Virus record (IMG/VR): IMGVR_UViG_3300042350_002797
Coordinates: 300,555 to 364,554 of that record
Length of the DNA: 64,000 nt
Reading direction: 5' to 3' (one strand)
Notes under the pieces: model-generated
Seen by the model: only the letters and a program-made list of their open reading frames with translations
What the model was told of the DNA's origin: nothing
The model's database searches: none
Shown here: one piece after another, positions 1 to 64,000 of the stretch
How the letters are laid out: each line of letters starts with the position of its first letter
Numbering within the stretch: the stretch's first letter is position 1
Program-made: the position numbers and the translations under genes

Positions 1-1
1 A

Positions 2-214
2 ATCCGTACAGACATTTTAGCAATGGCCAAGGATCTTGTTGCTCAGGAATACACTTATAAATTCCAAGGTTGGGAAATGAGTGCTAAACGTGACGAAAAA
101 ACAGGTCAGATCGTTACTACGGTTGGTATGCCAGAAATTCCAGGTCTTGACAAAGTTCTTGAAACAGCTGAAAAGATGTATAGCTTTGTAAATCAAGGCA
201 CAGGTAAAAAATAA
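2..214 (+). CDS. Hypothetical phage protein, 5'-truncated by the window edge
   Basis: Frame is open from position 2 (IRTDILAMAKDLV...) to TAA at 214 and is followed by a terminator. Confidence 0.7.
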   Translation: MRTDILAMAKDLVAQEYTYKFQGWEMSAKRDEKTGQIVTTVGMPEIPGLDKVLETAEKMYSFVNQGTGKK

Positions 215-244
215 TCCTGTATAACAGTAAGTTGTAAAAGCAAT

Positions 245-270
245 AAAGGGCTCTTAGGAGCCCTTTTTTA
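245..270. terminator. Bidirectional intrinsic terminator
   Basis: aaagggctc-ttag-gagcccttt hairpin with an A-run before and a T-run after, between convergent genes. Confidence 0.85.
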
Positions 271-273
271 TTA

Positions 274-471
274 CTAAAAAGTTTTATTTGGAGTAATATA
301 ATCTCTAAAACTACAACTACCTGTTATTTGAGTATTTTTTAAGTACAGTGCTTGCATAGCTTTAGCTAACTCTTTTTGGCATTCAGATTCAGAAGTGTAA
401 AAGTTTTGAACACTTCCTTTATGTCTATAAGGGGGTTCTGAACTTAAGACTATAATAAGTAAAAGCCACAT
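274..471 (-). CDS. Small membrane-anchored two-Cys protein
   Basis: MWLLLIIV hydrophobic N-terminus; ..ESEC.. and ..GSC..; ends TAG-TAA-TAA. Confidence 0.7.
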   Translation of the reverse strand: MWLLLIIVLSSEPPYRHKGSVQNFYTSESECQKELAKAMQALYLKNTQITGSCSFRDYITPNKTF

Positions 472-474
472 GTT

Positions 475-1113
475 TTATTCCCATGCTACCATCTTAAATC
501 GTTCTCGGGGTATGCCAAAGTAGTTACACTTCCACTCACTCTGCGCAAAGAAATCTAAATGATGCCATTCTTCTTTACGTCGTAATACATTTACGGCTGC
601 ATCTTCCCAATCAATGTTAGACAGTATAGGTTCCACACATTGTTTCATATCTAACATTTCTTCATAATTGAATCCATCATACTCCCAATGTAGCAATTCA
701 AAACAATTGCCGTAACAGTCCACATAATCCATACTGTAATCTAATCCCCATTTAGGACGTAAGCTGATCAGTTGCCATATACGAGGAAAGTATTTGGTCC
801 ACATTTTAAGTTGACTCAGTGCTTCATCTTTGTATCCCTTACGTTCAAATAGCAAACTATGATTTAGAATAGCACCTTCTAGTTTGTCTGATTGATCAAA
901 CCAAGGTTGTTTGATTGCTGTGCGGTGATTGCGATGTGCCTGTGTTTCAGTTAGATTATACTTGGCATACATCTTTTCCAATTCAGTTAGGTCGTAGCCG
1001 TTTTGATCAAACAGTTCTAAGTGATGTATCTTAGGAGCGAAGTATTCTGTTATAGGAACGGTCCAGTGACCTTCTGCGTTCCAGGAGTTGTTGGTTAAAA
1101 TTACATCTTTCAT
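475..1113 (-). CDS. Hypothetical protein
   Basis: ORF; likely start is ATG 1113, overlapping the stop of the upstream gene (ATGA). Confidence 0.7.
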   Translation of the reverse strand: MKDVILTNNSWNAEGHWTVPITEYFAPKIHHLELFDQNGYDLTELEKMYAKYNLTETQAHRNHRTAIKQPWFDQSDKLEGAILNHSLLFERKGYKDEALSQLKMWTKYFPRIWQLISLRPKWGLDYSMDYVDCYGNCFELLHWEYDGFNYEEMLDMKQCVEPILSNIDWEDAAVNVLRRKEEWHHLDFFAQSEWKCNYFGIPRERFKMVAWE

Positions 1114-1514
1114 TTGACAATTGGTCCGCCGGTGATCCAAAGTTCACAACTACGCTCGCCTGCACATTTAAAATGTAGTAGAGTACAATAACCCAAGTCT
1201 GCTGCTTCACGAGTCTTTTCTGCTTGGTATGCTTCGGCGCCCATGCCATCGTGTATACACTTATACATAGCATCCGTGATGTTAAAGGCAGCACAGTTAG
1301 CACACTTCATAGTTTTGGCGGTCTTTTCAATAATGCCCCATTGCTTGGCACTGTCTTTCCAGTATGTGCCTGGCTCGTCTGGGTTAGCAGGACCGTAGTG
1401 ATGTTTATCTATAGCAGTCTGTCTGTTCTTGACATTGACTTCTAGATCGTATGTAGCTATGGGACAGCCTTTGTTGGCTGCTTCTACTATGTTAATATAT
1501 TTTCTGTAGATCAT
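1110..1514 (-). CDS. Cys-rich hypothetical protein (possible metal/Fe-S binding)
   Basis: CANC...GYC...FKC...SCELW; translationally coupled to neighbours. Confidence 0.7.
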   Translation of the reverse strand: MIYRKYINIVEAANKGCPIATYDLEVNVKNRQTAIDKHHYGPANPDEPGTYWKDSAKQWGIIEKTAKTMKCANCAAFNITDAMYKCIHDGMGAEAYQAEKTREAADLGYCTLLHFKCAGERSCELWITGGPIVK

Positions 1515-2830
1515 CTCTGTTCAATCCAAGTCATTGCGGCCAAGGCCGCTTTGTTAGTGTTAGGACAGGCTATGGCCAATGTCAGTGTGTCGCTGACTGT
1601 GCCTAGACTGCCACGGCCAAGTTGATACACAGTATCTCTGTCTAGTCTGATGCCCGTGCCGCCACCACCAGCAATCACAAAACCACTGTCAAGATCAATA
1701 CCATTGGTATAACTGGTAGCACTAACATCGTATTGTGTGAATGCGTTGACATCGGGCATGTTTATAAAGTTAGCACCAGTTAAAGTAGCATTACGAACCA
1801 GTTTATAAAATACTGAAGTGTTGTCTATAGTAGCCGCTTGGAAGAATGTGGGCAACACGATTCCTTTCAGTGCAGAACTTTTTAATCTAATGCTGAGTAT
1901 GGGATAGAAAGTGTTGGCTGAGGCCATAGTGCGGCCTGTAATAGGACCAGTAACGTTCTGTGCGATACCCAGTTTGGTCGCTTCACCTTCTGATATAAGA
2001 CTGTTGGATCCTTGATAGAGATAGTGTGTGCCTGCTACACCTGTGAGATTTTCTATCTCTAGTCTAATGGGCAGGAATGGCGTTGAACTCCAAGGCACAG
2101 TGGCGATATTAGCGTGGTTGAATGTGTGTATGATATGTGTGAATCCATCAATCACATAGCCTATGGCAATCTGTCCAGCACCATACCACTCATATTCAAA
2201 ACTCACCATTTGAACTTTGTCAGGGTCGGCTGTTATGCCACTGTTACCTAGGCCATCTAATCGATCGCCGTTCCATTGGCTGCGTGGCACACGATTTTCA
2301 ACCAATATGCCTGATGTACTGGTACGCACTACCACATTATATTCTGGTAGTCCATCAGCACCTATGACTCCTGCGTCTTCAAAATAAAATCCATTGGCTT
2401 CATCAAATAGGCCAATGCGTCTGCGTATACCTGTTACTGGTGTTTGAAATCTCACAGCATAGGTCAACGAACTACTGCGTCCTGGAATATATCGCATGAC
2501 ATTGCGAGTCTGACGTATGACTTTGGATCCTAGTGTGTTAGTCACTGCCATATCCACCCAGTTGGTATTAGTGTTCCAAGTGGCGAATCCACCGTTAGCT
2601 GTTGCTTCATCCCAGACATCTGTTTCTTTGCCGTATTGGAACGTGTTGAAGAAGTCAGTTTGATAGTTTGATATCTTTAGTCTATTCTTGCTGGTATAAC
2701 CTGCCTGGCTGTCGAGAGTTCTGACAGTTGGCCGACCTTCAGCATCGTAGGTCATGGCCATGGTTAGGTCATTGGTGTTCGGCTCGTATGAATGAACGTA
2801 GTTGGTGCTGTTAGGATACATGTTACCCAT
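1511..2830 (-). CDS. Putative virion structural protein (beta-rich)
   Basis: 439 aa, Thr/Gly-rich, located in the late minus-strand operon. Confidence 0.6.
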   Translation of the reverse strand: MGNMYPNSTNYVHSYEPNTNDLTMAMTYDAEGRPTVRTLDSQAGYTSKNRLKISNYQTDFFNTFQYGKETDVWDEATANGGFATWNTNTNWVDMAVTNTLGSKVIRQTRNVMRYIPGRSSSLTYAVRFQTPVTGIRRRIGLFDEANGFYFEDAGVIGADGLPEYNVVVRTSTSGILVENRVPRSQWNGDRLDGLGNSGITADPDKVQMVSFEYEWYGAGQIAIGYVIDGFTHIIHTFNHANIATVPWSSTPFLPIRLEIENLTGVAGTHYLYQGSNSLISEGEATKLGIAQNVTGPITGRTMASANTFYPILSIRLKSSALKGIVLPTFFQAATIDNTSVFYKLVRNATLTGANFINMPDVNAFTQYDVSATSYTNGIDLDSGFVIAGGGGTGIRLDRDTVYQLGRGSLGTVSDTLTLAIACPNTNKAALAAMTWIEQR

Positions 2831-2833
2831 AGA

Positions 2834-3292
2834 TTAACTCCAAGGGCGGCCTTTTTTAAGACCTCCAACATTAGCATTATCTACCACAGTGTTGCCTGAA
2901 TATTTTGTTGGTAGGTTATCTCTATCGTAAGTGTTACCTAAACGATAATAACCTACTGTTACACTGCTGTCATCGCCCGGAGTACCTCTACGCTTTAACT
3001 GTGCTATTTCTAGTTTTTGTATTTGTCTACGCTCTCTGCTACCACTTTGCTCCGGTGTACAAATAATTAAATCACCGTCGACTATACCTGCTGCTGCACA
3101 GGTAGTAGAACTATCTCCTAGAGCTATGCTATTAATACTAGGATTTCCTTCTACACTAATGTTATAGTAGTCTGTAGGAAGCCCTTCGTCTCCAGCAATA
3201 GCTGTAATCAAATCATCCAAGGTTGCTGTAACCAGATCAATAGTTACATCATCTCTTATACCAGTCAGTCCTTTATAATACAGTGTAGCCAT
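2834..3292 (-). CDS. Protein with N-terminal ubiquitin-like (beta-grasp) domain
   Basis: LYYKGLTG...TLDDLITAIAGDEGLPTD...G...D..T....GI..GD.I aligns by eye with ubiquitin IFVKTLTG...TIENVKAKIQDKEGIPPD...G...DGRTL..YNI. Confidence 0.55.
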   Translation of the reverse strand: MATLYYKGLTGIRDDVTIDLVTATLDDLITAIAGDEGLPTDYYNISVEGNPSINSIALGDSSTTCAAAGIVDGDLIICTPEQSGSRERRQIQKLEIAQLKRRGTPGDDSSVTVGYYRLGNTYDRDNLPTKYSGNTVVDNANVGGLKKGRPWS

Positions 3293-3627
3293 TATTGCTC
3301 CCTATAAGGATTATGTTGATGTGCTGGATACATACTAGAGTGAGCAGTTCTAATGTCAGCAGGATGCTTTGGTTCGTTAGGGCCACCGCCAGCGTCTGTG
3401 GTTACAGAACTTACAGGAGCGTATTGAGGATTAGGAGCGTTGCTTAAAGGACTCATTTCTCCTGGATCTTGCAAGCCTGCAATCTGCTTCATTCTACGAA
3501 CTTCATCATCATAAGGATTGCTGTCGGATTCTGGTTCAGGTTTCACAACTATAACAGGTTCCGGAGCAGGGTTTTCTGCCTGATCCAGCATCTGTAATAC
3601 TGCTTGTATAAGTTCTTGTGCTCGCAT
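3292..3627 (-). CDS. Pro-rich hypothetical late protein
   Basis: ORF with GAGG RBS and TAAATA upstream; MRAQEL N-terminus. Confidence 0.7.
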   Translation of the reverse strand: MRAQELIQAVLQMLDQAENPAPEPVIVVKPEPESDSNPYDDEVRRMKQIAGLQDPGEMSPLSNAPNPQYAPVSSVTTDAGGGPNEPKHPADIRTAHSSMYPAHQHNPYREQ

Positions 3628-3645
3628 AATATATCCTCTATTAGA

Positions 3646-3651
3646 TATTTA
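3646..3651 (-). promoter_or_regulatory. TAAATA late-promoter-like motif (representative copy)
   Basis: The same hexamer occurs ~4-35 nt upstream of starts at 12139, 22605, 33386, 33676, 35144, 38339, 39197 (-) and 49973, 52599, 53871 (+), without a -35; resembles the T4 late promoter TATAAATA. Confidence 0.6.
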
Positions 3652-3666
3652 GCAGGGCAAAAAACT

Positions 3667-4530
3667 TTAATAATATCTGTGTGCTTTTAGATATTCTAAG
3701 TATTCTTCTACGCCCTGTTTTAAAGTTCTAAACTTGCTAATATCTATTCCGGCAAATGTAAGAGCACTTGTGTCTGCTTGTGTCCAAGTTTGATACTGTT
3801 TTTGTAAATCCTCAGGCATATCAATATATTTCTTTTTACCTTTTAAATTTTTCAGCATTTGATCAGCTACAGTTTCAAAATTATGCGCCGATCCTGTGCC
3901 TACGTCATACACACCAGGTTTGTAATTATTCATAAAATGCCAAATTACCTGAGCCACATCTTCTACATAGATGAAGTCTCTATAATAAGACATACTTTCT
4001 TGGAATAATTTTAATTGTTTATCTTGTTGTAGCTGATTATACCAATGAAATAGTGTACTAGCCATACGCCCTTTATGATATTCATTTGGGCCATACACAT
4101 TAAATAATCTTAGAATTACAGCGTTGTCTAATTCTTGTTCACTTACATATTTGCTAAATGCATATTGACTAGCAGGTCTATTATCTCCTAGTCCGTAAAC
4201 TCCTGCACTGCTGGTAAAGATAAAAGGTATATTCTTATACTGGCACCAATTATACCATTCTCGTGTGCTTAGTACGTTTCTATTGTAATAATCTTTCCAA
4301 TCTTTGTCTAAGGTACTAGAATTGGCACCAATGTGTATAACACAGTCTACGTCTACACCCCAGTCATCTGATCCTAACAACATCTTATACTCTTTGCCTA
4401 CGAGATTTTTATATTGTTCTGGATGAGGCAAGTCATCAAATATGATAATATCACTAATACCCTGTTGGTTAAGATATCCTAATACTACACTGCCAATAAA
4501 TCCTCCGGCACCTGTAAGTGCTATCTTCAT
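3667..4530 (-). CDS. hldD: ADP-L-glycero-D-manno-heptose 6-epimerase-like SDR
   Basis: GAGGFIG, HIGANSST, YAFSK, FNVYGPNEYHKGRMAS, RDFIYVEDV, YQTWTQAD. Confidence 0.85.
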   Translation of the reverse strand: MKIALTGAGGFIGSVVLGYLNQQGISDIIIFDDLPHPEQYKNLVGKEYKMLLGSDDWGVDVDCVIHIGANSSTLDKDWKDYYNRNVLSTREWYNWCQYKNIPFIFTSSAGVYGLGDNRPASQYAFSKYVSEQELDNAVILRLFNVYGPNEYHKGRMASTLFHWYNQLQQDKQLKLFQESMSYYRDFIYVEDVAQVIWHFMNNYKPGVYDVGTGSAHNFETVADQMLKNLKGKKKYIDMPEDLQKQYQTWTQADTSALTFAGIDISKFRTLKQGVEEYLEYLKAHRYY

Positions 4531-5285
4531 TGTATTTCCTCTAAAGTTGGAGCATATACTCCGATGTGCTGCACAGTAATGCTACTAGCTCGAACAGCAA
4601 ATGGAATAGATTTTTTTATACTACCTTGTTCTAGATATGCGTAAGTCAATGCGGCGAGAAAAGTATCTCCGGCGCCGCATACATCTGCTACTTCTATTTC
4701 AGGAGTAGAGTATATAACATCTTTATATTTTGCACCTCGAGAACCCAGAGTAATAATTAAATCTGTACATTCGCTCTCTGCTTCTTTATATTCTTTTTCG
4801 TTTATTTTAACAAAGATGCCTTCAAAATGTTGAAGATCAGTCATTTTAGTATCCATAAAAATAGGACCATTGAATTTTTGTTTAATTTTACTTACTACTG
4901 TATAATCTACAGACCCTTTAGCATAATCACTAATTACTACAGCATCATAGTTATTGATAGTTTTACAATCTATTTTTACCGGTCTACTGGTTTGATCTTG
5001 ATCTACTCTAATCAATTGCTGTTTACTTCTAATATCTATTAATCTAGTTTTAATACAAGTTTTAGCCCCATGTATAAAATCCACATGACATCCTAAACGT
5101 TGTAAATTTGTCTGTACATTAGCTGCCATACCTGGTTTAGTTTCTGAATATTTAAAATCAAAAACAGGTACAGGTCCTTCTGGACTTATTCTTGTAACGT
5201 CCCCATATTGATATTGATCAATACCATTATCCCCGATTAATAATATCTTGTATTGTTTTTGTAGTTGAGTGTTCTGTTCTATCAT
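4527..5285 (-). CDS. hldA: Heptose-7-phosphate kinase-like PfkB enzyme (HldE kinase domain, stand-alone)
   Basis: GDVTRISPEGPVPV, PGMAANV, ISDYAKG, DVCGAGDTF. Confidence 0.85.
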   Translation of the reverse strand: MIEQNTQLQKQYKILLIGDNGIDQYQYGDVTRISPEGPVPVFDFKYSETKPGMAANVQTNLQRLGCHVDFIHGAKTCIKTRLIDIRSKQQLIRVDQDQTSRPVKIDCKTINNYDAVVISDYAKGSVDYTVVSKIKQKFNGPIFMDTKMTDLQHFEGIFVKINEKEYKEAESECTDLIITLGSRGAKYKDVIYSTPEIEVADVCGAGDTFLAALTYAYLEQGSIKKSIPFAVRASSITVQHIGVYAPTLEEIQ

Positions 5286-5625
5286 AAAATATTACCTTAG
5301 GAACATGTTGTTCTCCTACAATACTACGACCTCGATAATCACTGCCTTTTACCATTATGTCTGGTTTGTATTCTTTAATAATGTTGATTAATTCTTCCTT
5401 AGAATCAAATAACATCACAGTGTCAACTGTTCTTAAATTATACAACATAAACCTTCTATCATCTTGATTATTAATTGGTCGAGTATTGCCTTTTAGTTCT
5501 TTAACTCTACGATCTGTATCGATACAAACTAATAATTGATCTCCTTGACTTCGTGCAAATTGCAATAGTTCCAAATGTCCTCTATGCAATATGTCAAATG
5601 TACCATTAACTATTACTTTGCTCAC
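5227..5625 (-). CDS. hldC: Heptose-1-phosphate nucleotidyltransferase-like (HldE domain II, stand-alone)
   Basis: NGTFDILHRGH (HxGH), LKGNTRPIN, KPDIMVKGSDY, STT. Confidence 0.85.
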   Translation of the reverse strand: MSKVIVNGTFDILHRGHLELLQFARSQGDQLLVCIDTDRRVKELKGNTRPINNQDDRRFMLYNLRTVDTVMLFDSKEELINIIKEYKPDIMVKGSDYRGRSIVGEQHVPKVIFYDRTEHSTTKTIQDIINRG

Positions 5626-5989
5626 TTTGACTATCTCCTGGAGCGATACGATAATTGTCTTCTACTGAATCAGCAGTGCTAACTTCGAAAATTATGCTGT
5701 TAGGTTGCAGTGCTTCTAATTGATGCGGCTGTAAAGGAGGATTGTGCCATACATCTCCTTCCTTAAGCAATTTTTCATGCATAGTGGCTGTTTTGGTATC
5801 TATATATCTAAGCATAAATTGTCCTGCATTTACAAACCAAGTTTCATCTTTTTCCTTATGAAAATGCATACTGAATTTAGCTCTAGCACGTTCAAACACC
5901 ATAAGTTTTCCACAATACTTGTCGTTAGTGGCCCAAATAATTTCATAGCCCCAACCTTTCTTAACCATACCTTCTAATCGTTGTGTCAT
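5606..5989 (-). CDS. Cupin sugar isomerase-like protein
   Basis: KGWGYE, SMHFHKEKDETW, PHQLEA, EVST cupin motifs. Confidence 0.7.
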   Translation of the reverse strand: MTQRLEGMVKKGWGYEIIWATNDKYCGKLMVFERARAKFSMHFHKEKDETWFVNAGQFMLRYIDTKTATMHEKLLKEGDVWHNPPLQPHQLEALQPNSIIFEVSTADSVEDNYRIAPGDSQSEQSNS

Positions 5990-8900
5990 TGTTTTTTCCT
6001 AAAATAGTAATCACCATCAGGCCCATTAGTACAAAATTGTCCAAGATTTTCAAAACCCAAAGATTCCATATAGGTTATTACTTCATCTTTTAAAGGAGCC
6101 CCTTTATTATATTCTACACTTTGACATTCTAAAATAACATGATTACAATTGGATAGAGTTTCTTGAGCACCTTTTAATACATCTAATTCAGCACCTTGCA
6201 CATCCATTTTGATTAAATCTGGTTTAGGTAATTTTTTTAAATTCACTACAGCATCTAAGGTAACAGTAGTATACTGTCGTCTATGACTGTCATTAAAGTA
6301 TTCATGTGCTTCAGCATTGACTTCTATGTTTTCTCTATAATAACTGTTACCGCCTGGATGATAAGTGTTTTGATAGAAATCTACTTGTCGACCAGTAGTG
6401 TCACTAAGAACTCCAATATGATATTGTAAATTTTGTTCTTTATAGATAAATTCACATTCTGGCATAGCTTCAAATACAACATATTCCGAGTCAGGCCAAA
6501 TACGTCGAGCTTCGTTGGTCCAGTGTAATACACATGCACCTATATCATAGACTACTTTAGGCTCTATAGATAAAGTTTTTAAATATTCTACATGCTGGTA
6601 TGGAATTAATCTTTGACTGCCTAATTCTCTTAATCGATCTGTATAATCTGTAATTTTGGGAATCGGAGCAACTTCTGGCGTAATGTTAAAATGTGTTTGA
6701 CCTATATGGCTACATACAATACTAGTATCTGCCCAAATAGTAAATCCTTTATCTTTAGCTTTGCGACAAAAATCTATATCTTCGCTAATTGTATGGCTAT
6801 GATCTAGTGCAGGATAATACATAAATTGTGGATATCCAATTGATCTAAACACTTCCGATTTAACTAGTACACAGCCAAACCCGCAAGCTGCTATTTCCAC
6901 TACGCCTCGATTTTGTATTTTATAGTAAGGTATATGATTCACACCACCAGTATTATTGTTTTCATATACTTCTAGTATTTGCTCAGGTTTACGTTGTCTG
7001 TAAATTCCAGTGACTACATCTTTGTTATGACTTAATAGTTTTTGTAATGTATCAGGAGCGAATGCCATATCTGCATCTACTGCCCAAAGATAATCGTATC
7101 CTTTGACTGCCCAATCTGCAATAAGATTGCGAACTTGATCTACTCTATATCCATAGAAGTACTGAAATGTGGTTTGGTAATCCTCGGGTATTATCTGATC
7201 GTAGATGCTCTTGAATGTCTCCGGCTCTATATTCCTGGCTGTGGGTATGGCTATTAGTATCTTTTTTTTTAACATAGTAGGTTTACTTATAATGTTTCTT
7301 GCTGTACGATTTTGTTCTTCTGCATTAACTTTGTAATCATTTAACGGATTGGTATCATTATAATTGTACACTATATCCTGTAAACATGCAACTTTATTTG
7401 GATCAGCTTGTTCAATTAGTGCATAAAATACTGCGCCATCTCCTCCTGCCCTGTACCATTCATTGTTTTCATTTTGAAATAAACTATCATCACAATTATC
7501 TATGAGATATTTCTTAAATGTTCTTAAATGAGTGTAAGGTAAAATCCAATTAAAATGGTGCTGTCTATATGTTTTGCTTTGTTTTACTTCTTCAGGATAT
7601 GGTTGGCTGATTAGGGGTATGTTATCAACCATACTCCAACAACTGCCATATGTAAATTCTAGATTGTCACTGTACAACGTATTGTAGTATGATAAAATAG
7701 TGTTGTCATTTATTAGGCTGTCGTCGCCATCTAGAATCATTATAATGCTGTTTTGTTCTAATGTTCTAAACAATTCTACTTGATTACGTACAGCACCTAG
7801 ATTTTGTTCATTAACAATCAGTGTTATCTTATTTTGTATATGTTGTGGTAAACTATCAATAAATCTATAGGCTACATCTACAGTATCATCTGTGCTAGCA
7901 TCATCTATTAAGTAATGATGATAGTTGTCATAGTCTTGACAGATTACACTTTCTATACAACGTTCAATGTAGTTTCTATTATTATAGAAAGTGCTGACTA
8001 TATTGATCTGCTGTTCTGTATTAGATTTATAGTTTTCTAACTCTACAACATTATGATAACGTCTATTATAAACTTTATGTACTCTACGATTTATTTTACT
8101 AACTTGACGATATTCTTCTAGGCTAAGATATAGTCCACAGGTTTTATAGAAAAACTGTTTCCATTGTAATGCCACAGTGTCCCATCCTGCTATAGGCTTG
8201 ACTACATTACAATAGTATTGTTTTTGTTGATGTAGATAAGTGTTATGATACGCCTGTACAGTTTGCTCGACAAATTTTTTAATTTGAGCTTCTCGATTTA
8301 TATCTGTGAAAAGAGAATTAGGTTCTATGGCATAATCAATAAGATAGCAACTACCTTCCAAGGCAACTTCTTCCAGCGCACCAAATCTACAAGTTATTAC
8401 TGGTGTGTTATAACATATACTTTCTAGTGTACTGATACCAAATGTTTCGGGAAAAGCAGCAGGATATATCATAAAGTTAGCAGCAGCTAATCTATCTGCT
8501 ATTTCACTCTGAGGAATGATACCTGTGAATTCTATATCTAGTTGTGCATTAGCAGGGTCATTGGCCATTTGACGCCAATCTAATTCTTGTTGGTCTGGTT
8601 GGCCATTTACTGTAAATCTATAATAGCCGCCTATTACAGTAAGTTTAGCTTCAGGTAATTGTTGTTTAACTCTAGGCCATATGTCTTTAACTAAAGGAAT
8701 CATACCTTTGGTTACACTGGCATTATAAACGAATCTGTTAGGATCTTTGGCTTTTATGTCGACTTCTTGTTTGTGCAAGTGAGCACCGTTGCGTGTGATA
8801 AAAGTTTTGTTTTTAAGAACTTCAAAGTTTCGTCTACGTCCGTGATGGCAATTTAGTACATAGGTCAAGTGCCAATCGCTGAGAGTAAAGATAGTAGTAA

Positions 8901-9336
8901 TTTTATTTGAAGTTGTTAGTTCTTCAATAAAATTATCGCCAAGACAAAATGTATCGTGCATCCATAGGATACGCTGTTTGGCCTTGCTTAGAATTCTTTC
9001 ATAGATGTTCTTACTGGCAAATGGTAGTGCTCTACTATCACCTACCTGTTGGAATTGATTATTGGTTAAGAATGGAATTACAGTTCTACTGCTGATCACA
9101 ATATCAAAATCATAATCATTGGATAGTGCTGATAATGGCAAGTAATTCACACCGTCGTATTGACCAGGTGTTGCATGATCCAAATTACAGTTATTGAACA
9201 CTGTAACTTCAAAATTTAATTTGGCAAGTTCTTTACTGATGTATGTTACGGCACTTTCTGAACCGCCAAGACCTTGTTTAAAAACGGTTGAGCCGTCGTA
9301 AGGTATACCAATTATATCTATAATAGCTAATTTCAT
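5986..9336 (-). CDS. Multidomain GT4 + GT2 + GT2-like + FkbM methyltransferase
   Basis: GGSE...PETFGISTLE (GT-B); LIDDASTD...LDGDD (GT-A); IAIPT...VDADM...GFGCVL...SEDIDFC (GT-A); YDIGA...IKMDVQGAELDVLKG (FkbM). Confidence 0.85.
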   Translation of the reverse strand: MKLAIIDIIGIPYDGSTVFKQGLGGSESAVTYISKELAKLNFEVTVFNNCNLDHATPGQYDGVNYLPLSALSNDYDFDIVISSRTVIPFLTNNQFQQVGDSRALPFASKNIYERILSKAKQRILWMHDTFCLGDNFIEELTTSNKITTIFTLSDWHLTYVLNCHHGRRRNFEVLKNKTFITRNGAHLHKQEVDIKAKDPNRFVYNASVTKGMIPLVKDIWPRVKQQLPEAKLTVIGGYYRFTVNGQPDQQELDWRQMANDPANAQLDIEFTGIIPQSEIADRLAAANFMIYPAAFPETFGISTLESICYNTPVITCRFGALEEVALEGSCYLIDYAIEPNSLFTDINREAQIKKFVEQTVQAYHNTYLHQQKQYYCNVVKPIAGWDTVALQWKQFFYKTCGLYLSLEEYRQVSKINRRVHKVYNRRYHNVVELENYKSNTEQQINIVSTFYNNRNYIERCIESVICQDYDNYHHYLIDDASTDDTVDVAYRFIDSLPQHIQNKITLIVNEQNLGAVRNQVELFRTLEQNSIIMILDGDDSLINDNTILSYYNTLYSDNLEFTYGSCWSMVDNIPLISQPYPEEVKQSKTYRQHHFNWILPYTHLRTFKKYLIDNCDDSLFQNENNEWYRAGGDGAVFYALIEQADPNKVACLQDIVYNYNDTNPLNDYKVNAEEQNRTARNIISKPTMLKKKILIAIPTARNIEPETFKSIYDQIIPEDYQTTFQYFYGYRVDQVRNLIADWAVKGYDYLWAVDADMAFAPDTLQKLLSHNKDVVTGIYRQRKPEQILEVYENNNTGGVNHIPYYKIQNRGVVEIAACGFGCVLVKSEVFRSIGYPQFMYYPALDHSHTISEDIDFCRKAKDKGFTIWADTSIVCSHIGQTHFNITPEVAPIPKITDYTDRLRELGSQRLIPYQHVEYLKTLSIEPKVVYDIGACVLHWTNEARRIWPDSEYVVFEAMPECEFIYKEQNLQYHIGVLSDTTGRQVDFYQNTYHPGGNSYYRENIEVNAEAHEYFNDSHRRQYTTVTLDAVVNLKKLPKPDLIKMDVQGAELDVLKGAQETLSNCNHVILECQSVEYNKGAPLKDEVITYMESLGFENLGQFCTNGPDGDYYFRKKQ

Positions 9337-9373
9337 GCTATTATATATGCTTAGATATTTTATATTTGTGCTA

Positions 9374-9727
9374 TTATGACATATACCAAGTCTGAACAGG
9401 ATCTTCGTTGATCACAATCGGACTGGCTTTAGTGTAAATGAAGGTACTGGCTTGATACTGTAAATTCATAGAAGGCACAGTGAATCCTGATTGTGCGGCA
9501 TTACCAGCTGATGGTAATAGTACAAGATCCGCATTGCCTATCGTAAAGAATTCTGTGGTTAAATTTACACCAAGGCTAGTAGTAGGTACACGCCACAGAT
9601 ACTCGGAGATAGTAGGCTGTGTAACACTGATTATTTCATTATCATCGACCGTGGTGAATTCGGTGCTAGGATTTTCTCCTAAAGATGCACTAGGAGTAGT
9701 TAATCCAAATGGTGCTGGTATAGCCAT
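9374..9727 (-). CDS. Hypothetical virion-associated protein
   Basis: ORF in the fibre operon; internal SLGxNxxTEF duplication. Confidence 0.6.
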   Translation of the reverse strand: MAIPAPFGLTTPSASLGENPSTEFTTVDDNEIISVTQPTISEYLWRVPTTSLGVNLTTEFFTIGNADLVLLPSAGNAAQSGFTVPSMNLQYQASTFIYTKASPIVINEDPVQTWYMS

Positions 9728-9728
9728 A

Positions 9729-11000
9729 TTATGATGATCTTAAAAACCAAAGATCTTTATAGGTTGTGTTACCAGTTCTTATAGGTATATAAGTTTCTCC
9801 ACCGATAGTGTAGGAACTGCCTGTGACAAAATAATCGGTCATAGCAGTGGTACCATTCATTCCTTTGTATATACCTGGTGCTGTACCTATGGCAGTGCTC
9901 ATGTTATCCATTTGATTTAGGCAAAATACTACAGGATATACTGGCGGCACACTTAATCCTGTAGAAGTGTCTGCGACAACACCGTCAGCATAATAATAAT
10001 AACCAGAATTACTATTGTATTGACCCCAATTACTGTTTAAGGGACTATGAAACAGGGGCATTCTTAATATTCTATTTGAGTGATAGCTAGTGGATCCTAT
10101 CATTGATATCCTATTCCAACCATCCATACCAGTTATAGCACAGGTCTGGGTACTAGTTCCGGTTCTGCTACCAAAAATTCCAGTAGTAGTTCCTGGAGCA
10201 AATTGTGTGCCAGCAGAATTAATTGTGGCTCCCCAAGCTGCCGCTGATTCTGTATGATTATATTGATTACTCGATGTAGTGGTAGTAATACCATTGGTGT
10301 TCTCTCTTCTTGTATAAGAAAAGTGAACCCAAGGAGGATTATCCGTTCTGTTAATTTCCCAGCCGCCTACGGTTCTAATACCAAAATACCATAGATAATC
10401 AGGAGTCACAATGATCAAATAATTAGCAGTTATGGCTACAGTTACGGTTCTGGCTTCATCAAATCGCAGTTTATGAGTAGGGCTGGTACTACTTCCTGGG
10501 CAACTAACAGCGGTCGCTCCTGATGTATACTGAGCATTAAGTGGTTGGCTATAATAAGCAGCTTCTGCACTAGTAATCGCTACGCTAGCAGGGTTGCTAG
10601 TAGTACATCCGCACCACCATCTAAGACCTGGATAACTAGTAAAACTACTGTTATACGGATAGTCATGAGGTCCTATCACAATTCTATAATAAGGATAAGT
10701 AGACTTTCCTGAAGCTTTGTATAAATCTAAATACTGAGCAGCAGCGGACCCACTGAACGTAGATGCATTGGTATAATGATTACTAGTGCCCGCAGTCCAC
10801 CCTCCTGCTTCAGTATTAGAAATTACTGTAATACAGTTTAAGCTATTGTTTCGTGTGCCAGAACTGTTTACTGGTCCGCAGGTTGGTGTTGAACCTGCTG
10901 CTGCTGTAGCAATGGCGTGTATACTGGCTAAAACATTGTAGTTATACGAAGTTTGACTATTAGCGTGACCGCCGACTGCTGGATCTATTGTACATAACAT
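9729..11000 (-). CDS. Ser/Thr-rich putative virion protein
   Basis: 423 aa, S/T/G-rich, in the fibre operon. Confidence 0.65.
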   Translation of the reverse strand: MLCTIDPAVGGHANSQTSYNYNVLASIHAIATAAAGSTPTCGPVNSSGTRNNSLNCITVISNTEAGGWTAGTSNHYTNASTFSGSAAAQYLDLYKASGKSTYPYYRIVIGPHDYPYNSSFTSYPGLRWWCGCTTSNPASVAITSAEAAYYSQPLNAQYTSGATAVSCPGSSTSPTHKLRFDEARTVTVAITANYLIIVTPDYLWYFGIRTVGGWEINRTDNPPWVHFSYTRRENTNGITTTTSSNQYNHTESAAAWGATINSAGTQFAPGTTTGIFGSRTGTSTQTCAITGMDGWNRISMIGSTSYHSNRILRMPLFHSPLNSNWGQYNSNSGYYYYADGVVADTSTGLSVPPVYPVVFCLNQMDNMSTAIGTAPGIYKGMNGTTAMTDYFVTGSSYTIGGETYIPIRTGNTTYKDLWFLRSS

Positions 11001-11008
11001 ATTATTTT

Positions 11009-11827
11009 TTATCCTTCTGCAACTACTGCATAATCGTTAGATACACATCGCGGTGTACCATTAATATTGTATACGGTATCGTTTACAATTAAGTTATTAC
11101 CAAGTTTGAATAATCCGTAAATACCAAACGCACTAAAGCCTTGATTAGTGTGACTTAAAAATACTGGGTTTTCGATAACTACACCTTGGTTACTGGCATT
11201 ACTCTTAAATGTAGGTGCTGTTAAATTAGTTAAGCTGCCGCTTAAACTAGCATAACCAGAACTTGATCCTGCTATTGAATAGGCATAAGGTATGTTAAAT
11301 GTCGAATCACTGGTTTTAACGAAGGCCATTTTCATATTACTAGTATATGTGGCAGTAATACCATTTTGTCCCATATCAAATAGTCCAAAACCTATACCAC
11401 TAAATGGACTATTAAAGAACACACAGTTATTATTCATTATGATATTAATACCTGACGGAAACTGATCAGATCCGACATAAGGGCTGGCTTGTAAATTTAC
11501 AGTATGTGCTACACTGTTTAATAAAGTATCCGTACCTGAGGTATAATCCTGTGCTACAGTAAAAGTAGTCAATGTCGTACCACTAAATGTTAGTCTAAAA
11601 TAGTGTGTGGTTGAGACACTGCCATGAGTTTTACTAAAGGTATATGAAGTTCCATTTACTTTAAGTAATTTTACTGAGGGATAGGTTCCTGAAAATGAAC
11701 TTTGAGCTGTGTTCGCACCTGCGCTTAATCCACCAGTTCCGGTAATAGTGCCATCTAATATACCTACAATATCTGCAATAAAATTAGCACTACTAATTGT
11801 GCTTAACATTCTATATTTTACTAACAC
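11009..11827 (-). CDS. Ser/Thr-rich putative virion protein
   Basis: Likely GTG start after GGAGGAG; beta-rich composition. Confidence 0.6.
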   Translation of the reverse strand: MLVKYRMLSTISSANFIADIVGILDGTITGTGGLSAGANTAQSSFSGTYPSVKLLKVNGTSYTFSKTHGSVSTTHYFRLTFSGTTLTTFTVAQDYTSGTDTLLNSVAHTVNLQASPYVGSDQFPSGINIIMNNNCVFFNSPFSGIGFGLFDMGQNGITATYTSNMKMAFVKTSDSTFNIPYAYSIAGSSSGYASLSGSLTNLTAPTFKSNASNQGVVIENPVFLSHTNQGFSAFGIYGLFKLGNNLIVNDTVYNINGTPRCVSNDYAVVAEG

Positions 11828-11828
11828 G

Positions 11829-12122
11829 TTATTCTCCTCCTTCTGATGGTTCTGGAGCAGGTTCTTCAATTATGGGTTCAGGTAATGGAAGTTCTAAAAA
11901 TGCCGTAAAATTTTGATCTTCTACTGTAGTATTTCTTGTGTACACAATCCAAGTACCGTTGATATTAGAAACTACTGCATCTATTAAATTAGTACCAGCT
12001 GCTCGCGCGAAATCCAATGTTATGAATTCTACAGGATCTGTACCTGAATCTACTTCTCCGGAAAAAACATATATTTTTGCAGGATCTTTTCCAAATAAAT
12101 TTTCTAAATCTTCACTGTTCAT
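11829..12122 (-). CDS. Acidic hypothetical protein
   Basis: ORF with TAAATA upstream. Confidence 0.6.
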   Translation of the reverse strand: MNSEDLENLFGKDPAKIYVFSGEVDSGTDPVEFITLDFARAAGTNLIDAVVSNINGTWIVYTRNTTVEDQNFTAFLELPLPEPIIEEPAPEPSEGGE

Positions 12123-12165
12123 AATGCTCTCTTTATGTTATTTATCAACGTATATTTTTGATTTA

Positions 12166-12930
12166 TTATGTAGGAGTATATTTAATTTTTACAAATAAAT
12201 CAATTATAGAAGTGTTACTAGTAATATCAATAGTCAGGTAATCAGTGGTCAGCAAACTTACATTTATATTTACGGGTGTCATCGCATACTGATTTTGACT
12301 GATACTAAAGGTTGTGCCAATACTAGTGCCATTTTTCTTTATAATAAAAGTAAATGCGCCACTGGCTGACGGACTTGATACATTAGCATAAACTGTGCTA
12401 AGTGTTACATTCTGCGGGGAATAAAATCTAGAAATACCGCTATAGGCATTACTAATTGTGCCCGTTGTTGCCATAGTTACATAAGTAGATCCATCGAGTC
12501 CTCTACTTCCTGTATATCCATTTGGTGGTCCTTCGCTACCTGTGTATCCTACGACTCTTCCTACATCGGTAAAACTACTACCGCCCCATACCCAAAGATT
12601 ACCAGTATCGGAAGTAATATAACCGTCACCGATATCTCCAACGTATGGATCTGGAAGATTCGCACTAGATGCGACTGTGCCTACAATAGTTACACTAGTA
12701 CCATTAGTTCCATTTGTACCAGAGGAGCCAGTATATCCTTGACTACCAGTATAACCAATAGCTGCTGCTTCACCGGGTGCACCTTGACTACCAGTAAATC
12801 CAACACTACCGGTATATCCTGTGGTCACACTGGATGCTTGCCATGCTCGGCCGTTCCAAATCCATTTTTTAGTTCCAAAAGTATAGACTTGATTTAATGT
12901 AGGATTGGCAGGAAAATTTACTGTAGTCAT
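12166..12930 (-). CDS. Short collagen-like fibre protein
   Basis: FPANP...W.WNG.AW N-domain, G[YF]TGS repeats, C-terminal beta domain. Confidence 0.75.
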   Translation of the reverse strand: MTTVNFPANPTLNQVYTFGTKKWIWNGRAWQASSVTTGYTGSVGFTGSQGAPGEAAAIGYTGSQGYTGSSGTNGTNGTSVTIVGTVASSANLPDPYVGDIGDGYITSDTGNLWVWGGSSFTDVGRVVGYTGSEGPPNGYTGSRGLDGSTYVTMATTGTISNAYSGISRFYSPQNVTLSTVYANVSSPSASGAFTFIIKKNGTSIGTTFSISQNQYAMTPVNINVSLLTTDYLTIDITSNTSIIDLFVKIKYTPT

Positions 12931-12939
12931 GATCTAATT

Positions 12940-15900
12940 TTATTTAATCTGTAAAGCTGCAATAGGCGGCGTAAAGTTTGTTGTATATCGCGCATATCCT
13001 TTAGTAATCCTAATGTCGTCCATGTATCCACTAAAATCATTAGTGCTAGTACTATATTGCATACCTACGCACAAAGGTAAGGCACTAGTTAAAGATGTAC
13101 TATTTGTTGCAGATGCTACTTGTACACCGTCTATGAACATTCTATTTGTAGCACTTGCTCTAGTAACTGCCACATGGTACCATTGTCCAGTAGTGATTCG
13201 AGATGCATTAGAATCCTGCAACAACACGGTTGATGCTCCTACTAGAAATGTTAAAGATGTTCCAGTTGATCTCCAATATAATTGCCAACTATTAGCATTG
13301 CCTGTGATCCAACGATCTAATATTATCCTGTTAGAAGTCAATGCATTGAAATATACCCAAAGTTCTATAGTGAAATCGCCAGTTCCAAAATCTAAAACTA
13401 TGTTGCTTGGCATAAACGCAGCATCATCTGTACCATCAAACAATAATGAAGTATTATTATATTTTGTAATGTTGCTAACTAGTCGTGTATTATTTAAGAT
13501 TTCAATGTTATTATTAGATGTATAATCAACAATTCCACTGTGTGTACCATTTAATAATAGTACTGTATGAGAAATAGCAGTTAATGGCGCCGTTGGTGGC
13601 ACAAAATTTGATGTATATAACGCTGTGCCTTTTAATACTCTTAAATTAGAAATATAACCATTTAATAAATTAGTATTATTGTATCCAGCACCAATTTTTG
13701 GTGGACCTATCACATAATTATTGGTATCAGTATAAGTCGATCCTACTTGTACTCCATTTAAAAACAATTTTGTACTCGATCCGCTACGTGCCACTGCTAT
13801 GTGATGCCATTGTCCAGAAACTAATGTAGGTCCAGTAATTCTATTCGCTCCAGCAAAATAAGTTAATGCTCCAGAACTTAAATATATAACTGGAGATATT
13901 GTAGTTGTGCCTGTTCTTGAATCATAAAGTGTTCCTGTAGTTCCTGAAATCAGATACAGATAACCTTCTATAGTAAAATCTAATGTACTAAGTGTAAATG
14001 CTGCATTACTTGGTAGATCTAAATAATCTCCAGTACCATCAAAGGAAAAACTTCCTCCTACAGTAGAAACACTATATTCACCATTATAACTAATATTATT
14101 TCCAAATGGGTTAAATGTTCTCGGAGCTGCATCACCATTAGCTGTTATAGTAAAATTATTTGTACTATTGTCTATAAAACGACTACTTTGGCATGTTAAT
14201 AAACTTGTGCCTGCTATTGCCGTTAGTGGAGTAGTACTTGGTGTAAAGTTTCCTGTGTAAACCGCTGTGCCTTTAACAATACGAAGGTCAGAAAGATACC
14301 CACCGTAGTTAAATGCTGTACTAGTGTATCGTTGACCTATTCTAAAAGTTGTTGAGGAAACATAATCAACTGTATCGGCCCAAGGTGTTCCTTCCTCGAC
14401 ACCATTTAAATATAACCTAGTTGTTCCGTTATTTCTGACGACGGCGGCATGATACCACTGATTCGCAGTTAGTGTTGTAGTTCCTGTTATCCTAGTTACA
14501 TTGGTTGTAAAATAGTATAGTCGATTGGAAGCGTCTATCCATATTAACGGATGTGCAGAAGTATCAGAGGTTCTCGGATCTATGATTGCCTTGACTGCTG
14601 AATTGATAATAGTTGGATACATCCAAAATTCAATTGTAAAATTTGCAGATGCTCCGAACGCAGTATCTACGTTCGATATGTCAACATAATCTCCCGTACC
14701 ATCAAAATAAGCACTATAACTTTTAGGTGTTATTCTTACAGGAGCAAATGGATTAAATTTTTGAACACTTACATCAGCATTTCGTGTAATAGAAATATTA
14801 TAAGGACTACTGTCTATTATTCTAGTACTTTGACAAGTTAATAGTCTAGTATTTGTAATAACCTCAAGTGGTGTTGTAGAAGGTGTAAAGTTTGTTGTAT
14901 AAAGACTCGTGCCTACTACTAACCTTAGATTACTGATATATCCAGTATGATTTCTTTGAGTTGTTCCATCGTTTGATTTACCTATGTTTAAAGCTCCTGC
15001 TGGATAATTATTTGTATCTGAGTAATTAGATCCAACCTGTACTCCGTTTATGAACATTTTAGTAACATTGCTCGATCGAGATACAGCAACATGTTGCCAA
15101 GTACGTAGTAACACAGCAGAAGTGCCAGAAGTTATTCTGTTACCTGCTGCAACATACCAAGCATATCCATTTACGTTAGTTAATTCGATCACCGGTTGTA
15201 TTACAGATGCACCGTTTGTTCCAGCTCGTTGATCATATATAGTTGCGTTAGTAGGTAAAGATGCTAGTTCTACATAAATCCAAAACTCTAAAGTAAAATC
15301 TGATGTGCCGATAGTTAATGCAGAATTACTAAGACTTAAAAAATCTCCAGTACCATCAAAGTAATTACTCCATCCAGTTAGACTAAATGGACTGCGTGAT
15401 CCCTGTGTTGCATTTCCAAATCTAGTTACAGTATGATCTAATCCGGAATTGTCTAACACACGAGTATTAGTTTCACTTACTCTATTTTGTAGTGTAAGTA
15501 AACTAGTATTTGTTATTGCTGTCAGTGGCTGTGTGGGTGGAGTAAAGGCAGCAGTGTAAACAGCAGTGCCTTTTACTATCCTAACATTAGATATATATCC
15601 ATTGTATGTTTCAGAACTTCGACTTATAGTCCAGTTAGCAACACTTGAGGCAATAGTACCAGAATTAGTAACAGGAGTACCAACACTTACTCCATTCACA
15701 TACAAAGAAAAATTAGAACCATTTCTAACACATGCTACATGATACCAAGTCGAAGCTCCAGGTAATGTATGATTAATATTAATAGATGTTCCTGGGTTAG
15801 CAAAAAATTGCAATTGTCCACTGCTAATTCTTAATAAAAATCTAGTCGGAGCGTTATTCCAAGCATCCAGTATACATTGTGTACCTGCTGTTGTATTCGG

Positions 15901-17733
15901 ATATATCCAACATTCTAACGTGAAATTACCAGATCCAAAATCAAAAGCTGAGTTACCAGGAACTGTTATGACGTCTGCTGATCCGTCAAAATAACCGCTA
16001 CCTGTAATTAAATCAGTTTCTTCAAATTTACCAAAATTTGAAATTAGTGTGCCGTTGTACCCAGTCACAGCTAAAGCATTTACACCAGTATCTAAAAATC
16101 TATTACTTTGCAGTGCAAGAACTGTCGTATTGGCGCCAGCTGTTAACTTACTTGTAGGTACAACAAAAGATGCTCCTGTATATAAACACTCGTTTTTTGT
16201 TACTCGAAAGTTACTGATGTAACCTTTAGCACTTGTTTGTGCCACATTACCAGTTCTAACACCTATAGTAAACGTTCCAGATGCTAAACCATAAGATGAT
16301 GTAAAAAAACTTCCTGTAGTTTCTTCCCACTGACGCACTCCATCAACATACACTCTTAAGGACGTTCCATCTCTACATAGTGCATAGTGACTCCATTTGT
16401 TAGCTGGAGGAGCAGTGCCGCCGCTTTTATATAATCCGCCTGCTCCATACATCATATTATTGCCAGCAGGGTGAACCATATAACAAGTGAATTCTCCACT
16501 ACTACCTCCGTCTCCAGGAGTATTTGTAAATATCACAGGATAAGCAGGTCCTGAAGGATCTCTAAAAACAAAACATTCAATAGTAAAATGTCCTGTACCA
16601 AACTGCACAGCTGTTCCATTAGGAAACCCAATATAATCATCAACTCCATCAAGATACGCACTATATTGAGTTTCGTAAGGGCTAAATGAAGACGGTCTAG
16701 CATCAGTGTAAGTGAGCGTGAGTTTGTTTGTACTAGAATCTTGTATCCAGAAACTAGATGATTTATATCCACTCAATAACAACGAAGTAACTGTAAAAAA
16801 CGGATCTCCTGGTAGAACTACAGACCAAGAAATATTTCTTGTCGCTGATCTATTTGTGATATTTGCTGTAGCAGTTAATGTAGTTGAAATAGATTCTAAA
16901 ACAGTTGGTGTTCCTGAAATAGTATCACCACTAAGACTGATTCCGGACGGTAGCACATCAGCAGAATAGGTTATAGACTTACCGGCTGCACTGGTAGCCA
17001 ATAAAGTTATAGGATCAATAGGAATAGTTTGCTCCAACTCATAATTTGAATTATTTGCAGGAGCATTCCATGTAACTACATCAGTGTTGATAGTAAGACT
17101 ATAACTTCTAAATGAATCTTGTCCTTCTTGATCTGTAGCTTTTACTGTAAAACTGTAAGTAGTTATTCCACTATCTACGGGACTAGTTCCACTTAACACA
17201 CCAGAACTAGATAGCGTAACACCAGATGGTAAAGTTCCGGCACTTATAGTATAAGTAACCGCACTGTCGCTTGTTGCTGAAATTGTTTCGTTAATAGAAT
17301 TAGTTTCATAAAAAGATCCTATACTGCCAGCTGCTGGACTTACAAACGTCGGAACTCCACTGTACACTATACCTGGAACTAATAAAGCTGCTCTCCCGTT
17401 GCCATTATTAACTAATAATGAATATGTTCCGCTGGCTTTAGCAATACTAGTAAAAGCTAATCTTGTAGGATCTAAGAATGTAACTGTGTTTATAGTAGTA
17501 CCGTCTAGTTGAACAGTAGCATTTGGACTAAATCCTGCGCCATGGATTACTATAGTTTGACTACCGGCAAGATCAAGCGCAACATCGTCTAATGGTACAT
17601 ATGTTCCTAATTCACAAACATCGTAGCTTTGAATTGTCGGGGACGGTGTTTGTGTCTCATAGAAATGTTGAGGAAGTTTGGTTAAGCCTTCTGAATCATT
17701 AGTTCGTCGACCTATTCTTCCTTTGTTATACAT
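12940..17733 (-). CDS. Large LamG/ConA-like repeat virion protein with IPT/Ig-like N-terminus
   Basis: Six [YF]DG.gDy...FT.E.W...W.H.A..R...GY.S..R...G repeats; LPSGVTLSSSGVLSGT Ig-like motifs. Confidence 0.85.
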   Translation of the reverse strand: MYNKGRIGRRTNDSEGLTKLPQHFYETQTPSPTIQSYDVCELGTYVPLDDVALDLAGSQTIVIHGAGFSPNATVQLDGTTINTVTFLDPTRLAFTSIAKASGTYSLLVNNGNGRAALLVPGIVYSGVPTFVSPAAGSIGSFYETNSINETISATSDSAVTYTISAGTLPSGVTLSSSGVLSGTSPVDSGITTYSFTVKATDQEGQDSFRSYSLTINTDVVTWNAPANNSNYELEQTIPIDPITLLATSAAGKSITYSADVLPSGISLSGDTISGTPTVLESISTTLTATANITNRSATRNISWSVVLPGDPFFTVTSLLLSGYKSSSFWIQDSSTNKLTLTYTDARPSSFSPYETQYSAYLDGVDDYIGFPNGTAVQFGTGHFTIECFVFRDPSGPAYPVIFTNTPGDGGSSGEFTCYMVHPAGNNMMYGAGGLYKSGGTAPPANKWSHYALCRDGTSLRVYVDGVRQWEETTGSFFTSSYGLASGTFTIGVRTGNVAQTSAKGYISNFRVTKNECLYTGASFVVPTSKLTAGANTTVLALQSNRFLDTGVNALAVTGYNGTLISNFGKFEETDLITGSGYFDGSADVITVPGNSAFDFGSGNFTLECWIYPNTTAGTQCILDAWNNAPTRFLLRISSGQLQFFANPGTSININHTLPGASTWYHVACVRNGSNFSLYVNGVSVGTPVTNSGTIASSVANWTISRSSETYNGYISNVRIVKGTAVYTAAFTPPTQPLTAITNTSLLTLQNRVSETNTRVLDNSGLDHTVTRFGNATQGSRSPFSLTGWSNYFDGTGDFLSLSNSALTIGTSDFTLEFWIYVELASLPTNATIYDQRAGTNGASVIQPVIELTNVNGYAWYVAAGNRITSGTSAVLLRTWQHVAVSRSSNVTKMFINGVQVGSNYSDTNNYPAGALNIGKSNDGTTQRNHTGYISNLRLVVGTSLYTTNFTPSTTPLEVITNTRLLTCQSTRIIDSSPYNISITRNADVSVQKFNPFAPVRITPKSYSAYFDGTGDYVDISNVDTAFGASANFTIEFWMYPTIINSAVKAIIDPRTSDTSAHPLIWIDASNRLYYFTTNVTRITGTTTLTANQWYHAAVVRNNGTTRLYLNGVEEGTPWADTVDYVSSTTFRIGQRYTSTAFNYGGYLSDLRIVKGTAVYTGNFTPSTTPLTAIAGTSLLTCQSSRFIDNSTNNFTITANGDAAPRTFNPFGNNISYNGEYSVSTVGGSFSFDGTGDYLDLPSNAAFTLSTLDFTIEGYLYLISGTTGTLYDSRTGTTTISPVIYLSSGALTYFAGANRITGPTLVSGQWHHIAVARSGSSTKLFLNGVQVGSTYTDTNNYVIGPPKIGAGYNNTNLLNGYISNLRVLKGTALYTSNFVPPTAPLTAISHTVLLLNGTHSGIVDYTSNNNIEILNNTRLVSNITKYNNTSLLFDGTDDAAFMPSNIVLDFGTGDFTIELWVYFNALTSNRIILDRWITGNANSWQLYWRSTGTSLTFLVGASTVLLQDSNASRITTGQWYHVAVTRASATNRMFIDGVQVASATNSTSLTSALPLCVGMQYSTSTNDFSGYMDDIRITKGYARYTTNFTPPIAALQIK

Positions 17734-18091
17734 CGCTGATTTCCTCCCAAGTACAGATAGCTTCTAATCTGTTATTGTTACTTGCAGTTAATCTTAATGC
17801 ATCGCCCTCTAGTAAGTATAAACATAATGATTTATCTATTGGAGTAAAACTAGATTTACTTAATATACTAACTTCATTTACAATTCTGTAAGCAGTGTTG
17901 TTTCTATACAAATCTACTGTCAACGCAGCTGAATTTGATGAATCTACGTTGCTGACGATTACGGCATTAAGTTTATAAATCTTTCCGCTTGAGGAACTAT
18001 TAGTAACTATAGCAGTAGGGCTAGTTGTAACTAACTGTACTTCAGTATTGCCTGCAATATTAATAACATTTACTATGTTTGGATTACTCAT
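17726..18091 (-). CDS. Small beta-sandwich fibre-associated protein
   Basis: 121 aa; LLEGDAL motif resembles IEEGSSV of 19989..20324. Confidence 0.6.
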   Translation of the reverse strand: MSNPNIVNVINIAGNTEVQLVTTSPTAIVTNSSSSGKIYKLNAVIVSNVDSSNSAALTVDLYRNNTAYRIVNEVSILSKSSFTPIDKSLCLYLLEGDALRLTASNNNRLEAICTWEEISDV

Positions 18092-18100
18092 TTTTCTTCC

Positions 18101-19996
18101 TTATCCTCCGAATATCATGGCCATTGCTATAGACTTTCCTGAAGTGGCTGCTGATCCGGTATACCCTGTTGTACCAATAAATCCACTAGCAGCAAGTTCT
18201 ACCCATTGTAGTCCGTCACCGTCATCTGTCCAAATAAATTCTATTCCTAAAGACGAATCAAACCATCTATCTCCTATAGCTGGATTTGCAGGAGGATTAT
18301 CAGAATATGTATAAGTGCTTTCACCTTGACTACCAGTATAACCTATATTTCCAATATCTCCAGTTCTTGAAAAAGTAAGAAACATATCTTCGTTGTTTGT
18401 AAACGGACTAGTGCTTCCTGCTACATAAGTGATTGTTAAATTTACATATGTGGAACTATCTGTTACAGACCCTGATATGGAATAAAATGTAAACGTCTGA
18501 GGATTTGGTTGACTAGTAAATTTTACATAGCCTTTTACAGTTGAATTACTGTCTGCTACTGTTAATAGATACGGTTTAATGTTGTTTGTATAATAATCAA
18601 ATTGACTTATAGCCATCTCAGTGGCTAAGGACAGGTTTGAGTTGTTGACGGCAAATTTTCCAGATCCTGGACTAACATTAAGTGTTGTTGTAGTATTAAA
18701 ATTATATCCAAAAGTGGCGCCGCCAAAATTTCCTGCCAATCCTTTTGAACCAGTGTAACCTATATTTCCCTGACTTCCAGTATAACCAACATCGCCTCGA
18801 CTGCCGCCATACCCGGTATCACCTTGTGATCCGGTATATCCGATATCTCCTTGACTACCAGTGTAGCCGAAACTTCCTGTATATCCGGTATCACCTTGTG
18901 ATCCGGTATATCCGATATCTCCTTGACTACCAGTATAACCTTGACTTCCTGTATAACCAAAACTTCCTGTATATCCGATGTCGCCTTGACTACCGACAAA
19001 TCCAGTTGTTCCTTGACTTCCTGTATAACCTTGACTTCCTGTATAACCTTGAGCTCCATCTGCACCAACATATCCAGCTGCTCCGGTACTACCAGTATAT
19101 CCGATGTCGCCTTGACTACCAGTATAACCAAAACTTCCTGTATATCCGATGTCGCCTTGACTGCCGGTATAACCAAAACTTCCTGTATAGCCAATATCTC
19201 CTTGACTGCCGGTATAGCCAATATCTCCTTGACTACCTGTATAACCAAAACTTCCTGTATATCCGATATCACCTTGTGATCCGGTATATCCAATATCACC
19301 TTTATCTCCTGTACGAGCAAAAGTAATAATTATATCTTCATTATTTGAAAAAGAACTAGCAGTTCCAGAAACATAACTGACTGGTACAGTAAAATACGTA
19401 GAATTATTTGTACTATTAGCAGTGATAGTGAATATAGCGAAATCGTCACTGTTCGCTTTGTTGCTGATTCGTATATGTCCTTTAAGCTGACTAGTGCTTG
19501 CATCGATAGTAGTTAGATATGCATCTAGATTAGCATTATTATCGTCAGTGTCTTGAATATATAAAACACTAGCGGTAGATATATCATTCTGGTTTAGTTT
19601 TAATTTACCTGTTCCAGGAGCAGAATTAGTTGTATTAGTGTCAAATGTATAATCAAAAGTTACCCCGCCAAAATTTCCTTGAGGGCCTTGACTTCCAGTA
19701 TAGCCGAAACTACCAGTATAACCAAAACTTCCTGTATAGCCAATATCACCTTGACTGCCTGTATATCCAATATCACCTTGGCTACCAGTATAACCTTTAA
19801 AGTCATTAGCATAGGTAGTAATGTCGATCCAAGTCCTAGTGCCATCTGTGTCACCAATAAGTACACTAGAATCTACTTGTGGTAAGCCCAAATCAGGTTC
19901 GGCATTACTGACATCTAAATAGTCATAGCGATCTTGATCAAGACTAGCACCTGATTTCTTTTTCTGTTTGCCGCTAACAAGACGACTTTTACTCAT
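18101..19996 (-). CDS. Collagen-like fibre protein with two related globular domains
   Basis: GYTGSQGDI repeats; duplicated GNFGG.TF.Y.F...F.RTGD.G domain. Confidence 0.8.
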   Translation of the reverse strand: MSKSRLVSGKQKKKSGASLDQDRYDYLDVSNAEPDLGLPQVDSSVLIGDTDGTRTWIDITTYANDFKGYTGSQGDIGYTGSQGDIGYTGSFGYTGSFGYTGSQGPQGNFGGVTFDYTFDTNTTNSAPGTGKLKLNQNDISTASVLYIQDTDDNNANLDAYLTTIDASTSQLKGHIRISNKANSDDFAIFTITANSTNNSTYFTVPVSYVSGTASSFSNNEDIIITFARTGDKGDIGYTGSQGDIGYTGSFGYTGSQGDIGYTGSQGDIGYTGSFGYTGSQGDIGYTGSFGYTGSQGDIGYTGSTGAAGYVGADGAQGYTGSQGYTGSQGTTGFVGSQGDIGYTGSFGYTGSQGYTGSQGDIGYTGSQGDTGYTGSFGYTGSQGDIGYTGSQGDTGYGGSRGDVGYTGSQGNIGYTGSKGLAGNFGGATFGYNFNTTTTLNVSPGSGKFAVNNSNLSLATEMAISQFDYYTNNIKPYLLTVADSNSTVKGYVKFTSQPNPQTFTFYSISGSVTDSSTYVNLTITYVAGSTSPFTNNEDMFLTFSRTGDIGNIGYTGSQGESTYTYSDNPPANPAIGDRWFDSSLGIEFIWTDDGDGLQWVELAASGFIGTTGYTGSAATSGKSIAMAMIFGG

Positions 19997-20324
19997 TTGA
20001 CGTTTCCAAAATACTTAAAACTAAATTAACAGCATTGTTAGCACTGACTACAGCTTTAACGCTCGAACCTTCTTCAATAACTAATTTTCCAGTAGTAACT
20101 TCAGCAGCATCATTTGGAGGGATTTCAAATGCATTTAACATTACATAATCTGTATTATTTTTACGCAGAGTAAATGTAATTGTAGCAGCAGTGTTTCCTA
20201 TATTACTAGCTTGAGCTCCTAGAACAATAGTCGTTAGACCTGTTGGTGTTGTATAGATAGTCTGTTCAGACGTAGTTAATTCAAATGCTTTTGTTCTAAA
20301 GGTATTTAAAGGCAAAGTAGCCAT
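19989..20324 (-). CDS. Small beta-sandwich fibre-associated protein
   Basis: Coupled to fibre genes. Confidence 0.6.
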   Translation of the reverse strand: MATLPLNTFRTKAFELTTSEQTIYTTPTGLTTIVLGAQASNIGNTAATITFTLRKNNTDYVMLNAFEIPPNDAAEVTTGKLVIEEGSSVKAVVSANNAVNLVLSILETSNE

Positions 20325-20327
20325 TTA

Positions 20328-22580
20328 TCAATCTCCAATCGCTAATATATAAGGTGTCATAACGGCAAACAAACTCTTTGTAAATGTTCTACCAGTAATA
20401 GTTCCTGTGTTTCTGTTAATCACTAGATCATTACCAATTCTAAAATCGCCTCGTTGATCGGTACCAGTATAATAAACTTTTCCTTGATTAACCTGTATGA
20501 CTTGATTATCTGATACAGGTACACCTCCTAAGTAAGGAAGTGCTGTATTAACATTTGTTCCAGCACCAACCCATTCAAATGTTTGGCCTGATGCTGTAAT
20601 TAAACTAAACTGATGGAAAGTTACTGCGGCATTATCTGCTATTGACGATGCTGATTCTTCTAATGTGATAGTGCTAGAATAAGCATTTTCAATTAAATTA
20701 GTAACAATATCAAATAATCCATTACTAATTGTAACTTCTGTATTAGTAGCAGCAGGATTACTAGTGTTTTGATTAGCAGTGTTATTTAATGGAGTAACAG
20801 TAGTATTAACTAAACATTGCGCTGTTACAGTTTTTAAATAGGCAAATGTATCAATTGTAGCCTGCTTCTCTCCAGTTGGGACTTGAAGCGTTCCTGTACT
20901 ATAGTATTCATCAGCTGCATCGGCTGTTTGGCTGTTGCCGTCGTAAGTGATGTCATAAGTTATTGCATCTACAATATATCCAATGTCTCTACGACATTTT
21001 GTAGAATCATAACTTAATCCTGGATAGTTTGCTGTGATATAGGCTATACCTTCTTCTATTAAGAAACTACGATTAGCTTGTAATATTACTTTAGATCTTG
21101 ACTTATTAGTTGTTGTTGCAGTTGAATTATTAAATGTGTAAGAAGGTGCGACACCTATACCATTATTAATAATATTAGTAATAGTATTAAAATTAGTTTG
21201 AACTCTTGTGTATTCTGGACCTTGAGAACTGTCAGAACTTAGTATATCTAACACTGCATCTCTAGCAAAGTTAATTCCTGCTATGGTTTCAGTTTTTTGA
21301 TTTGTTGTGACTTCGCTAGCAGTTGCTCTATAATAACTTATACCTGCTTGTACAGATTTATAATTAGTGTTGAACACCATGTCGTCAACTACAGCATCAA
21401 TGATTAATCCAACATCCCTACTACATTTGAATTGATTAAAATCAAAACTTGGATATGTTTCATTGAGATAGTCTATAACATCAATTTGAATTTTACTTTT
21501 GGCATCTAATATGTTTTGTCTAGCATTTCTAGCATCTGCTGGTTCTGATGAAAAATTAGGATAAGTGATAGTTGTCGATCCGCTAGTAAATGCTGTGCTT
21601 GTTGCTAAAGTATAATAAGTTGTATCTCCTGCAAACTTCACAGCATCACCTACATTTGGTCTTGTAGTTAAATTATCTATAATAAATGTTCTTCCAGAAG
21701 TTGCACCATTAACTTTTCCAGAATATAAACTTGAACTTACACCATCTGCTTTTAGTCCATAATTACCAAAACTGCTATTACTGTTAGTTAAACTACAGAA
21801 GCCGCCGCTCTCACATAAAACTGCAACATCGCAGCATATAGTGAATACAGATACGAGTTGTGTATTTCCTCTATTGAGATGATGTATACCTATACCGCCT
21901 TGATTATATTGTGTGAACGCATCTACGACCATACTTCTTAACCCTTCGCAGTGTGCGCCATCTACACGCATACCTGTGCCAGTACTAGTCATACTGGTAC
22001 AATTTTGCACATAAGGGCTAGTATGAATTACACCAGCACTACCGTTAGGATTAAACGCAACAGCAGCACTAGGACTTTCGTGGTCTTTGAAAGTCATATG
22101 TGCTAGATAAATTCCGTTGTTTACATAAAATAAATCTTGAGTTTTGTTTTGTGGCCGCACAGTTACAGTTCTTAAATTGTCCCCTACGATGGCCACACCT
22201 TCAGGAACTGTTAGGGGATTAATTTCTGTATAGTCACCACTCTTTACAAAAATTGTTGTACCATTTGTAGCTACTTGCAATGCTGCCTTAATTGTTAGTT
22301 TACTAGTGTTTAGTGCTGTTCCTGAATTACTGTCATTGCCACTTTTACTTACATACAATACATTGGCTACAGCAATATTTCCTACACTGCCGGTGAATCC
22401 AGAACTTCCACTATAACCTCTTAAACCGCCATAAGGTAGCTCTGTCCAACTGTCATTACCGTTACCTATTTTAAAGAGATTTGTATCAGTTTCGATACCC
22501 ATTTCCCCTTCGGCGAGGGTAGGATCGACACTAGTCCATTCTGCTGCTGTACCTCTTCTAAACTGTATTTGTATGGCCAT
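20328..22580 (-). CDS. Tail fibre/spike: Mtd-N-like domain + beta-helix + KCxRD repeats
   Basis: IQFRRGTAAEW...LAEGEMGIETDT..FKIGNG...W..LPY; LYVSKSGNDSN...TIKAAL beta-helix entry; KCSRDVG/KCRRDIG. Confidence 0.75.
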   Translation of the reverse strand: MAIQIQFRRGTAAEWTSVDPTLAEGEMGIETDTNLFKIGNGNDSWTELPYGGLRGYSGSSGFTGSVGNIAVANVLYVSKSGNDSNSGTALNTSKLTIKAALQVATNGTTIFVKSGDYTEINPLTVPEGVAIVGDNLRTVTVRPQNKTQDLFYVNNGIYLAHMTFKDHESPSAAVAFNPNGSAGVIHTSPYVQNCTSMTSTGTGMRVDGAHCEGLRSMVVDAFTQYNQGGIGIHHLNRGNTQLVSVFTICCDVAVLCESGGFCSLTNSNSSFGNYGLKADGVSSSLYSGKVNGATSGRTFIIDNLTTRPNVGDAVKFAGDTTYYTLATSTAFTSGSTTITYPNFSSEPADARNARQNILDAKSKIQIDVIDYLNETYPSFDFNQFKCSRDVGLIIDAVVDDMVFNTNYKSVQAGISYYRATASEVTTNQKTETIAGINFARDAVLDILSSDSSQGPEYTRVQTNFNTITNIINNGIGVAPSYTFNNSTATTTNKSRSKVILQANRSFLIEEGIAYITANYPGLSYDSTKCRRDIGYIVDAITYDITYDGNSQTADAADEYYSTGTLQVPTGEKQATIDTFAYLKTVTAQCLVNTTVTPLNNTANQNTSNPAATNTEVTISNGLFDIVTNLIENAYSSTITLEESASSIADNAAVTFHQFSLITASGQTFEWVGAGTNVNTALPYLGGVPVSDNQVIQVNQGKVYYTGTDQRGDFRIGNDLVINRNTGTITGRTFTKSLFAVMTPYILAIGD

Positions 22581-22610
22581 TTTTAAAATCTGCTGTTATT
22601 TTAATATTTA

Positions 22611-25600
22611 TCAGGTTACTCCGCCGGCGTCAATACTGGATATTCCACCATAGTTACTGTCAGGTTGACCACCATCTAAGTTACCGAATGTGCCGCCGGT
22701 GCCGCCACCGGTTCCTGAACTACCAGTATAACCCCTGAGTCCTTGATCACCCTGACTACCTGTAAACCCTGTTCCTTGACTACCAGTAAAGCCGGCAGAT
22801 CCTGCAAAGCCAACTAACCCTCTGCTACCTACAAATCCTATGCTACCAGTAAATCCAGTACTACCTACAAATCCCGAACTACCAGTAAATCCAATTATAC
22901 CTTGTGGACCTGTTAATCCAGTTGCTCCTGACAGGTCGGTTATAAAATTATAAGAAGTGCCTGTCCATAGATATAATCTACTATTTTCTAAATTATCAGG
23001 ATTAGCAGTTTCAATAATAGCAAACTGTCCTGCAATTATTCCTGCAGGACTTGTATCAGAAGTTAACTCTGACACACTAGAATAGATTTTAGCAATTGTA
23101 AATCCTAAACCAGTATCACCTTTACTACCTGTAAAACCAATGTCGCCTTGACTGCCTGTATAGCCATTAGTTCCAGCACTGCCTGTAAAACCAATGTCGC
23201 CTTGACTGCCTGTAAAACCAATGTCGCCTTGACTACCGGTATAGCCATTAGTTCCAGCACTGCCTGTAAAACCAATGTCGCCTTGACTGCCTGTATAGCC
23301 AATATCTCCTTGACTACCGGTAAAACCAATGTCGCCTTGACTGCCTGTATAGCCAATATCTCCTTGACTACCGGTAAAACCAGAACTTCCAGTATATCCT
23401 TGACTACCATCTACTCCTATTATACCGTCAGTTCCTCGACTACCAGTGTAACCAATCACTGTACTAGCCGAACCAGTGTATCCTGTTATACCTTGACTAC
23501 CTGCGAAACCATTACTACCAGTAAAACCAAGATCACCTTTACTGCCTGAGAATCCAACTACGCCTCGACTACCAGTAAATCCTGTTCCTTGACTACCAGT
23601 AAAACCAATTGATCCAGTAAAACCGATGTCACCTCTACTACCGACAAATCCGGTTATGCCCTGACTACCAGTAAATCCTGCACCTTGACTACCAGTAAAT
23701 CCTAAACTACCTGTATAGCCGATCACTGTACTTGCAGATCCAGTAAAACCAATACTACCTGTGTACCCTTGATCGCCTTGACTACCAGTAAAACCAATTT
23801 CCCCTTGTAGACCTTGATCACCTTTACTACCAGTAAATCCTCTACTGCCAGAATATCCTCTTAAACCTTGATTTCCTGTAAGACCTTGACTGCCTGTAAA
23901 TCCTCTACTACCTGTAAAACCTTGATCACCTCTGTCGCCTTGATTTCCAGTGTCGCCTTTACTACCAGTAAATCCTCTGAATCCTTGTTCACCTTGAGCT
24001 CCTGTTATACCTTGACTTCCTGTATATCCTTTTCTGTCATCAATTTTGATAATACCAATCATTCCACTATGAAAAACACATTGATATACAATCTGAGTGG
24101 GTGCATCATACGGAACTCTATAACTGATTAACGTAGATGTGGAATGATTACCTGATGTTGTGTTATTATTAGTCATTCCTGGAACAGTGTCGGTGTTTCC
24201 AGAACTTAATCTAAATGCTAAAGGGTGAGAACTAGTAATATTTTGTAAGTTAAAATATACTAAGTCTCCTTTGAAAACAGTGATAGTAGGATAATTTTCA
24301 TTATAACCATCTATAGTATAAACAAAAGCGCCACCAGGATTATTAAATTTAAATAATTGTCCTCCTTGGCTACCAGTAAAACCTAGTGCAGCATATTCTC
24401 CTGGAATACCTTGACTACCTGTAAACCCAGTACTTCCTGTGAATCCAGATTGACCTCTACTACCAACATACCCAGTGTCACCTTGATCACCTTTACTGCC
24501 AGTAAATCCACGACTACCAGTAAAACCTAGGTCTCCTCGACTACCAACAAATCCAGTGTCACCTTGATCACCTTTACTGCCAGTAAATCCACGACTACCA
24601 GTAAAACCTAGGTCTCCTCGACTACCAACAAATCCAGTGTCTCCTCGACTACCAGTAAAGCCAGTTTGTCCTGTACTACCAGTATAACCAATAATACCTT
24701 GACTACCGGTGTAACCAATAGCTGCTGCTTCTCCTGGAATACCTTGACTACCTGTAAAACCTCTCGAACCGGTTACTCCAATACTGCCTGTAAATCCAGT
24801 ATTACCTTGTATTCCTTGACTACCTACAAATCCTCTGCTACCAGTATATCCTAAGTTTCCTTGCGGTCCTTGTATACCTTGTATACCTTGACTGCCTGTG
24901 AAGCCTCTTAATCCTTGTTCTCCTGTGTCGCCTTTACTACCTGTGTAACCAAAATCTCCTTGGCTACCAGTAAAACCTAGTGCAGCATATTCTCCTGGAA
25001 TACCTTGACTACCTGTAAACCCAGTTACACCTTGACTACCTGTAAACCCAGTACTACCAACAAAACCAGTATCTCCTTGACTACCTGTATATCCAATACT
25101 ACCAGTGAAACCAGTACTTCCTGTGAATCCAGCATCGCCGCGACTACCAGTAAAACCTAGTGCAGCATATTCTCCAGGAATACCTTGACTACCTGTAAAT
25201 CCTCTTGATCCTGTATATCCCAGACTTCCAGTAAAGCCAGTATCTCCTTGAATGCCTTGATCACCTTGATCGCCTTGACTGCCAGTGTAACCAAGAGGCC
25301 CTATTTCCCCTTGATCACCTTGGTTACCTCGACTGCCTGTAAAACCAATAGATCCAGTATATCCGATATCTCCTTGTAAGCCTTGACTACCTGCAAAACC
25401 TAATATTCCTTGACTACCTGTAAATCCTTGACTACCAGTAAATCCAATGCTACCAGTGAAACCAGTACTTCCACTAGATCCCTGACTACCAGTAAATCCT
25501 AAAGCAGCATACTCACCTGGGATACCTTGACTGCCTGTGAAACCAATATCTCCTTGTGAGCCGGTAAATCCAATACTACCGGTGTAGCCTTGTAGCCCAT

Positions 25601-28600
25601 CCGTACCTTGACTGCCTGTGAAACCAATATCTCCTTGTGAGCCGGTAAATCCAATACTACCGGTGTAGCCTTGTAGCCCATCCGTACCTCTACTACCAGT
25701 ATAACCAATATCTCCTTGTGAGCCGGTAAATCCAATACTACCGGTGTAACCAATAGCTGCTGCTTCTCCTGGAATACCTTGACTACCAGTGTAACCAATA
25801 CTACCTACAAATCCTCTACTACCAGTGTATCCTTGATCACCTTGTGGCCCTAGGTCGCCTTGTGGTCCTGGGTCTCCTTGTAAGCCTTGACTACCAGTAA
25901 AACCAATATCACCTTGATCGCCTTGATCACCTTTAAAACCAACACTACCTGTAAATCCTAAACTACCAGTATATCCAATAGGACCTTCTAAACCTTCTTG
26001 ACCTCTTAGTCCTTGACTGCCAGTAAAACCTGTTAGTCCTCTACTTCCTGAGAAACCTGTTATACCTTGACTGCCGATAAATCCTGAACTACCTGTGTAA
26101 CCAATACTACCTGTGTATCCTTGATCGCCTTGACTACCAACAAATCCAGTGTCTCCTCGACTGCCTGTAAAACCAATACTACCAGTATAACCTCTGTCCC
26201 CTGTGCTACCAGTGAAACCTACTGAACCTCTACTACCGGTAAATCCTACACCTTGACTACCAGTGAAACCAATCGATCCAGTGAATCCTTGGTCACCTTG
26301 ACTACCAGTAAATCCTTCTCCTTTACTTCCTGTAAAACCAACACTGCCTGTATAACCAAAGTCGCCTTGACTACCAGTGAAGCCAGTTGCGCCTTGACTG
26401 CCAGTGAAACCTCTACTACCAGTATAACCTGTGTTGCCTTGACTGCCTGTATAACCAAAGTCTCCTTGTGAACCGACAAATCCCTTACTGCCTGTATAAC
26501 CAAAGTCTCCTTGACTACCAGTGAAGCCGATGAATCCTTGTGATCCAGTGTAACCAACACTGCCGGTGAATCCTAAATCGCCGCGACTACCTGTGTAACC
26601 GAAGTCTCCTTGACTACCTGTATAACCAACACTGCCGGTGAATCCTAAATCACCACGACTACCTGTATAACCAAAATTACCTTGACTACCTGTAAATCCA
26701 ACACTACCTGTAAATCCAACACCACGACTGCCAGTGTATCCGATGTCGCCTTGTGAACCAACAAAACCTTGACTACCTGTGTATCCAACACCTGCACTGC
26801 CAGTAAAGCCTAAGTCTCCTTTGCTGCCGCTAAATCCACGACTACCAGTAAATCCTATATTCCCCTGTGATCCGGTATATCCAACAATGCCTTGACTACC
26901 TGTAAATCCAACACTACCAGTAAAGCCTAGGTCTCCTTTGCTACCTGTATATCCTATAGTACCTTGACTACCAGTAAATCCAATACTACCAGTGAATCCA
27001 ATTGATCCGGTATAACCGATATCGCCTTGACTACCTGTATAACCAATAATTCCCTGACTGCCGGTGTAACCAGTACTACCTGTGAATCCTACACCTTGAC
27101 TACCTGTATAACCAATAGGACCTTGAATTACACCTACGTCAGTCCAAGTTGTTCCTGTCCAAATGTACAAATGACCAGTATTAGAAACAATATAGGAATC
27201 ACCTATGTTTCCGGTATAGTCTGAGGGTAATTGATTAGCGTTATTAACAGATCCTATTATTATAACACTAGTACCATCTGAACCTTTGCTACCAGTATAT
27301 CCTTGTTCTCCTTGACTACCAGTATAGCCAATATCTCCACGACTTCCTACAAAACCAGTACTACCTGTATAACCAGTACTACCTGTGTAACCAATATCTC
27401 CTTTACTACCTACAAAACCTATGTCACCTTGACTGCCTGTATAACCTAACGATCCGGTATATCCAAAGTCTCCTTTACTACCTGTTAATCCAATTATACC
27501 TTGACTACCTACATAACCAATACTACCTGTGTAGCCAATATCACCTTGGCTACCTACAAAACCTATGTCACCTTGACTACCTACATAACCTACACTTCCT
27601 GTGTAGCCAATATCACCTTGACTACCTACAAAACCTATGTCACCTTGACTACCTACAAACCCCACCGACCCGGTGTAACCTGTATCGCCTTGTGATCCTG
27701 TATAACCAAAGTCACCTTGACTACCGGTGTATCCTATACTGCCTGTGTAGCCAATATCTCCTTGTGATCCTGTATATCCAAAGTCGCCTTGACTGCCAGT
27801 AAATCCTCTACTTCCTGCAAAGCCAATACCTTGACTACCTGTATATCCAACACCTTGACTACCTGTGAATCCTTGGCTACCTGTATAACCAATATCGCCT
27901 TGACTACCTGTATAACCAAAATCTCCCTGACTGCCGGTAAAGCCTCGACTGCCGGTAAAGCCTTGAACCCCTTGACTACCTACAAATCCAGTATCACCTT
28001 GTGATCCAACAAATCCTTGACTGCCAGTATATCCTGTATCTCCTAAGCTACCGGTATATCCTATACCTTGACTTCCTGTAAAACCAATTGTTCCTTGACT
28101 ACCAGTGAATCCAACTGATCCAGTAAAGCCAATTGATCCAGTAAATCCTAAATCGCCTTTACTACCAGTAAATCCTATAAATCCTCTACTACCAGTAAAT
28201 CCTAAATCGCCTTTACTACCAGTATAACCTTCTGATCCAGTGTATCCTATACCTTCTGATCCAGTATAACCTATATTTCCCTGACTACCTGTATAACCGT
28301 CAGGACCTTGAATTTGTCCTACATTCGTCCAAGTCGATCCTGTCCAAACATATAAGTCTCCAGAAATTAAGTACGAGTCTCCGGCATTACCGCTGGCTGG
28401 AAGATTTGAAATAGAATTTAATGATCCTAAAATAGTAACTGAAGTTCCTGGATCTCCCTTGCTACCCGTGTATCCAACACCTGCACTACCAGTAAATCCT
28501 TTACTTCCTGTGTAACCAAGACTACCTACAAATCCTACACTACCAGTAAATCCTCTACTCCCAGTGTATCCTTTTCCTACTTCTACAATTTCCTGTTTAA

Positions 28601-31600
28601 TTTCTAGTGTAAATGATCTTGATTCACTTTGAGGTACTATGTCTGTAACTGTTACAGTAAATGTACTAGTAGAAAAAACTTCAGTTGGAATTCCAGTTAT
28701 TGATCCTGTAGAAGAACTGAAAAATAAACCAGGAGGTAATGTGCTTGGACTAATAGAATAAGTTAAAGTTCCTTCCCCTCCAGTAGCAGTGACAGGTATT
28801 AATTCTGCTGCTTCTAGTCTAGTAAGAATTACAGGATTAACATTAGATATAGTTGTGATAGGTGTAGGCGGATCTTCATTTACTACTAAAGTAAACGTAT
28901 CAAATTCTGTTTGACTCAAACTATCTGTTACACTTATTGTAAACGTTGTCAAGCCTAAAACACTAGTAGGTGTTCCAGAAATAGATCCCGTACTAGTGTT
29001 AAATGTTAATCCTGTAGGAAGACTAGGACTGATAGAATAAGTTAAAGTTCCTGATCCTTCTGTTGCACTGATTGGAACAAAAGAAGTTATTTGACTATAT
29101 TGAGTAAAAATGTTAGTAGCAGAGTTTACAGTCAATAAAATCTGTGGTGGTAAAACTTCTATTGAAAATGTTACACTATTAGTTTGTCCTGCTTGATCAG
29201 ATACAGTAAAAGTATAGGTAGTTAAATTATTAGCACCACTTGGTGTTCCTGAGAATGTTCCTGTAATAGTATTAAATGTTAAACCACTTGGTAAATTAGG
29301 ACTTATACTAAAAGTTCTTGTACCTGCACCTCCTGACACAGCCACCGGAGTATAGGTTGCAACAACAACATCCTGAGTTAATGTAACAGTTGAAACATTG
29401 GGTGTTAAGACTAAAGCAGGAGGAGAAGTAACTGTTAAACTAAAAGTGTTAGAAGCAGTAGAATTATCAGTATCAGTTACAGTTACGGTAAATGTTGTAG
29501 TGTTTATTATACTAGTAGGTGTTCCACTAATTTGTCCCGTGCTTGTGTTAAAACTTAATCCACTTGGTAAACTTGGACTGATACTGTATGAGTAAGTTCC
29601 TGTTCCTCCAGATCCGGTTACTGGAATAAATGCAGTGGTTAAAATGTTCTGAACAATTGATCTAGATGAAATGTTTTGTACAGCTACTAGAACAGGATTA
29701 ACAACTGTTAAACTAAATGTTTTACTACTAGTTTGACCTAATGAATCCGTTGCAGTAATTGTAAAATTACCAGAACTAGTAGTCGAAGGTGTACCTCCTA
29801 TTCTACCATTACTAGAACTAAATGTTATACCATTAGGAAGACTAGGACTAATATTAAAAGTAATTGATCCATAACCACCAGCAGCACTTACAGGTGCAAC
29901 CGCAGTTGCAGCTTGTAACTTAGTAAATGTAACATTGGCATTTTCTAAAGTCGTAGTAATAGCCGGGGGTAATTCAATTGTTATTATAAACGTATTGCTT
30001 GCAGTTTGGCTGGCTGAATCGCTGACAGTAACCGTGTACGTAGTTTGTACAGATGTAACAGTAGGTGTTCCAGTTATTTGTCCAGTTGATGTAATAAAAC
30101 TTAAACCATTTGGCAAACTTGGACTAATGCTGTAAGACAAAGTTCCACTGCCGCCAGATCCTACAACCGGATTAAAAGGAGTAATAGCAACATTTCTTAT
30201 AAATGTTGATGCATTTGTTGACACAGTTGCATTTAAAGCAGGGGGCGCATTAATAGTTAATGTAAATGTTTTGCTACTAGTTTGATTTACTGTGTCTGAA
30301 ACAGTTATAGTAAAAGTTGTTTGCGATATCGCAGATGTAGGAGTTCCGCTTATTTGTCCACTAGCAGCATTTAAAGTTAAGCCGCTTGGTAAACTTGGAC
30401 TAATGCTATAGGTTAATGCTCCTACGCCACCACTGCCTGATACAGGCGTAAATGCAGCCATCACTGCACCTTGAGTAATAGTTCTTGTAGGAACATTTAC
30501 AGTTGTAGTGATTGGAGGATTAATTACAGATAAAGTAAACGTCTTGCTACTAGTTTGATTTAAAGTATCAGTGGCTGTAACTGTATAGGTTGTAGATCCA
30601 CTTAGAGCAGTAGGTGTTCCAGTAATTTGTCCAGTCGATGTATTAAAATTTAAACCAACTGGAAGTGTAGGACTAATACCGAATGTTAGATTACTATAAC
30701 CCCCACTTGCTGTTACAGGAATAAATGGAGTAATATTAGTGTTAATCACTAGAGAACTAGTAGCAACAGATTGAGTCGTTATAATTGCACTAGGCGCATT
30801 TACTAATAACTGAAAAGTCTTACTGCTAGTTTGATTAGCCTGATCACTTACTATAATAGTAAATATTGTCTGCGATAACGTTACTGTCGAAGTTCCGCTA
30901 ATCTGTCCTGTACCAGAATTGATAGTCAACCCAGAAGGTAAACTTGGGCTTACAGCGTATGCTAAAGTTCCAAATCCTCCACTAGCTGTGACAGGAGTAA
31001 ATGGAGTAACTGCTACATTTTGAGTTGCTGTAAAATTCGAAACTGATACAGTAGTCGTTATAGGTGCAGCATTTACTGTTAGAGTAAATGTACTACTACT
31101 AGTTTGACCTACTGAATCTGTTATAGTAACTGTATAAGTCGTTGTTCCGCTTACACCTGTTGGTGTTCCGGTTATTTGTCCAGTGCTTGTGTTAAAACTC
31201 AATCCAGATGGTAAGTTTGGACTAATATTGTATGATAACGGAGAAACACCACCTGACACTGTGACAGGTGTAAATGGTGTAACGATTGCACCTTGTGTAA
31301 GTGTTGGAATATTAGTGGAAGTCGCAGGAACTATTGCAGGTGGTGTATTCACCGTTAAACTAAAAGTCTTACTGCTTGTTTGATCTGCGGTGTCTGTTAC
31401 TGTAACTGTAAAGGTAGTTTGAGTTAAGGTAACAGATGGTGTTCCTGATATAGATCCATTTGTAGTATTAAATTGTAGACCACTTGGTAAAGTTGGACTA
31501 ATGCTATAGGTCAATGCTCCTACGCCGCCACTGCCTGTCACTGGAGTGAAAGTAGCTGCTGCAACAAACTGTGTAAGGATTCTTGATGCAATTGCTTGAG

Positions 31601-32183
31601 TAGAAGATAAAATAGCAAGTCCAGATTCCACAGTTAGATTAAATGTTGTACTACCAACCTGACCTGCACTGTCAGTAAATGTTACTACATAAGTTGTATT
31701 TGCAGTAGCGACTGTTGGAGTTCCGGATAAGGTTAGTTCTACACTATTAAATAAATTACTTGTACCATCAGTATTTTGAATAGTGATTACAGTTTTATTA
31801 GTAGCAGTTAAAGTTATCCCTGCCGGTAATGCTGGACTAACTGTAAAATTTAAAATCGGAGTTGTGCCAGGAGAACTTACACTTGTTCCACCTGTTGGTA
31901 TAATAGCAGCTCCTCCAACTGCCTTTACTACAGTTGTAGTAAATGAATTATTTCTAACTACTACATTATTATTTGATAAAGTATTGACAGTTATACTTGG
32001 TCTAGCTACAGGAGGTTTGATCCCCGTAGGTTGTGGCCAAACTAATTTTCCTGCACTTAGTCCTGTGCCAGCGGCAGCTCTAAATATTGCTCCGTTTTGA
32101 TTTATAAAGTAATCGCCTACAGCGTATGAAAAATTTGTACTAGCTGGAGTGCTTAATGGATAAGGATAATAAAAAATTGCCAT
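22611..32183 (-). CDS. Giant fibre (3190 aa): 12 putative-Ig repeats + long collagen-like G-X-Y region with inserted globular domains
   Basis: 12 LPxGL.F...TG.I.GTP repeats, then a very long run of G[FY]TGS units; YQCVFHSGM cupredoxin-like insert. Confidence 0.9.
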   Translation of the reverse strand: MAIFYYPYPLSTPASTNFSYAVGDYFINQNGAIFRAAAGTGLSAGKLVWPQPTGIKPPVARPSITVNTLSNNNVVVRNNSFTTTVVKAVGGAAIIPTGGTSVSSPGTTPILNFTVSPALPAGITLTATNKTVITIQNTDGTSNLFNSVELTLSGTPTVATANTTYVVTFTDSAGQVGSTTFNLTVESGLAILSSTQAIASRILTQFVAAATFTPVTGSGGVGALTYSISPTLPSGLQFNTTNGSISGTPSVTLTQTTFTVTVTDTADQTSSKTFSLTVNTPPAIVPATSTNIPTLTQGAIVTPFTPVTVSGGVSPLSYNISPNLPSGLSFNTSTGQITGTPTGVSGTTTYTVTITDSVGQTSSSTFTLTVNAAPITTTVSVSNFTATQNVAVTPFTPVTASGGFGTLAYAVSPSLPSGLTINSGTGQISGTSTVTLSQTIFTIIVSDQANQTSSKTFQLLVNAPSAIITTQSVATSSLVINTNITPFIPVTASGGYSNLTFGISPTLPVGLNFNTSTGQITGTPTALSGSTTYTVTATDTLNQTSSKTFTLSVINPPITTTVNVPTRTITQGAVMAAFTPVSGSGGVGALTYSISPSLPSGLTLNAASGQISGTPTSAISQTTFTITVSDTVNQTSSKTFTLTINAPPALNATVSTNASTFIRNVAITPFNPVVGSGGSGTLSYSISPSLPNGLSFITSTGQITGTPTVTSVQTTYTVTVSDSASQTASNTFIITIELPPAITTTLENANVTFTKLQAATAVAPVSAAGGYGSITFNISPSLPNGITFSSSNGRIGGTPSTTSSGNFTITATDSLGQTSSKTFSLTVVNPVLVAVQNISSRSIVQNILTTAFIPVTGSGGTGTYSYSISPSLPSGLSFNTSTGQISGTPTSIINTTTFTVTVTDTDNSTASNTFSLTVTSPPALVLTPNVSTVTLTQDVVVATYTPVAVSGGAGTRTFSISPNLPSGLTFNTITGTFSGTPSGANNLTTYTFTVSDQAGQTNSVTFSIEVLPPQILLTVNSATNIFTQYSQITSFVPISATEGSGTLTYSISPSLPTGLTFNTSTGSISGTPTSVLGLTTFTISVTDSLSQTEFDTFTLVVNEDPPTPITTISNVNPVILTRLEAAELIPVTATGGEGTLTYSISPSTLPPGLFFSSSTGSITGIPTEVFSTSTFTVTVTDIVPQSESRSFTLEIKQEIVEVGKGYTGSRGFTGSVGFVGSLGYTGSKGFTGSAGVGYTGSKGDPGTSVTILGSLNSISNLPASGNAGDSYLISGDLYVWTGSTWTNVGQIQGPDGYTGSQGNIGYTGSEGIGYTGSEGYTGSKGDLGFTGSRGFIGFTGSKGDLGFTGSIGFTGSVGFTGSQGTIGFTGSQGIGYTGSLGDTGYTGSQGFVGSQGDTGFVGSQGVQGFTGSRGFTGSQGDFGYTGSQGDIGYTGSQGFTGSQGVGYTGSQGIGFAGSRGFTGSQGDFGYTGSQGDIGYTGSIGYTGSQGDFGYTGSQGDTGYTGSVGFVGSQGDIGFVGSQGDIGYTGSVGYVGSQGDIGFVGSQGDIGYTGSIGYVGSQGIIGLTGSKGDFGYTGSLGYTGSQGDIGFVGSKGDIGYTGSTGYTGSTGFVGSRGDIGYTGSQGEQGYTGSKGSDGTSVIIIGSVNNANQLPSDYTGNIGDSYIVSNTGHLYIWTGTTWTDVGVIQGPIGYTGSQGVGFTGSTGYTGSQGIIGYTGSQGDIGYTGSIGFTGSIGFTGSQGTIGYTGSKGDLGFTGSVGFTGSQGIVGYTGSQGNIGFTGSRGFSGSKGDLGFTGSAGVGYTGSQGFVGSQGDIGYTGSRGVGFTGSVGFTGSQGNFGYTGSRGDLGFTGSVGYTGSQGDFGYTGSRGDLGFTGSVGYTGSQGFIGFTGSQGDFGYTGSKGFVGSQGDFGYTGSQGNTGYTGSRGFTGSQGATGFTGSQGDFGYTGSVGFTGSKGEGFTGSQGDQGFTGSIGFTGSQGVGFTGSRGSVGFTGSTGDRGYTGSIGFTGSRGDTGFVGSQGDQGYTGSIGYTGSSGFIGSQGITGFSGSRGLTGFTGSQGLRGQEGLEGPIGYTGSLGFTGSVGFKGDQGDQGDIGFTGSQGLQGDPGPQGDLGPQGDQGYTGSRGFVGSIGYTGSQGIPGEAAAIGYTGSIGFTGSQGDIGYTGSRGTDGLQGYTGSIGFTGSQGDIGFTGSQGTDGLQGYTGSIGFTGSQGDIGFTGSQGIPGEYAALGFTGSQGSSGSTGFTGSIGFTGSQGFTGSQGILGFAGSQGLQGDIGYTGSIGFTGSRGNQGDQGEIGPLGYTGSQGDQGDQGIQGDTGFTGSLGYTGSRGFTGSQGIPGEYAALGFTGSRGDAGFTGSTGFTGSIGYTGSQGDTGFVGSTGFTGSQGVTGFTGSQGIPGEYAALGFTGSQGDFGYTGSKGDTGEQGLRGFTGSQGIQGIQGPQGNLGYTGSRGFVGSQGIQGNTGFTGSIGVTGSRGFTGSQGIPGEAAAIGYTGSQGIIGYTGSTGQTGFTGSRGDTGFVGSRGDLGFTGSRGFTGSKGDQGDTGFVGSRGDLGFTGSRGFTGSKGDQGDTGYVGSRGQSGFTGSTGFTGSQGIPGEYAALGFTGSQGGQLFKFNNPGGAFVYTIDGYNENYPTITVFKGDLVYFNLQNITSSHPLAFRLSSGNTDTVPGMTNNNTTSGNHSTSTLISYRVPYDAPTQIVYQCVFHSGMIGIIKIDDRKGYTGSQGITGAQGEQGFRGFTGSKGDTGNQGDRGDQGFTGSRGFTGSQGLTGNQGLRGYSGSRGFTGSKGDQGLQGEIGFTGSQGDQGYTGSIGFTGSASTVIGYTGSLGFTGSQGAGFTGSQGITGFVGSRGDIGFTGSIGFTGSQGTGFTGSRGVVGFSGSKGDLGFTGSNGFAGSQGITGYTGSASTVIGYTGSRGTDGIIGVDGSQGYTGSSGFTGSQGDIGYTGSQGDIGFTGSQGDIGYTGSQGDIGFTGSAGTNGYTGSQGDIGFTGSQGDIGFTGSAGTNGYTGSQGDIGFTGSKGDTGLGFTIAKIYSSVSELTSDTSPAGIIAGQFAIIETANPDNLENSRLYLWTGTSYNFITDLSGATGLTGPQGIIGFTGSSGFVGSTGFTGSIGFVGSRGLVGFAGSAGFTGSQGTGFTGSQGDQGLRGYTGSSGTGGGTGGTFGNLDGGQPDSNYGGISSIDAGGVT
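22720..28575 (-). repeat. Collagen-like G[FY]TGSxG coding repeats
   Basis: Degenerate 9/18/27-nt periodic repeats (e.g. ccttgactaccagtaaa). Confidence 0.9.
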
Positions 32184-32185
32184 AG

Positions 32186-33364
32186 TTAACCTTGTGCTCT
32201 AACTGTTAAATCTAATAAAGAATTATATCCTAATCCTGTATCTACCATAATAAAAATACTCTCTGTACCATCGTCATAATAAAAGTCTCCAGGTATCAGA
32301 TCTTCAATAGTTAATCCGGCAGCAGCATCTGTATTTGTATACATCCTAGGAGCTTTAGTTGTTTGAATTGTTCCGTTAGGAAATACTAACCCTTCAGCTT
32401 TAATATATTGTAAGTTGCCTGAAGGAAGTGTAACTTTTAGAGCACCATCTATTGGATCAATACTAAGTACCGTGCCGCCAATATCTATAGAGTTACTTCC
32501 AACATAAATGGTTCCAAATCTATTTGTAGGGGATCCTAAATTTTGTAAACCATCAGTTGCCGGAATAATACTATATCCTGCATCTACAGTAATTGTATCT
32601 ATTCCATTACTGCTCATGCCGTCTACTATGCCAGCGCTACCTGTGTATCCAATATTGCCTTGGCTACCAGTATATCCTATGTCACCTTGACTACCAGTAA
32701 ATCCATTAGTTCCAGCACTGCCAGTAAATCCATTAGTTCCAGCACTACCTGTATATCCATTAGTTCCAGCACTACCAGTAAATCCATTAGTTCCAGCACT
32801 GCCAGTAAATCCATTAGTTCCAGCACTGCCAGTAAATCCATTAGTTCCAGCACTACCTGTAAATCCATTAGTTCCAGCACTGCCAGTAAATCCATTAGTT
32901 CCAGCACTGCCAGTAAATCCATTAGTTCCAGCACTACCTGTATATCCTGGAATTGTACTAGCAGATCCTGTGTATCCACTATTACCTTGACTACCAGTAA
33001 ACCCATTAGTTCCAGCACTACCTGTATATCCAAGACTACCTTGACTACCAGTAAATCCTCGTGGACCAGTTCCGTCGCCACCTGCAACAGAAAACCAATC
33101 AGGAGATGCTCCATCATCGTAATAAATGCTTAATTCATTATTATCAGGATTGTACCATATAGTGCCATTTGTTGGTTCAACTGGTTCTATGTTACTAATA
33201 GTAGTAACAGAATTACCTCCTATAGGATTTCCACCGGGTGTAGACCCGTCGCTGAGACGTAACTCTCCGGTTTCAATGTTGAAAAATAGATTACCTTCCT
33301 CACCAATAAATGATTCTATATCATTCTTGACAAGACCGGCTTTAATTTTACGGAAAAATGCCAC
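32186..33364 (-). CDS. Collagen-like fibre/structural protein
   Basis: GTG start; GELRLSDGSTPGG N-domain; GFTGSAGTN repeats. Confidence 0.8.
   Translation of the reverse strand: MAFFRKIKAGLVKNDIESFIGEEGNLFFNIETGELRLSDGSTPGGNPIGGNSVTTISNIEPVEPTNGTIWYNPDNNELSIYYDDGASPDWFSVAGGDGTGPRGFTGSQGSLGYTGSAGTNGFTGSQGNSGYTGSASTIPGYTGSAGTNGFTGSAGTNGFTGSAGTNGFTGSAGTNGFTGSAGTNGFTGSAGTNGFTGSAGTNGYTGSAGTNGFTGSAGTNGFTGSQGDIGYTGSQGNIGYTGSAGIVDGMSSNGIDTITVDAGYSIIPATDGLQNLGSPTNRFGTIYVGSNSIDIGGTVLSIDPIDGALKVTLPSGNLQYIKAEGLVFPNGTIQTTKAPRMYTNTDAAAGLTIEDLIPGDFYYDDGTESIFIMVDTGLGYNSLLDLTVRAQG
32703..32945 (-). repeat. 27-bp tandem repeat x9 (G[FY]TGSAGTN)
   Basis: Near-identical ccattagttccagcactgccagtaaat units. Confidence 0.9.
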
Positions 33365-33399
33365 ACTAAATTCCTTGATTTAGTGTATTTATTGGTTTA

Positions 33400-33657
33400 T
33401 TACTTTTGGAAGATTGGGTTATCAGGATCGTGTTCCTCTTCGTCTTGTGTTAGATCTTGAATAATAGGACTGACTTTCCCTTGTTCAGCTTTTTTCATTT
33501 CAATATCTTGTTGCAACGGAGGAACCATTACAGGATTATCTTTGAGCTCAGTTGGATCTTTGGCATCATCTGTACCGGGCATATCAATTTCTGGTTCTGC
33601 ATCACCATTTATTTTGATCGTTATTGGCACATTGATAGTGAATTCTCTAGCTCTCAT
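33400..33657 (-). CDS. Hypothetical late protein
   Basis: MRAREF start; GGAG RBS and TAAATA upstream. Confidence 0.7.
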   Translation of the reverse strand: MRAREFTINVPITIKINGDAEPEIDMPGTDDAKDPTELKDNPVMVPPLQQDIEMKKAEQGKVSPIIQDLTQDEEEHDPDNPIFQK

Positions 33658-33690
33658 TCAGATTCTCCGTGCTTTTATTTATCGTTACTG

Positions 33691-33719
33691 TTGACTTCAG
33701 GAATAAGAGATAATATACT
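33691..33719 (+). promoter_or_regulatory. Sigma70 promoter predicting a leaderless mRNA
   Basis: TTGACT-N17-TATACT; ATG starts 7 nt after the -10; no SD. Confidence 0.7.
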
Positions 33720-33725
33720 TTAGCT

Positions 33726-34025
33726 ATGAAATATAATCCAAAAGAACCTATTGAACAATGGGCTGAACGAGTTAGCTTGCATGAATATGGCGAAGCTGTA
33801 AAACAAATTGCTGCTGGCCAAGATGTTGATCAAGTAATGGAAGCAATGAGTGCTAGAATTGTTCAAAAATTAAAACACCCAATGCTTGTTCAAATCAAAG
33901 AATGGGGTAAATCTACGTATGATGCTACTTTATCTAAGACACGATATAAAAAGAATTACTTAGATAAGACTAAACCAGTTGCGGATCACATGAATGATGT
34001 AGATGATCCTAATTATACTATTTGA
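33726..34025 (+). CDS. Stand-alone glutamyl-tRNA reductase (HemA) dimerisation-domain-like protein
   Basis: AVKQIAAGQDVDQVMEAMSARIVQKLKHP resembles the HemA C-terminal AL..L..G.D...VL..LA..LTNKL.H.P; only + strand gene inside the late arm. Confidence 0.55.
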   Translation: MKYNPKEPIEQWAERVSLHEYGEAVKQIAAGQDVDQVMEAMSARIVQKLKHPMLVQIKEWGKSTYDATLSKTRYKKNYLDKTKPVADHMNDVDDPNYTI

Positions 34026-34243
34026 GCTAGACCGTATACAGCATACACTAGCATAGTTTTGGTATGCATGTCGTCTGCCTCCGAATCTAATACATCTGTT
34101 CTAACTAAATCTTCCAGTAATTCTTTATATTCATCTGGACTAATTTGTCCGCTACTATACTGAGCCTGCAATTCTAATGCCATTTGCGCTCGTTGCGCTA
34201 CCCAAGGTTTATCGCTTTGTGCTAATTGATATAAATCGCTCAT
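34013..34243 (-). CDS. Hypothetical protein
   Basis: ORF coupled to the upstream lipoprotein gene. Confidence 0.65.
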   Translation of the reverse strand: MSDLYQLAQSDKPWVAQRAQMALELQAQYSSGQISPDEYKELLEDLVRTDVLDSEADDMHTKTMLVYAVYGLAQIV

Positions 34244-34627
34244 TTAAAATCTCCCAATAACTGCTTTGGCTACCGTACCACTTTGTGTATCTAATATTTT
34301 CTTTTTCATATTACAGTAGGCTTCACTGCCTTGTTTAACCATACTACGATCATAAAAGTCATTTACAGTTTCATTCATCGGCTTCACTAGACGTAGTACA
34401 TCTCTAGTGTCTTTAACTTGACTATAAATGATTAACCAATCCATGTGTTTCTTAATTACGGCTACTTGAGGTGCATGTGGTTGTTTACAATCTAAATCTA
34501 AAACACTTTGTCTAATATCTATTACTGAACGACTTTGATTATCATCCCAGAAGCTAGGAATCTTATCTTTAATTGTACTACAGCCTACAAGTAATACAAC
34601 AAGTAAGCTGGCTGCTATTTTACGCAT
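34244..34627 (-). CDS. Putative lipoprotein
   Basis: MRKIAASLLVVLLVGC lipobox. Confidence 0.7.
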   Translation of the reverse strand: MRKIAASLLVVLLVGCSTIKDKIPSFWDDNQSRSVIDIRQSVLDLDCKQPHAPQVAVIKKHMDWLIIYSQVKDTRDVLRLVKPMNETVNDFYDRSMVKQGSEAYCNMKKKILDTQSGTVAKAVIGRF

Positions 34628-34682
34628 CAATGTTCTCCGTATGGAATAATAGGACGATCATCGTCTGGATTATCTGGGCCAA

Positions 34683-35117
34683 TCAGTTGCACCATGATTG
34701 TTTAGCTTCTCCATAATACTCTCGAGCAAACCCATTAGCGATTAATTGAGCACGTAAACTTTGACCATCTAGAATAATGTCGCCTAGCACACGGCCGCCG
34801 AACTTATCCCAACCGTAAAGTACTACAAATCGCTGTGTGCTTCGTGCTACTAACTGTGTTGTAAATTTTGTAGCCATAGCACCACGTTCTGCTTCACTTG
34901 GGCATTGCGCTCTGTGTCCTTTTTCAGGTGTATCTACACCGTATACACGAACTGCTAATTGAGGTTTGATTGGCGCTGGCAAATAAGGAGCAGCAATAAC
35001 AACTGTATCGCCATCTGTGACTTTTAAAATCTGTGCTTCGTAGGTAACGCCCTGTGGTTGCTTTTGAGCGAAGGCAAACAACGGCAATACTGCTAGTAAT
35101 AATAATAGTTTTTTCAT
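34683..35117 (-). CDS. Secreted thermonuclease (SNase) family protein
   Basis: Signal peptide; DGDT, VRVYGVDTPE, DKFGGRVLG, LIANGFA. Confidence 0.85.
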   Translation of the reverse strand: MKKLLLLLAVLPLFAFAQKQPQGVTYEAQILKVTDGDTVVIAAPYLPAPIKPQLAVRVYGVDTPEKGHRAQCPSEAERGAMATKFTTQLVARSTQRFVVLYGWDKFGGRVLGDIILDGQSLRAQLIANGFAREYYGEAKQSWCN

Positions 35118-35146
35118 AACTGAACACCTTAATAATGTACAGTTAT

Positions 35147-35554
35147 TTACTTAAACCATCCTATTTTTTCTCCGTTGTCTTTACGACGTTGCCATTCTTC
35201 TACACTGTTAGGAAAGCGCCATGCCCAAATAGCTACTAGAGCCATAGTGACAGCAGTATAGATTACGCCTTTAATAGGCACAGTGAACCACATAAACAGT
35301 AAACTACTGCTCATTACTGCTAACATGGCATACTTACCCTTTTGGGGGAATACTCGTTTTTCTCCCCAATTAGTAAGGAAAGGACCAAAACGTGGATGAT
35401 TGTATAACCACCGATGCATACGGTCGCTGCTCTTACTAAAACAATAAGCAGCACCTACTAAAAAGATACTGAATGGTATGCCAGGTGTTACTAGACCAAT
35501 ATAGGCCATTACCAAGCATAACCATCCAAGTACGAAAAAGAAAAGTTTTTTCAT
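35147..35554 (-). CDS. ybaN: YbaN/DUF454 inner-membrane protein
   Basis: IGLVTPGIP...F.KSS.R.H.WL..HP.FGP...W. Confidence 0.75.
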   Translation of the reverse strand: MKKLFFFVLGWLCLVMAYIGLVTPGIPFSIFLVGAAYCFSKSSDRMHRWLYNHPRFGPFLTNWGEKRVFPQKGKYAMLAVMSSSLLFMWFTVPIKGVIYTAVTMALVAIWAWRFPNSVEEWQRRKDNGEKIGWFK

Positions 35555-36063
35555 TGTAAGTATTCTAACCAAGCCGGATCTCTAACTTGAAAAGGAAGAG
35601 TTTTCCTTTTGTTTACAAGTTCGTAGTAACTAGGCTTGTAGGGCTTAATACGCGGCTTAGTTTTAGTACTATTACTTTTACGAGCGTTACATGGACCACA
35701 GGCTGTTACACTGTTGTCCCAAACACTTTTACCACCTAAACTGATAGGATGAACATGATCCAAGGTACAGTCTTTTTTGGTTAGAGTAACATTACAGTAT
35801 TGACACTTGTACAAGTCTCGTAGAAATACATTGCCCTTGCTAAATCTAACAGCAGCTTTTGGTTTCATGTAGTCTTTGAGCATGATAATACTAGGTACTT
35901 GTGTTTCCCAAGTAGCACTATGAACGATCCAATTTTCATGCCATGCTAATACATGGGCCTTATCCAGGACCATATATCTAATTGACTCTTGCCAATCGCA
36001 TACACTCAAAGGAATGATGCTAACCGGCGCTCCGTCAGCGTTAAGAACAAGTGTGTCTGCCAT
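35551..36063 (-). CDS. HNH endonuclease
   Basis: NVFLRDLYKCQYC...TLDHVHP...GG...WDNSVTACGPCNARK. Confidence 0.9.
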   Translation of the reverse strand: MADTLVLNADGAPVSIIPLSVCDWQESIRYMVLDKAHVLAWHENWIVHSATWETQVPSIIMLKDYMKPKAAVRFSKGNVFLRDLYKCQYCNVTLTKKDCTLDHVHPISLGGKSVWDNSVTACGPCNARKSNSTKTKPRIKPYKPSYYELVNKRKTLPFQVRDPAWLEYLQ

Positions 36064-36113
36064 TTTTTATTTGAAACGTTGAGTAAAACTACATTATATA
36101 GTCAAATGAATAA

Positions 36114-36662
36114 TTAAGCAAGTACCGTTTGGACGAATTCAAAGCTGGATCTTTCTACTGCGGCTGTCCATTGTTCAGTTGAATCTAAATCAAAAACCAA
36201 ATGTTTAGAAGCAGAAGATATCAACCAGCTTTTATCATGATTATAACCGTTTACACCTTGAATTTCAGAATGTAGTTGTGTTGGTGCCCATGCACATAAG
36301 CCTGCAAATATTCTCCAATGTTTTGGTTTATCGCCAATAGAAAATCGATACAACAAATCCGAAGAACTACTTAGACTAAAGCGATTATTAATTCTTAGTG
36401 TATTACCACATTCCCATTCTGAACTGTGTAATACTGTAAGAGCATTAACATTTACGGGACCGCCTACATAGATAGATCCTTCAACATCACTTTCTACTCC
36501 ATGTTGTTCTGAAAACTCTTTGATAGACATTTTACTAGTCTTGTTTAACACTAGACCTACACTGCCTCTATCATGATCTTCTGTTACAAATATTACTGTT
36601 CTTTGCCAAAAGTTTCCTCTAACATTAGGAGGTGCTATTAATAATTTTCCTGTAGTTGACAT
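36114..36662 (-). CDS. yqgE: YqgE/AlgH (DUF179) family protein
   Basis: GKLLIAPP, GSVGLVLNK, GGPV, GLCAWAPTQL..EI...SWL. Confidence 0.8.
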   Translation of the reverse strand: MSTTGKLLIAPPNVRGNFWQRTVIFVTEDHDRGSVGLVLNKTSKMSIKEFSEQHGVESDVEGSIYVGGPVNVNALTVLHSSEWECGNTLRINNRFSLSSSSDLLYRFSIGDKPKHWRIFAGLCAWAPTQLHSEIQGVNGYNHDKSWLISSASKHLVFDLDSTEQWTAAVERSSFEFVQTVLA

Positions 36663-38059
36663 TAGGCCACTGTTCCGAATACTGTTCCGCCAATCTTAGT
36701 TCCGCCAGATGCATACATTTTATCCAAGAACTTTCTGCCTGAGGCAGTTTTATATGCTGCCGGGTTAGCACTAGTAAAATTCAAGAATGACTTATCTGCA
36801 TTAGGTAAGTTAGTTAGTAAAGAATCAACTATCTTAGCTAATCTAGCCTTGCTTACTGGAGTTGTGAAGTTAGGATGTGGTCCAGTCCAGCCGCCACCTT
36901 TTATAGGATGTCCGGTTACGGGTTCAAATTGACCAGGTGCCCATACTACTCCGACTACAGTGCTTTTTCCGCCATATCTTTCTCTTGTTCTATTAAGAAT
37001 AACCGCAGCGATTTGTGCCATTTCTACAGAATTGGGACTAGATTCTGCACTAGTAGTTTGAATCAAATGTTTCCATTCATCATCATTCATGGTGCGACCT
37101 AGGAATGTTTCTGCAACCTTTCTAGCCTTGTCTACATTTTCCACTGAAGTTAAAGCAGGTATATCTAAATCTGCACCTTTCTCTGTATTCACACTTGTTG
37201 GAATTTTAACTTTAGCTACTTGTCCAGCATTAATTTTACTCAGCATGTCAAATGATTCTTTTCCAAAAGCTGATCCATTACCTTTTAAGTCATAATCTTT
37301 CTTAAAGGCTGCAACTGCTGCCGCTGTAAAAGGTCCATACTTACCATCAACTCCTGTTCTTCCTACACTATATCCTAAATCTTGTAAAGATTGTTGCATG
37401 GTCGTTACTTCATCTTTTTGACTAGAAGGATATGGAGGACCTTGCTCTAATTCTGCCGAAGTAGCAATACGATCTTTAACGCTAGGTGCTCCAGGTTTTT
37501 GATCAGGTGTACCTAATTTAGTTTTGTTGCTAAGTGTATGTTCTGAAGCTATTCGATTGGCAATGCCTCCATAAACGCCCATGGGTTGATGAAGACCATC
37601 GCCACCTTTGACTGTGCCTAAATCATATGTAGGAACATTAATACCGGCGTTTAATGCTTTTCTTAATTCATCTCTTTTATCTTTCTTTTTAAGATCAGTG
37701 GTAGCTGTAGGCAACAAGTAAACAACTTCTAATCCTCTTTCTTTAGCATCGCCAATAATTTTATTAACTTGACTAACAATTTGTGGAATGGGTTTAGATC
37801 CTAAATCATTGGCTCCTAAGCTTATAGCCACAACACTACCTGAAGGAATCTTAGCGATAGCTGCTGGATGCATAGGATCAAATGCGCTAGCACCGTCCAT
37901 GCCTAACGCTTTCCAAGTTTTGCCTCTTCCATAATTACCTACACCATTACTATGACTATCTCCCACAGTAAAATAACCTGGCTCATTAAATTGTGCCACA
38001 GAGGCCTGAGCGCCTTTTTGTGCTTCTGTAATTAGATTTTTAAATTCATTAAATCTCAT
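36662..38059 (-). CDS. SGNH-like + peptidoglycan-binding + cell-wall hydrolase (SleB-like) protein
   Basis: GDS...SLGAND...DGLH; MQQSLQDLGY...DGKYGPFTAAAVAAFK; AES...VILNR...VVWAPGQFEP. Confidence 0.75.
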   Translation of the reverse strand: MRFNEFKNLITEAQKGAQASVAQFNEPGYFTVGDSHSNGVGNYGRGKTWKALGMDGASAFDPMHPAAIAKIPSGSVVAISLGANDLGSKPIPQIVSQVNKIIGDAKERGLEVVYLLPTATTDLKKKDKRDELRKALNAGINVPTYDLGTVKGGDGLHQPMGVYGGIANRIASEHTLSNKTKLGTPDQKPGAPSVKDRIATSAELEQGPPYPSSQKDEVTTMQQSLQDLGYSVGRTGVDGKYGPFTAAAVAAFKKDYDLKGNGSAFGKESFDMLSKINAGQVAKVKIPTSVNTEKGADLDIPALTSVENVDKARKVAETFLGRTMNDDEWKHLIQTTSAESSPNSVEMAQIAAVILNRTRERYGGKSTVVGVVWAPGQFEPVTGHPIKGGGWTGPHPNFTTPVSKARLAKIVDSLLTNLPNADKSFLNFTSANPAAYKTASGRKFLDKMYASGGTKIGGTVFGTVA

Positions 38060-38331
38060 TGACCTTTCCTTGTTCCGTAATCAGGTAAAGGACCTCCATA
38101 TTTTTTACCTTTTATCTTTTTGCCACCAACAGAAATTCTTACTTTGCTGCCGCCGTGACCAACTAAATGACTTTTTCCACCTTCTCTAGCACGTAACCCT
38201 TGACTCTTACAGCTAGCAAGATTGCTGGCACCTAAATCTTGATTAGGTGTAGTACTTAAACAGAGTTTTCTACTAGCACGTTCGTCTAGATCAGAAAGCT
38301 CTTCTTGATTAATAAACTCATTAGTTTTCAT
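38056..38331 (-). CDS. Basic small late protein
   Basis: MKTNEF start; TAAATA 7 nt upstream. Confidence 0.65.
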   Translation of the reverse strand: MKTNEFINQEELSDLDERASRKLCLSTTPNQDLGASNLASCKSQGLRAREGGKSHLVGHGGSKVRISVGGKKIKGKKYGGPLPDYGTRKGQ

Positions 38332-38347
38332 AGTACAGTATTTAACC

Positions 38348-39178
38348 TTAAACTTCTAAGTCTAACCACTCGTAAACATTTAACCATTTACGTCTGCCCA
38401 CGGTTTCTTTAAGATGTGTTAGATCTGCACAGGTCTTAGCTCTAAATCTTGATTTTTCTGCGTCTGGCATAGGAATTAATCTAAGTTCTACGCCTTCTTG
38501 TTCTGCAATATGCTCTGCTATATCTAAGAAACTATGTGCTAAGCCGCTGCCTACATTCCAAATTCCACTGCCTTTAACTGTAAGTATGAAATCTAAGTGT
38601 ATTTTACAAACATCACCTACCCATGTCCAATCTCTTTTGATATGTTCTGCATTTTCCCAAACTTCTATGTAGCCCTGTTTACGTGCCTGTTGTCGCCATT
38701 TATAGATAGCATTAGCCCTACGGCCACGCAAATGCATCCATTTTCCATATACATTAAAATATCTAAATCCTTGAACGAAAGCGGTATGTGTTTGGCTAAA
38801 AATATACCTGTCGCTAAGATACTTACTCCAAGCATAAGCAGTTTGAGGAGTACAAGGTGCAAATTCACTGAAATTTTTAGTGTCACCGTAGACACTGCTA
38901 GAACTAGCATATTGTAGATTTACACCATGCTTTTGGCATTCATGATAGAGCCAAATAGTGAAATCATAATTTTGATACATGACTTTTTCTACATCAGTTT
39001 CAGTCATGTCAGCTATGGCACCGAGATGAATGACCCAATCATATTCAAGTACAACAGGCCATTCATCTCGATTAGGACTCCAGTTCCAGCCTTGAACTAC
39101 CCATTCAGGCTGAAGATGAAGATAAGACATCATATTCCGGCCGATAAATCCTTCACAACCGGTCACTAATACTCTCAT
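38348..39178 (-). CDS. hldD: Second HldD-like NAD-dependent epimerase
   Basis: GCEGFIG, HLGAI, YASSSSVYG, YAWSK, GFRYFNVYG. Confidence 0.75.
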   Translation of the reverse strand: MRVLVTGCEGFIGRNMMSYLHLQPEWVVQGWNWSPNRDEWPVVLEYDWVIHLGAIADMTETDVEKVMYQNYDFTIWLYHECQKHGVNLQYASSSSVYGDTKNFSEFAPCTPQTAYAWSKYLSDRYIFSQTHTAFVQGFRYFNVYGKWMHLRGRRANAIYKWRQQARKQGYIEVWENAEHIKRDWTWVGDVCKIHLDFILTVKGSGIWNVGSGLAHSFLDIAEHIAEQEGVELRLIPMPDAEKSRFRAKTCADLTHLKETVGRRKWLNVYEWLDLEV

Positions 39179-39199
39179 ATATACCTCACTTAGAGATAT

Positions 39200-39685
39200 T
39201 TATGAGTCTAAATCCTCCGTCTCGGTTTTTTCACCCCTACGCCAATCCTCGTTTATAATTGTTTTATCTGAATTACAATTCAAACATAAAGATCTTATAT
39301 TATCTTCTGAATCGTCACCTCCGTCAGCTTGACGAACTTGATGATCTCCAATGATACGATTGCGACACAGTCTGTTAAACAGCACAGGATCTTTTTCTTC
39401 CATGCCTGGATATTTCATTCTTACTTGTTCTGAAACATCTACACCGCAATCGTCACACACCCATTTGCGATGCAGTGTGTGTAATCTGTCTAACCTACCT
39501 GGACCACCATACTCCACAAGTTTAAGTTGATGATCTCTGCACAACACATCACTACCTGGACCGTCAAACATGGTCAAAGAATTCTTGCAATCATCCATAC
39601 GACATGTAAGATTCTTTTTGATCTGTTCTTTTAGAACACTTTGACCTTTCAACTTGTCCCTATTAGGATCTCGTAGTGTATACAT
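39200..39685 (-). CDS. Zn-finger HNH endonuclease
   Basis: CDDC...GDHQVRQADGG.DS.DNIRSLCLNCNSDKT; ATG 39685 abuts the upstream stop. Confidence 0.75.
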   Translation of the reverse strand: MYTLRDPNRDKLKGQSVLKEQIKKNLTCRMDDCKNSLTMFDGPGSDVLCRDHQLKLVEYGGPGRLDRLHTLHRKWVCDDCGVDVSEQVRMKYPGMEEKDPVLFNRLCRNRIIGDHQVRQADGGDDSEDNIRSLCLNCNSDKTIINEDWRRGEKTETEDLDS

Positions 39686-39686
39686 G

Positions 39687-40847
39687 TTACCACAGGTCCT
39701 TTTTGTCAACAGTAAAACCGTTATTAGCATTATATAAAGGCACAGTCAACTTGGTACTCTTCTTAAGTTGTGCGGTCAAGAAAGGAATACCTGTGCGCAT
39801 CTCTGTAGTGAACCCACGTACAATAACATTACCATTGGAGTCGACGTCTGTGCTATGCTGATTAGCATTACGATACCAAGACTCATATGCTATACGAACT
39901 TTGTCCCAGAACCTGCCATTAGGACCAAAGTCTGCATCAAAGTATTTTTTAGTAAATGCTACGAACTCGAGCAAGTATACATCGTCGACGGTGATGTTTT
40001 GTTCATAGCACAGATTGAAATATTCGTACAACTGTCTAGCCTCCTTAGCTTCTACAGGACGTTGTTCATTCAAGAAGCTCCAATATTGAGCAAACATACG
40101 TGTAACTTCGGGATGCTTACGTGTCTTAAGACTCTTGCTCATTAATGTGTCAGCAAGCAAAGTAAATGCTCCCGGTTGATCTTCGTCACCAAACTTGGAG
40201 TGTGTAACAAACAGACCTGCGGCAGCAAGATAATCATTCTTAAGTGCAGTGTCTACCCACTCTGGGTCGTCTGCATGATCAACTTTGACACCAAATACCA
40301 TCTGAATGTATTTGTCAATAAAGTCTAATTCTTCTTTAGCATCGCCGTTAAGCAAAATAAAGTTACGACGAATTTCTAATTTGTGTTTTACATTATAACG
40401 AACAACTGGCACAAGTGTTTCAGCAACCTGTTCGCCAAATATTTTAGTTAAGATAATATAAAGTGTAATGGCAGTGTGCTGCCCATCCCATGCAATATAG
40501 TATCCTGGCTTGTTTTCGTCTTCGTAGACTTGGATAGCCATAATCATTGTACTGCGGAAATTTTGTAGAATGTTTAATATATGACGCAAATTAAGATTAC
40601 GCTGCATCGTAGTATCAATTAGGATCTTATCCATAGGAACCATAATTGCTTCACACAATTTAAGATCCGAAAATTTACCGCAATTGGCGTTGCGACGTTT
40701 AAATTCGTCCAACATTCCGGTCAGCATGTTTACAAATACTGGTGCTGCTTTAAGCGCATCTGAAAGACGTTGTTGTAACGTGACAAAATGGCTAGTTGAT
40801 TTAAGATAACGATTGTTAATCTTTTGAGCGTGAGATACTGCTGTCAT
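39687..40847 (-). CDS. ParB-like/DGQHR-superfamily protein
   Basis: IDTTMQRNL...YYIAWDGQHT motif; AGGAG RBS; own sigma70 promoter. Confidence 0.65.
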   Translation of the reverse strand: MTAVSHAQKINNRYLKSTSHFVTLQQRLSDALKAAPVFVNMLTGMLDEFKRRNANCGKFSDLKLCEAIMVPMDKILIDTTMQRNLNLRHILNILQNFRSTMIMAIQVYEDENKPGYYIAWDGQHTAITLYIILTKIFGEQVAETLVPVVRYNVKHKLEIRRNFILLNGDAKEELDFIDKYIQMVFGVKVDHADDPEWVDTALKNDYLAAAGLFVTHSKFGDEDQPGAFTLLADTLMSKSLKTRKHPEVTRMFAQYWSFLNEQRPVEAKEARQLYEYFNLCYEQNITVDDVYLLEFVAFTKKYFDADFGPNGRFWDKVRIAYESWYRNANQHSTDVDSNGNVIVRGFTTEMRTGIPFLTAQLKKSTKLTVPLYNANNGFTVDKKDLW

Positions 40848-40926
40848 TTGATTTCTCCTAAAAATGGGGCTTCACTTGCCCACTGGTTGCGGTCTTCACT
40901 TGACCAAATTTATTTACTACAGGCTC

Positions 40927-41007
40927 AGTATATAATAGTTAATTTTGAATGTCAACTGTAAATTTACCGAAATAACTGTTGACTTTAATGCAGAACTATA
41001 TTATAAT
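40927..41007. promoter_or_regulatory. Divergent sigma70 promoter pair at the strand switch
   Basis: Minus: TTGACA(40955-50)-N17-TATACT; plus: TTGACT(40979)-N17-TATAAT(41002). Confidence 0.75.
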
Positions 41008-41039
41008 AGCGTCATGTTCAACTAATGCAGGAGCGTTCC

Positions 41040-41225
41040 GTGCGTTACATTTTTGCAACAATAGCACTTTTGTTAACAGGTTGCTCGACCATTGAGCAAA
41101 TTGCTACTACCTGTCCAGGATTACGTCCTTATGATCCGCAAATGTGCAGGGGAGAGTTCTTCCAGCAACTACCCAACTTTGAAAATGAAGCTATAATTCG
41201 TAGACAGCGTGGAGAGATTTGGTAA
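41040..41225 (+). CDS. Small putative lipoprotein
   Basis: AGGAG then GTG start; LLTGC lipobox. Confidence 0.6.
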   Translation: MRYIFATIALLLTGCSTIEQIATTCPGLRPYDPQMCRGEFFQQLPNFENEAIIRRQRGEIW

Positions 41226-41539
41226 TGAAAGCATATAAAGAAATAACTGATTGGACAACTCCGAATCATACTTACCTTTTGGATGGTAATACTTTGATTG
41301 CTTATATTATGGATGGCAATACCGATCCATTTTACTTTAAAAATCCTATCAAAGGATTTGACAAACGAGGACGCAAATTTATCGAACTGGATGACAATCC
41401 GTTTGAAGTGAAAGTACAATCCTCGTTACGCGAAGTCAAAGGTAGCAAAGGTAATAGTTATTTTGTTAATGATATCGAACACACTTGTACTTGTCCTGGC
41501 TTTACTTTTAGAGGCAAGTGTAAACATGTGGAGGACTAA
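41225..41539 (+). CDS. SWIM zinc-finger protein
   Basis: CTCPGFTFRGKCKH. Confidence 0.75.
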   Translation: MKAYKEITDWTTPNHTYLLDGNTLIAYIMDGNTDPFYFKNPIKGFDKRGRKFIELDDNPFEVKVQSSLREVKGSKGNSYFVNDIEHTCTCPGFTFRGKCKHVED

Positions 41540-41733
41540 TGGATCCTAAATTACGCAAAAAAATAAAACTGTTTGCTGATCAAATGGTTGAAGATTATTT
41601 GTATTTTGGTTACTATGAATTCGACGAAGATGATGTATTGCGTATTGTTCGTGTATTTAAAACTGATGTAAAGACAGTGTGTAAAACTTTACGTATTGAT
41701 ATACCAGATAGGTTAGTAAAAAATGAACTCTAG
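41539..41733 (+). CDS. Hypothetical protein
   Basis: GGAGG RBS; coupled; ends in TAG. Confidence 0.6.
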   Translation: MDPKLRKKIKLFADQMVEDYLYFGYYEFDEDDVLRIVRVFKTDVKTVCKTLRIDIPDRLVKNEL

Positions 41734-41938
41734 AATTGATGATCTTATGTATCAAGCAGGATTAACAGCACAAGGCTGCTGGGATGAAATGGATGAGTAC
41801 AACCGTGAAGCTATCATACGTTTCGCAGAATTGATTATAAAAGATTGTGCGGGTGCTTTGGATCCTATGCTTCGTGATATGATCAGTCGCGGTCAAGGTG
41901 TCCATTTAATATACAAACATTTTGGATTTGAAGAATGA
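41723..41938 (+). CDS. Small protein, MNxRI...F..LI..[DE]CA family
   Basis: Similar to 41935 and 48449. Confidence 0.65.
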   Translation: MNSRIDDLMYQAGLTAQGCWDEMDEYNREAIIRFAELIIKDCAGALDPMLRDMISRGQGVHLIYKHFGFEE

Positions 41939-42198
41939 ACAGCAAACTTAAAAAACTAATGGAAGAATCTGGCACACACAAATACATCAGTGAAGAATGT
42001 CAAAATCGTATTGAGTTCGTGGTCGCTCTGGTAGTAGAAGAGTGTGCTCAAATTTGTATGAGTCAAGCAGATCGTAGAAACATTCGTAACGCCTTTGGAT
42101 TACCTGTTGAGAGTAATGTAAAGTATCCAGGTCCAGAAGCTAGAAATAGTATAGAAAGTCAATACAACAGAGAAATTAATATTCCTAAACATGACTAA
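41935..42198 (+). CDS. Small protein, MNxRI...ECA family
   Basis: VVEECAQIC. Confidence 0.65.
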   Translation: MNSKLKKLMEESGTHKYISEECQNRIEFVVALVVEECAQICMSQADRRNIRNAFGLPVESNVKYPGPEARNSIESQYNREINIPKHD

Positions 42199-42646
42199 AA
42201 AGATCTACTACGAAAAACGTGGACGTAGATATGTACCTGTGGCCGAATACGACAATGATCTAATGAATAGTTTTCCAAAAGGTAATCATCTTGTAATGTG
42301 CTATCCTGGTGGTAGTAGTCGTCGTTATAATATTGAACCTAATTATGCTGCTATGATTGCTGCTGGGCGGGTGGCTGAAGATGCTATTTGCGAAAAACTA
42401 TCCAAAGCATCTGAGATACGTCCTAATCGTAGAGCACTGACGCAAGAAGAACTCGATGCTTGGAACAACTTAATCGCAGTGTGGGGCGACGAAGCTAGAG
42501 GATTACAACATCCTAGCATTAGGGAAGTTGCCGAAGCTGGAGTTCGGGTCATGATAGAAGAAGCAGAAAAACTTATGACCAATCCAAGTGTACGTCTAGC
42601 TTATGAAAAGTTTTTAATGGTAGCAGAATTGTCTAAGGAAAGATAA
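42191..42646 (+). CDS. Hypothetical phage protein
   Basis: Coupled ORF; YYEKRGRRYVPV. Confidence 0.7.
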   Translation: MTKKIYYEKRGRRYVPVAEYDNDLMNSFPKGNHLVMCYPGGSSRRYNIEPNYAAMIAAGRVAEDAICEKLSKASEIRPNRRALTQEELDAWNNLIAVWGDEARGLQHPSIREVAEAGVRVMIEEAEKLMTNPSVRLAYEKFLMVAELSKER

Positions 42647-42810
42647 TGTGGATATTTTTAATAGTTACTACACTTAATATCAATCCTCCTGAATATAACT
42701 TTGAAGCAAGAGCAACTACTAATACAATGACAGAATGTATTAGGTTGTTAGAACAATATAAAAAAGATTCTGTTAAACAAGACGCTTATTGCATAAAGGC
42801 TAAAACATGA
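42646..42810 (+). CDS. Small membrane-anchored two-Cys protein (not in ORF track)
   Basis: MWIFLIV...TECI...AYCIKAKT fills the gap with overlapping start and stop. Confidence 0.6.
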   Translation: MWIFLIVTTLNINPPEYNFEARATTNTMTECIRLLEQYKKDSVKQDAYCIKAKT

Positions 42811-43028
42811 AAATTTTTGAAACATTTGAACAAGTAGAAGGCATGCGTGGTTGTATGAAACGACCTATTGTTATACATGCTCAGCAAATTGGCACAGAGT
42901 TCAGAGTAAACACATTAGAAGGCAATTATAAACAAGGTAAGCCTGGTGATTACCTTATGAAAGGCATTGATGGTGAACTGTATATCTGTGATCGAGAGAT
43001 ATTTGAGAAAACTTATGATTGGGTATAA
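42807..43028 (+). CDS. PGDYG-like small protein
   Basis: TLEG...GKPGDYLMKG.DGELY.C..EIFEKTY. Confidence 0.7.
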   Translation: MKIFETFEQVEGMRGCMKRPIVIHAQQIGTEFRVNTLEGNYKQGKPGDYLMKGIDGELYICDREIFEKTYDWV

Positions 43029-43170
43029 ATCAATTTTTGTTATTATTGCGTTGTCTTTAACAGCATGTAGCACTGTGCAGGAAGCTCATGATGAGTTTCG
43101 AAAAGAGATTGATGGATTCAATCGTGAATGGGCTAGAGTTATATTAAAGAAAGAAATAGATGAAAACTGA
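43015..43170 (+). CDS. Small putative lipoprotein
   Basis: LSLTAC lipobox. Confidence 0.55.
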   Translation: MIGYKSIFVIIALSLTACSTVQEAHDEFRKEIDGFNREWARVILKKEIDEN

Positions 43171-43546
43171 GAACATTGATCCAGTTCTAATATTCAATAG
43201 TCTTAATTTTGTACAAAGCATCACTAAAAACTATGGTGCTGAACAAGGTATGGCTATGTGGGATACAATTGCTAATACCATCGACCGTCGTCTTAAACTA
43301 GAAGTGTTTAGAGCCATGATGGATGGAGATCGAGCCGAGGGTCATGTTAAAATCATCGGTGCTTATCCTAGTTCAGATAAGATTCATCTGATAAAAACTT
43401 TACGACAGTTCACGAAAATGAGTCTAGCTGAAGCTAAAAAGATGATAGAAGATTTGCAAACCGGAAACTGGTTATATGTAACTGTACCATATCATGAGCA
43501 TCCAACAGCTATTGTGGAGTTTAGGAAAGCGGGATTCATATTATGA
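43160..43546 (+). CDS. Protein with ribosomal bL12 C-terminal-domain-like motif
   Basis: KIHLIKTLRQFTKMSLAEAKKMIE vs bL12 KIxVIKxVRxITGLGLKEAKxLVE. Confidence 0.6.
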   Translation: MKTENIDPVLIFNSLNFVQSITKNYGAEQGMAMWDTIANTIDRRLKLEVFRAMMDGDRAEGHVKIIGAYPSSDKIHLIKTLRQFTKMSLAEAKKMIEDLQTGNWLYVTVPYHEHPTAIVEFRKAGFIL

Positions 43547-43839
43547 ACTACGATGAACTATTAAAACAATTAGACGATATTGTATTGCCTGAACGTAATA
43601 CCACTTTGTATATGAAACTTAAAACCTGTGAAGTTGGTATGTTTAAACTGCCAGGTATTATCGTTGAACGCCCGGAAGACTGGAGCGACGAACACTGGCA
43701 ACAAACACAAGAAGAAATGGATGCTTGGGCAGACAGTGAACAAGGCACAGGCAAGCGCATGACAGATGTACTTTGGAGCTTTCGTAAAGAAAGTCAACGT
43801 GATTGGTTTATTTTGAAATGGAGTGGTAATGAGAGTTAA
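43543..43839 (+). CDS. WFxL[KR]W-family small protein
   Basis: QRDWFILKWS. Confidence 0.7.
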   Translation: MNYDELLKQLDDIVLPERNTTLYMKLKTCEVGMFKLPGIIVERPEDWSDEHWQQTQEEMDAWADSEQGTGKRMTDVLWSFRKESQRDWFILKWSGNES

Positions 43840-44116
43840 GAAGACAGATAAACGTTTTAAAGGACATCCTACATTTAAATATTGCTTGGACTTAAAACGC
43901 TACGGCGACAAAAACTTTTTTCAAATTCGTGAATGGTGCTGGAAAACTTTTGGTGCTAGTAAGGAAATCGAAGCACTACAGGATGATTGGCGTCATAGGG
44001 AGTTTGAAAATAATAGTCACAATCCAGAATGGTGTTGGCATTTTGATGCGTATACAAGACGTATATACTTTGCCACAGACAAAGAAGCAAACTGGTTTAC
44101 TCTTAAGTGGAGCTAA
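43829..44116 (+). CDS. WFxL[KR]W-family small protein
   Basis: IREWCWKTFG...EANWFTLKWS. Confidence 0.7.
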   Translation: MRVKKTDKRFKGHPTFKYCLDLKRYGDKNFFQIREWCWKTFGASKEIEALQDDWRHREFENNSHNPEWCWHFDAYTRRIYFATDKEANWFTLKWS

Positions 44117-44424
44117 TGCGTAAGCGACAACTTATGAACGCAACTGCTGTTGAGCGTCTTATAGACGACTTAGGTCCTTATAAATTAAAATTAAGCCAAA
44201 TAGAATTTAACGGCGAATCCTATTATGAAGTGAAGCCTGTGGGCTGGATGCATAAACACGAACTACAGTGGAATGACATGATTGCTTGGGTCGTGGACTC
44301 ATTTGGCCCTACTGCCAAGGATGGTGTATGGACACCTGGACAGCGTTGGTATTGTAACAATGCCAGATTCTATTTCAAAGATATTAAAGACAGAGATTGG
44401 TTTGTATTGCGATGGAGTGCGTAA
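44116..44424 (+). CDS. WFxL[KR]W-family small protein
   Basis: MIAWVVDSFG...DRDWFVLRWS. Confidence 0.7.
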   Translation: MRKRQLMNATAVERLIDDLGPYKLKLSQIEFNGESYYEVKPVGWMHKHELQWNDMIAWVVDSFGPTAKDGVWTPGQRWYCNNARFYFKDIKDRDWFVLRWSA

Positions 44425-44648
44425 AAGTAAATTTGTTGAAACAAACTGGCTGGGTCCTGTTTAGCAGATTCAGCGATCAAAATCCTGGACTAAGCAAAGA
44501 TCAGTTTGCTCGAGAATTCGAACGGCAATATCGTTGTAAAATATACAAAGACATAAATCTAGACACTTATTACATGGAGTTTAAACCCGAACATTGGACT
44601 TGGATTTGTCTACAATACCCTGTAGACGAGTTCGATATCATAGAATGA
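44412..44648 (+). CDS. Divergent WFxL-family small protein
   Basis: HWTWICLQY. Confidence 0.55.
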   Translation: MECVKVNLLKQTGWVLFSRFSDQNPGLSKDQFAREFERQYRCKIYKDINLDTYYMEFKPEHWTWICLQYPVDEFDIIE

Positions 44649-44923
44649 TTATTGATATAACAGAAATAATCATTAATAGAAGGCAAACTATAGTAGCATT
44701 ACGAGAATGGTTAGATGCAAATGTAGGTCCGTACTTAGGTCCAGGACAAGGATTAAAAAGAATAGATGAACAAATACCTGCTCGTTATACTACATTAGAG
44801 ATAGGCGAAGGTTGGCAAATTGAAATGAAAGAGATAGTCGACGGCTATGGCAGAACAGTATACTATCAATTAGATATAGATAATGAACAACTGGCAACAT
44901 TTTTTATACTTAAATTTCTATGA
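44645..44923 (+). CDS. WFxL-family small protein
   Basis: LREWLDANVG...LATFFILKF. Confidence 0.65.
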   Translation: MIIDITEIIINRRQTIVALREWLDANVGPYLGPGQGLKRIDEQIPARYTTLEIGEGWQIEMKEIVDGYGRTVYYQLDIDNEQLATFFILKFL

Positions 44924-45156
44924 ATGAGTATCCGCATCCTGCTGATCTAATGGCTTTACCTTGTGGAGGTATTGCTTATTATGATTATGAAAATGAAATT
45001 AGTTATCGTTGTGGCCAATGTGATGCTGTAGTAGGTAGTATTGGTATGCCTAAACATTGCAAAGACGAAATAACTAAATGGGATAACTGGGAAGAGTTAG
45101 GCGGTAAGCCTTGGAACTACCAAGTTCCTGATGACTACATGGATGACTGGTCATGA
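44920..45156 (+). CDS. Small Cys-containing protein
   Basis: LPCGG...YRCGQC..VVGSIGMP..C. Confidence 0.65.
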   Translation: MNEYPHPADLMALPCGGIAYYDYENEISYRCGQCDAVVGSIGMPKHCKDEITKWDNWEELGGKPWNYQVPDDYMDDWS

Positions 45157-45374
45157 TATACGAAGTTGAAAAATCTCGTCCGAAGAAGAAACCCGACACA
45201 GAATTTATTATTGTGAGAACGACTGGTATAGGTCCTGAAGTAGTGGATTGGCTTAATAAAAATTTTGGTCCTAGTGAACCTGGTGATATCAATGCCCGTT
45301 GGTTTATAGTTGTTCGAAGTATTTTCTTTAGGCACGAAAAAGATTATACTTGGTTCAGACTGCGTTGGCAATAA
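45153..45374 (+). CDS. WFxL[KR]W-family small protein
   Basis: VVDWLNKNFG...DYTWFRLRW. Confidence 0.7.
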   Translation: MIYEVEKSRPKKKPDTEFIIVRTTGIGPEVVDWLNKNFGPSEPGDINARWFIVVRSIFFRHEKDYTWFRLRWQ

Positions 45375-45386
45375 AATTTCTTTACA

Positions 45387-45593
45387 ATGGAATTAACTAA
45401 GTTTAAAATAGACATACCAGATAAAAAAGGTCATTGGGTGGAACTACACAGTTCTAGTCTAATGAACGAGTCTATGATGATTCAAGTAGACAATTGGGTT
45501 CGTAATAATAATTTAGGCAAACGCATGGCATTCAATATGTGGAAACTAAAAAATGAACGAAGTCGGAATTGGTTTATACTAAGATGGAGTTGA
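45387..45593 (+). CDS. WFxL[KR]W-family small protein
   Basis: SRNWFILRWS. Confidence 0.7.
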   Translation: MELTKFKIDIPDKKGHWVELHSSSLMNESMMIQVDNWVRNNNLGKRMAFNMWKLKNERSRNWFILRWS

Positions 45594-45594
45594 C

Positions 45595-45816
45595 ATGGAA
45601 TTACTACCTTGGATCTTGATTGTACAACTGTGGACTGATCCTCCACCAAAGATGAAATTTGTTTATAGCAAAGTATATCCAAATTACGCTGAATGTATGG
45701 AAGCACGTAAAGAATGGGATAACAAAGGGTTAGTGGCTATTTGTGGATTAAAAAATGAAACCAATAAAGATGCACAAAAGAACTTGGACAAAGATAAATC
45801 AAAAACTCCGAACTGA
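45595..45816 (+). CDS. Small membrane-anchored two-Cys protein
   Basis: PWILIVQLW...YAECMEA...AICG. Confidence 0.6.
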   Translation: MELLPWILIVQLWTDPPPKMKFVYSKVYPNYAECMEARKEWDNKGLVAICGLKNETNKDAQKNLDKDKSKTPN

Positions 45817-46099
45817 GTATCCTCCTAGTTATTTCATTAGAGAAAAGATGAAAGCCAAATTAGGATTCACAGTGCGTGAGCATACAGCTTGGAATGTGAA
45901 CAAAAACTACGATAAAGAATATGCGGCCTATGAAGAAGCTAAAATGAGTCAGGACGAGATGAACTATCTTCTGTCATTGCCGCCCGAACGTGGACGTACT
46001 AGAACAGAAATACATTTAGATTTTTACAGCGAAAACAAACGGACAATGTTCTTGCTCAAATACGCAGAGGAGTTAGCAGACGATGATAAAAGGAATTAA
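45755..46099 (+). CDS. WFxL-family related protein
   Basis: LDFYSENKRTMFLLKY. Confidence 0.65.
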   Translation: MKPIKMHKRTWTKINQKLRTEYPPSYFIREKMKAKLGFTVREHTAWNVNKNYDKEYAAYEEAKMSQDEMNYLLSLPPERGRTRTEIHLDFYSENKRTMFLLKYAEELADDDKRN

Positions 46100-46469
46100 C
46101 GGATCAAATTATGTAAGCGTAAGTGGCGGGCAAATGAACTTACCTTACATTAACGGCAGTGCTCTCAGTGCTGGACAGATGAGATTTAATCCTGGTACAC
46201 AGAATTTTGAAGTATATGATGGTATAACTTGGCAAAGTATTACGCCTTCATATGCCAATGTAGACTTACCGGACTGGGTAAAGGCCACACTTGATTGGGC
46301 ACATCAACATATGATGGATCAACAAAAATTAGATTATCTCTGTGAAAAATATCCCGGCCTAGAAAAAGCACGTGACAATTTCGAACTGTTCAAGAAGTTT
46401 GTTCTGGCACAGGAACAAGCTGATAATGGTCATCCGGTGGCCAATAGTGGTGTAAGTGCGGCTCCATAA
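46083..46469 (+). CDS. Hypothetical phage protein
   Basis: GQMRFNP...FEVYDG..W; KYPGLEKARDNF. Confidence 0.7.
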   Translation: MIKGINGSNYVSVSGGQMNLPYINGSALSAGQMRFNPGTQNFEVYDGITWQSITPSYANVDLPDWVKATLDWAHQHMMDQQKLDYLCEKYPGLEKARDNFELFKKFVLAQEQADNGHPVANSGVSAAP

Positions 46470-46514
46470 AAAGTATAGTTTTTTCTAGTTTTTTGGTAAG
46501 ATAAGTATTCTACT

Positions 46515-47351
46515 ATGAAAAAAATACTACTAGCTACTCTATTGGCATTTGCTTTTGCTGGTGCAGCAGACGCAAAGCCCAATAAAAAACATAAAAAGGC
46601 AAAGAGTCGTAAGGCTAAAACACATTTAGTTAAGAAGACTCCTAACTATAGCTACTATGCCACGGGCAGTTATGTGCTATTTGATTATGATAACGGTGAA
46701 TTCAGTGATGAGTTCAATCGTAATCAAGTACGCAGTATAGCCAGTATTACCAAGATGTTTACAGCTATTACCGTGATTAACAGTAGTGCTAACCTGTACG
46801 AAAAGCTATATGTCTCTGGTCATAACGGTGGTAAAGTGCCCAGAGGTACCTATGTTAGCCGTATGGACTTGCTCAAGGCCATGGTCATGAATTCCGATAA
46901 TCTAGCTGCTGAAGTACTGGCCAATAATCATCCTGGTGGATTTAATCAGTTTATCATAGATGCTAATACTTACAATCACAATATTGGTTTGATACACACA
47001 CAGATTGTGGACAGTTCAGGCTTGTTACCAGGTAATGTTAGCACAGCCAGCGAGCTAGTCCTGTTCTTGAACAGTATTAAAAACAATCCTGTGATACAGG
47101 ACATTGGAGCATTGCGTAATTTTGATCTGAGTGTGCCTAAAGGCAAAAAGAATGTACATATTAAATTTCACAACACTAATCCTGAACTGTATAAGTATGA
47201 TAACATCTTAATCAGCAAGACAGGATTTACCAATAGTGCTGGTCGTTGTGTTATGATGCTGGTAGAGAAAGGAAGCAAGGTCTACGGTTTGATTGTACTT
47301 GGACAACCAAATGTTCAACGTCGTAGTCAAATTGTAGCTCAACTAATGTAA
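46515..47351 (+). CDS. Peptidase S11 D-Ala-D-Ala endo/carboxypeptidase (PBP7/PbpG-like)
   Basis: Signal peptide; SIASITK (SxxK), SDN (SxN), KTG; AGRC. Confidence 0.85.
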   Translation: MKKILLATLLAFAFAGAADAKPNKKHKKAKSRKAKTHLVKKTPNYSYYATGSYVLFDYDNGEFSDEFNRNQVRSIASITKMFTAITVINSSANLYEKLYVSGHNGGKVPRGTYVSRMDLLKAMVMNSDNLAAEVLANNHPGGFNQFIIDANTYNHNIGLIHTQIVDSSGLLPGNVSTASELVLFLNSIKNNPVIQDIGALRNFDLSVPKGKKNVHIKFHNTNPELYKYDNILISKTGFTNSAGRCVMMLVEKGSKVYGLIVLGQPNVQRRSQIVAQLM

Positions 47352-47695
47352 TGAGTGTAACAGGATATACAAATACATACTACACAGGATACCTAGGTGA
47401 GCCACCACTGAAACACACACGCGAGCACATGGTCATCGAAGATCGAGTACACAAAATACACGATGTAACTGTGCATCGTTTTACCATGGGTGATGTAGAA
47501 GATCCAGACTTATATGCTGCTGAACCAATTATAAAATGGCAAAACAGTGAACAAGGTTCCTGGGTCATGGAACATGCCATAGAATCACCAATTTGGCACA
47601 GAATGGTAGACCATGCTAGTTTTGGTTATACATATGTTATCCGTGCCAAACTCAAAGATGTAGATTATACGTTTTATCAACTCAAATGGTCTTGA
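47351..47695 (+). CDS. WFxL-family related protein
   Basis: DVEDPDLYAA...DYTFYQLKWS. Confidence 0.7.
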   Translation: MSVTGYTNTYYTGYLGEPPLKHTREHMVIEDRVHKIHDVTVHRFTMGDVEDPDLYAAEPIIKWQNSEQGSWVMEHAIESPIWHRMVDHASFGYTYVIRAKLKDVDYTFYQLKWS

Positions 47696-47750
47696 CTTAA
47701 ACTCTAATCTGCTGTACAATACAACTATTAACAACTAATTTGGAGCCGTA

Positions 47751-48119
47751 ATGGCTAATATTGCTATGGTTGCTGGTTGGCAGCTTTTAAAAAGTTTTCG
47801 AGATGTAGAAGAACGGGCTAACAAGATTGGCCTAAAATTTGCTCCTTCTAAATATTCTGGCATGGAGTTCGATACTATTGCTCTTATGCCTTTAGACGAA
47901 CACTTACCTGTTTATAATAGAGAAGCAGAAATATTCGCAGGTACACTACAAGACATAGATAAATGGCTACGAGGTGTAGAGTGGGCTCGTAACTATGATG
48001 ACATAATGAAAGTGAGTACTCATGACAAACGACAAACCGCAGAGAGCAAGTATCAGCAAAGAGAGCTTCTTAAAGTTATCCGAGAAGGTGAAAAATCAAA
48101 AGGCATCGAGCGAGTCTGA
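47751..48119 (+). CDS. Hypothetical protein with own sigma70 promoter
   Basis: TTGACT(47692)-N17-TACAAT; GGAG RBS. Confidence 0.7.
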   Translation: MANIAMVAGWQLLKSFRDVEERANKIGLKFAPSKYSGMEFDTIALMPLDEHLPVYNREAEIFAGTLQDIDKWLRGVEWARNYDDIMKVSTHDKRQTAESKYQQRELLKVIREGEKSKGIERV

Positions 48120-48254
48120 CCTTGATGTGCCTATGAGCACCTATGTGTGTACAGGTTGCGGTCGTAAACTGTTTGATATGAACCTTTACTTTTATGGTAA
48201 AGAGAGTACCAAATGTCTTTGGTGTACTAAGTTTCCTAAACAGAAAGAACGCAG

Positions 48255-48452
48255 ATGAAAATAAACTTAACCTGTACTAATTGCGGTGTCGAAGTAAGAA
48301 ATGGTAATGGCTGGTTCCTTAGCGGCTACTACAGCATATCAGGATACTTCTGTAGTCAGTGTTACGACAAGGTATCACACGATAGTTATGGTCAACCCGA
48401 ACGACCAAAGGATTATATGTTGATGTTACTCAAACACGGAGAAAAGATTTGA
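48255..48452 (+). CDS. Small Zn-finger protein
   Basis: CTNC...CSQC. Confidence 0.6.
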   Translation: MKINLTCTNCGVEVRNGNGWFLSGYYSISGYFCSQCYDKVSHDSYGQPERPKDYMLMLLKHGEKI

Positions 48453-48655
48453 ACGAACGAATTAGAGAACTTGCTAGAGAGTCTGGATTCTATGCTAATC
48501 CAGATGTTGAAAAATTTGAAAAGTTCGCTCGGTTGATTGTGCGAGAGTGTGCCCAAGTTAGTGAAGATGATATCACCGATGGAGATGCTTGTTGTACTAA
48601 TACCGCAGTTAGAATTGCTAAACAGATTAAGAAACATTTCGGAGTTGAAGAATGA
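48449..48655 (+). CDS. MNERIRELA-family small protein
   Basis: EKFARLIVRECA...IKKHFGVEE. Confidence 0.7.
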   Translation: MNERIRELARESGFYANPDVEKFEKFARLIVRECAQVSEDDITDGDACCTNTAVRIAKQIKKHFGVEE

Positions 48656-48897
48656 TCTCACTGAGTTTTAACATACGCAACCCATACAGTGATAGATTCG
48701 AAACTTTGGCTAATCCTAGTTGGGAACTTAGCCAATATAAAATGCTAGAGTTGCAATTTGATAAAACCACAGATATCGTAGGATTTGATTTTAGATTGAC
48801 TACTAGACAGAGTCATAGTGGTCTATTCCTTAGCCTAGCGTTACTGGGATTTGAAGCTATCATACACTTCTACGACACAAGACATTGGGTGAACTAA
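48652..48897 (+). CDS. Hypothetical protein
   Basis: Coupled ORF; FYDTRHW. Confidence 0.65.
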   Translation: MISLSFNIRNPYSDRFETLANPSWELSQYKMLELQFDKTTDIVGFDFRLTTRQSHSGLFLSLALLGFEAIIHFYDTRHWVN

Positions 48898-49183
48898 ATG
48901 ATATTAGAAATGATAGTGTGGGGATTCTTTTCAGCCTGGGGCTGGATTGGTGCCAACTATATCAAAGATAAGATATGGCCCGAACAGCCTCCTGCTATCG
49001 TACAACCTGAAAAGAAAGATGAAAAACAATGACAACTTATATTTTAGTTTTTTGGTTAGCTACGCCTAGTAACTTTGCTGAACATAACAGATATCAATCC
49101 GAAAACGAATGTCGTCAAGCTGCAATCGTGTGGAATCAAAGACTTCAACAGGTTAAATCTAAAATGATAGCAGAGTGTAGACT

Positions 49184-49414
49184 ATGACCAAATATAAAAT
49201 TGTAGAAGAAAAAGACGGCAATGGTGATGTCCATTACGAAATATGGACTGAACAGAAATTTCTTTGGTGGGCTTTCTGGAGTCCAATCAAACATAATGAT
49301 TCAGATACTTACAGAATAACTAGAAAGTTTAGCACCTTAGAAAGTGCTAAAAAGTTTATCAATGTTCACTATCGGGAACGTCGTGTAGTAGAGGAAGGCC
49401 AAATTGAAAACTAA
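49184..49414 (+). CDS. Hypothetical protein
   Basis: Coupled ORF. Confidence 0.6.
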   Translation: MTKYKIVEEKDGNGDVHYEIWTEQKFLWWAFWSPIKHNDSDTYRITRKFSTLESAKKFINVHYRERRVVEEGQIEN

Positions 49415-49613
49415 AGAAGAAATTATAACTGGTATGTGCTACACTTGGCGTCATGACTACGGTTTGAACAAACAATCCGATGACACAGTCATCAGTTCGA
49501 TTACTGCCGGCATGTCAGATTCGGAAAGACAGAGTCTTTACAAACAGATGGAACAATTGTATACTCATCACATACAACCGTTAGTTGAAGAAATTAATCA
49601 GCTAAAGAATTGA
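49404..49613 (+). CDS. Hypothetical protein
   Basis: MCYTWRHDYGL. Confidence 0.6.
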   Translation: MKTKEEIITGMCYTWRHDYGLNKQSDDTVISSITAGMSDSERQSLYKQMEQLYTHHIQPLVEEINQLKN

Positions 49614-49641
49614 CCGTGGGGAAAGACCCATACAGATTAAA

Positions 49642-49717
49642 GCACTGGTAGCTCAACGGTTAGAGCCGGAGTCTCTAAAGCTCAAGGTTATGGGTTCGAA
49701 TCCCATTCGGTGCACCA
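49642..49717 (+). tRNA. Amber suppressor tRNA, anticodon CTA
   Basis: 76-nt cloverleaf: GCACTGG/TCGGTGC acceptor, GCTC/GAGC D-stem, anticodon loop CT-CTA-AA (CTA at 49675-77 = positions 34-36), ATGGG-TTCGAAT-CCCAT T-arm, A73, encoded CCA. Confidence 0.85.
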
Positions 49718-49732
49718 AACAAAGGAAATATT

Positions 49733-49975
49733 ATGACTTATCAATTTGAACTGGATGTCAGCACTAACATCGATGCTCAAACTGTTGAACAAATTGTTGC
49801 TAACATTGTACAAGAACGTACAGGTAAACAAGTAGATAAAATACTAACCAAAATGACCGACGGTAAGTTCGACGGTTTTGAAATACATTTTGTCAGCGAA
49901 ATAGCAGATACTACACCTAGTAAAAAAGAACATATAATTGATAAAACATTTAAGGTGTTTAAATGGGATCAATAA
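49733..49975 (+). CDS. Hypothetical protein
   Basis: AAGGA RBS; lies between the suppressor tRNA and the amber-containing gene. Confidence 0.7.
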   Translation: MTYQFELDVSTNIDAQTVEQIVANIVQERTGKQVDKILTKMTDGKFDGFEIHFVSEIADTTPSKKEHIIDKTFKVFKWDQ

Positions 49976-50005
49976 ATACATTGCTAATTTTTTAAGGAGA
50001 TTAAA

Positions 50006-50569
50006 ATGGCATAGATTGAATTTGCATGTGATGATATAGTTTTCCACTTTAACAAGAAACATTTGGAAGACTCGACTATTCCTATGTGGGTCGTTAAATT
50101 TCATGGGGAAACTTATTATGTAGAACACGTTGACTGCGATGTTCCGTGGAGCACAAAAGAAACGCCAACAAACAGTCATACCAAGGGCAGTATTAAGGTC
50201 AAGAATGTATTACTTACAATCGACGACAACAACTGTGCCCACATTACTAATTTAACACTAATTGATAAAGTAAGACTGCGTAACCAACGGTTAGGCATTA
50301 CTCGTATCATCTTTGCGTATGGCAATAAAATGCATAACGCCTTAATGGCTAACGAGTATAAACACAGTCCATTTAAGAACGTTAGTGGGGGATGCGGAAC
50401 TGCTTGGGTAGTTTGTGATTTACTCAAAAAGACAGAGTACACTTTGGCCAGTTTAAAATATAGCAACGATTTCAGAGTGCTCAAACCAAACGAAGCTTAT
50501 TACAAAGCCTATGATGATCCAAATCAAAAATGGATTGAAGAAGATGAACTTGACTACGAAGAGGAATGA
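50006..50569 (+). CDS. Hypothetical protein with in-frame TAG at codon 3 (amber read-through candidate)
   Basis: AAGGAGA-N5-ATG GCA TAG ATT GAA TTT GCA TGT...; in frame with the 50063..50569 ORF, whose TTG start has no SD. Confidence 0.7.
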
Positions 50570-50584
50570 TAGTATACTATGAAC

Positions 50585-50773
50585 ATGGTAATACAATTAC
50601 AAAGAGATATTAATTTTAATCAATTGGAAGCAGACTTAGAAGCGTTAAGACTCACACCAAAAAAAGATTATAAATTAACGTTTCATTACGAAGATAATGA
50701 AATATCCATAGAGTTTATGAACCCTATGAAAGCCAGTTTATGGAGAATTGCGGTTGGCTATAAGTATATCTGA
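50585..50773 (+). CDS. Small protein, probably leaderless
   Basis: TTGACT(50550)-N17-TATACT; ATG 50585 is 7 nt after the -10. Confidence 0.55.
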   Translation: MVIQLQRDINFNQLEADLEALRLTPKKDYKLTFHYEDNEISIEFMNPMKASLWRIAVGYKYI

Positions 50774-51095
50774 TTGTGCAAAAGTTGTACGTTTTGGTCG
50801 AGTGGCTGTGATCCACAGTCCTCAGCATGGTGCTGGCTGGTATAGCTGGCATCGTATTGAAGAATTACTGTTTGATCCACAACTGGTTGACATGATCGAA
50901 CGCGGAGCCGAGGCTGAAGAAGTAGAAGCCTACTGCGAAGAACACTATCAAAACGAACACAAATCCGCTTATTGGGGCGGTGTAGATGATCTTGTGATTA
51001 CTTGGATTCCCGAAGGCAGCTTATTTCGTATAGACGAATACGACGGTGCCGAAACTATTGTACTACAAGACGATGACCTCTGGATCGTTGCCTGA
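50748..51095 (+). CDS. Hypothetical phage protein
   Basis: SP.HGAGWYSW...FRIDEYDGAE. Confidence 0.7.
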   Translation: MRLAISISDCAKVVRFGRVAVIHSPQHGAGWYSWHRIEELLFDPQLVDMIERGAEAEEVEAYCEEHYQNEHKSAYWGGVDDLVITWIPEGSLFRIDEYDGAETIVLQDDDLWIVA

Positions 51096-51321
51096 CTCTA
51101 TCAGAGTCTATCTAACAGACGAACATCATCCGGATCTTGACTATAATCGTATGAGATTGTATTTTATAGATGCTGCTATCTGGGCTACTAAACATTGTCC
51201 AAGTTATAAACGATTTGACATACAAGATGTGGCTGACCATAGCCTAACCTGTGATCAAATTGCTGAATATGAATTCACCGACGAAAAGGATGTGATGTGG
51301 TTTAAATTGAGGTGGCGATGA
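51073..51321 (+). CDS. WFxL[KR]W-family small protein
   Basis: AAIWATKHC...DVMWFKLRW. Confidence 0.7.
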   Translation: MTSGSLPDSIRVYLTDEHHPDLDYNRMRLYFIDAAIWATKHCPSYKRFDIQDVADHSLTCDQIAEYEFTDEKDVMWFKLRWR

Positions 51322-51530
51322 ACGAAATCTTAAAAGACATTTATTATTTGATCCTTGTATTTGCGGTTACTTGGGTAGCTTTTTATCTGGGTACTAGGCA
51401 TGACACTGTGGAACGACGTACTAATAGATATGATTGTGCTCTTACTGAATTTGTAGCTGACATTCCACAGGATGTTAGAAACGAGTGTAGACGTCGTAGA
51501 ATTGACTCAATAAATAAACAAAAGGACTAA
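51318..51530 (+). CDS. Small membrane protein
   Basis: N-terminal TM; YDC...ECR. Confidence 0.6.
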   Translation: MNEILKDIYYLILVFAVTWVAFYLGTRHDTVERRTNRYDCALTEFVADIPQDVRNECRRRRIDSINKQKD

Positions 51531-51531
51531 C

Positions 51532-51897
51532 ATGGATTTCTTAATGGGAATATTAGTGGGCATTGGTATTGGCTTCCTTTGGGGAGTATGGCGTGCTACA
51601 CAAAGTTTTATAGAACGTATTGTTGAGAAGCCCGAGGAGATACGTGAAATCATGGCCAGGGTAGAACGTGCAACACGAGAAGACGCTGCGGAATCCTCTA
51701 GTCAAGAATCTAAATCCAAATCAAAAGAGGAATACCGTACAGAATGGCATCAAGGCGTGTGTTATCTATACGACCATAATGATAACTTTATGGCACAAGG
51801 TGCTGATGTTGTCGAAGCCATGAATAACGCTGAACGACGATTCCCAGGATTGAAGCTGAACTTTCGAGTAAATGATCCTGACAAATCCCACCAATAA
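51532..51897 (+). CDS. Membrane-anchored hypothetical protein
   Basis: AAGGA RBS; N-terminal TM; FMAQG. Confidence 0.7.
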   Translation: MDFLMGILVGIGIGFLWGVWRATQSFIERIVEKPEEIREIMARVERATREDAAESSSQESKSKSKEEYRTEWHQGVCYLYDHNDNFMAQGADVVEAMNNAERRFPGLKLNFRVNDPDKSHQ

Positions 51898-51987
51898 GTT
51901 TGCTCTTGTACAAACTATAACATATAATAGCGATTAACTGCACAAGCAGTCTTTAAAGCCTGTTTATTAACTTAAAGGAGATTAGGC

Positions 51988-52257
51988 ATGTTTCAAAAAC
52001 TTAACAAAGGCACCAAGGCCTTCAAACTTTTCACTGCACTATACAACGGTGAGACCCTTACCCCAGCACAGATTCAAAAGCGTTTTGGTATCAAAAACGT
52101 GACTGCTGAAGTTAGCCGTGTACGTCAAGGTGGATACGCTGTCTATGCTAAGACAGAACGAGCTACTAATGGTCAACGTGTTACCCGTTACGAAATGGGT
52201 CAGCCAAGCCGTAACATTGTAGCTGCCGGTTATCGTGCTCTTGCACTAGGTCTATAA
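51988..52257 (+). CDS. Putative winged-HTH DNA-binding protein
   Basis: LTPAQIQKRFGIKNVTAEVSRVRQGGY; own promoter, AAGGAG RBS and terminator. Confidence 0.6.
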   Translation: MFQKLNKGTKAFKLFTALYNGETLTPAQIQKRFGIKNVTAEVSRVRQGGYAVYAKTERATNGQRVTRYEMGQPSRNIVAAGYRALALGL

Positions 52258-52287
52258 ACCGTAGCCAAGTAGTTACTGGCGGTTTAG

Positions 52288-52312
52288 AAGCACTGTTCGC
52301 AGTGCTTTTTTT
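52288..52312 (+). terminator. Intrinsic terminator
   Basis: aagcactg-ttcg-cagtgctt followed by a T-run. Confidence 0.85.
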
Positions 52313-52338
52313 ATGGGTAAATATTCGTGGAGCGAGCA

Positions 52339-52560
52339 ATGTTATTCATAGATCAAGACCCTGACACGGGCATCAACACCTATATGGTGTGCAATGACGC
52401 AGGACTGTGTCTTATACGTACTACCAGTAGTCGTATAGCTAATTTTGTCGAACGTCACAGTCGAGGTGTAGCTCCAAGCCTGAGGCTCACTGTGGGAGGA
52501 GATCCAGGTACTCGAACTAATCAACATCTTTGGCAACATGTTAGACGTTGGTCAAAATAA
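52339..52560 (+). CDS. Hypothetical protein
   Basis: GGAG RBS before ATG. Confidence 0.6.
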   Translation: MLFIDQDPDTGINTYMVCNDAGLCLIRTTSSRIANFVERHSRGVAPSLRLTVGGDPGTRTNQHLWQHVRRWSK

Positions 52561-52638
52561 ACTGCTCACATTTGCCCTACCCCTATTAGCCTAGGTAGTA
52601 AATATTCTCTGTAGTAAGCCAACCCTTAAGGAGAATAT

Positions 52639-53577
52639 ATGGCAACTAAGAAGCCAGCAGCTAAACCTGCAACCAAAAAAGCCCCAGTGAAGAAACCTGT
52701 GGCTAAAATCAAAGCATCTACCAAAAAACCTACGGCCGTAAAAAAGCCCGCACCAAAGAAAACTAAACCAGCAGCACAACCAGTAGAACAAGAATTAGAC
52801 TTTAAACCCATGAGCAGCTTCTTATCCATGCATGCCGGTATGGATCCAGAACAGCAAGCAGCTCTAATCGCTGAACAAACTCGTCGTGCTTTTGATGTAG
52901 AAGCTTATGTACAGTTTAACGTAGCACAAACACAGGTAGCACGTAGTATCGTAGAAGAAAACGTCACTGATGCCATGCAGTCATGGGCTATTAATGCTGG
53001 CGGTAATCGTGAAATGATCATGCGTACTACAGATGATGTTTATCGTAATCGTCTTATGATGTTGAACTTGCTTAAACCTGCTAACCCAGTGGAAGCAGCA
53101 TTTCAAGAGTCAATGATCAACAAGACTAAATTGGAATACCTACAGCATCGTAATGTAATGAATCGTCGTATGGTGGATATCGCTCATGATATGGCCAACG
53201 CTATTAAGGCTATTGGTCAAGCATCAGAGAAGTTCTATCTAGCCAACGAAGAAATGGCAGCATTTATCAACGATACCGCAGACGAAAATGCAGTATGGTT
53301 CGATGGCGAACTACGTACTATGATGCGTGAAGCTACTGGCGTGACTAATGATCAGCGTATCAGTCATAGTATGGAAATCAGTCAACTATTGGCTCAGGAC
53401 GCTCAAACTGGTCGTGCCCGTATTAGAGAAGTAGCTGAGTTCGCTCAAACCCTAGGCGATAGCTTACAAGAACTACAGGAAAACGGTAACGAACTGCGCG
53501 AAGAAGTTATAAGTATTCGTGAAAAAATTGACGCTAGTCAACGTAGAATCGCAGACACAATCAGTAAACGTGTCTAA
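52639..53577 (+). CDS. Histone-H1-like K/A/P-rich N-terminus + long helical/coiled-coil domain
   Basis: MATKKPAAKPATKKAPVKK...; AAGGAG RBS; TAAATA upstream. Confidence 0.75.
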   Translation: MATKKPAAKPATKKAPVKKPVAKIKASTKKPTAVKKPAPKKTKPAAQPVEQELDFKPMSSFLSMHAGMDPEQQAALIAEQTRRAFDVEAYVQFNVAQTQVARSIVEENVTDAMQSWAINAGGNREMIMRTTDDVYRNRLMMLNLLKPANPVEAAFQESMINKTKLEYLQHRNVMNRRMVDIAHDMANAIKAIGQASEKFYLANEEMAAFINDTADENAVWFDGELRTMMREATGVTNDQRISHSMEISQLLAQDAQTGRARIREVAEFAQTLGDSLQELQENGNELREEVISIREKIDASQRRIADTISKRV

Positions 53578-53836
53578 TATAATCATACGCTCAAGGGCAC
53601 CTAGTGTAGTAGAAATGGCTGTACCTTGGCGTAGACGCAGCAGAATACGACGTATACTAAATGAACTTAGACGTATACGTCGTAGTCAACCTCATATCCG
53701 ATTAGAATACTGTAGACAACAACACATGATCTATGTTAGATTTGATCAGGATAGAGACTATACCCTATTCCAATTAATGTGGCCCATAGATTGTACTCCA
53801 TTTGAACTGACCTCACATTGGCCTACAACTGCGTAG
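53570..53836 (+). CDS. Arg-rich protein with WFxL-like C-terminus
   Basis: RDYTLFQLMW; start uncertain; ends in TAG. Confidence 0.5.
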   Translation: MSNIIIRSRAPSVVEMAVPWRRRSRIRRILNELRRIRRSQPHIRLEYCRQQHMIYVRFDQDRDYTLFQLMWPIDCTPFELTSHWPTTA

Positions 53837-53880
53837 CAGCCGCGACGCACCCGCAACAATAAAAAATCCTTAAATACAGT

Positions 53881-54114
53881 ATGTGGATACTGAACCTATA
53901 CTTCTTTGTGGTAATCTTCGCTGCTATACGCACAGGCGACTTATGGATGATCATCCCTATTACAATAATATTCATGCTACTACACTACTGGCTAGCAGAA
54001 ACGGAAGATAATGGAACTGATAACTATACTCAAAGGCCCGGCAGCTATGATAACAACTATTATAATAGGCTGGCTGATGATACGCACAGTGATTTGGATA
54101 ACTCAAAGACATGA
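53881..54114 (+). CDS. Small membrane protein
   Basis: Two hydrophobic segments; TAAATA just upstream. Confidence 0.55.
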   Translation: MWILNLYFFVVIFAAIRTGDLWMIIPITIIFMLLHYWLAETEDNGTDNYTQRPGSYDNNYYNRLADDTHSDLDNSKT

Positions 54115-54192
54115 TGAGTAACATATACTTGTTTGCACTGATTATAGCACTGACAGCTACATGGATTAGTCTACTTATGGGCGGAGAATAAC

Positions 54193-54414
54193 ATGTGGGT
54201 ATTATTAATCAGCTTATATTTGGGACAACCTTTGGGTCAGACTGAAAGCAAAGGTATGATACATGCACCACACACTAGCTACGAAGCTTGCCTAAAAGCT
54301 AGAGATCAAGTTCGAGCAACTTGGCAATTAGATGGATATAGAACTACAGCACGATGCATATGGGTCAAACACTATAGCACAAACAACGGAGCATACAATG
54401 AGCGATTTAAATAA
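54193..54414 (+). CDS. Small membrane-anchored two-Cys protein
   Basis: MWVLLISL...YEACLKA...ARCI. Confidence 0.6.
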   Translation: MWVLLISLYLGQPLGQTESKGMIHAPHTSYEACLKARDQVRATWQLDGYRTTARCIWVKHYSTNNGAYNERFK

Positions 54415-54595
54415 ACACTTGGATGAAAACCCCACACCAGCACCCTGTGAAGATAACACAGATAAAGAACGATTAGAACTAAAGAGCAAGTGGTTTAGTG
54501 TAAAGCTGGAAGAAATTAACGGATACACATTAGCTGCTATGGCCATGATCTTGACAGCTTTGGTTATAATTGTGGCTCTACTTGTGCCAGCATGA
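54398..54595 (+). CDS. Small membrane protein
   Basis: GGAG RBS before ATG 54398; C-terminal TM. Confidence 0.55.
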   Translation: MSDLNKHLDENPTPAPCEDNTDKERLELKSKWFSVKLEEINGYTLAAMAMILTALVIIVALLVPA

Positions 54596-54668
54596 AAACT
54601 ATACATGTACAGGCTCTGGTGACAGGGCTAATCTTGGCAACAGTTGCACTATACAGCTGGATCACATA

Positions 54669-54870
54669 AGGCCCCGCTGCGCACAATTAAGGACGAATTA
54701 TGATATTCCCAGATTTACCTAAACATTATCAATGGATGCAAACAGCACCGGAACTTGTACAGAATAGAACAGCTGAGGTTCACACAGTACAGGCCCCGCT
54801 GCGCACATCTAGTGGTCTTACTATAGATGAATGGTTTGAAGAACATGGATTCAGCACAGGCCCCGCTGCG
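54669..54870 (+). repeat. GC-rich direct repeat AGGCCCCGCTGCG(CACA) x3
   Basis: 54669-85 and 54791-807 are identical 17-mers; 54858-70 is a 13-mer; a further 12-mer is at 60916. Confidence 0.85.
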
Positions 54871-54999
54871 GGATCTGCGAGAAACAGTGAAGAACCTATA
54901 GATTGGTTAGCTCGTGATGCTTGGGAATTCTATGCATTGTGTACAGCTATGGTTTTATGGATTGTGTACTGGTATGGCGTACACCTAGGAGCATGGTAA
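54700..54999 (+). CDS. Hypothetical membrane protein
   Basis: AAGGA RBS; C-terminal TM. Confidence 0.55.
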   Translation: MIFPDLPKHYQWMQTAPELVQNRTAEVHTVQAPLRTSSGLTIDEWFEEHGFSTGPAAGSARNSEEPIDWLARDAWEFYALCTAMVLWIVYWYGVHLGAW

Positions 55000-55503
55000 T
55001 GAAATGGTTATGGGGTTGGATTGCCGTGGCGGCACATGTAATGATGGAAGTCCTGGCGGCTATTGGATCGGCACATTTGTGGTAGAAAGTATTATACTAT
55101 AGCCTGTCGTGACCTTAACCAAACTAATTCTTCACACCGTTGCCGCCCTATGGTAGACTAAAGTATGAGCCACAACCCCAAGGTTCGTCACACAATTCTA
55201 CACTTTTTCACACCTTTTGACACTTTTCTGCCGCTTTTCTACATCTAGATTACAGAATCGTTGTGATTCTGTACACAATTTCACACTTTGTTAGTAGAAT
55301 CATAATGGCGCCCCAACCGTTGCGGATTCTGCAACTGTATTCTAGGTTAGTGTGCGCTTACTTACACAGTTGTGAATTTATTAAGTTAGTTAGTGCTTAC
55401 TATACACAGAACCGTTGCCCACCCTCCACGTCCATCCCCAGACACGCTGTTCGAACCGTTGGACCTAGGAGTTGTTGGTTTTGTTCGCTCTCTTAGTGTG
55501 TAT

Positions 55504-55532
55504 ATTATAGCACCTCTAGCCAAAAAGTCAAC
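55504..55532 (-). promoter_or_regulatory. Leftward sigma70 promoter with no evident ORF
   Basis: (GG)TTGACT-ttttggctagaggtgc-TATAAT on the minus strand, same family as the rightward cassette promoters. Confidence 0.7.
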
Positions 55533-55635
55533 CAAAATCGTGCAGATTCGCAAAAATACAACACTTTCTTTTTTGGTTGACATTTGATGTAGATAGTGTA
55601 TAATAGTGGCTTAGTTAGTTAATTAAGGAGCTGAG

Positions 55636-55875
55636 ATGGAGCTTGCAGAGATTATAACAGTCAACTATAGTGTAGACTACGATATGCTATACGACGAGGG
55701 CAAGAGCCCAGCAGAATGCGCTGAACTGTTTACTGACTTGTTTGAGCGTACTATGAGCAATCTACTACGCGATACTGAGCGTGATAACGTGGGTGGTGTC
55801 TATATATACTATCGCGCAGGCGAACGTGTAGCATGGTTTGATTACGAGAACATGTGGGGCGGGCGTTACGAATAA
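55636..55875 (+). CDS. Early hypothetical protein
   Basis: Promoter + AAGGAG. Confidence 0.75.
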   Translation: MELAEIITVNYSVDYDMLYDEGKSPAECAELFTDLFERTMSNLLRDTERDNVGGVYIYYRAGERVAWFDYENMWGGRYE

Positions 55876-55938
55876 AACGGTTGACAAATTGGGCAGAAGA
55901 CTGTATTATACACGAACACTAACGAAAAGGAGCTAAAG

Positions 55939-56295
55939 ATGGAGCTAACTCAAAACTTTGTTAATCATGCCGTCCTTGAAGCTAAGGAAGCGGCTTATGC
56001 GGCTGCGGATGACTTCTTCCGTCAGCGTCTGAATGGTGTGGATCAGTATGCCTGTGGCTTTGCTTGGGTTAACATCTGGGAGCACAATGGCGTCAAGATT
56101 AAGGGTAACACCAAGTTGGGCAAGATGCTTAAGGCAGCTGGTGTGCGTCAGGACTATACTAAGGCGTTTCAGATCTGGAATCCCAGTGGTTTGAGCGTAC
56201 AGAACGTGGACTGCAAGGAAGTGGGTGCGCAGGCTGCGGCTGATGTATTGAAGAAGTATGGATTCACAGCCTATGCAGGATCGCGTCTGGATTGA
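55939..56295 (+). CDS. Early hypothetical protein
   Basis: Promoter + AAGGAG; ACGFAWV...SRLD. Confidence 0.8.
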   Translation: MELTQNFVNHAVLEAKEAAYAAADDFFRQRLNGVDQYACGFAWVNIWEHNGVKIKGNTKLGKMLKAAGVRQDYTKAFQIWNPSGLSVQNVDCKEVGAQAAADVLKKYGFTAYAGSRLD

Positions 56296-56386
56296 TGTTG
56301 TTTTTACGCAACAGGGTGGATTTTGGTTGACAAGTTCACCCTGTGGTGCTATACTATTGAAACTGTGTAATTAACTAGGAGCTGAT

Positions 56387-56617
56387 ATGCGTGAAGCAAC
56401 TAATCGTATTTTGGAGCTGGTGGAAGAGGGCATGTTGGACCGTGATACTGTTATCATGGCCTGCTTGAAGTACATGAGCGAGGACGATGTAGCAGACATG
56501 GCTCACGCCAACGAGTTCTTCTTGGATGAGGACGAGGAGGACGAAGAGGAAGACGAGGAGTGGGATGGACAGCCTGATGAGGCACAGGAGTGGTATGACT
56601 TTGATCCGGAATGCTAA
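56387..56617 (+). CDS. Acidic early protein
   Basis: CLKYMSEDDV; D/E-rich tail with DGQPDEAQEWYDFDP. Confidence 0.8.
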   Translation: MREATNRILELVEEGMLDRDTVIMACLKYMSEDDVADMAHANEFFLDEDEEDEEEDEEWDGQPDEAQEWYDFDPEC

Positions 56618-56681
56618 TTTCGGTTGACAGGGTGTAGAGTTGGTGTTATACTAGCTCTACACTAACAGAACAGGAGCAGAC

Positions 56682-57059
56682 ATGCGATACTATGACGAAC
56701 TGGCCCGTTACGAGCGTGAGGGCTTTGAAATCATTGTGGATAAGACCTATGAAGACATACATCCCCAAGACTGTTTTGACGACTCCTGTTACGATATCCC
56801 ACAGATCTGCCGTGACATCGACATGGGCAAATACGAATGGTTCATGCTCCGAGTCCGGGCTTTGGTTGAAGGGCACGAGTTGGGATCGGCCTACCTCGGG
56901 GGATGCTTATACGAAGACGCCCGCGAAGTCCTTAGTGACGGGACAGCCGAGGACCAAATCTACTTGGCTCTAGAAGAAGCCAAGCGGGCAGTATGGCCCT
57001 TGATGCGTCGATTGCAGGGCATTAATGAGACTATGGAACTGGAGGCTGTTCGTGGATAA
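56682..57059 (+). CDS. Early hypothetical protein
   Basis: Cassette promoter + AGGAG; GSAYLGGCLY. Confidence 0.8.
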   Translation: MRYYDELARYEREGFEIIVDKTYEDIHPQDCFDDSCYDIPQICRDIDMGKYEWFMLRVRALVEGHELGSAYLGGCLYEDAREVLSDGTAEDQIYLALEEAKRAVWPLMRRLQGINETMELEAVRG

Positions 57060-57210
57060 TTTTTTGGTTGACATTGAGTACGATCCTGTGTATAATACTT
57101 ACATGGCTTGCTACTCCAATGGTGTGGTAATCCAGCTAGGAGCCACTACGTATCAGGATGCAGTACTAGAGGCTGATTCAATTGAACCTTATGACTATGA
57201 AGGAGCGTGA
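57052..57210 (+). CDS. Small acidic protein containing an embedded promoter
   Basis: GGAGG + GTG; VDNFLVDIEYDPVYNTY...AVLEAD. Confidence 0.55.
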   Translation: MDNFLVDIEYDPVYNTYMACYSNGVVIQLGATTYQDAVLEADSIEPYDYEGA

Positions 57211-57211
57211 A

Positions 57212-57502
57212 ATGAATATTCAAACTATTAATACCGCTATCATCAACGGTGGTTGGACCAATGCGGAACTCATGAGCATGACTGATGCTATTCGCTTTGC
57301 TCGTAAACGTTTAACAGAGCGTAGTAAGGCTGAACTGGCTGTGGGTGATGCAGTGACCTTTGACAGTACTAAACAGGGTCGGGTGGTTCGTGGCACTGTG
57401 CTTAAGATTGCTATCAAATATGTCACTGTACGGGAAACTTCAGGCGGCCTGTGGAAAGTGCCTGCTAACATGTTGAGCAAGGTTGAGGATGTTTACGCTT
57501 AA
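57212..57502 (+). CDS. Early protein with SH3/KOW-like C-terminus
   Basis: AAGGAG; VGDAVTF...GTVLKI..KYVTV...WKVPANML. Confidence 0.7.
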   Translation: MNIQTINTAIINGGWTNAELMSMTDAIRFARKRLTERSKAELAVGDAVTFDSTKQGRVVRGTVLKIAIKYVTVRETSGGLWKVPANMLSKVEDVYA

Positions 57503-57710
57503 TAGAGTATTAGAGTGGGGAGCCTGCATTGTTACCCTTATAGGTGCAGGTTTTACTGCTTACAATGTATACCCCTTGAACATTATGTTCTTGGAGTTTG
57601 GTGCATTAATTTATATCTTTTGGAGCATACGTATACGCAAGCTCAGTTTGATTATAATTAATGTGACGCTGTTTGCAATCTACTTACCAGGAGTTTTAAG
57701 ACACTTATGA
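57489..57710 (+). CDS. Small multi-pass membrane protein
   Basis: Three hydrophobic segments; YPLN. Confidence 0.65.
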   Translation: MFTLNRVLEWGACIVTLIGAGFTAYNVYPLNIMFLEFGALIYIFWSIRIRKLSLIIINVTLFAIYLPGVLRHL

Positions 57711-57865
57711 TTCAACAATACGAAGCGTGGTACAAAGACCCTAGAACTGGTGCTATGATCAAGGTCTACACCCAAGCAGATAATGTATCAGCAGCCAAAA
57801 GCTTGCTAGAAGGACAATATGGTGCTGCCAACATCTGGGGCGTAGGCGCAGTTTAACAATTTAAC

Positions 57866-57895
57866 AACCGTTGTAGAAATACAACGGTTTTTTTT
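57866..57895 (+). terminator. Intrinsic terminator overlapping an upstream promoter element
   Basis: aaccgttgta-gaaa-tacaacggtt followed by a T-run. Confidence 0.75.
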
Positions 57896-57959
57896 CGGTT
57901 GACTTTTGGCTAGGGCGGTGCTATACTATTGAAACTGTCAAAAACAACTAGGAGCTGAG

Positions 57960-58205
57960 ATGTCAAACTATCCAAATATGAGTTACTGCATGTTCCAAAA
58001 CACCCAAATGGCCATGGACCAGCTGATTACTTTTATGCAAGAAGCTGACCAGGATGACATGCTGGACATGAGCAAGGACGAGCTAAGGGCCATGCGTGAG
58101 CTGTTTGGTTATTGCGAACAGTTCATGAAGTTGGCAGAAGAGTTTGATGACCGTAGACAGCAGCTCCTGGATGCCTGCGAAGATGACGAAATGGAGGAGT
58201 TCTAA
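57960..58205 (+). CDS. Early hypothetical protein
   Basis: Cassette; NMSYCMFQNT. Confidence 0.75.
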   Translation: MSNYPNMSYCMFQNTQMAMDQLITFMQEADQDDMLDMSKDELRAMRELFGYCEQFMKLAEEFDDRRQQLLDACEDDEMEEF

Positions 58206-58468
58206 TGTATACCGTTGAAATCTACAAGAAGGATGCTCGTACCAAATCAGGCGAGCGTAGGGTACACAAGGAAGACTACAAGACAGACAATCGGTCCATG
58301 CTGGAGCATACTGTGCAGACCACATGGTTAGCACGGGATGGCTACCGCTACGAGATACACGAGACCTATGTTGTGCGTAAGAACGCCTTGAATGGGCAGG
58401 AGTTTGAAGAACGTTACGACGTGCCTTACTACTGCTCACCACGTAGCGAAACTTATTGGAGTGCTTAA
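58205..58468 (+). CDS. Early hypothetical protein
   Basis: GGAGGAG; PYYCSPRSETYWS. Confidence 0.75.
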   Translation: MYTVEIYKKDARTKSGERRVHKEDYKTDNRSMLEHTVQTTWLARDGYRYEIHETYVVRKNALNGQEFEERYDVPYYCSPRSETYWSA

Positions 58469-58668
58469 TGTTAACAGCTAAACAACAATGGTTATTTGAG
58501 CAACTGGGTGAGAGCCCAGCAGACGAGCATGAGGTTAGATTGCGTCATCGTCTATGCGTGGAGCAGTACGGAGCTGTTAAAGATTTCACAAGATGGCTGA
58601 CCAAGCGTCTGTATCGCAAGTGGGAGCTAGATCGTAGCAGAACAACAACACCTTATCTAGGAGACTAA
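58468..58668 (+). CDS. Hypothetical protein
   Basis: Coupled ORF. Confidence 0.55.
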   Translation: MLTAKQQWLFEQLGESPADEHEVRLRHRLCVEQYGAVKDFTRWLTKRLYRKWELDRSRTTTPYLGD

Positions 58669-58850
58669 TATGTTAAAAATAGCAATAGGTATGGGCAGCA
58701 TTGTTATGATGATTGCAACACTAATTACTGCTTTAGTAATAACCCGAATGTGCCTTAGTGCTGCTCATCACTTCCTGCTGAAATAGGTTGACATTTGGGC
58801 ACAGAGGTGCTATTATATACACACTTAGACAACAACAGAAGGAGAGCGAA

Positions 58851-59294
58851 ATGGGTACAAGATCATTGACGTTTGTTTACAGCGAAAACGATAAGCCTAT
58901 TGTCAACTTGTATAGACAGTATGATGGCTATCCCACAGGCCATGGTGCTGAGCTTGCAGAGTTCCTCAGTGAGTTTGCTGCTATTACTAATGGCATTGCT
59001 GTGGGTGAGACACGTCGTACTGCCAATGGCATGGGCTGCTTGGCTGCTCAATTAGTAGCACACTTCAAAAACAGCGTGGGCGGGTTTTACATCCACAGCG
59101 TTGACTCCAAGGAGTGTGGACAGGACTATGAGTACCACGTGTATCAGGGTGGTGCTAATGGCGAGCTGTGGGTACGTGTTAAGGATCGTGGCTGCAATAT
59201 GTTCGGCCTGACACTGAGCGACATGGACAAAAGTATTTTTGATGGTCCTGTTAGCCATTTTGTAACATTCTGTAGCGAAAAAACAACAGCATAA
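58851..59294 (+). CDS. Early hypothetical protein
   Basis: AAGGAG; MGTRS...YRQYDGYP.GHG...NGMGCLAAQ. Confidence 0.8.
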   Translation: MGTRSLTFVYSENDKPIVNLYRQYDGYPTGHGAELAEFLSEFAAITNGIAVGETRRTANGMGCLAAQLVAHFKNSVGGFYIHSVDSKECGQDYEYHVYQGGANGELWVRVKDRGCNMFGLTLSDMDKSIFDGPVSHFVTFCSEKTTA

Positions 59295-59358
59295 ATTGGT
59301 TGACAAAGTGTAGGGCTGGTGTTATACTAGCTCTACACTAACAAAACAGGAGCAGACA

Positions 59359-59619
59359 ATGTCTAGATTTGCAATTGAACAGTTTGTAGAGCGTGAGAAC
59401 AAGTTTGGTGCCATCTTTGGTTCCAAGCCCTTGAGCTTACTGAACAAGGCGGATCGTCAGCGTATTGCAGACAAGATTGATGCGGCACTGAGCCCAGAGA
59501 ACTTGACCTGCGATGGTGAACTGCCTAGAGCAGAGGTGCAGAAGCGTTACAACTTCCTCACTAAGGCTGCAAAAGAACTGAAGAGTATTGACCCTGCTGT
59601 TGAAATGTACGGATTCTAA
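59359..59619 (+). CDS. Early hypothetical protein
   Basis: Cassette; LSPENLTCDGE. Confidence 0.8.
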   Translation: MSRFAIEQFVERENKFGAIFGSKPLSLLNKADRQRIADKIDAALSPENLTCDGELPRAEVQKRYNFLTKAAKELKSIDPAVEMYGF

Positions 59620-59629
59620 GGAGACTGAT

Positions 59630-60196
59630 ATGCCTAACTGGTGCTCAAATAGTGTTGTGCTCAAGCACAAAGACCCTACATTCGTTGCTCGTGCTCGTGA
59701 GGCATTTAACGAAGGTACCCTACTAAATGAATTCATTCCTGTCCCTAAAGACCTCAAGGAGACTGTCAGTGGGTTCATGGGTGATACAGAAGAGCAGAAG
59801 CAACTAGAGATTCAGACTGCATACAATATCAAGAACTATGGATATGGCAACTGGTATGACTTCTGCGTAAACGAGTGGGGTACCAAATGGGATGTAGGTG
59901 CCGATGGTCAGCCGGCACAGGACATTGAAGGCGGCCTAATGTTGAACTTTGATTCAGCGTGGGCACCACCGATCAGAGCCTATGAGAAGATGGTAAGTAT
60001 GGGCTTCGAAGTAGAAGCATTATATTACGAATCTGGCATGGGTTTTGTAGGCGAATGGATCGATGGCGAAGACTATTGCTATCAGATCGAAGGCAACAGT
60101 GAGTGGGTGCGTGAGAACATACCTGAGCACTTAGACGAAGCCTTCGCTATCAGTGAAGGTATGGAACAATGGGAAGAGGAAAATGAAGAAAGTTAA
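59630..60196 (+). CDS. DUF1281/YubB-like ferredoxin-fold protein
   Basis: MPNWCSN...WYDFCVNEWGTKWD...FDSAWAPP...YYESGMGFVG. Confidence 0.7.
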   Translation: MPNWCSNSVVLKHKDPTFVARAREAFNEGTLLNEFIPVPKDLKETVSGFMGDTEEQKQLEIQTAYNIKNYGYGNWYDFCVNEWGTKWDVGADGQPAQDIEGGLMLNFDSAWAPPIRAYEKMVSMGFEVEALYYESGMGFVGEWIDGEDYCYQIEGNSEWVRENIPEHLDEAFAISEGMEQWEEENEES

Positions 60197-60280
60197 ACCA
60201 GTAGTACCAAAGATACGTCCTAAGGAACCTAATTGGGACTTTTCAGGAATCGAAGCAGTGATTAGACTATGGGCAAAGGG

Positions 60281-60550
60281 ATGAGCAAACTACAACTACT
60301 TCACAGACAGTGGGTAGTGTTTGATGCCCACAATGAGAACCATCGTAGATATTATGCAGACTTTTGCAAATATGCTACTTGGGGACGCTGCCCAGTCCGT
60401 TTCATAATGGACGATGACAGTAACGATTTAATAACAATGATTCAACGAAAGTTAGTAGAATATTATGTTACGGAGGAGTTTCCTGTAGTATCAAAGCCTA
60501 AAATCAAAACGGATAGATATATGGTTGACTCAGCACCAAAAACCGCTTGA
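60281..60550 (+). CDS. Hypothetical protein
   Basis: FDAHNENHR...WGRCPVRF. Confidence 0.65.
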   Translation: MSKLQLLHRQWVVFDAHNENHRRYYADFCKYATWGRCPVRFIMDDDSNDLITMIQRKLVEYYVTEEFPVVSKPKIKTDRYMVDSAPKTA

Positions 60551-60634
60551 CAAAGTATTCGAACTAGCGTATAATTCGAATTGTAGTAGCAATATTACTT
60601 TGTATTTTTATTAACACACACATGGAGATTTTGA

Positions 60635-60985
60635 ATGACTAACCAAACTTTTACTGTAGCTGGTACTTCTAAACACAAAGGCGAATTCAAAGTTCGTTTC
60701 GCTAATGATTTGATGCGTACCAAGAATCTTACCAAGTCAGGACACACTGACATTACACTAGTTGAGCTGCCACAAGCTATGTTGAAGCTGGATGCTATCA
60801 AGTACATCGCAACTCTGGATGAGTTTGATAATGTTGGTGCAAAGACTGCGATCATGGACTACTTGGATCGCAAGGACGAAGCACCTAAAGCTAAGGGTCC
60901 GGCTGTCAAAGCATCAGGCCCCGCTGCTAAGAAGGTTACCAAGGCTAAGGCAGCAGTGACCGCCGACGAAGACGCACCATTTTAA
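60635..60985 (+). CDS. Hypothetical protein with K/A-rich tail
   Basis: Promoter at 60547; GGAG; VAGTS...KVRFAND. Confidence 0.75.
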   Translation: MTNQTFTVAGTSKHKGEFKVRFANDLMRTKNLTKSGHTDITLVELPQAMLKLDAIKYIATLDEFDNVGAKTAIMDYLDRKDEAPKAKGPAVKASGPAAKKVTKAKAAVTADEDAPF

Positions 60986-61024
60986 TCGCGTGTGAGGCCT
61001 CCGTATCGTATAAATAAAATCACT

Positions 61025-61201
61025 ATGCGATACGGAGTTTCTTTTTCAAATGACTACTTTGAGGGTTCAGTGGTAATACGTGACTTTCAAAGTGAACCCA
61101 AGGGCCGCGTGTTGGCCATCATACCTAGAGATAATAGACACGAAGCAGAACAAGAAGCACAGAGGATCTGCGACTTACTTAATAAATCCTTAGCACAATG
61201 A
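61025..61201 (+). CDS. Hypothetical protein
   Basis: TATAAATA upstream; AQRICDLLN. Confidence 0.55.
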   Translation: MRYGVSFSNDYFEGSVVIRDFQSEPKGRVLAIIPRDNRHEAEQEAQRICDLLNKSLAQ

Positions 61202-61383
61202 TTTTCGAACTATATGAGGTCTGGACCGAAGACTCTCTCGGACATCAAGAACTAGTAGATACCACCAGCAGTATCGTCGAAGCTAGAATTATTGCAGAAC
61301 AAGCACTTGACGATGGTGCAGAATATGTTATAATATATAGAGAAACAGAAGACGGCGAATTAGAAGTAGTAGAAGAAATGTAA
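61198..61383 (+). CDS. Acidic hypothetical protein
   Basis: Coupled ORF. Confidence 0.6.
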   Translation: MIFELYEVWTEDSLGHQELVDTTSSIVEARIIAEQALDDGAEYVIIYRETEDGELEVVEEM

Positions 61384-61384
61384 T

Positions 61385-61469
61385 GCCCGGGTGGTGGAAT
61401 GGTAGACACAAGGGACTTAAAATCCCTCGCCCATAAGGCGTGCCGGTTCGAGTCCGGCTCCGGGTACCA
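61385..61469 (+). tRNA. tRNA-Leu (TAA)
   Basis: Cloverleaf with long variable arm, loop CT-TAA-AA, CCA end. Confidence 0.92.
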
Positions 61470-61473
61470 ATAT

Positions 61474-61550
61474 CTGACCATAGCTCAATCGGATAGAGCA
61501 ACAGCCTTCTAAGCTGTAGGTTGGGGGTTCGATTCCCTCTGGTCAGGCCA
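61474..61550 (+). tRNA. tRNA-Arg (TCT)
   Basis: CTGACCA/TGGTCAG acceptor, loop CT-TCT-AA, CCA end. Confidence 0.92.
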
Positions 61551-61554
61551 AGTA

Positions 61555-61632
<78 letters not shown>

Positions 61633-61737
61633 CTCATCTAGGTTAGTAAGCACTTACTTACACACTAAAATTTTGGTTGACTTTTTTGCGCAAACCTGTA
61701 TAATACAAACACTTAAACAAAACAGCAGGAGCGTAAA

Positions 61738-62037
61738 ATGCGTATTAAAAAAGCAACTAAAGCAGACGTAGCAACTATTGTACAAATTATGCAAGCAGAC
61801 CTTGCAAAATATGTAAAACTAACTAAAACAGCGTATGCAGACAAAATTGCAGACAGCACTTACATAGCAGAATTGCACTACGACGATATTGTACACAATT
61901 ACAATGCACTAGTGCAATTTATGCAAGACAAAGACACTGTAAAATTGTGCGACACAATTATGCGACAGGACACTGCACCACGGGAGTACTTTTACAAAAC
62001 TATACATTTTTGCACAGACAATTATATGTACTATTAA
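61738..62037 (+). CDS. Early protein in the TC-free island
   Basis: Cassette promoter + AGGAG; QDTAPRE. Confidence 0.8.
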   Translation: MRIKKATKADVATIVQIMQADLAKYVKLTKTAYADKIADSTYIAELHYDDIVHNYNALVQFMQDKDTVKLCDTIMRQDTAPREYFYKTIHFCTDNYMYY

Positions 62038-62109
62038 TTTTTTGGTTGACAAAGTGTGTGTGCTATGCTATAGTACACACACTTAAACAGTAATTGTAAG
62101 GAGCGTAAA

Positions 62110-62292
62110 ATGCAAACAGTTATTAAACAGCAACTTTTTAATAAATTAGCAGAAGTACAAGACCTGCTGAAACAAGCTACCTGCGACAGCGAAAGTTACG
62201 CACAAAGTTTACAGGATAACATTGGGTGGGCAGCTGAGCTAGATATTGCGCTGCGTACACTTACAGACAATGTAGATTATTACGTGGATTAA
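62110..62292 (+). CDS. Early protein in the TC-free island
   Basis: Cassette promoter + AAGGAG. Confidence 0.75.
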   Translation: MQTVIKQQLFNKLAEVQDLLKQATCDSESYAQSLQDNIGWAAELDIALRTLTDNVDYYVD

Positions 62293-62359
62293 TTTTGGTT
62301 GACAATGTAGTGTATGTGTGCTATAATGTACACATACACTAACAAAACAGGAGCACACA

Positions 62360-62524
62360 ATGACCGAAGCTAAAATTGAGCGGCTAGAGCGTACACTGTG
62401 GGAGCTGGAGCAGCTGGCTAGTGAGCTGTTTGACATGGGCTACATTACACAGGGCAATGCGATTTATGGCGTGGTAGAAACTGTAGACGCTGAGCTTGCG
62501 GACATTGTAGAAGGGAGAGAGTAA
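62360..62524 (+). CDS. Early acidic protein in the TC-free island (not in ORF track)
   Basis: AGGAG + ATG; MTEAKIERLERTLWELEQL... Confidence 0.7.
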   Translation: MTEAKIERLERTLWELEQLASELFDMGYITQGNAIYGVVETVDAELADIVEGRE

Positions 62525-62757
62525 TGTTATTGAAACAACACGTTAACGAACTAGTAAACATGGATGCTGCTGGCCTTAGCAAAATTACAAGGCATACAGG
62601 CTACAAGGATGCTAATTTCGCAACCTGCGAGTTTGTGGGCATTACTAACGGCGGTGAGTTTGCGTACAGGGCCAGCTACTACGAGGATGGCAGAGAACAG
62701 TTTACAAAATTGTATGTGTGGCGAGACACTGCTGGGAACTTTGTAGCAGACTACTAA
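62524..62757 (+). CDS. Early hypothetical protein
   Basis: Coupled; FVGITNGGEF.Y. Confidence 0.75.
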   Translation: MLLKQHVNELVNMDAAGLSKITRHTGYKDANFATCEFVGITNGGEFAYRASYYEDGREQFTKLYVWRDTAGNFVADY

Positions 62758-62822
62758 AAACGGTTGACATTTTGGACAGTTAGTGTATAATAGCTGCATA
62801 CGTTAACAAAACAGGAGCTAAA

Positions 62823-63065
62823 ATGTTTGCACAAGCTAAAAACAACACTGCTTACGCTAAATTGTCCTTTTGCAAAAAGCTAAAACTGTTTAAAATGATC
62901 GTTGCTTTTAACGTAACACAGCGTAACGCTAAGGGCAAATTGTTGTTTCCTGTACAACAAAAGTGCAACTATGTTAGTGGTCACTTTGCTTTAGAGGAGC
63001 TTGCTAAACAGTTAACAGTCGCGGAGCAGCACCTGCGTACAAATAAAATTGTAATTGCAGAATAA
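62823..63065 (+). CDS. Basic early protein
   Basis: Cassette; contains no Asp. Confidence 0.7.
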   Translation: MFAQAKNNTAYAKLSFCKKLKLFKMIVAFNVTQRNAKGKLLFPVQQKCNYVSGHFALEELAKQLTVAEQHLRTNKIVIAE

Positions 63066-63132
63066 AATTGGTTGACAAGCTAGTGTATGTGTGCTATAAT
63101 GTACACATACACTAACAAAACAGGAGCGAAAA

Positions 63133-63384
63133 ATGTTTAAATTAGATGAGCGTAGTGAAGTGTACTTCCAGGGCAAGACCTACACCACATGGCACGGTAG
63201 TCCATTTGATCGTGGTAGCGCAGACAGCTACTATGGTCGTGGTGCTAAGGCACACTGGTATCCCGAGGGTACTGGACGTGGTGAAGCAATTACTGAAGAG
63301 CGTATGAGCTTGACAGAGATTGAAGCATACTACGCAGGCTATGATCACAATGAGCGGTTTGGTGACAAGAAGAATTGGTATTAA
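63133..63384 (+). CDS. Early hypothetical protein
   Basis: Cassette; HGSPFDRGSADSYYGR. Confidence 0.8.
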   Translation: MFKLDERSEVYFQGKTYTTWHGSPFDRGSADSYYGRGAKAHWYPEGTGRGEAITEERMSLTEIEAYYAGYDHNERFGDKKNWY

Positions 63385-63387
63385 GAT

Positions 63388-63789
63388 TATGGTGAGGAAG
63401 CAAGGTTGGGGTTTGGTCACTGTATAGTGGCTGTGCGCTGAAACAACCCGTAATGCGAATATCCTTGTGGTAAGCAGAGAGTTGGCGTGGCGACCAACCA
63501 CCATACAAGTTCCGGTTACTACTTTCCTGAAAGTAGCGGGTGGCACCGAGATTGGCCCGGTGAGCTAGGACACCGTTAGAGCAATGCAGAGCTGGGCCCT
63601 AGATATGCGGACACAACCGCTAGCGAATATGCTCAAACAAATGTGGACAGGGCAACAACTCCAGCATAGGGGCGATCCGTGGAAAGACGTGGCCTAAGCA
63701 ATTATACTAAAACACATTTCGAGCGGTGTCCCGGTATCGGCCAGCCCGCCCCAAAGTAGCTGTCTAGGGTAGTGTGTTTTGATATAATT
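63388..63789 (+). ncRNA. Candidate cluster of structured ncRNAs
   Basis: ~400-nt GC-richer block with no + strand gene and nested stems (tatggtg/caccata, caagg/ccttg, ggtcact/agtggct, gttgg/ccaac, ctacttt/aaagtag, caccg/cggtg, aattata..aaaacaca/tgtgtttt..tataatt). Confidence 0.55.
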
Positions 63790-63851
63790 CGGTTGACAAC
63801 TCAGACTCTTGGTGCTATAATATACACATACTGAAACAACAGGAGCGTGAT

Positions 63852-64000
63852 ATGGGATACAAGGTACTGAACACTGTGGACAATATGCGTGACAACTATG
63901 GTCCACGCCCTGGGCTAGAAGGTCCGTACAATTTCAACGGTAGGGTTCTGTACTACGATCCAAAGGAAGGCCAGTACTATGACCCACGCACAGACTTCTA
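63852..64000 (+). CDS. Early hypothetical protein, 3'-truncated
   Basis: Cassette promoter + AGGAG; GLEGPY...GRVLYYDPKEG.YYDP.TDF. Confidence 0.75.
   Translation, partial: MGYKVLNTVDNMRDNYGPRPGLEGPYNFNGRVLYYDPKEGQYYDPRTDF

Follow-up and report, generated by a model that had tools for sequence, protein, structure and literature searches.

The interval 63388–63789 is a string of three independent RNA modules, here termed elements (a), (b) and (c), whose families live inside the tRNA arrays of related giant phages. The window analysed, 64,000 nt in length, forms the end of an IMG/VR virus record of 364,554 bp that is rated complete, and the phage sequence recurs across many lake-water metagenomes. 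Element (b) is one compact RNA of ~190 nt held by several pseudoknots and carrying an invariant 17-nt strand, element (a) is a conserved folded RNA module of the + strand, and element (c), by inference, is probably a processing or insulating hairpin rather than an independently functional RNA. A first-pass annotation had described the interval as a block of consecutive structured non-coding elements, and all of the stems it named are present at the positions it gave. Its proposal of structured phage RNAs is supported by covariation in (a), in (b) and in the stem of the (c)-type class, which had been set beforehand as one of two tests. One correction is that the elements are no isolated peculiarity of this locus but members of families found inside the tRNA arrays of related phages.

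Taken by itself, the window sequence does not raise this observation above chance, whereas with its relatives the observation is decisively above chance. Against dinucleotide shuffles, the folding energy of the whole block gave z = +1.45, that of (a) z = −0.73 and that of (b) z = −0.50. Element (c) folds at −25 kcal/mol (z = −1.52), with its relatives at z = −4.6 to −5.6. None of the single-sequence folding energies (block, (a), (b) or (c)) is significant, so it is comparison that carries the case.

Setting and coding status of the block

The block fills a gene-free gap of ~400 bases with an 83-aa gene on one side and a sigma70-type promoter on the other. Its GC content is 0.52, compared with 0.41 across the preceding 1.4 kb, and is close to that of the tRNA cluster at 61385–61632. 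The 83-aa gene (63133–63384, + strand) is an ORF of unknown function that likely is driven by a sigma70-type promoter, TTGACA-17-TATAAT, at 63072–63100 (+ strand, 12/12 consensus match). Read-through from this promoter into the RNA block is inferred, and no terminator-like sites were found between it and 63793. The 83-aa protein has ~400 relatives in IMG/VR and is among three small upstream proteins without a Pfam or PHROG match. Its stop codon is followed by a (b)-type RNA in four lineages (cited examples are L007/L092, L008/L105 and L089). The block is bounded on its other side by the next sigma70-type promoter (63793–63821, + strand, 12/12 consensus), which serves the gene starting at 63852. 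In L007/L092 the corresponding promoter lies directly 3’ of (b), without an intervening (c).

Stop codons occur in all three + frames of (a), (b) and (c). No ORF led by a Shine–Dalgarno (SD) sequence was found in the block, and short ORFs are present, for example at 63584–63697 (37 aa). The first-pass annotation had noted both the lack of an SD-led ORF and the position downstream of the 63072 promoter, and both hold; its placement of the block in an early region remains an inference of that reader only. As the window contains a tRNA with anticodon CTA at 49642, a reading of TAG as a sense codon was tried. Reading TAG as Gln yielded only implausible frames overlapping known features and no credible gene, and recoding of stop codons in this genome is disfavoured by its long table-11 ORFs. 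ARAGORN called four tRNAs in the 64-kb window and none in 63388–63789, and the block lies ~1.7 kb downstream of a three-tRNA cluster, outside the main tRNA array of the phage. A protein of the capsid region gave no match to cultured phages.

Architecture and conservation of element (b)

The first-pass annotation had placed several hairpins at 63506–63699. These are corrected here to a single multi-pseudoknot RNA of 192 nt at 63510–63701 on the + strand, which matches model R1 with 147 bits (E = 2e-44). Its 5’-terminal UUCC (63510–63513) pairs with GGAA (63681–63684) in the apical loop of the 3’ hairpin, forming a long-range pseudoknot. The P1 hairpin follows at 63519–63536 with a stem of seven pairs (63519–63525/63530–63536), three of which are changed on both sides, and is 99.3% paired. 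By analogy with distant members, in which GCAG/CUGC and CCCUU/AAGGG form an H-type pseudoknot, the CC of the P1 loop (63526–63527) likely pairs with GG at 63514–63515. The 2-bp version in the window is inferred, and would represent a short form of that pseudoknot.

The central pseudoknot (63558–63603) consists of a stem, 63558–63562/63571–63575, whose loop at 63565–63569 pairs with 63598–63602 and which encloses a short variable hairpin at 63580–63593. As MAFFT shifts the window row by one column in this region, the window pairs of the central pseudoknot were read directly from the sequence. Helices 2, 3 and 4 of (b) show the exchanges CG/AU, UA/GC and AU/CG/UA. The variable middle domain (63607–63644) contains two small hairpins, GCGG/CCGC at 63607–63610/63617–63620 and AGC/GCU near 63622–63633, which in the window lineage stand in for a 9-bp middle helix present in most members. 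Full compensation of this family helix, UGGACACUA/UAGUGUUCG, is seen in L118, L089/L116 and L104b, and the helix is largely broken in the window copy as aligned. L105 and L129 carry CCGG/CCGG in place of the window GCGG/CCGC, so that the small middle hairpin covaries. The window copy, L105 and L129 together form a divergent branch of the family (147 bits vs about 200).

The hallmark of the superfamily is the invariant strand, GGACAGGGCAACAACUCC in the window (63645–63662), where 102 distinct copies agree at 16 of the first 17 positions. It is followed by the 3’ hairpin (63664–63701), which ends in a tail of AA. Within this hairpin, helix Pa (63664–63670/63693–63699) is separated by an internal loop, GG 63671–63672 against UGG 63690–63692, from helix Pb (63673–63677/63686–63689), which has a bulged A at 63675 and closes a loop at 63678–63685. 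The pairs of Pa and Pb vary over the 102 copies, with four to six pair types per position.

The covariation set for (b) comprised 21 distinct sequences and seven helices, one of them pseudoknotted. In this set, 93.8% of cells are paired and 15 pairs carry changes on both sides, compared with 31–41% and 3–7, respectively, for slid partners, and none of 500 shuffles reached the observed values. Frequent G·U pairs fix the + strand as the RNA strand. The helices came from a scan for compatibility and covariation and were then tested, with RNAalifold alone giving only a partial structure. The covariation counts derive from related sequences, and the structures were partly defined by hand.

More distant copies, reached through model R1, have whole helices swapped for compensated versions. 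A 17-nt string from the middle element retrieved 31 true copies, and with a looser pattern the number of viral stretches rose to more than 118. The superfamily comprises more than 100 distinct copies in contigs of uncultured freshwater phages. Its invariant strand, GGACAGGGNAACAACUC, has 16 of 17 positions unchanged over the 102 distinct copies and is kept in the most distant copies. In the 3’ third, GGACAGGGNAACAACUC is followed by a stem of 6–7 bp and then by a fixed 2 × 3 internal loop (GG / U-R-G), beyond which lies a second stem, closed by an invariant C-G pair and capped by a G-rich apical loop. Neither the closing pairs nor the 2 × 3 internal loop vary in the 102 copies. The 5’ tetramer and the 3’ loop covary in eight combinations (UUCC/GGAA, CCUC/GAGG, UCCC/GGGA, CCCC/GGGG, ACCC/GGGU, AUCC/GGAU, CCAUCC/GGAUGG and CCAC/GUGG), and their mean matching run of 3.79 compares with 3.08 ± 0.11 (maximum 3.42) when the loops are reassigned among members. 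In distant members there are H-type pseudoknots at the 5’ end and also ahead of the invariant strand, and a strand further downstream is the pairing partner of the central stem-loop in all groups of the superfamily. In total, about 200 nt of superfamily RNA accommodate three or four pseudoknots at the least. The invariant strand was no more complementary to the 28 tRNAs of the phage than shuffled motifs were.

Searches outside the uncultured viruses returned no confirmed relatives. The first-pass annotation could assign no Rfam family, and this holds, even in a search of 421 nt: Rfam 15 returned only tRNAs and noise at E ≤ 10 on 4 kb, on 421 nt and on L108, and at E ≤ 1 on eight other array loci. 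Neither the region nor a family-typical (b) had a BLAST match among 50,697 records of cultured phages. A motif scan of 596 Gb of GTDB prokaryote genomes gave six matches, about the number estimated by chance from the pattern and the size of the collection, and none was confirmed by R1. Set against the more than 118 viral stretches, these six unconfirmed, chance-level matches mark the (b) superfamily as virus-specific.

Six metatranscriptome runs contain 5–10% of the sampled words of 61300–64000, and four of these, from four lake and river studies, were aligned over 2,701 nt. Contigs of 150 nt identical to 63522–63673 were present in two runs, and the two others contained (b) from relatives, with loose contig ends matching the L105-type and main-type variants. 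In the same four runs (a) and (c) were almost uncovered. The check for transcription that had accompanied the earlier description thus found (b) sequence in four libraries. This evidence consists of contigs, which report presence only, without ends, strand or level, and carry-over of DNA is possible.

Element (a), the long-stem hairpins and the tRNA arrays

Element (a) is a five-helix RNA of 118 nt at 63388–63505 on the + strand, established from a comparative alignment. As claimed in the first-pass annotation, it is closed by TATGGTG/CACCATA, the 7-bp P1 (63388–63394/63499–63505), with a GTTGG/CCAAC arm abutting the closing strand. The arm (63481–63498) is carried by hairpin P5 (63481–63487/63491–63498), which has a 3-nt loop and a bulged A and meets the closing strand of P1 without a spacer. 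Between these lie P2 (63400–63405/63463–63468), the P3 hairpin (63415–63420/63427–63432) and P4 (63434, 63436–63438/63455–63458), the last of which closes a conserved 16-nt loop. The topology is therefore a closing stem, a long arm bearing two hairpins and the conserved 16-nt loop, and a hairpin abutting the closing stem. The alignment contained eight distinct homologs or lineages, with one further copy added by model R2. Over the eight distinct homologs, 99.6% of cells are paired compared with 28–53% when the partners are slid, and five pairs are changed on both sides. P1 and P5 are both backed by one- and two-sided changes, and the G·U pairs occur on the + strand. In some lineages (a) contains an optional inserted hairpin with a GNRA-type cap. 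Among near relatives, L007 and L008 lack both (a) and (c) and keep only (b), directly after the stop codon.

The tRNA-like geometry that had been attributed to (a) holds as topology only, with detectors of tRNA and tmRNA rejecting it. ARAGORN makes no tRNA call in (a), and the Rfam tRNA model (RF00005) matches only 61385–61629. Element (a) has in common with a tRNA its 7-bp acceptor-like stem stacked directly on an arm, but the P5 loop is not a T loop. With the tRNA-like domain of tmRNA it shares a 7-bp closing stem, a joiner, a long helix to the body, a second joiner and a hairpin abutting the 3’ strand. Unlike tmRNA, it has no T-loop consensus, G3·U70, single-stranded CCA or conserved tag frame, and its body is ~70 nt. 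The homologs differ by 2-nt indels inside the would-be tag frame. Neither ARAGORN nor Rfam calls a tmRNA, and the first three pairs of (a) are U-A, A-U and U-A.

Element (c) occupies 63700–63789 on the + strand. Its description as a long AT-rich stem around a GC-rich core held, with arms at 63700–63718/63771–63789 that contain one C·A mismatch and one U·G pair and enclose a GC-rich, three-way core of 52 nt (63719–63770). The core is shared with two lineages only, L094 and L108, in which the order is tRNA-(c)-(a)-(b)-tRNA, and a wider search for it added no lineage to the three already known. The stem belongs to a class of 20 distinct hairpins with near-perfect stems of 17–19 bp, arms like CCAUAUUGAAGCACAUU / AGUGUGUUUCAAUAUGG and unrelated cores of 27–104 nt. 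Several arms are fully compensated (GUGUA/UAUAC). Counted over 19 positions per stem, the class comprises 334 Watson–Crick pairs, 38 G·U pairs on the sense strand, three A·C and five others. Given the asymmetry of 38 G·U to three A·C, it is the transcript, not the DNA, that is under selection to pair. Fourteen of the 20 hairpins start at a tRNA CCA, and the stems usually sequester the CCA of the upstream tRNA together with the first bases of the next module. The window (c) follows (b) rather than a tRNA and its stem is weakened and degenerate; the adjacency of (b) and a following hairpin also occurs in L091, L104 and L107. Every relative of (a) has a (c)-type hairpin immediately 5’, itself starting at a tRNA CCA. 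The order of the modules varies, being a-b-c in the window phage and c-a-b in L094 and L108.

In relatives, the (b) copies are situated inside arrays of 15–21 tRNA genes, on the tRNA strand. A same-strand tRNA lies within 3 kb of 100 of the 107 distinct copies and three or more do so in 93 (median 10), whereas no copy has an opposite-strand tRNA within that distance (0/107). In 36 of the 107 the invariant strand starts 134–160 nt after a tRNA end, and the RNA therefore begins right behind the tRNA. In 23 of the 107 a tRNA starts 53–67 nt after the invariant strand, within a few bases of the last hairpin. Many copies start 1–8 nt past a tRNA CCA. Others (for example L109, L090, L096, L152 and L166) have their own −35/−10 promoter a few bases before the 5’ tetramer, and in many relatives the limits of (b) coincide with tRNA ends or a promoter. 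The 5’ edge is the same whether it is marked by a tRNA end, a promoter, a stop codon or element (a), and (b) is a discrete gene of 186–220 nt. The window phage has 28 tRNAs, 24 of them in an array at 244–252 kb. Within that array are (c)-type hairpins, and the interval from its tRNA-Gly to its tRNA-Thr is taken up precisely by a (b)-like copy, very distant and the second in this phage.

Interpretation and comparison with known RNAs

The interpretation preferred here, with a probability of roughly 0.6, is that the block is a string of three phage RNA modules yielding stable RNAs that are matured together with tRNAs, with (b) and perhaps (a) acting in trans. Transcription, cleavage and activity are all inferred. 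Transcription would proceed from the 63072 promoter through the 83-aa gene into the block, which would then be cut into stable RNAs by the host enzymes that mature tRNA arrays. Cleavage at the tRNA-like stems and at downstream tRNAs would fall to RNase P and that at the (c)-type stems to a nuclease specific for double strands, RNase III for example, with a further contribution from exonucleases. No phage-encoded RNase III (PF14622, PF00636) is present, and cleavage of the RNase III type would therefore depend on the unknown host. The trans-acting role of (b), and perhaps of (a), would then be directed at the translation or tRNA apparatus, or at a host factor attacking that apparatus, with the invariant strand and the conserved internal loop forming a putative binding or active site and (c) serving as a processing or insulating hairpin. 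Several points weigh against this interpretation: no ends have been mapped, the window (c) stem is degenerate, the window (b) is without the long middle helix, the block is outside the main tRNA array of the phage, and no partner or activity is known.

Four other explanations were weighed. The (b)-type RNAs could be large self-cleaving ribozymes that cut at their own 5’ edge and thereby free the 3’ end of the upstream tRNA. Such cleavage is hypothetical. It would suit the many copies that start 1–8 nt after a tRNA CCA and a pseudoknot-rich fold with many invariant unpaired bases, as is typical of ribozymes, and the HDV-like theta ribozymes of gut phages, which free tRNA 3’ ends in this manner, provide a precedent (PMC10879173). 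However, with only one or two copies per array of 15–28 tRNAs the RNA cannot be a general processing device, there is no tRNA to free where a copy comes after a promoter, a protein stop codon or (a), the length of ~190 nt is three times that of a theta ribozyme, and no HDV, hatchet, twister, hammerhead or glmS model matches. This explanation is considered very improbable. The same low standing is given to the proposal that the (c)-type inverted repeats are sites of recombination or mobility at the DNA level (MITE- or attC-like) that shuffle RNA cassettes, with the hairpin being incidental. Conserved inverted termini of 17–19 nt around unrelated cores of 27–104 nt, the different module orders between phages (a-b-c vs c-a-b) and the variable presence of (a) and (c) among close relatives all speak for it. 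Against it, only a need for the transcript to pair would be expected to yield 38 G·U to three A·C on the tRNA-sense strand, the tRNA CCA is regularly part of the stems, and no transposase or integrase was noticed alongside, although no systematic search was made.

The remaining two explanations can be all but set aside. That the block consists of decayed tRNA genes, or of spacer with chance hairpins, would agree with single-sequence folding energies no better than shuffles, with the degenerate state of the window (c) stem and the (b) middle, and with the tRNA-like closing stack of (a). It is contradicted by compensatory changes in every helix family and by a 17-nt strand held invariant over more than 100 copies, and ARAGORN and the Rfam tRNA model detect the real tRNAs nearby and nothing in the block. 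That the block instead contains small-protein genes, or a cis-regulatory leader of the gene at 63852, has in its favour the existence of short ORFs such as 63584–63697 (37 aa) and a position upstream of a gene. In this case the objections are the stops in all + frames, family lengths that vary by 1–2 nt and by a 31-nt hairpin, a full consensus promoter between the block and the next gene, and the arrangement in relatives, where the RNAs are followed by tRNAs, not genes. A retron or UG27-type non-coding RNA array was ruled out because a reverse transcriptase is absent, RVT_1 (PF00078) giving no match in the 364-kb genome.

A bolder version of the trans-acting RNA interpretation is doubtful on present evidence. 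It would make the (b) superfamily a new class of functional RNA, of a complexity on the level of ribozymes and riboswitches, that giant phages encode beside their tRNAs. In this unlikely scenario (b) would be a trans-acting catalyst or a tRNA binder (at the elbow or CCA end) that matures, modifies or shields phage tRNAs against host defences that target tRNAs, with (a) as a tRNA-shaped partner or substrate. The suggestions in the first-pass annotation of decoys, ribozymes or tRNA mimics likewise remain functional guesses without activity data. What is new are RNA families within a known kind of system, the small stable RNAs of phage tRNA clusters, and their function is unknown. What lies between the tRNAs of a phage array is usually regarded as junk and the array as a mere list of tRNAs; in this case, the ‘junk’ consists of conserved, folded RNA genes. 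The complexity of (b) is within the range that earlier marked ribozymes, riboswitches or scaffolds of ribonucleoproteins, and the hairpins that sequester tRNA CCA ends hint at how arrays are processed, which is relevant to phage tRNAs as a counter-defence.

The closest analogue, by function and position and not by homology, is the pair of T4 RNAs rnaC (species 1, 139 nt) and rnaD (species 2, 119 nt). These lie 1–6 nt behind tRNA-Arg on the same strand in the tRNA cluster, are annotated only as ‘small, stable RNA’ and, to our knowledge, have no known function. They are similar in size to (a) and (b), and the families described here are likewise found beside same-strand tRNAs. At its end, T4 rnaC has a T arm and acceptor stem like those of a tRNA, comparable to the stem-plus-arm stack at the end of (a), and rnaD ends in an encoded CCA, whereas (a) and the window (b) do not. 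Element (b) differs from both in being pseudoknotted and far more widespread. When the T4 cluster was searched for homology, R2 gave no match and R1, with filters off, gave only noise (≤2.4 bits). A large comparative family in the rnaC/rnaD niche gives an old question defined ends, helices and a candidate active or binding site.

Theta ribozymes (PMC10879173) share with (b) a structured, pseudoknotted fold and a position within a few bases of phage tRNA 3’ ends. They are minimal HDV-like folds of about one third the size, and (b) differs in architecture and is not always behind a tRNA. HDV-type covariance models gave no match at E ≤ 10 in the 421-nt search or at E ≤ 1 at eight other loci. No Rfam match to RNase P RNA was obtained, and by eye the CR-I/CR-V strands of P4 were not recognised, with only loose resemblances to CR-III/IV-like strings. 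Similar comparison by eye with consensus strings of RNase P, T-box, SRP, group I and tmRNA gave no convincing mapping. The (c)-type hairpins resemble RNase III hairpins, such as the T7 R sites and those around rRNAs, in having near-perfect double-stranded stems between polycistronic units with selection at the RNA level. They differ in that 17–19 bp is at the low end, in that the cores are sizeable and partly conserved, and in that their cleavage is inferred.

GOLLD and ROOL are RNAs of complex fold and unknown function that are frequent in phages and prophages (PMC12286853). They are often found next to tRNA genes. Compared with (b) they are 2.5–4 times larger, and they have their own Rfam models, which gave no match here. 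A 2023 catalogue contains 8,495 unnamed candidate RNAs of 29–151 nt from IMG/VR (PMC10690425), and it is possible that fragments of the families described here are already among them.

A second (b)-like RNA and the 3' ends of its superfamily

A second, very divergent relative of the 192-nt multi-pseudoknot RNA, here termed (b), was located outside the window on the minus strand of the phage's own genome (G000:C1:244376-244563, equivalent to L121:2377-2564), scoring 18.8 bits with R1, the covariance model of the (b) family. In the main tRNA array, this RNA fills the space that separates tRNA-Gly from tRNA-Thr; it retains the invariant strand that is the hallmark of the superfamily and has a compensated 3' hairpin. 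Two (b)-type copies are likewise present in the related phage lineage L104. In 10 of 102 superfamily copies, including those of L211, L140, L142, L148, L160 and L165, the last stem is directly followed by ACCA, a terminus that resembles the acceptor end of a tRNA, and a long-stem hairpin of the (c) type comes next. The window copy of (b) ends in AA, not ACCA.

Long-stem hairpins and further sequences among the tRNAs

Long-stem hairpins with the variant arm CCATATAGAAACACATT... are present in the main tRNA array at L121:9449-9539 and L121:7265-7335, and the (c)-type class is therefore also represented in the phage's own array. At least three other recurrent sequences, beginning TTGTAGCTTGTAAGCAC..., GCAAGTGCTATAGATGA... 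and ATTGTGTTATTATGGAAAATTCC..., lie downstream of (b) in differing arrays. The arrays with recurrent downstream flanks are those of L082, L098, L103, L106 and L129; of L084, L086 and L109; and of L087, L102 and L111. This recurrence suggests that additional unrecognised RNA modules lie among the tRNAs.

Genes and promoters around the structured block

The block is preceded by a gene for an 83-aa protein (63133-63384, plus strand), which has approximately 400 relatives in IMG/VR, one relative in Roseobacter phage CRP-901 (46% identity) and no family in Pfam or PHROG. In four lineages, the stop codon of this gene directly precedes a (b)-type RNA. On the plus strand, the interval 58788-63821 contains ten sigma70-type promoters that match the consensus almost perfectly (11-12 of 12 positions), and a short ORF follows each of them; several share the leader form ACATAC...AACAAAACAGGAGC. 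The 10-mer CTGAAACAAC is shared by the leader, at 63829-63838, and by the first structured module, (a), whose conserved loop carries it at 63438-63447.

Suppressor-type tRNAs and large ORFs

A plus-strand tRNA with the anticodon CTA (amber suppressor type; labelled 'Pyl' by ARAGORN) is located at 49642-49717. The long table-11 ORFs of the window give no sign of recoding. The array of the relative L087 contains suppressor-type tRNAs with both CTA and TTA (ochre) anticodons (L087:5204-5278 and L087:10349-10422). Large ORFs elsewhere in the window encode 3,190 aa (22611-32183, minus strand), 1,597 aa (its neighbour, 12940-17733) and 1,116 aa (5986-9336).
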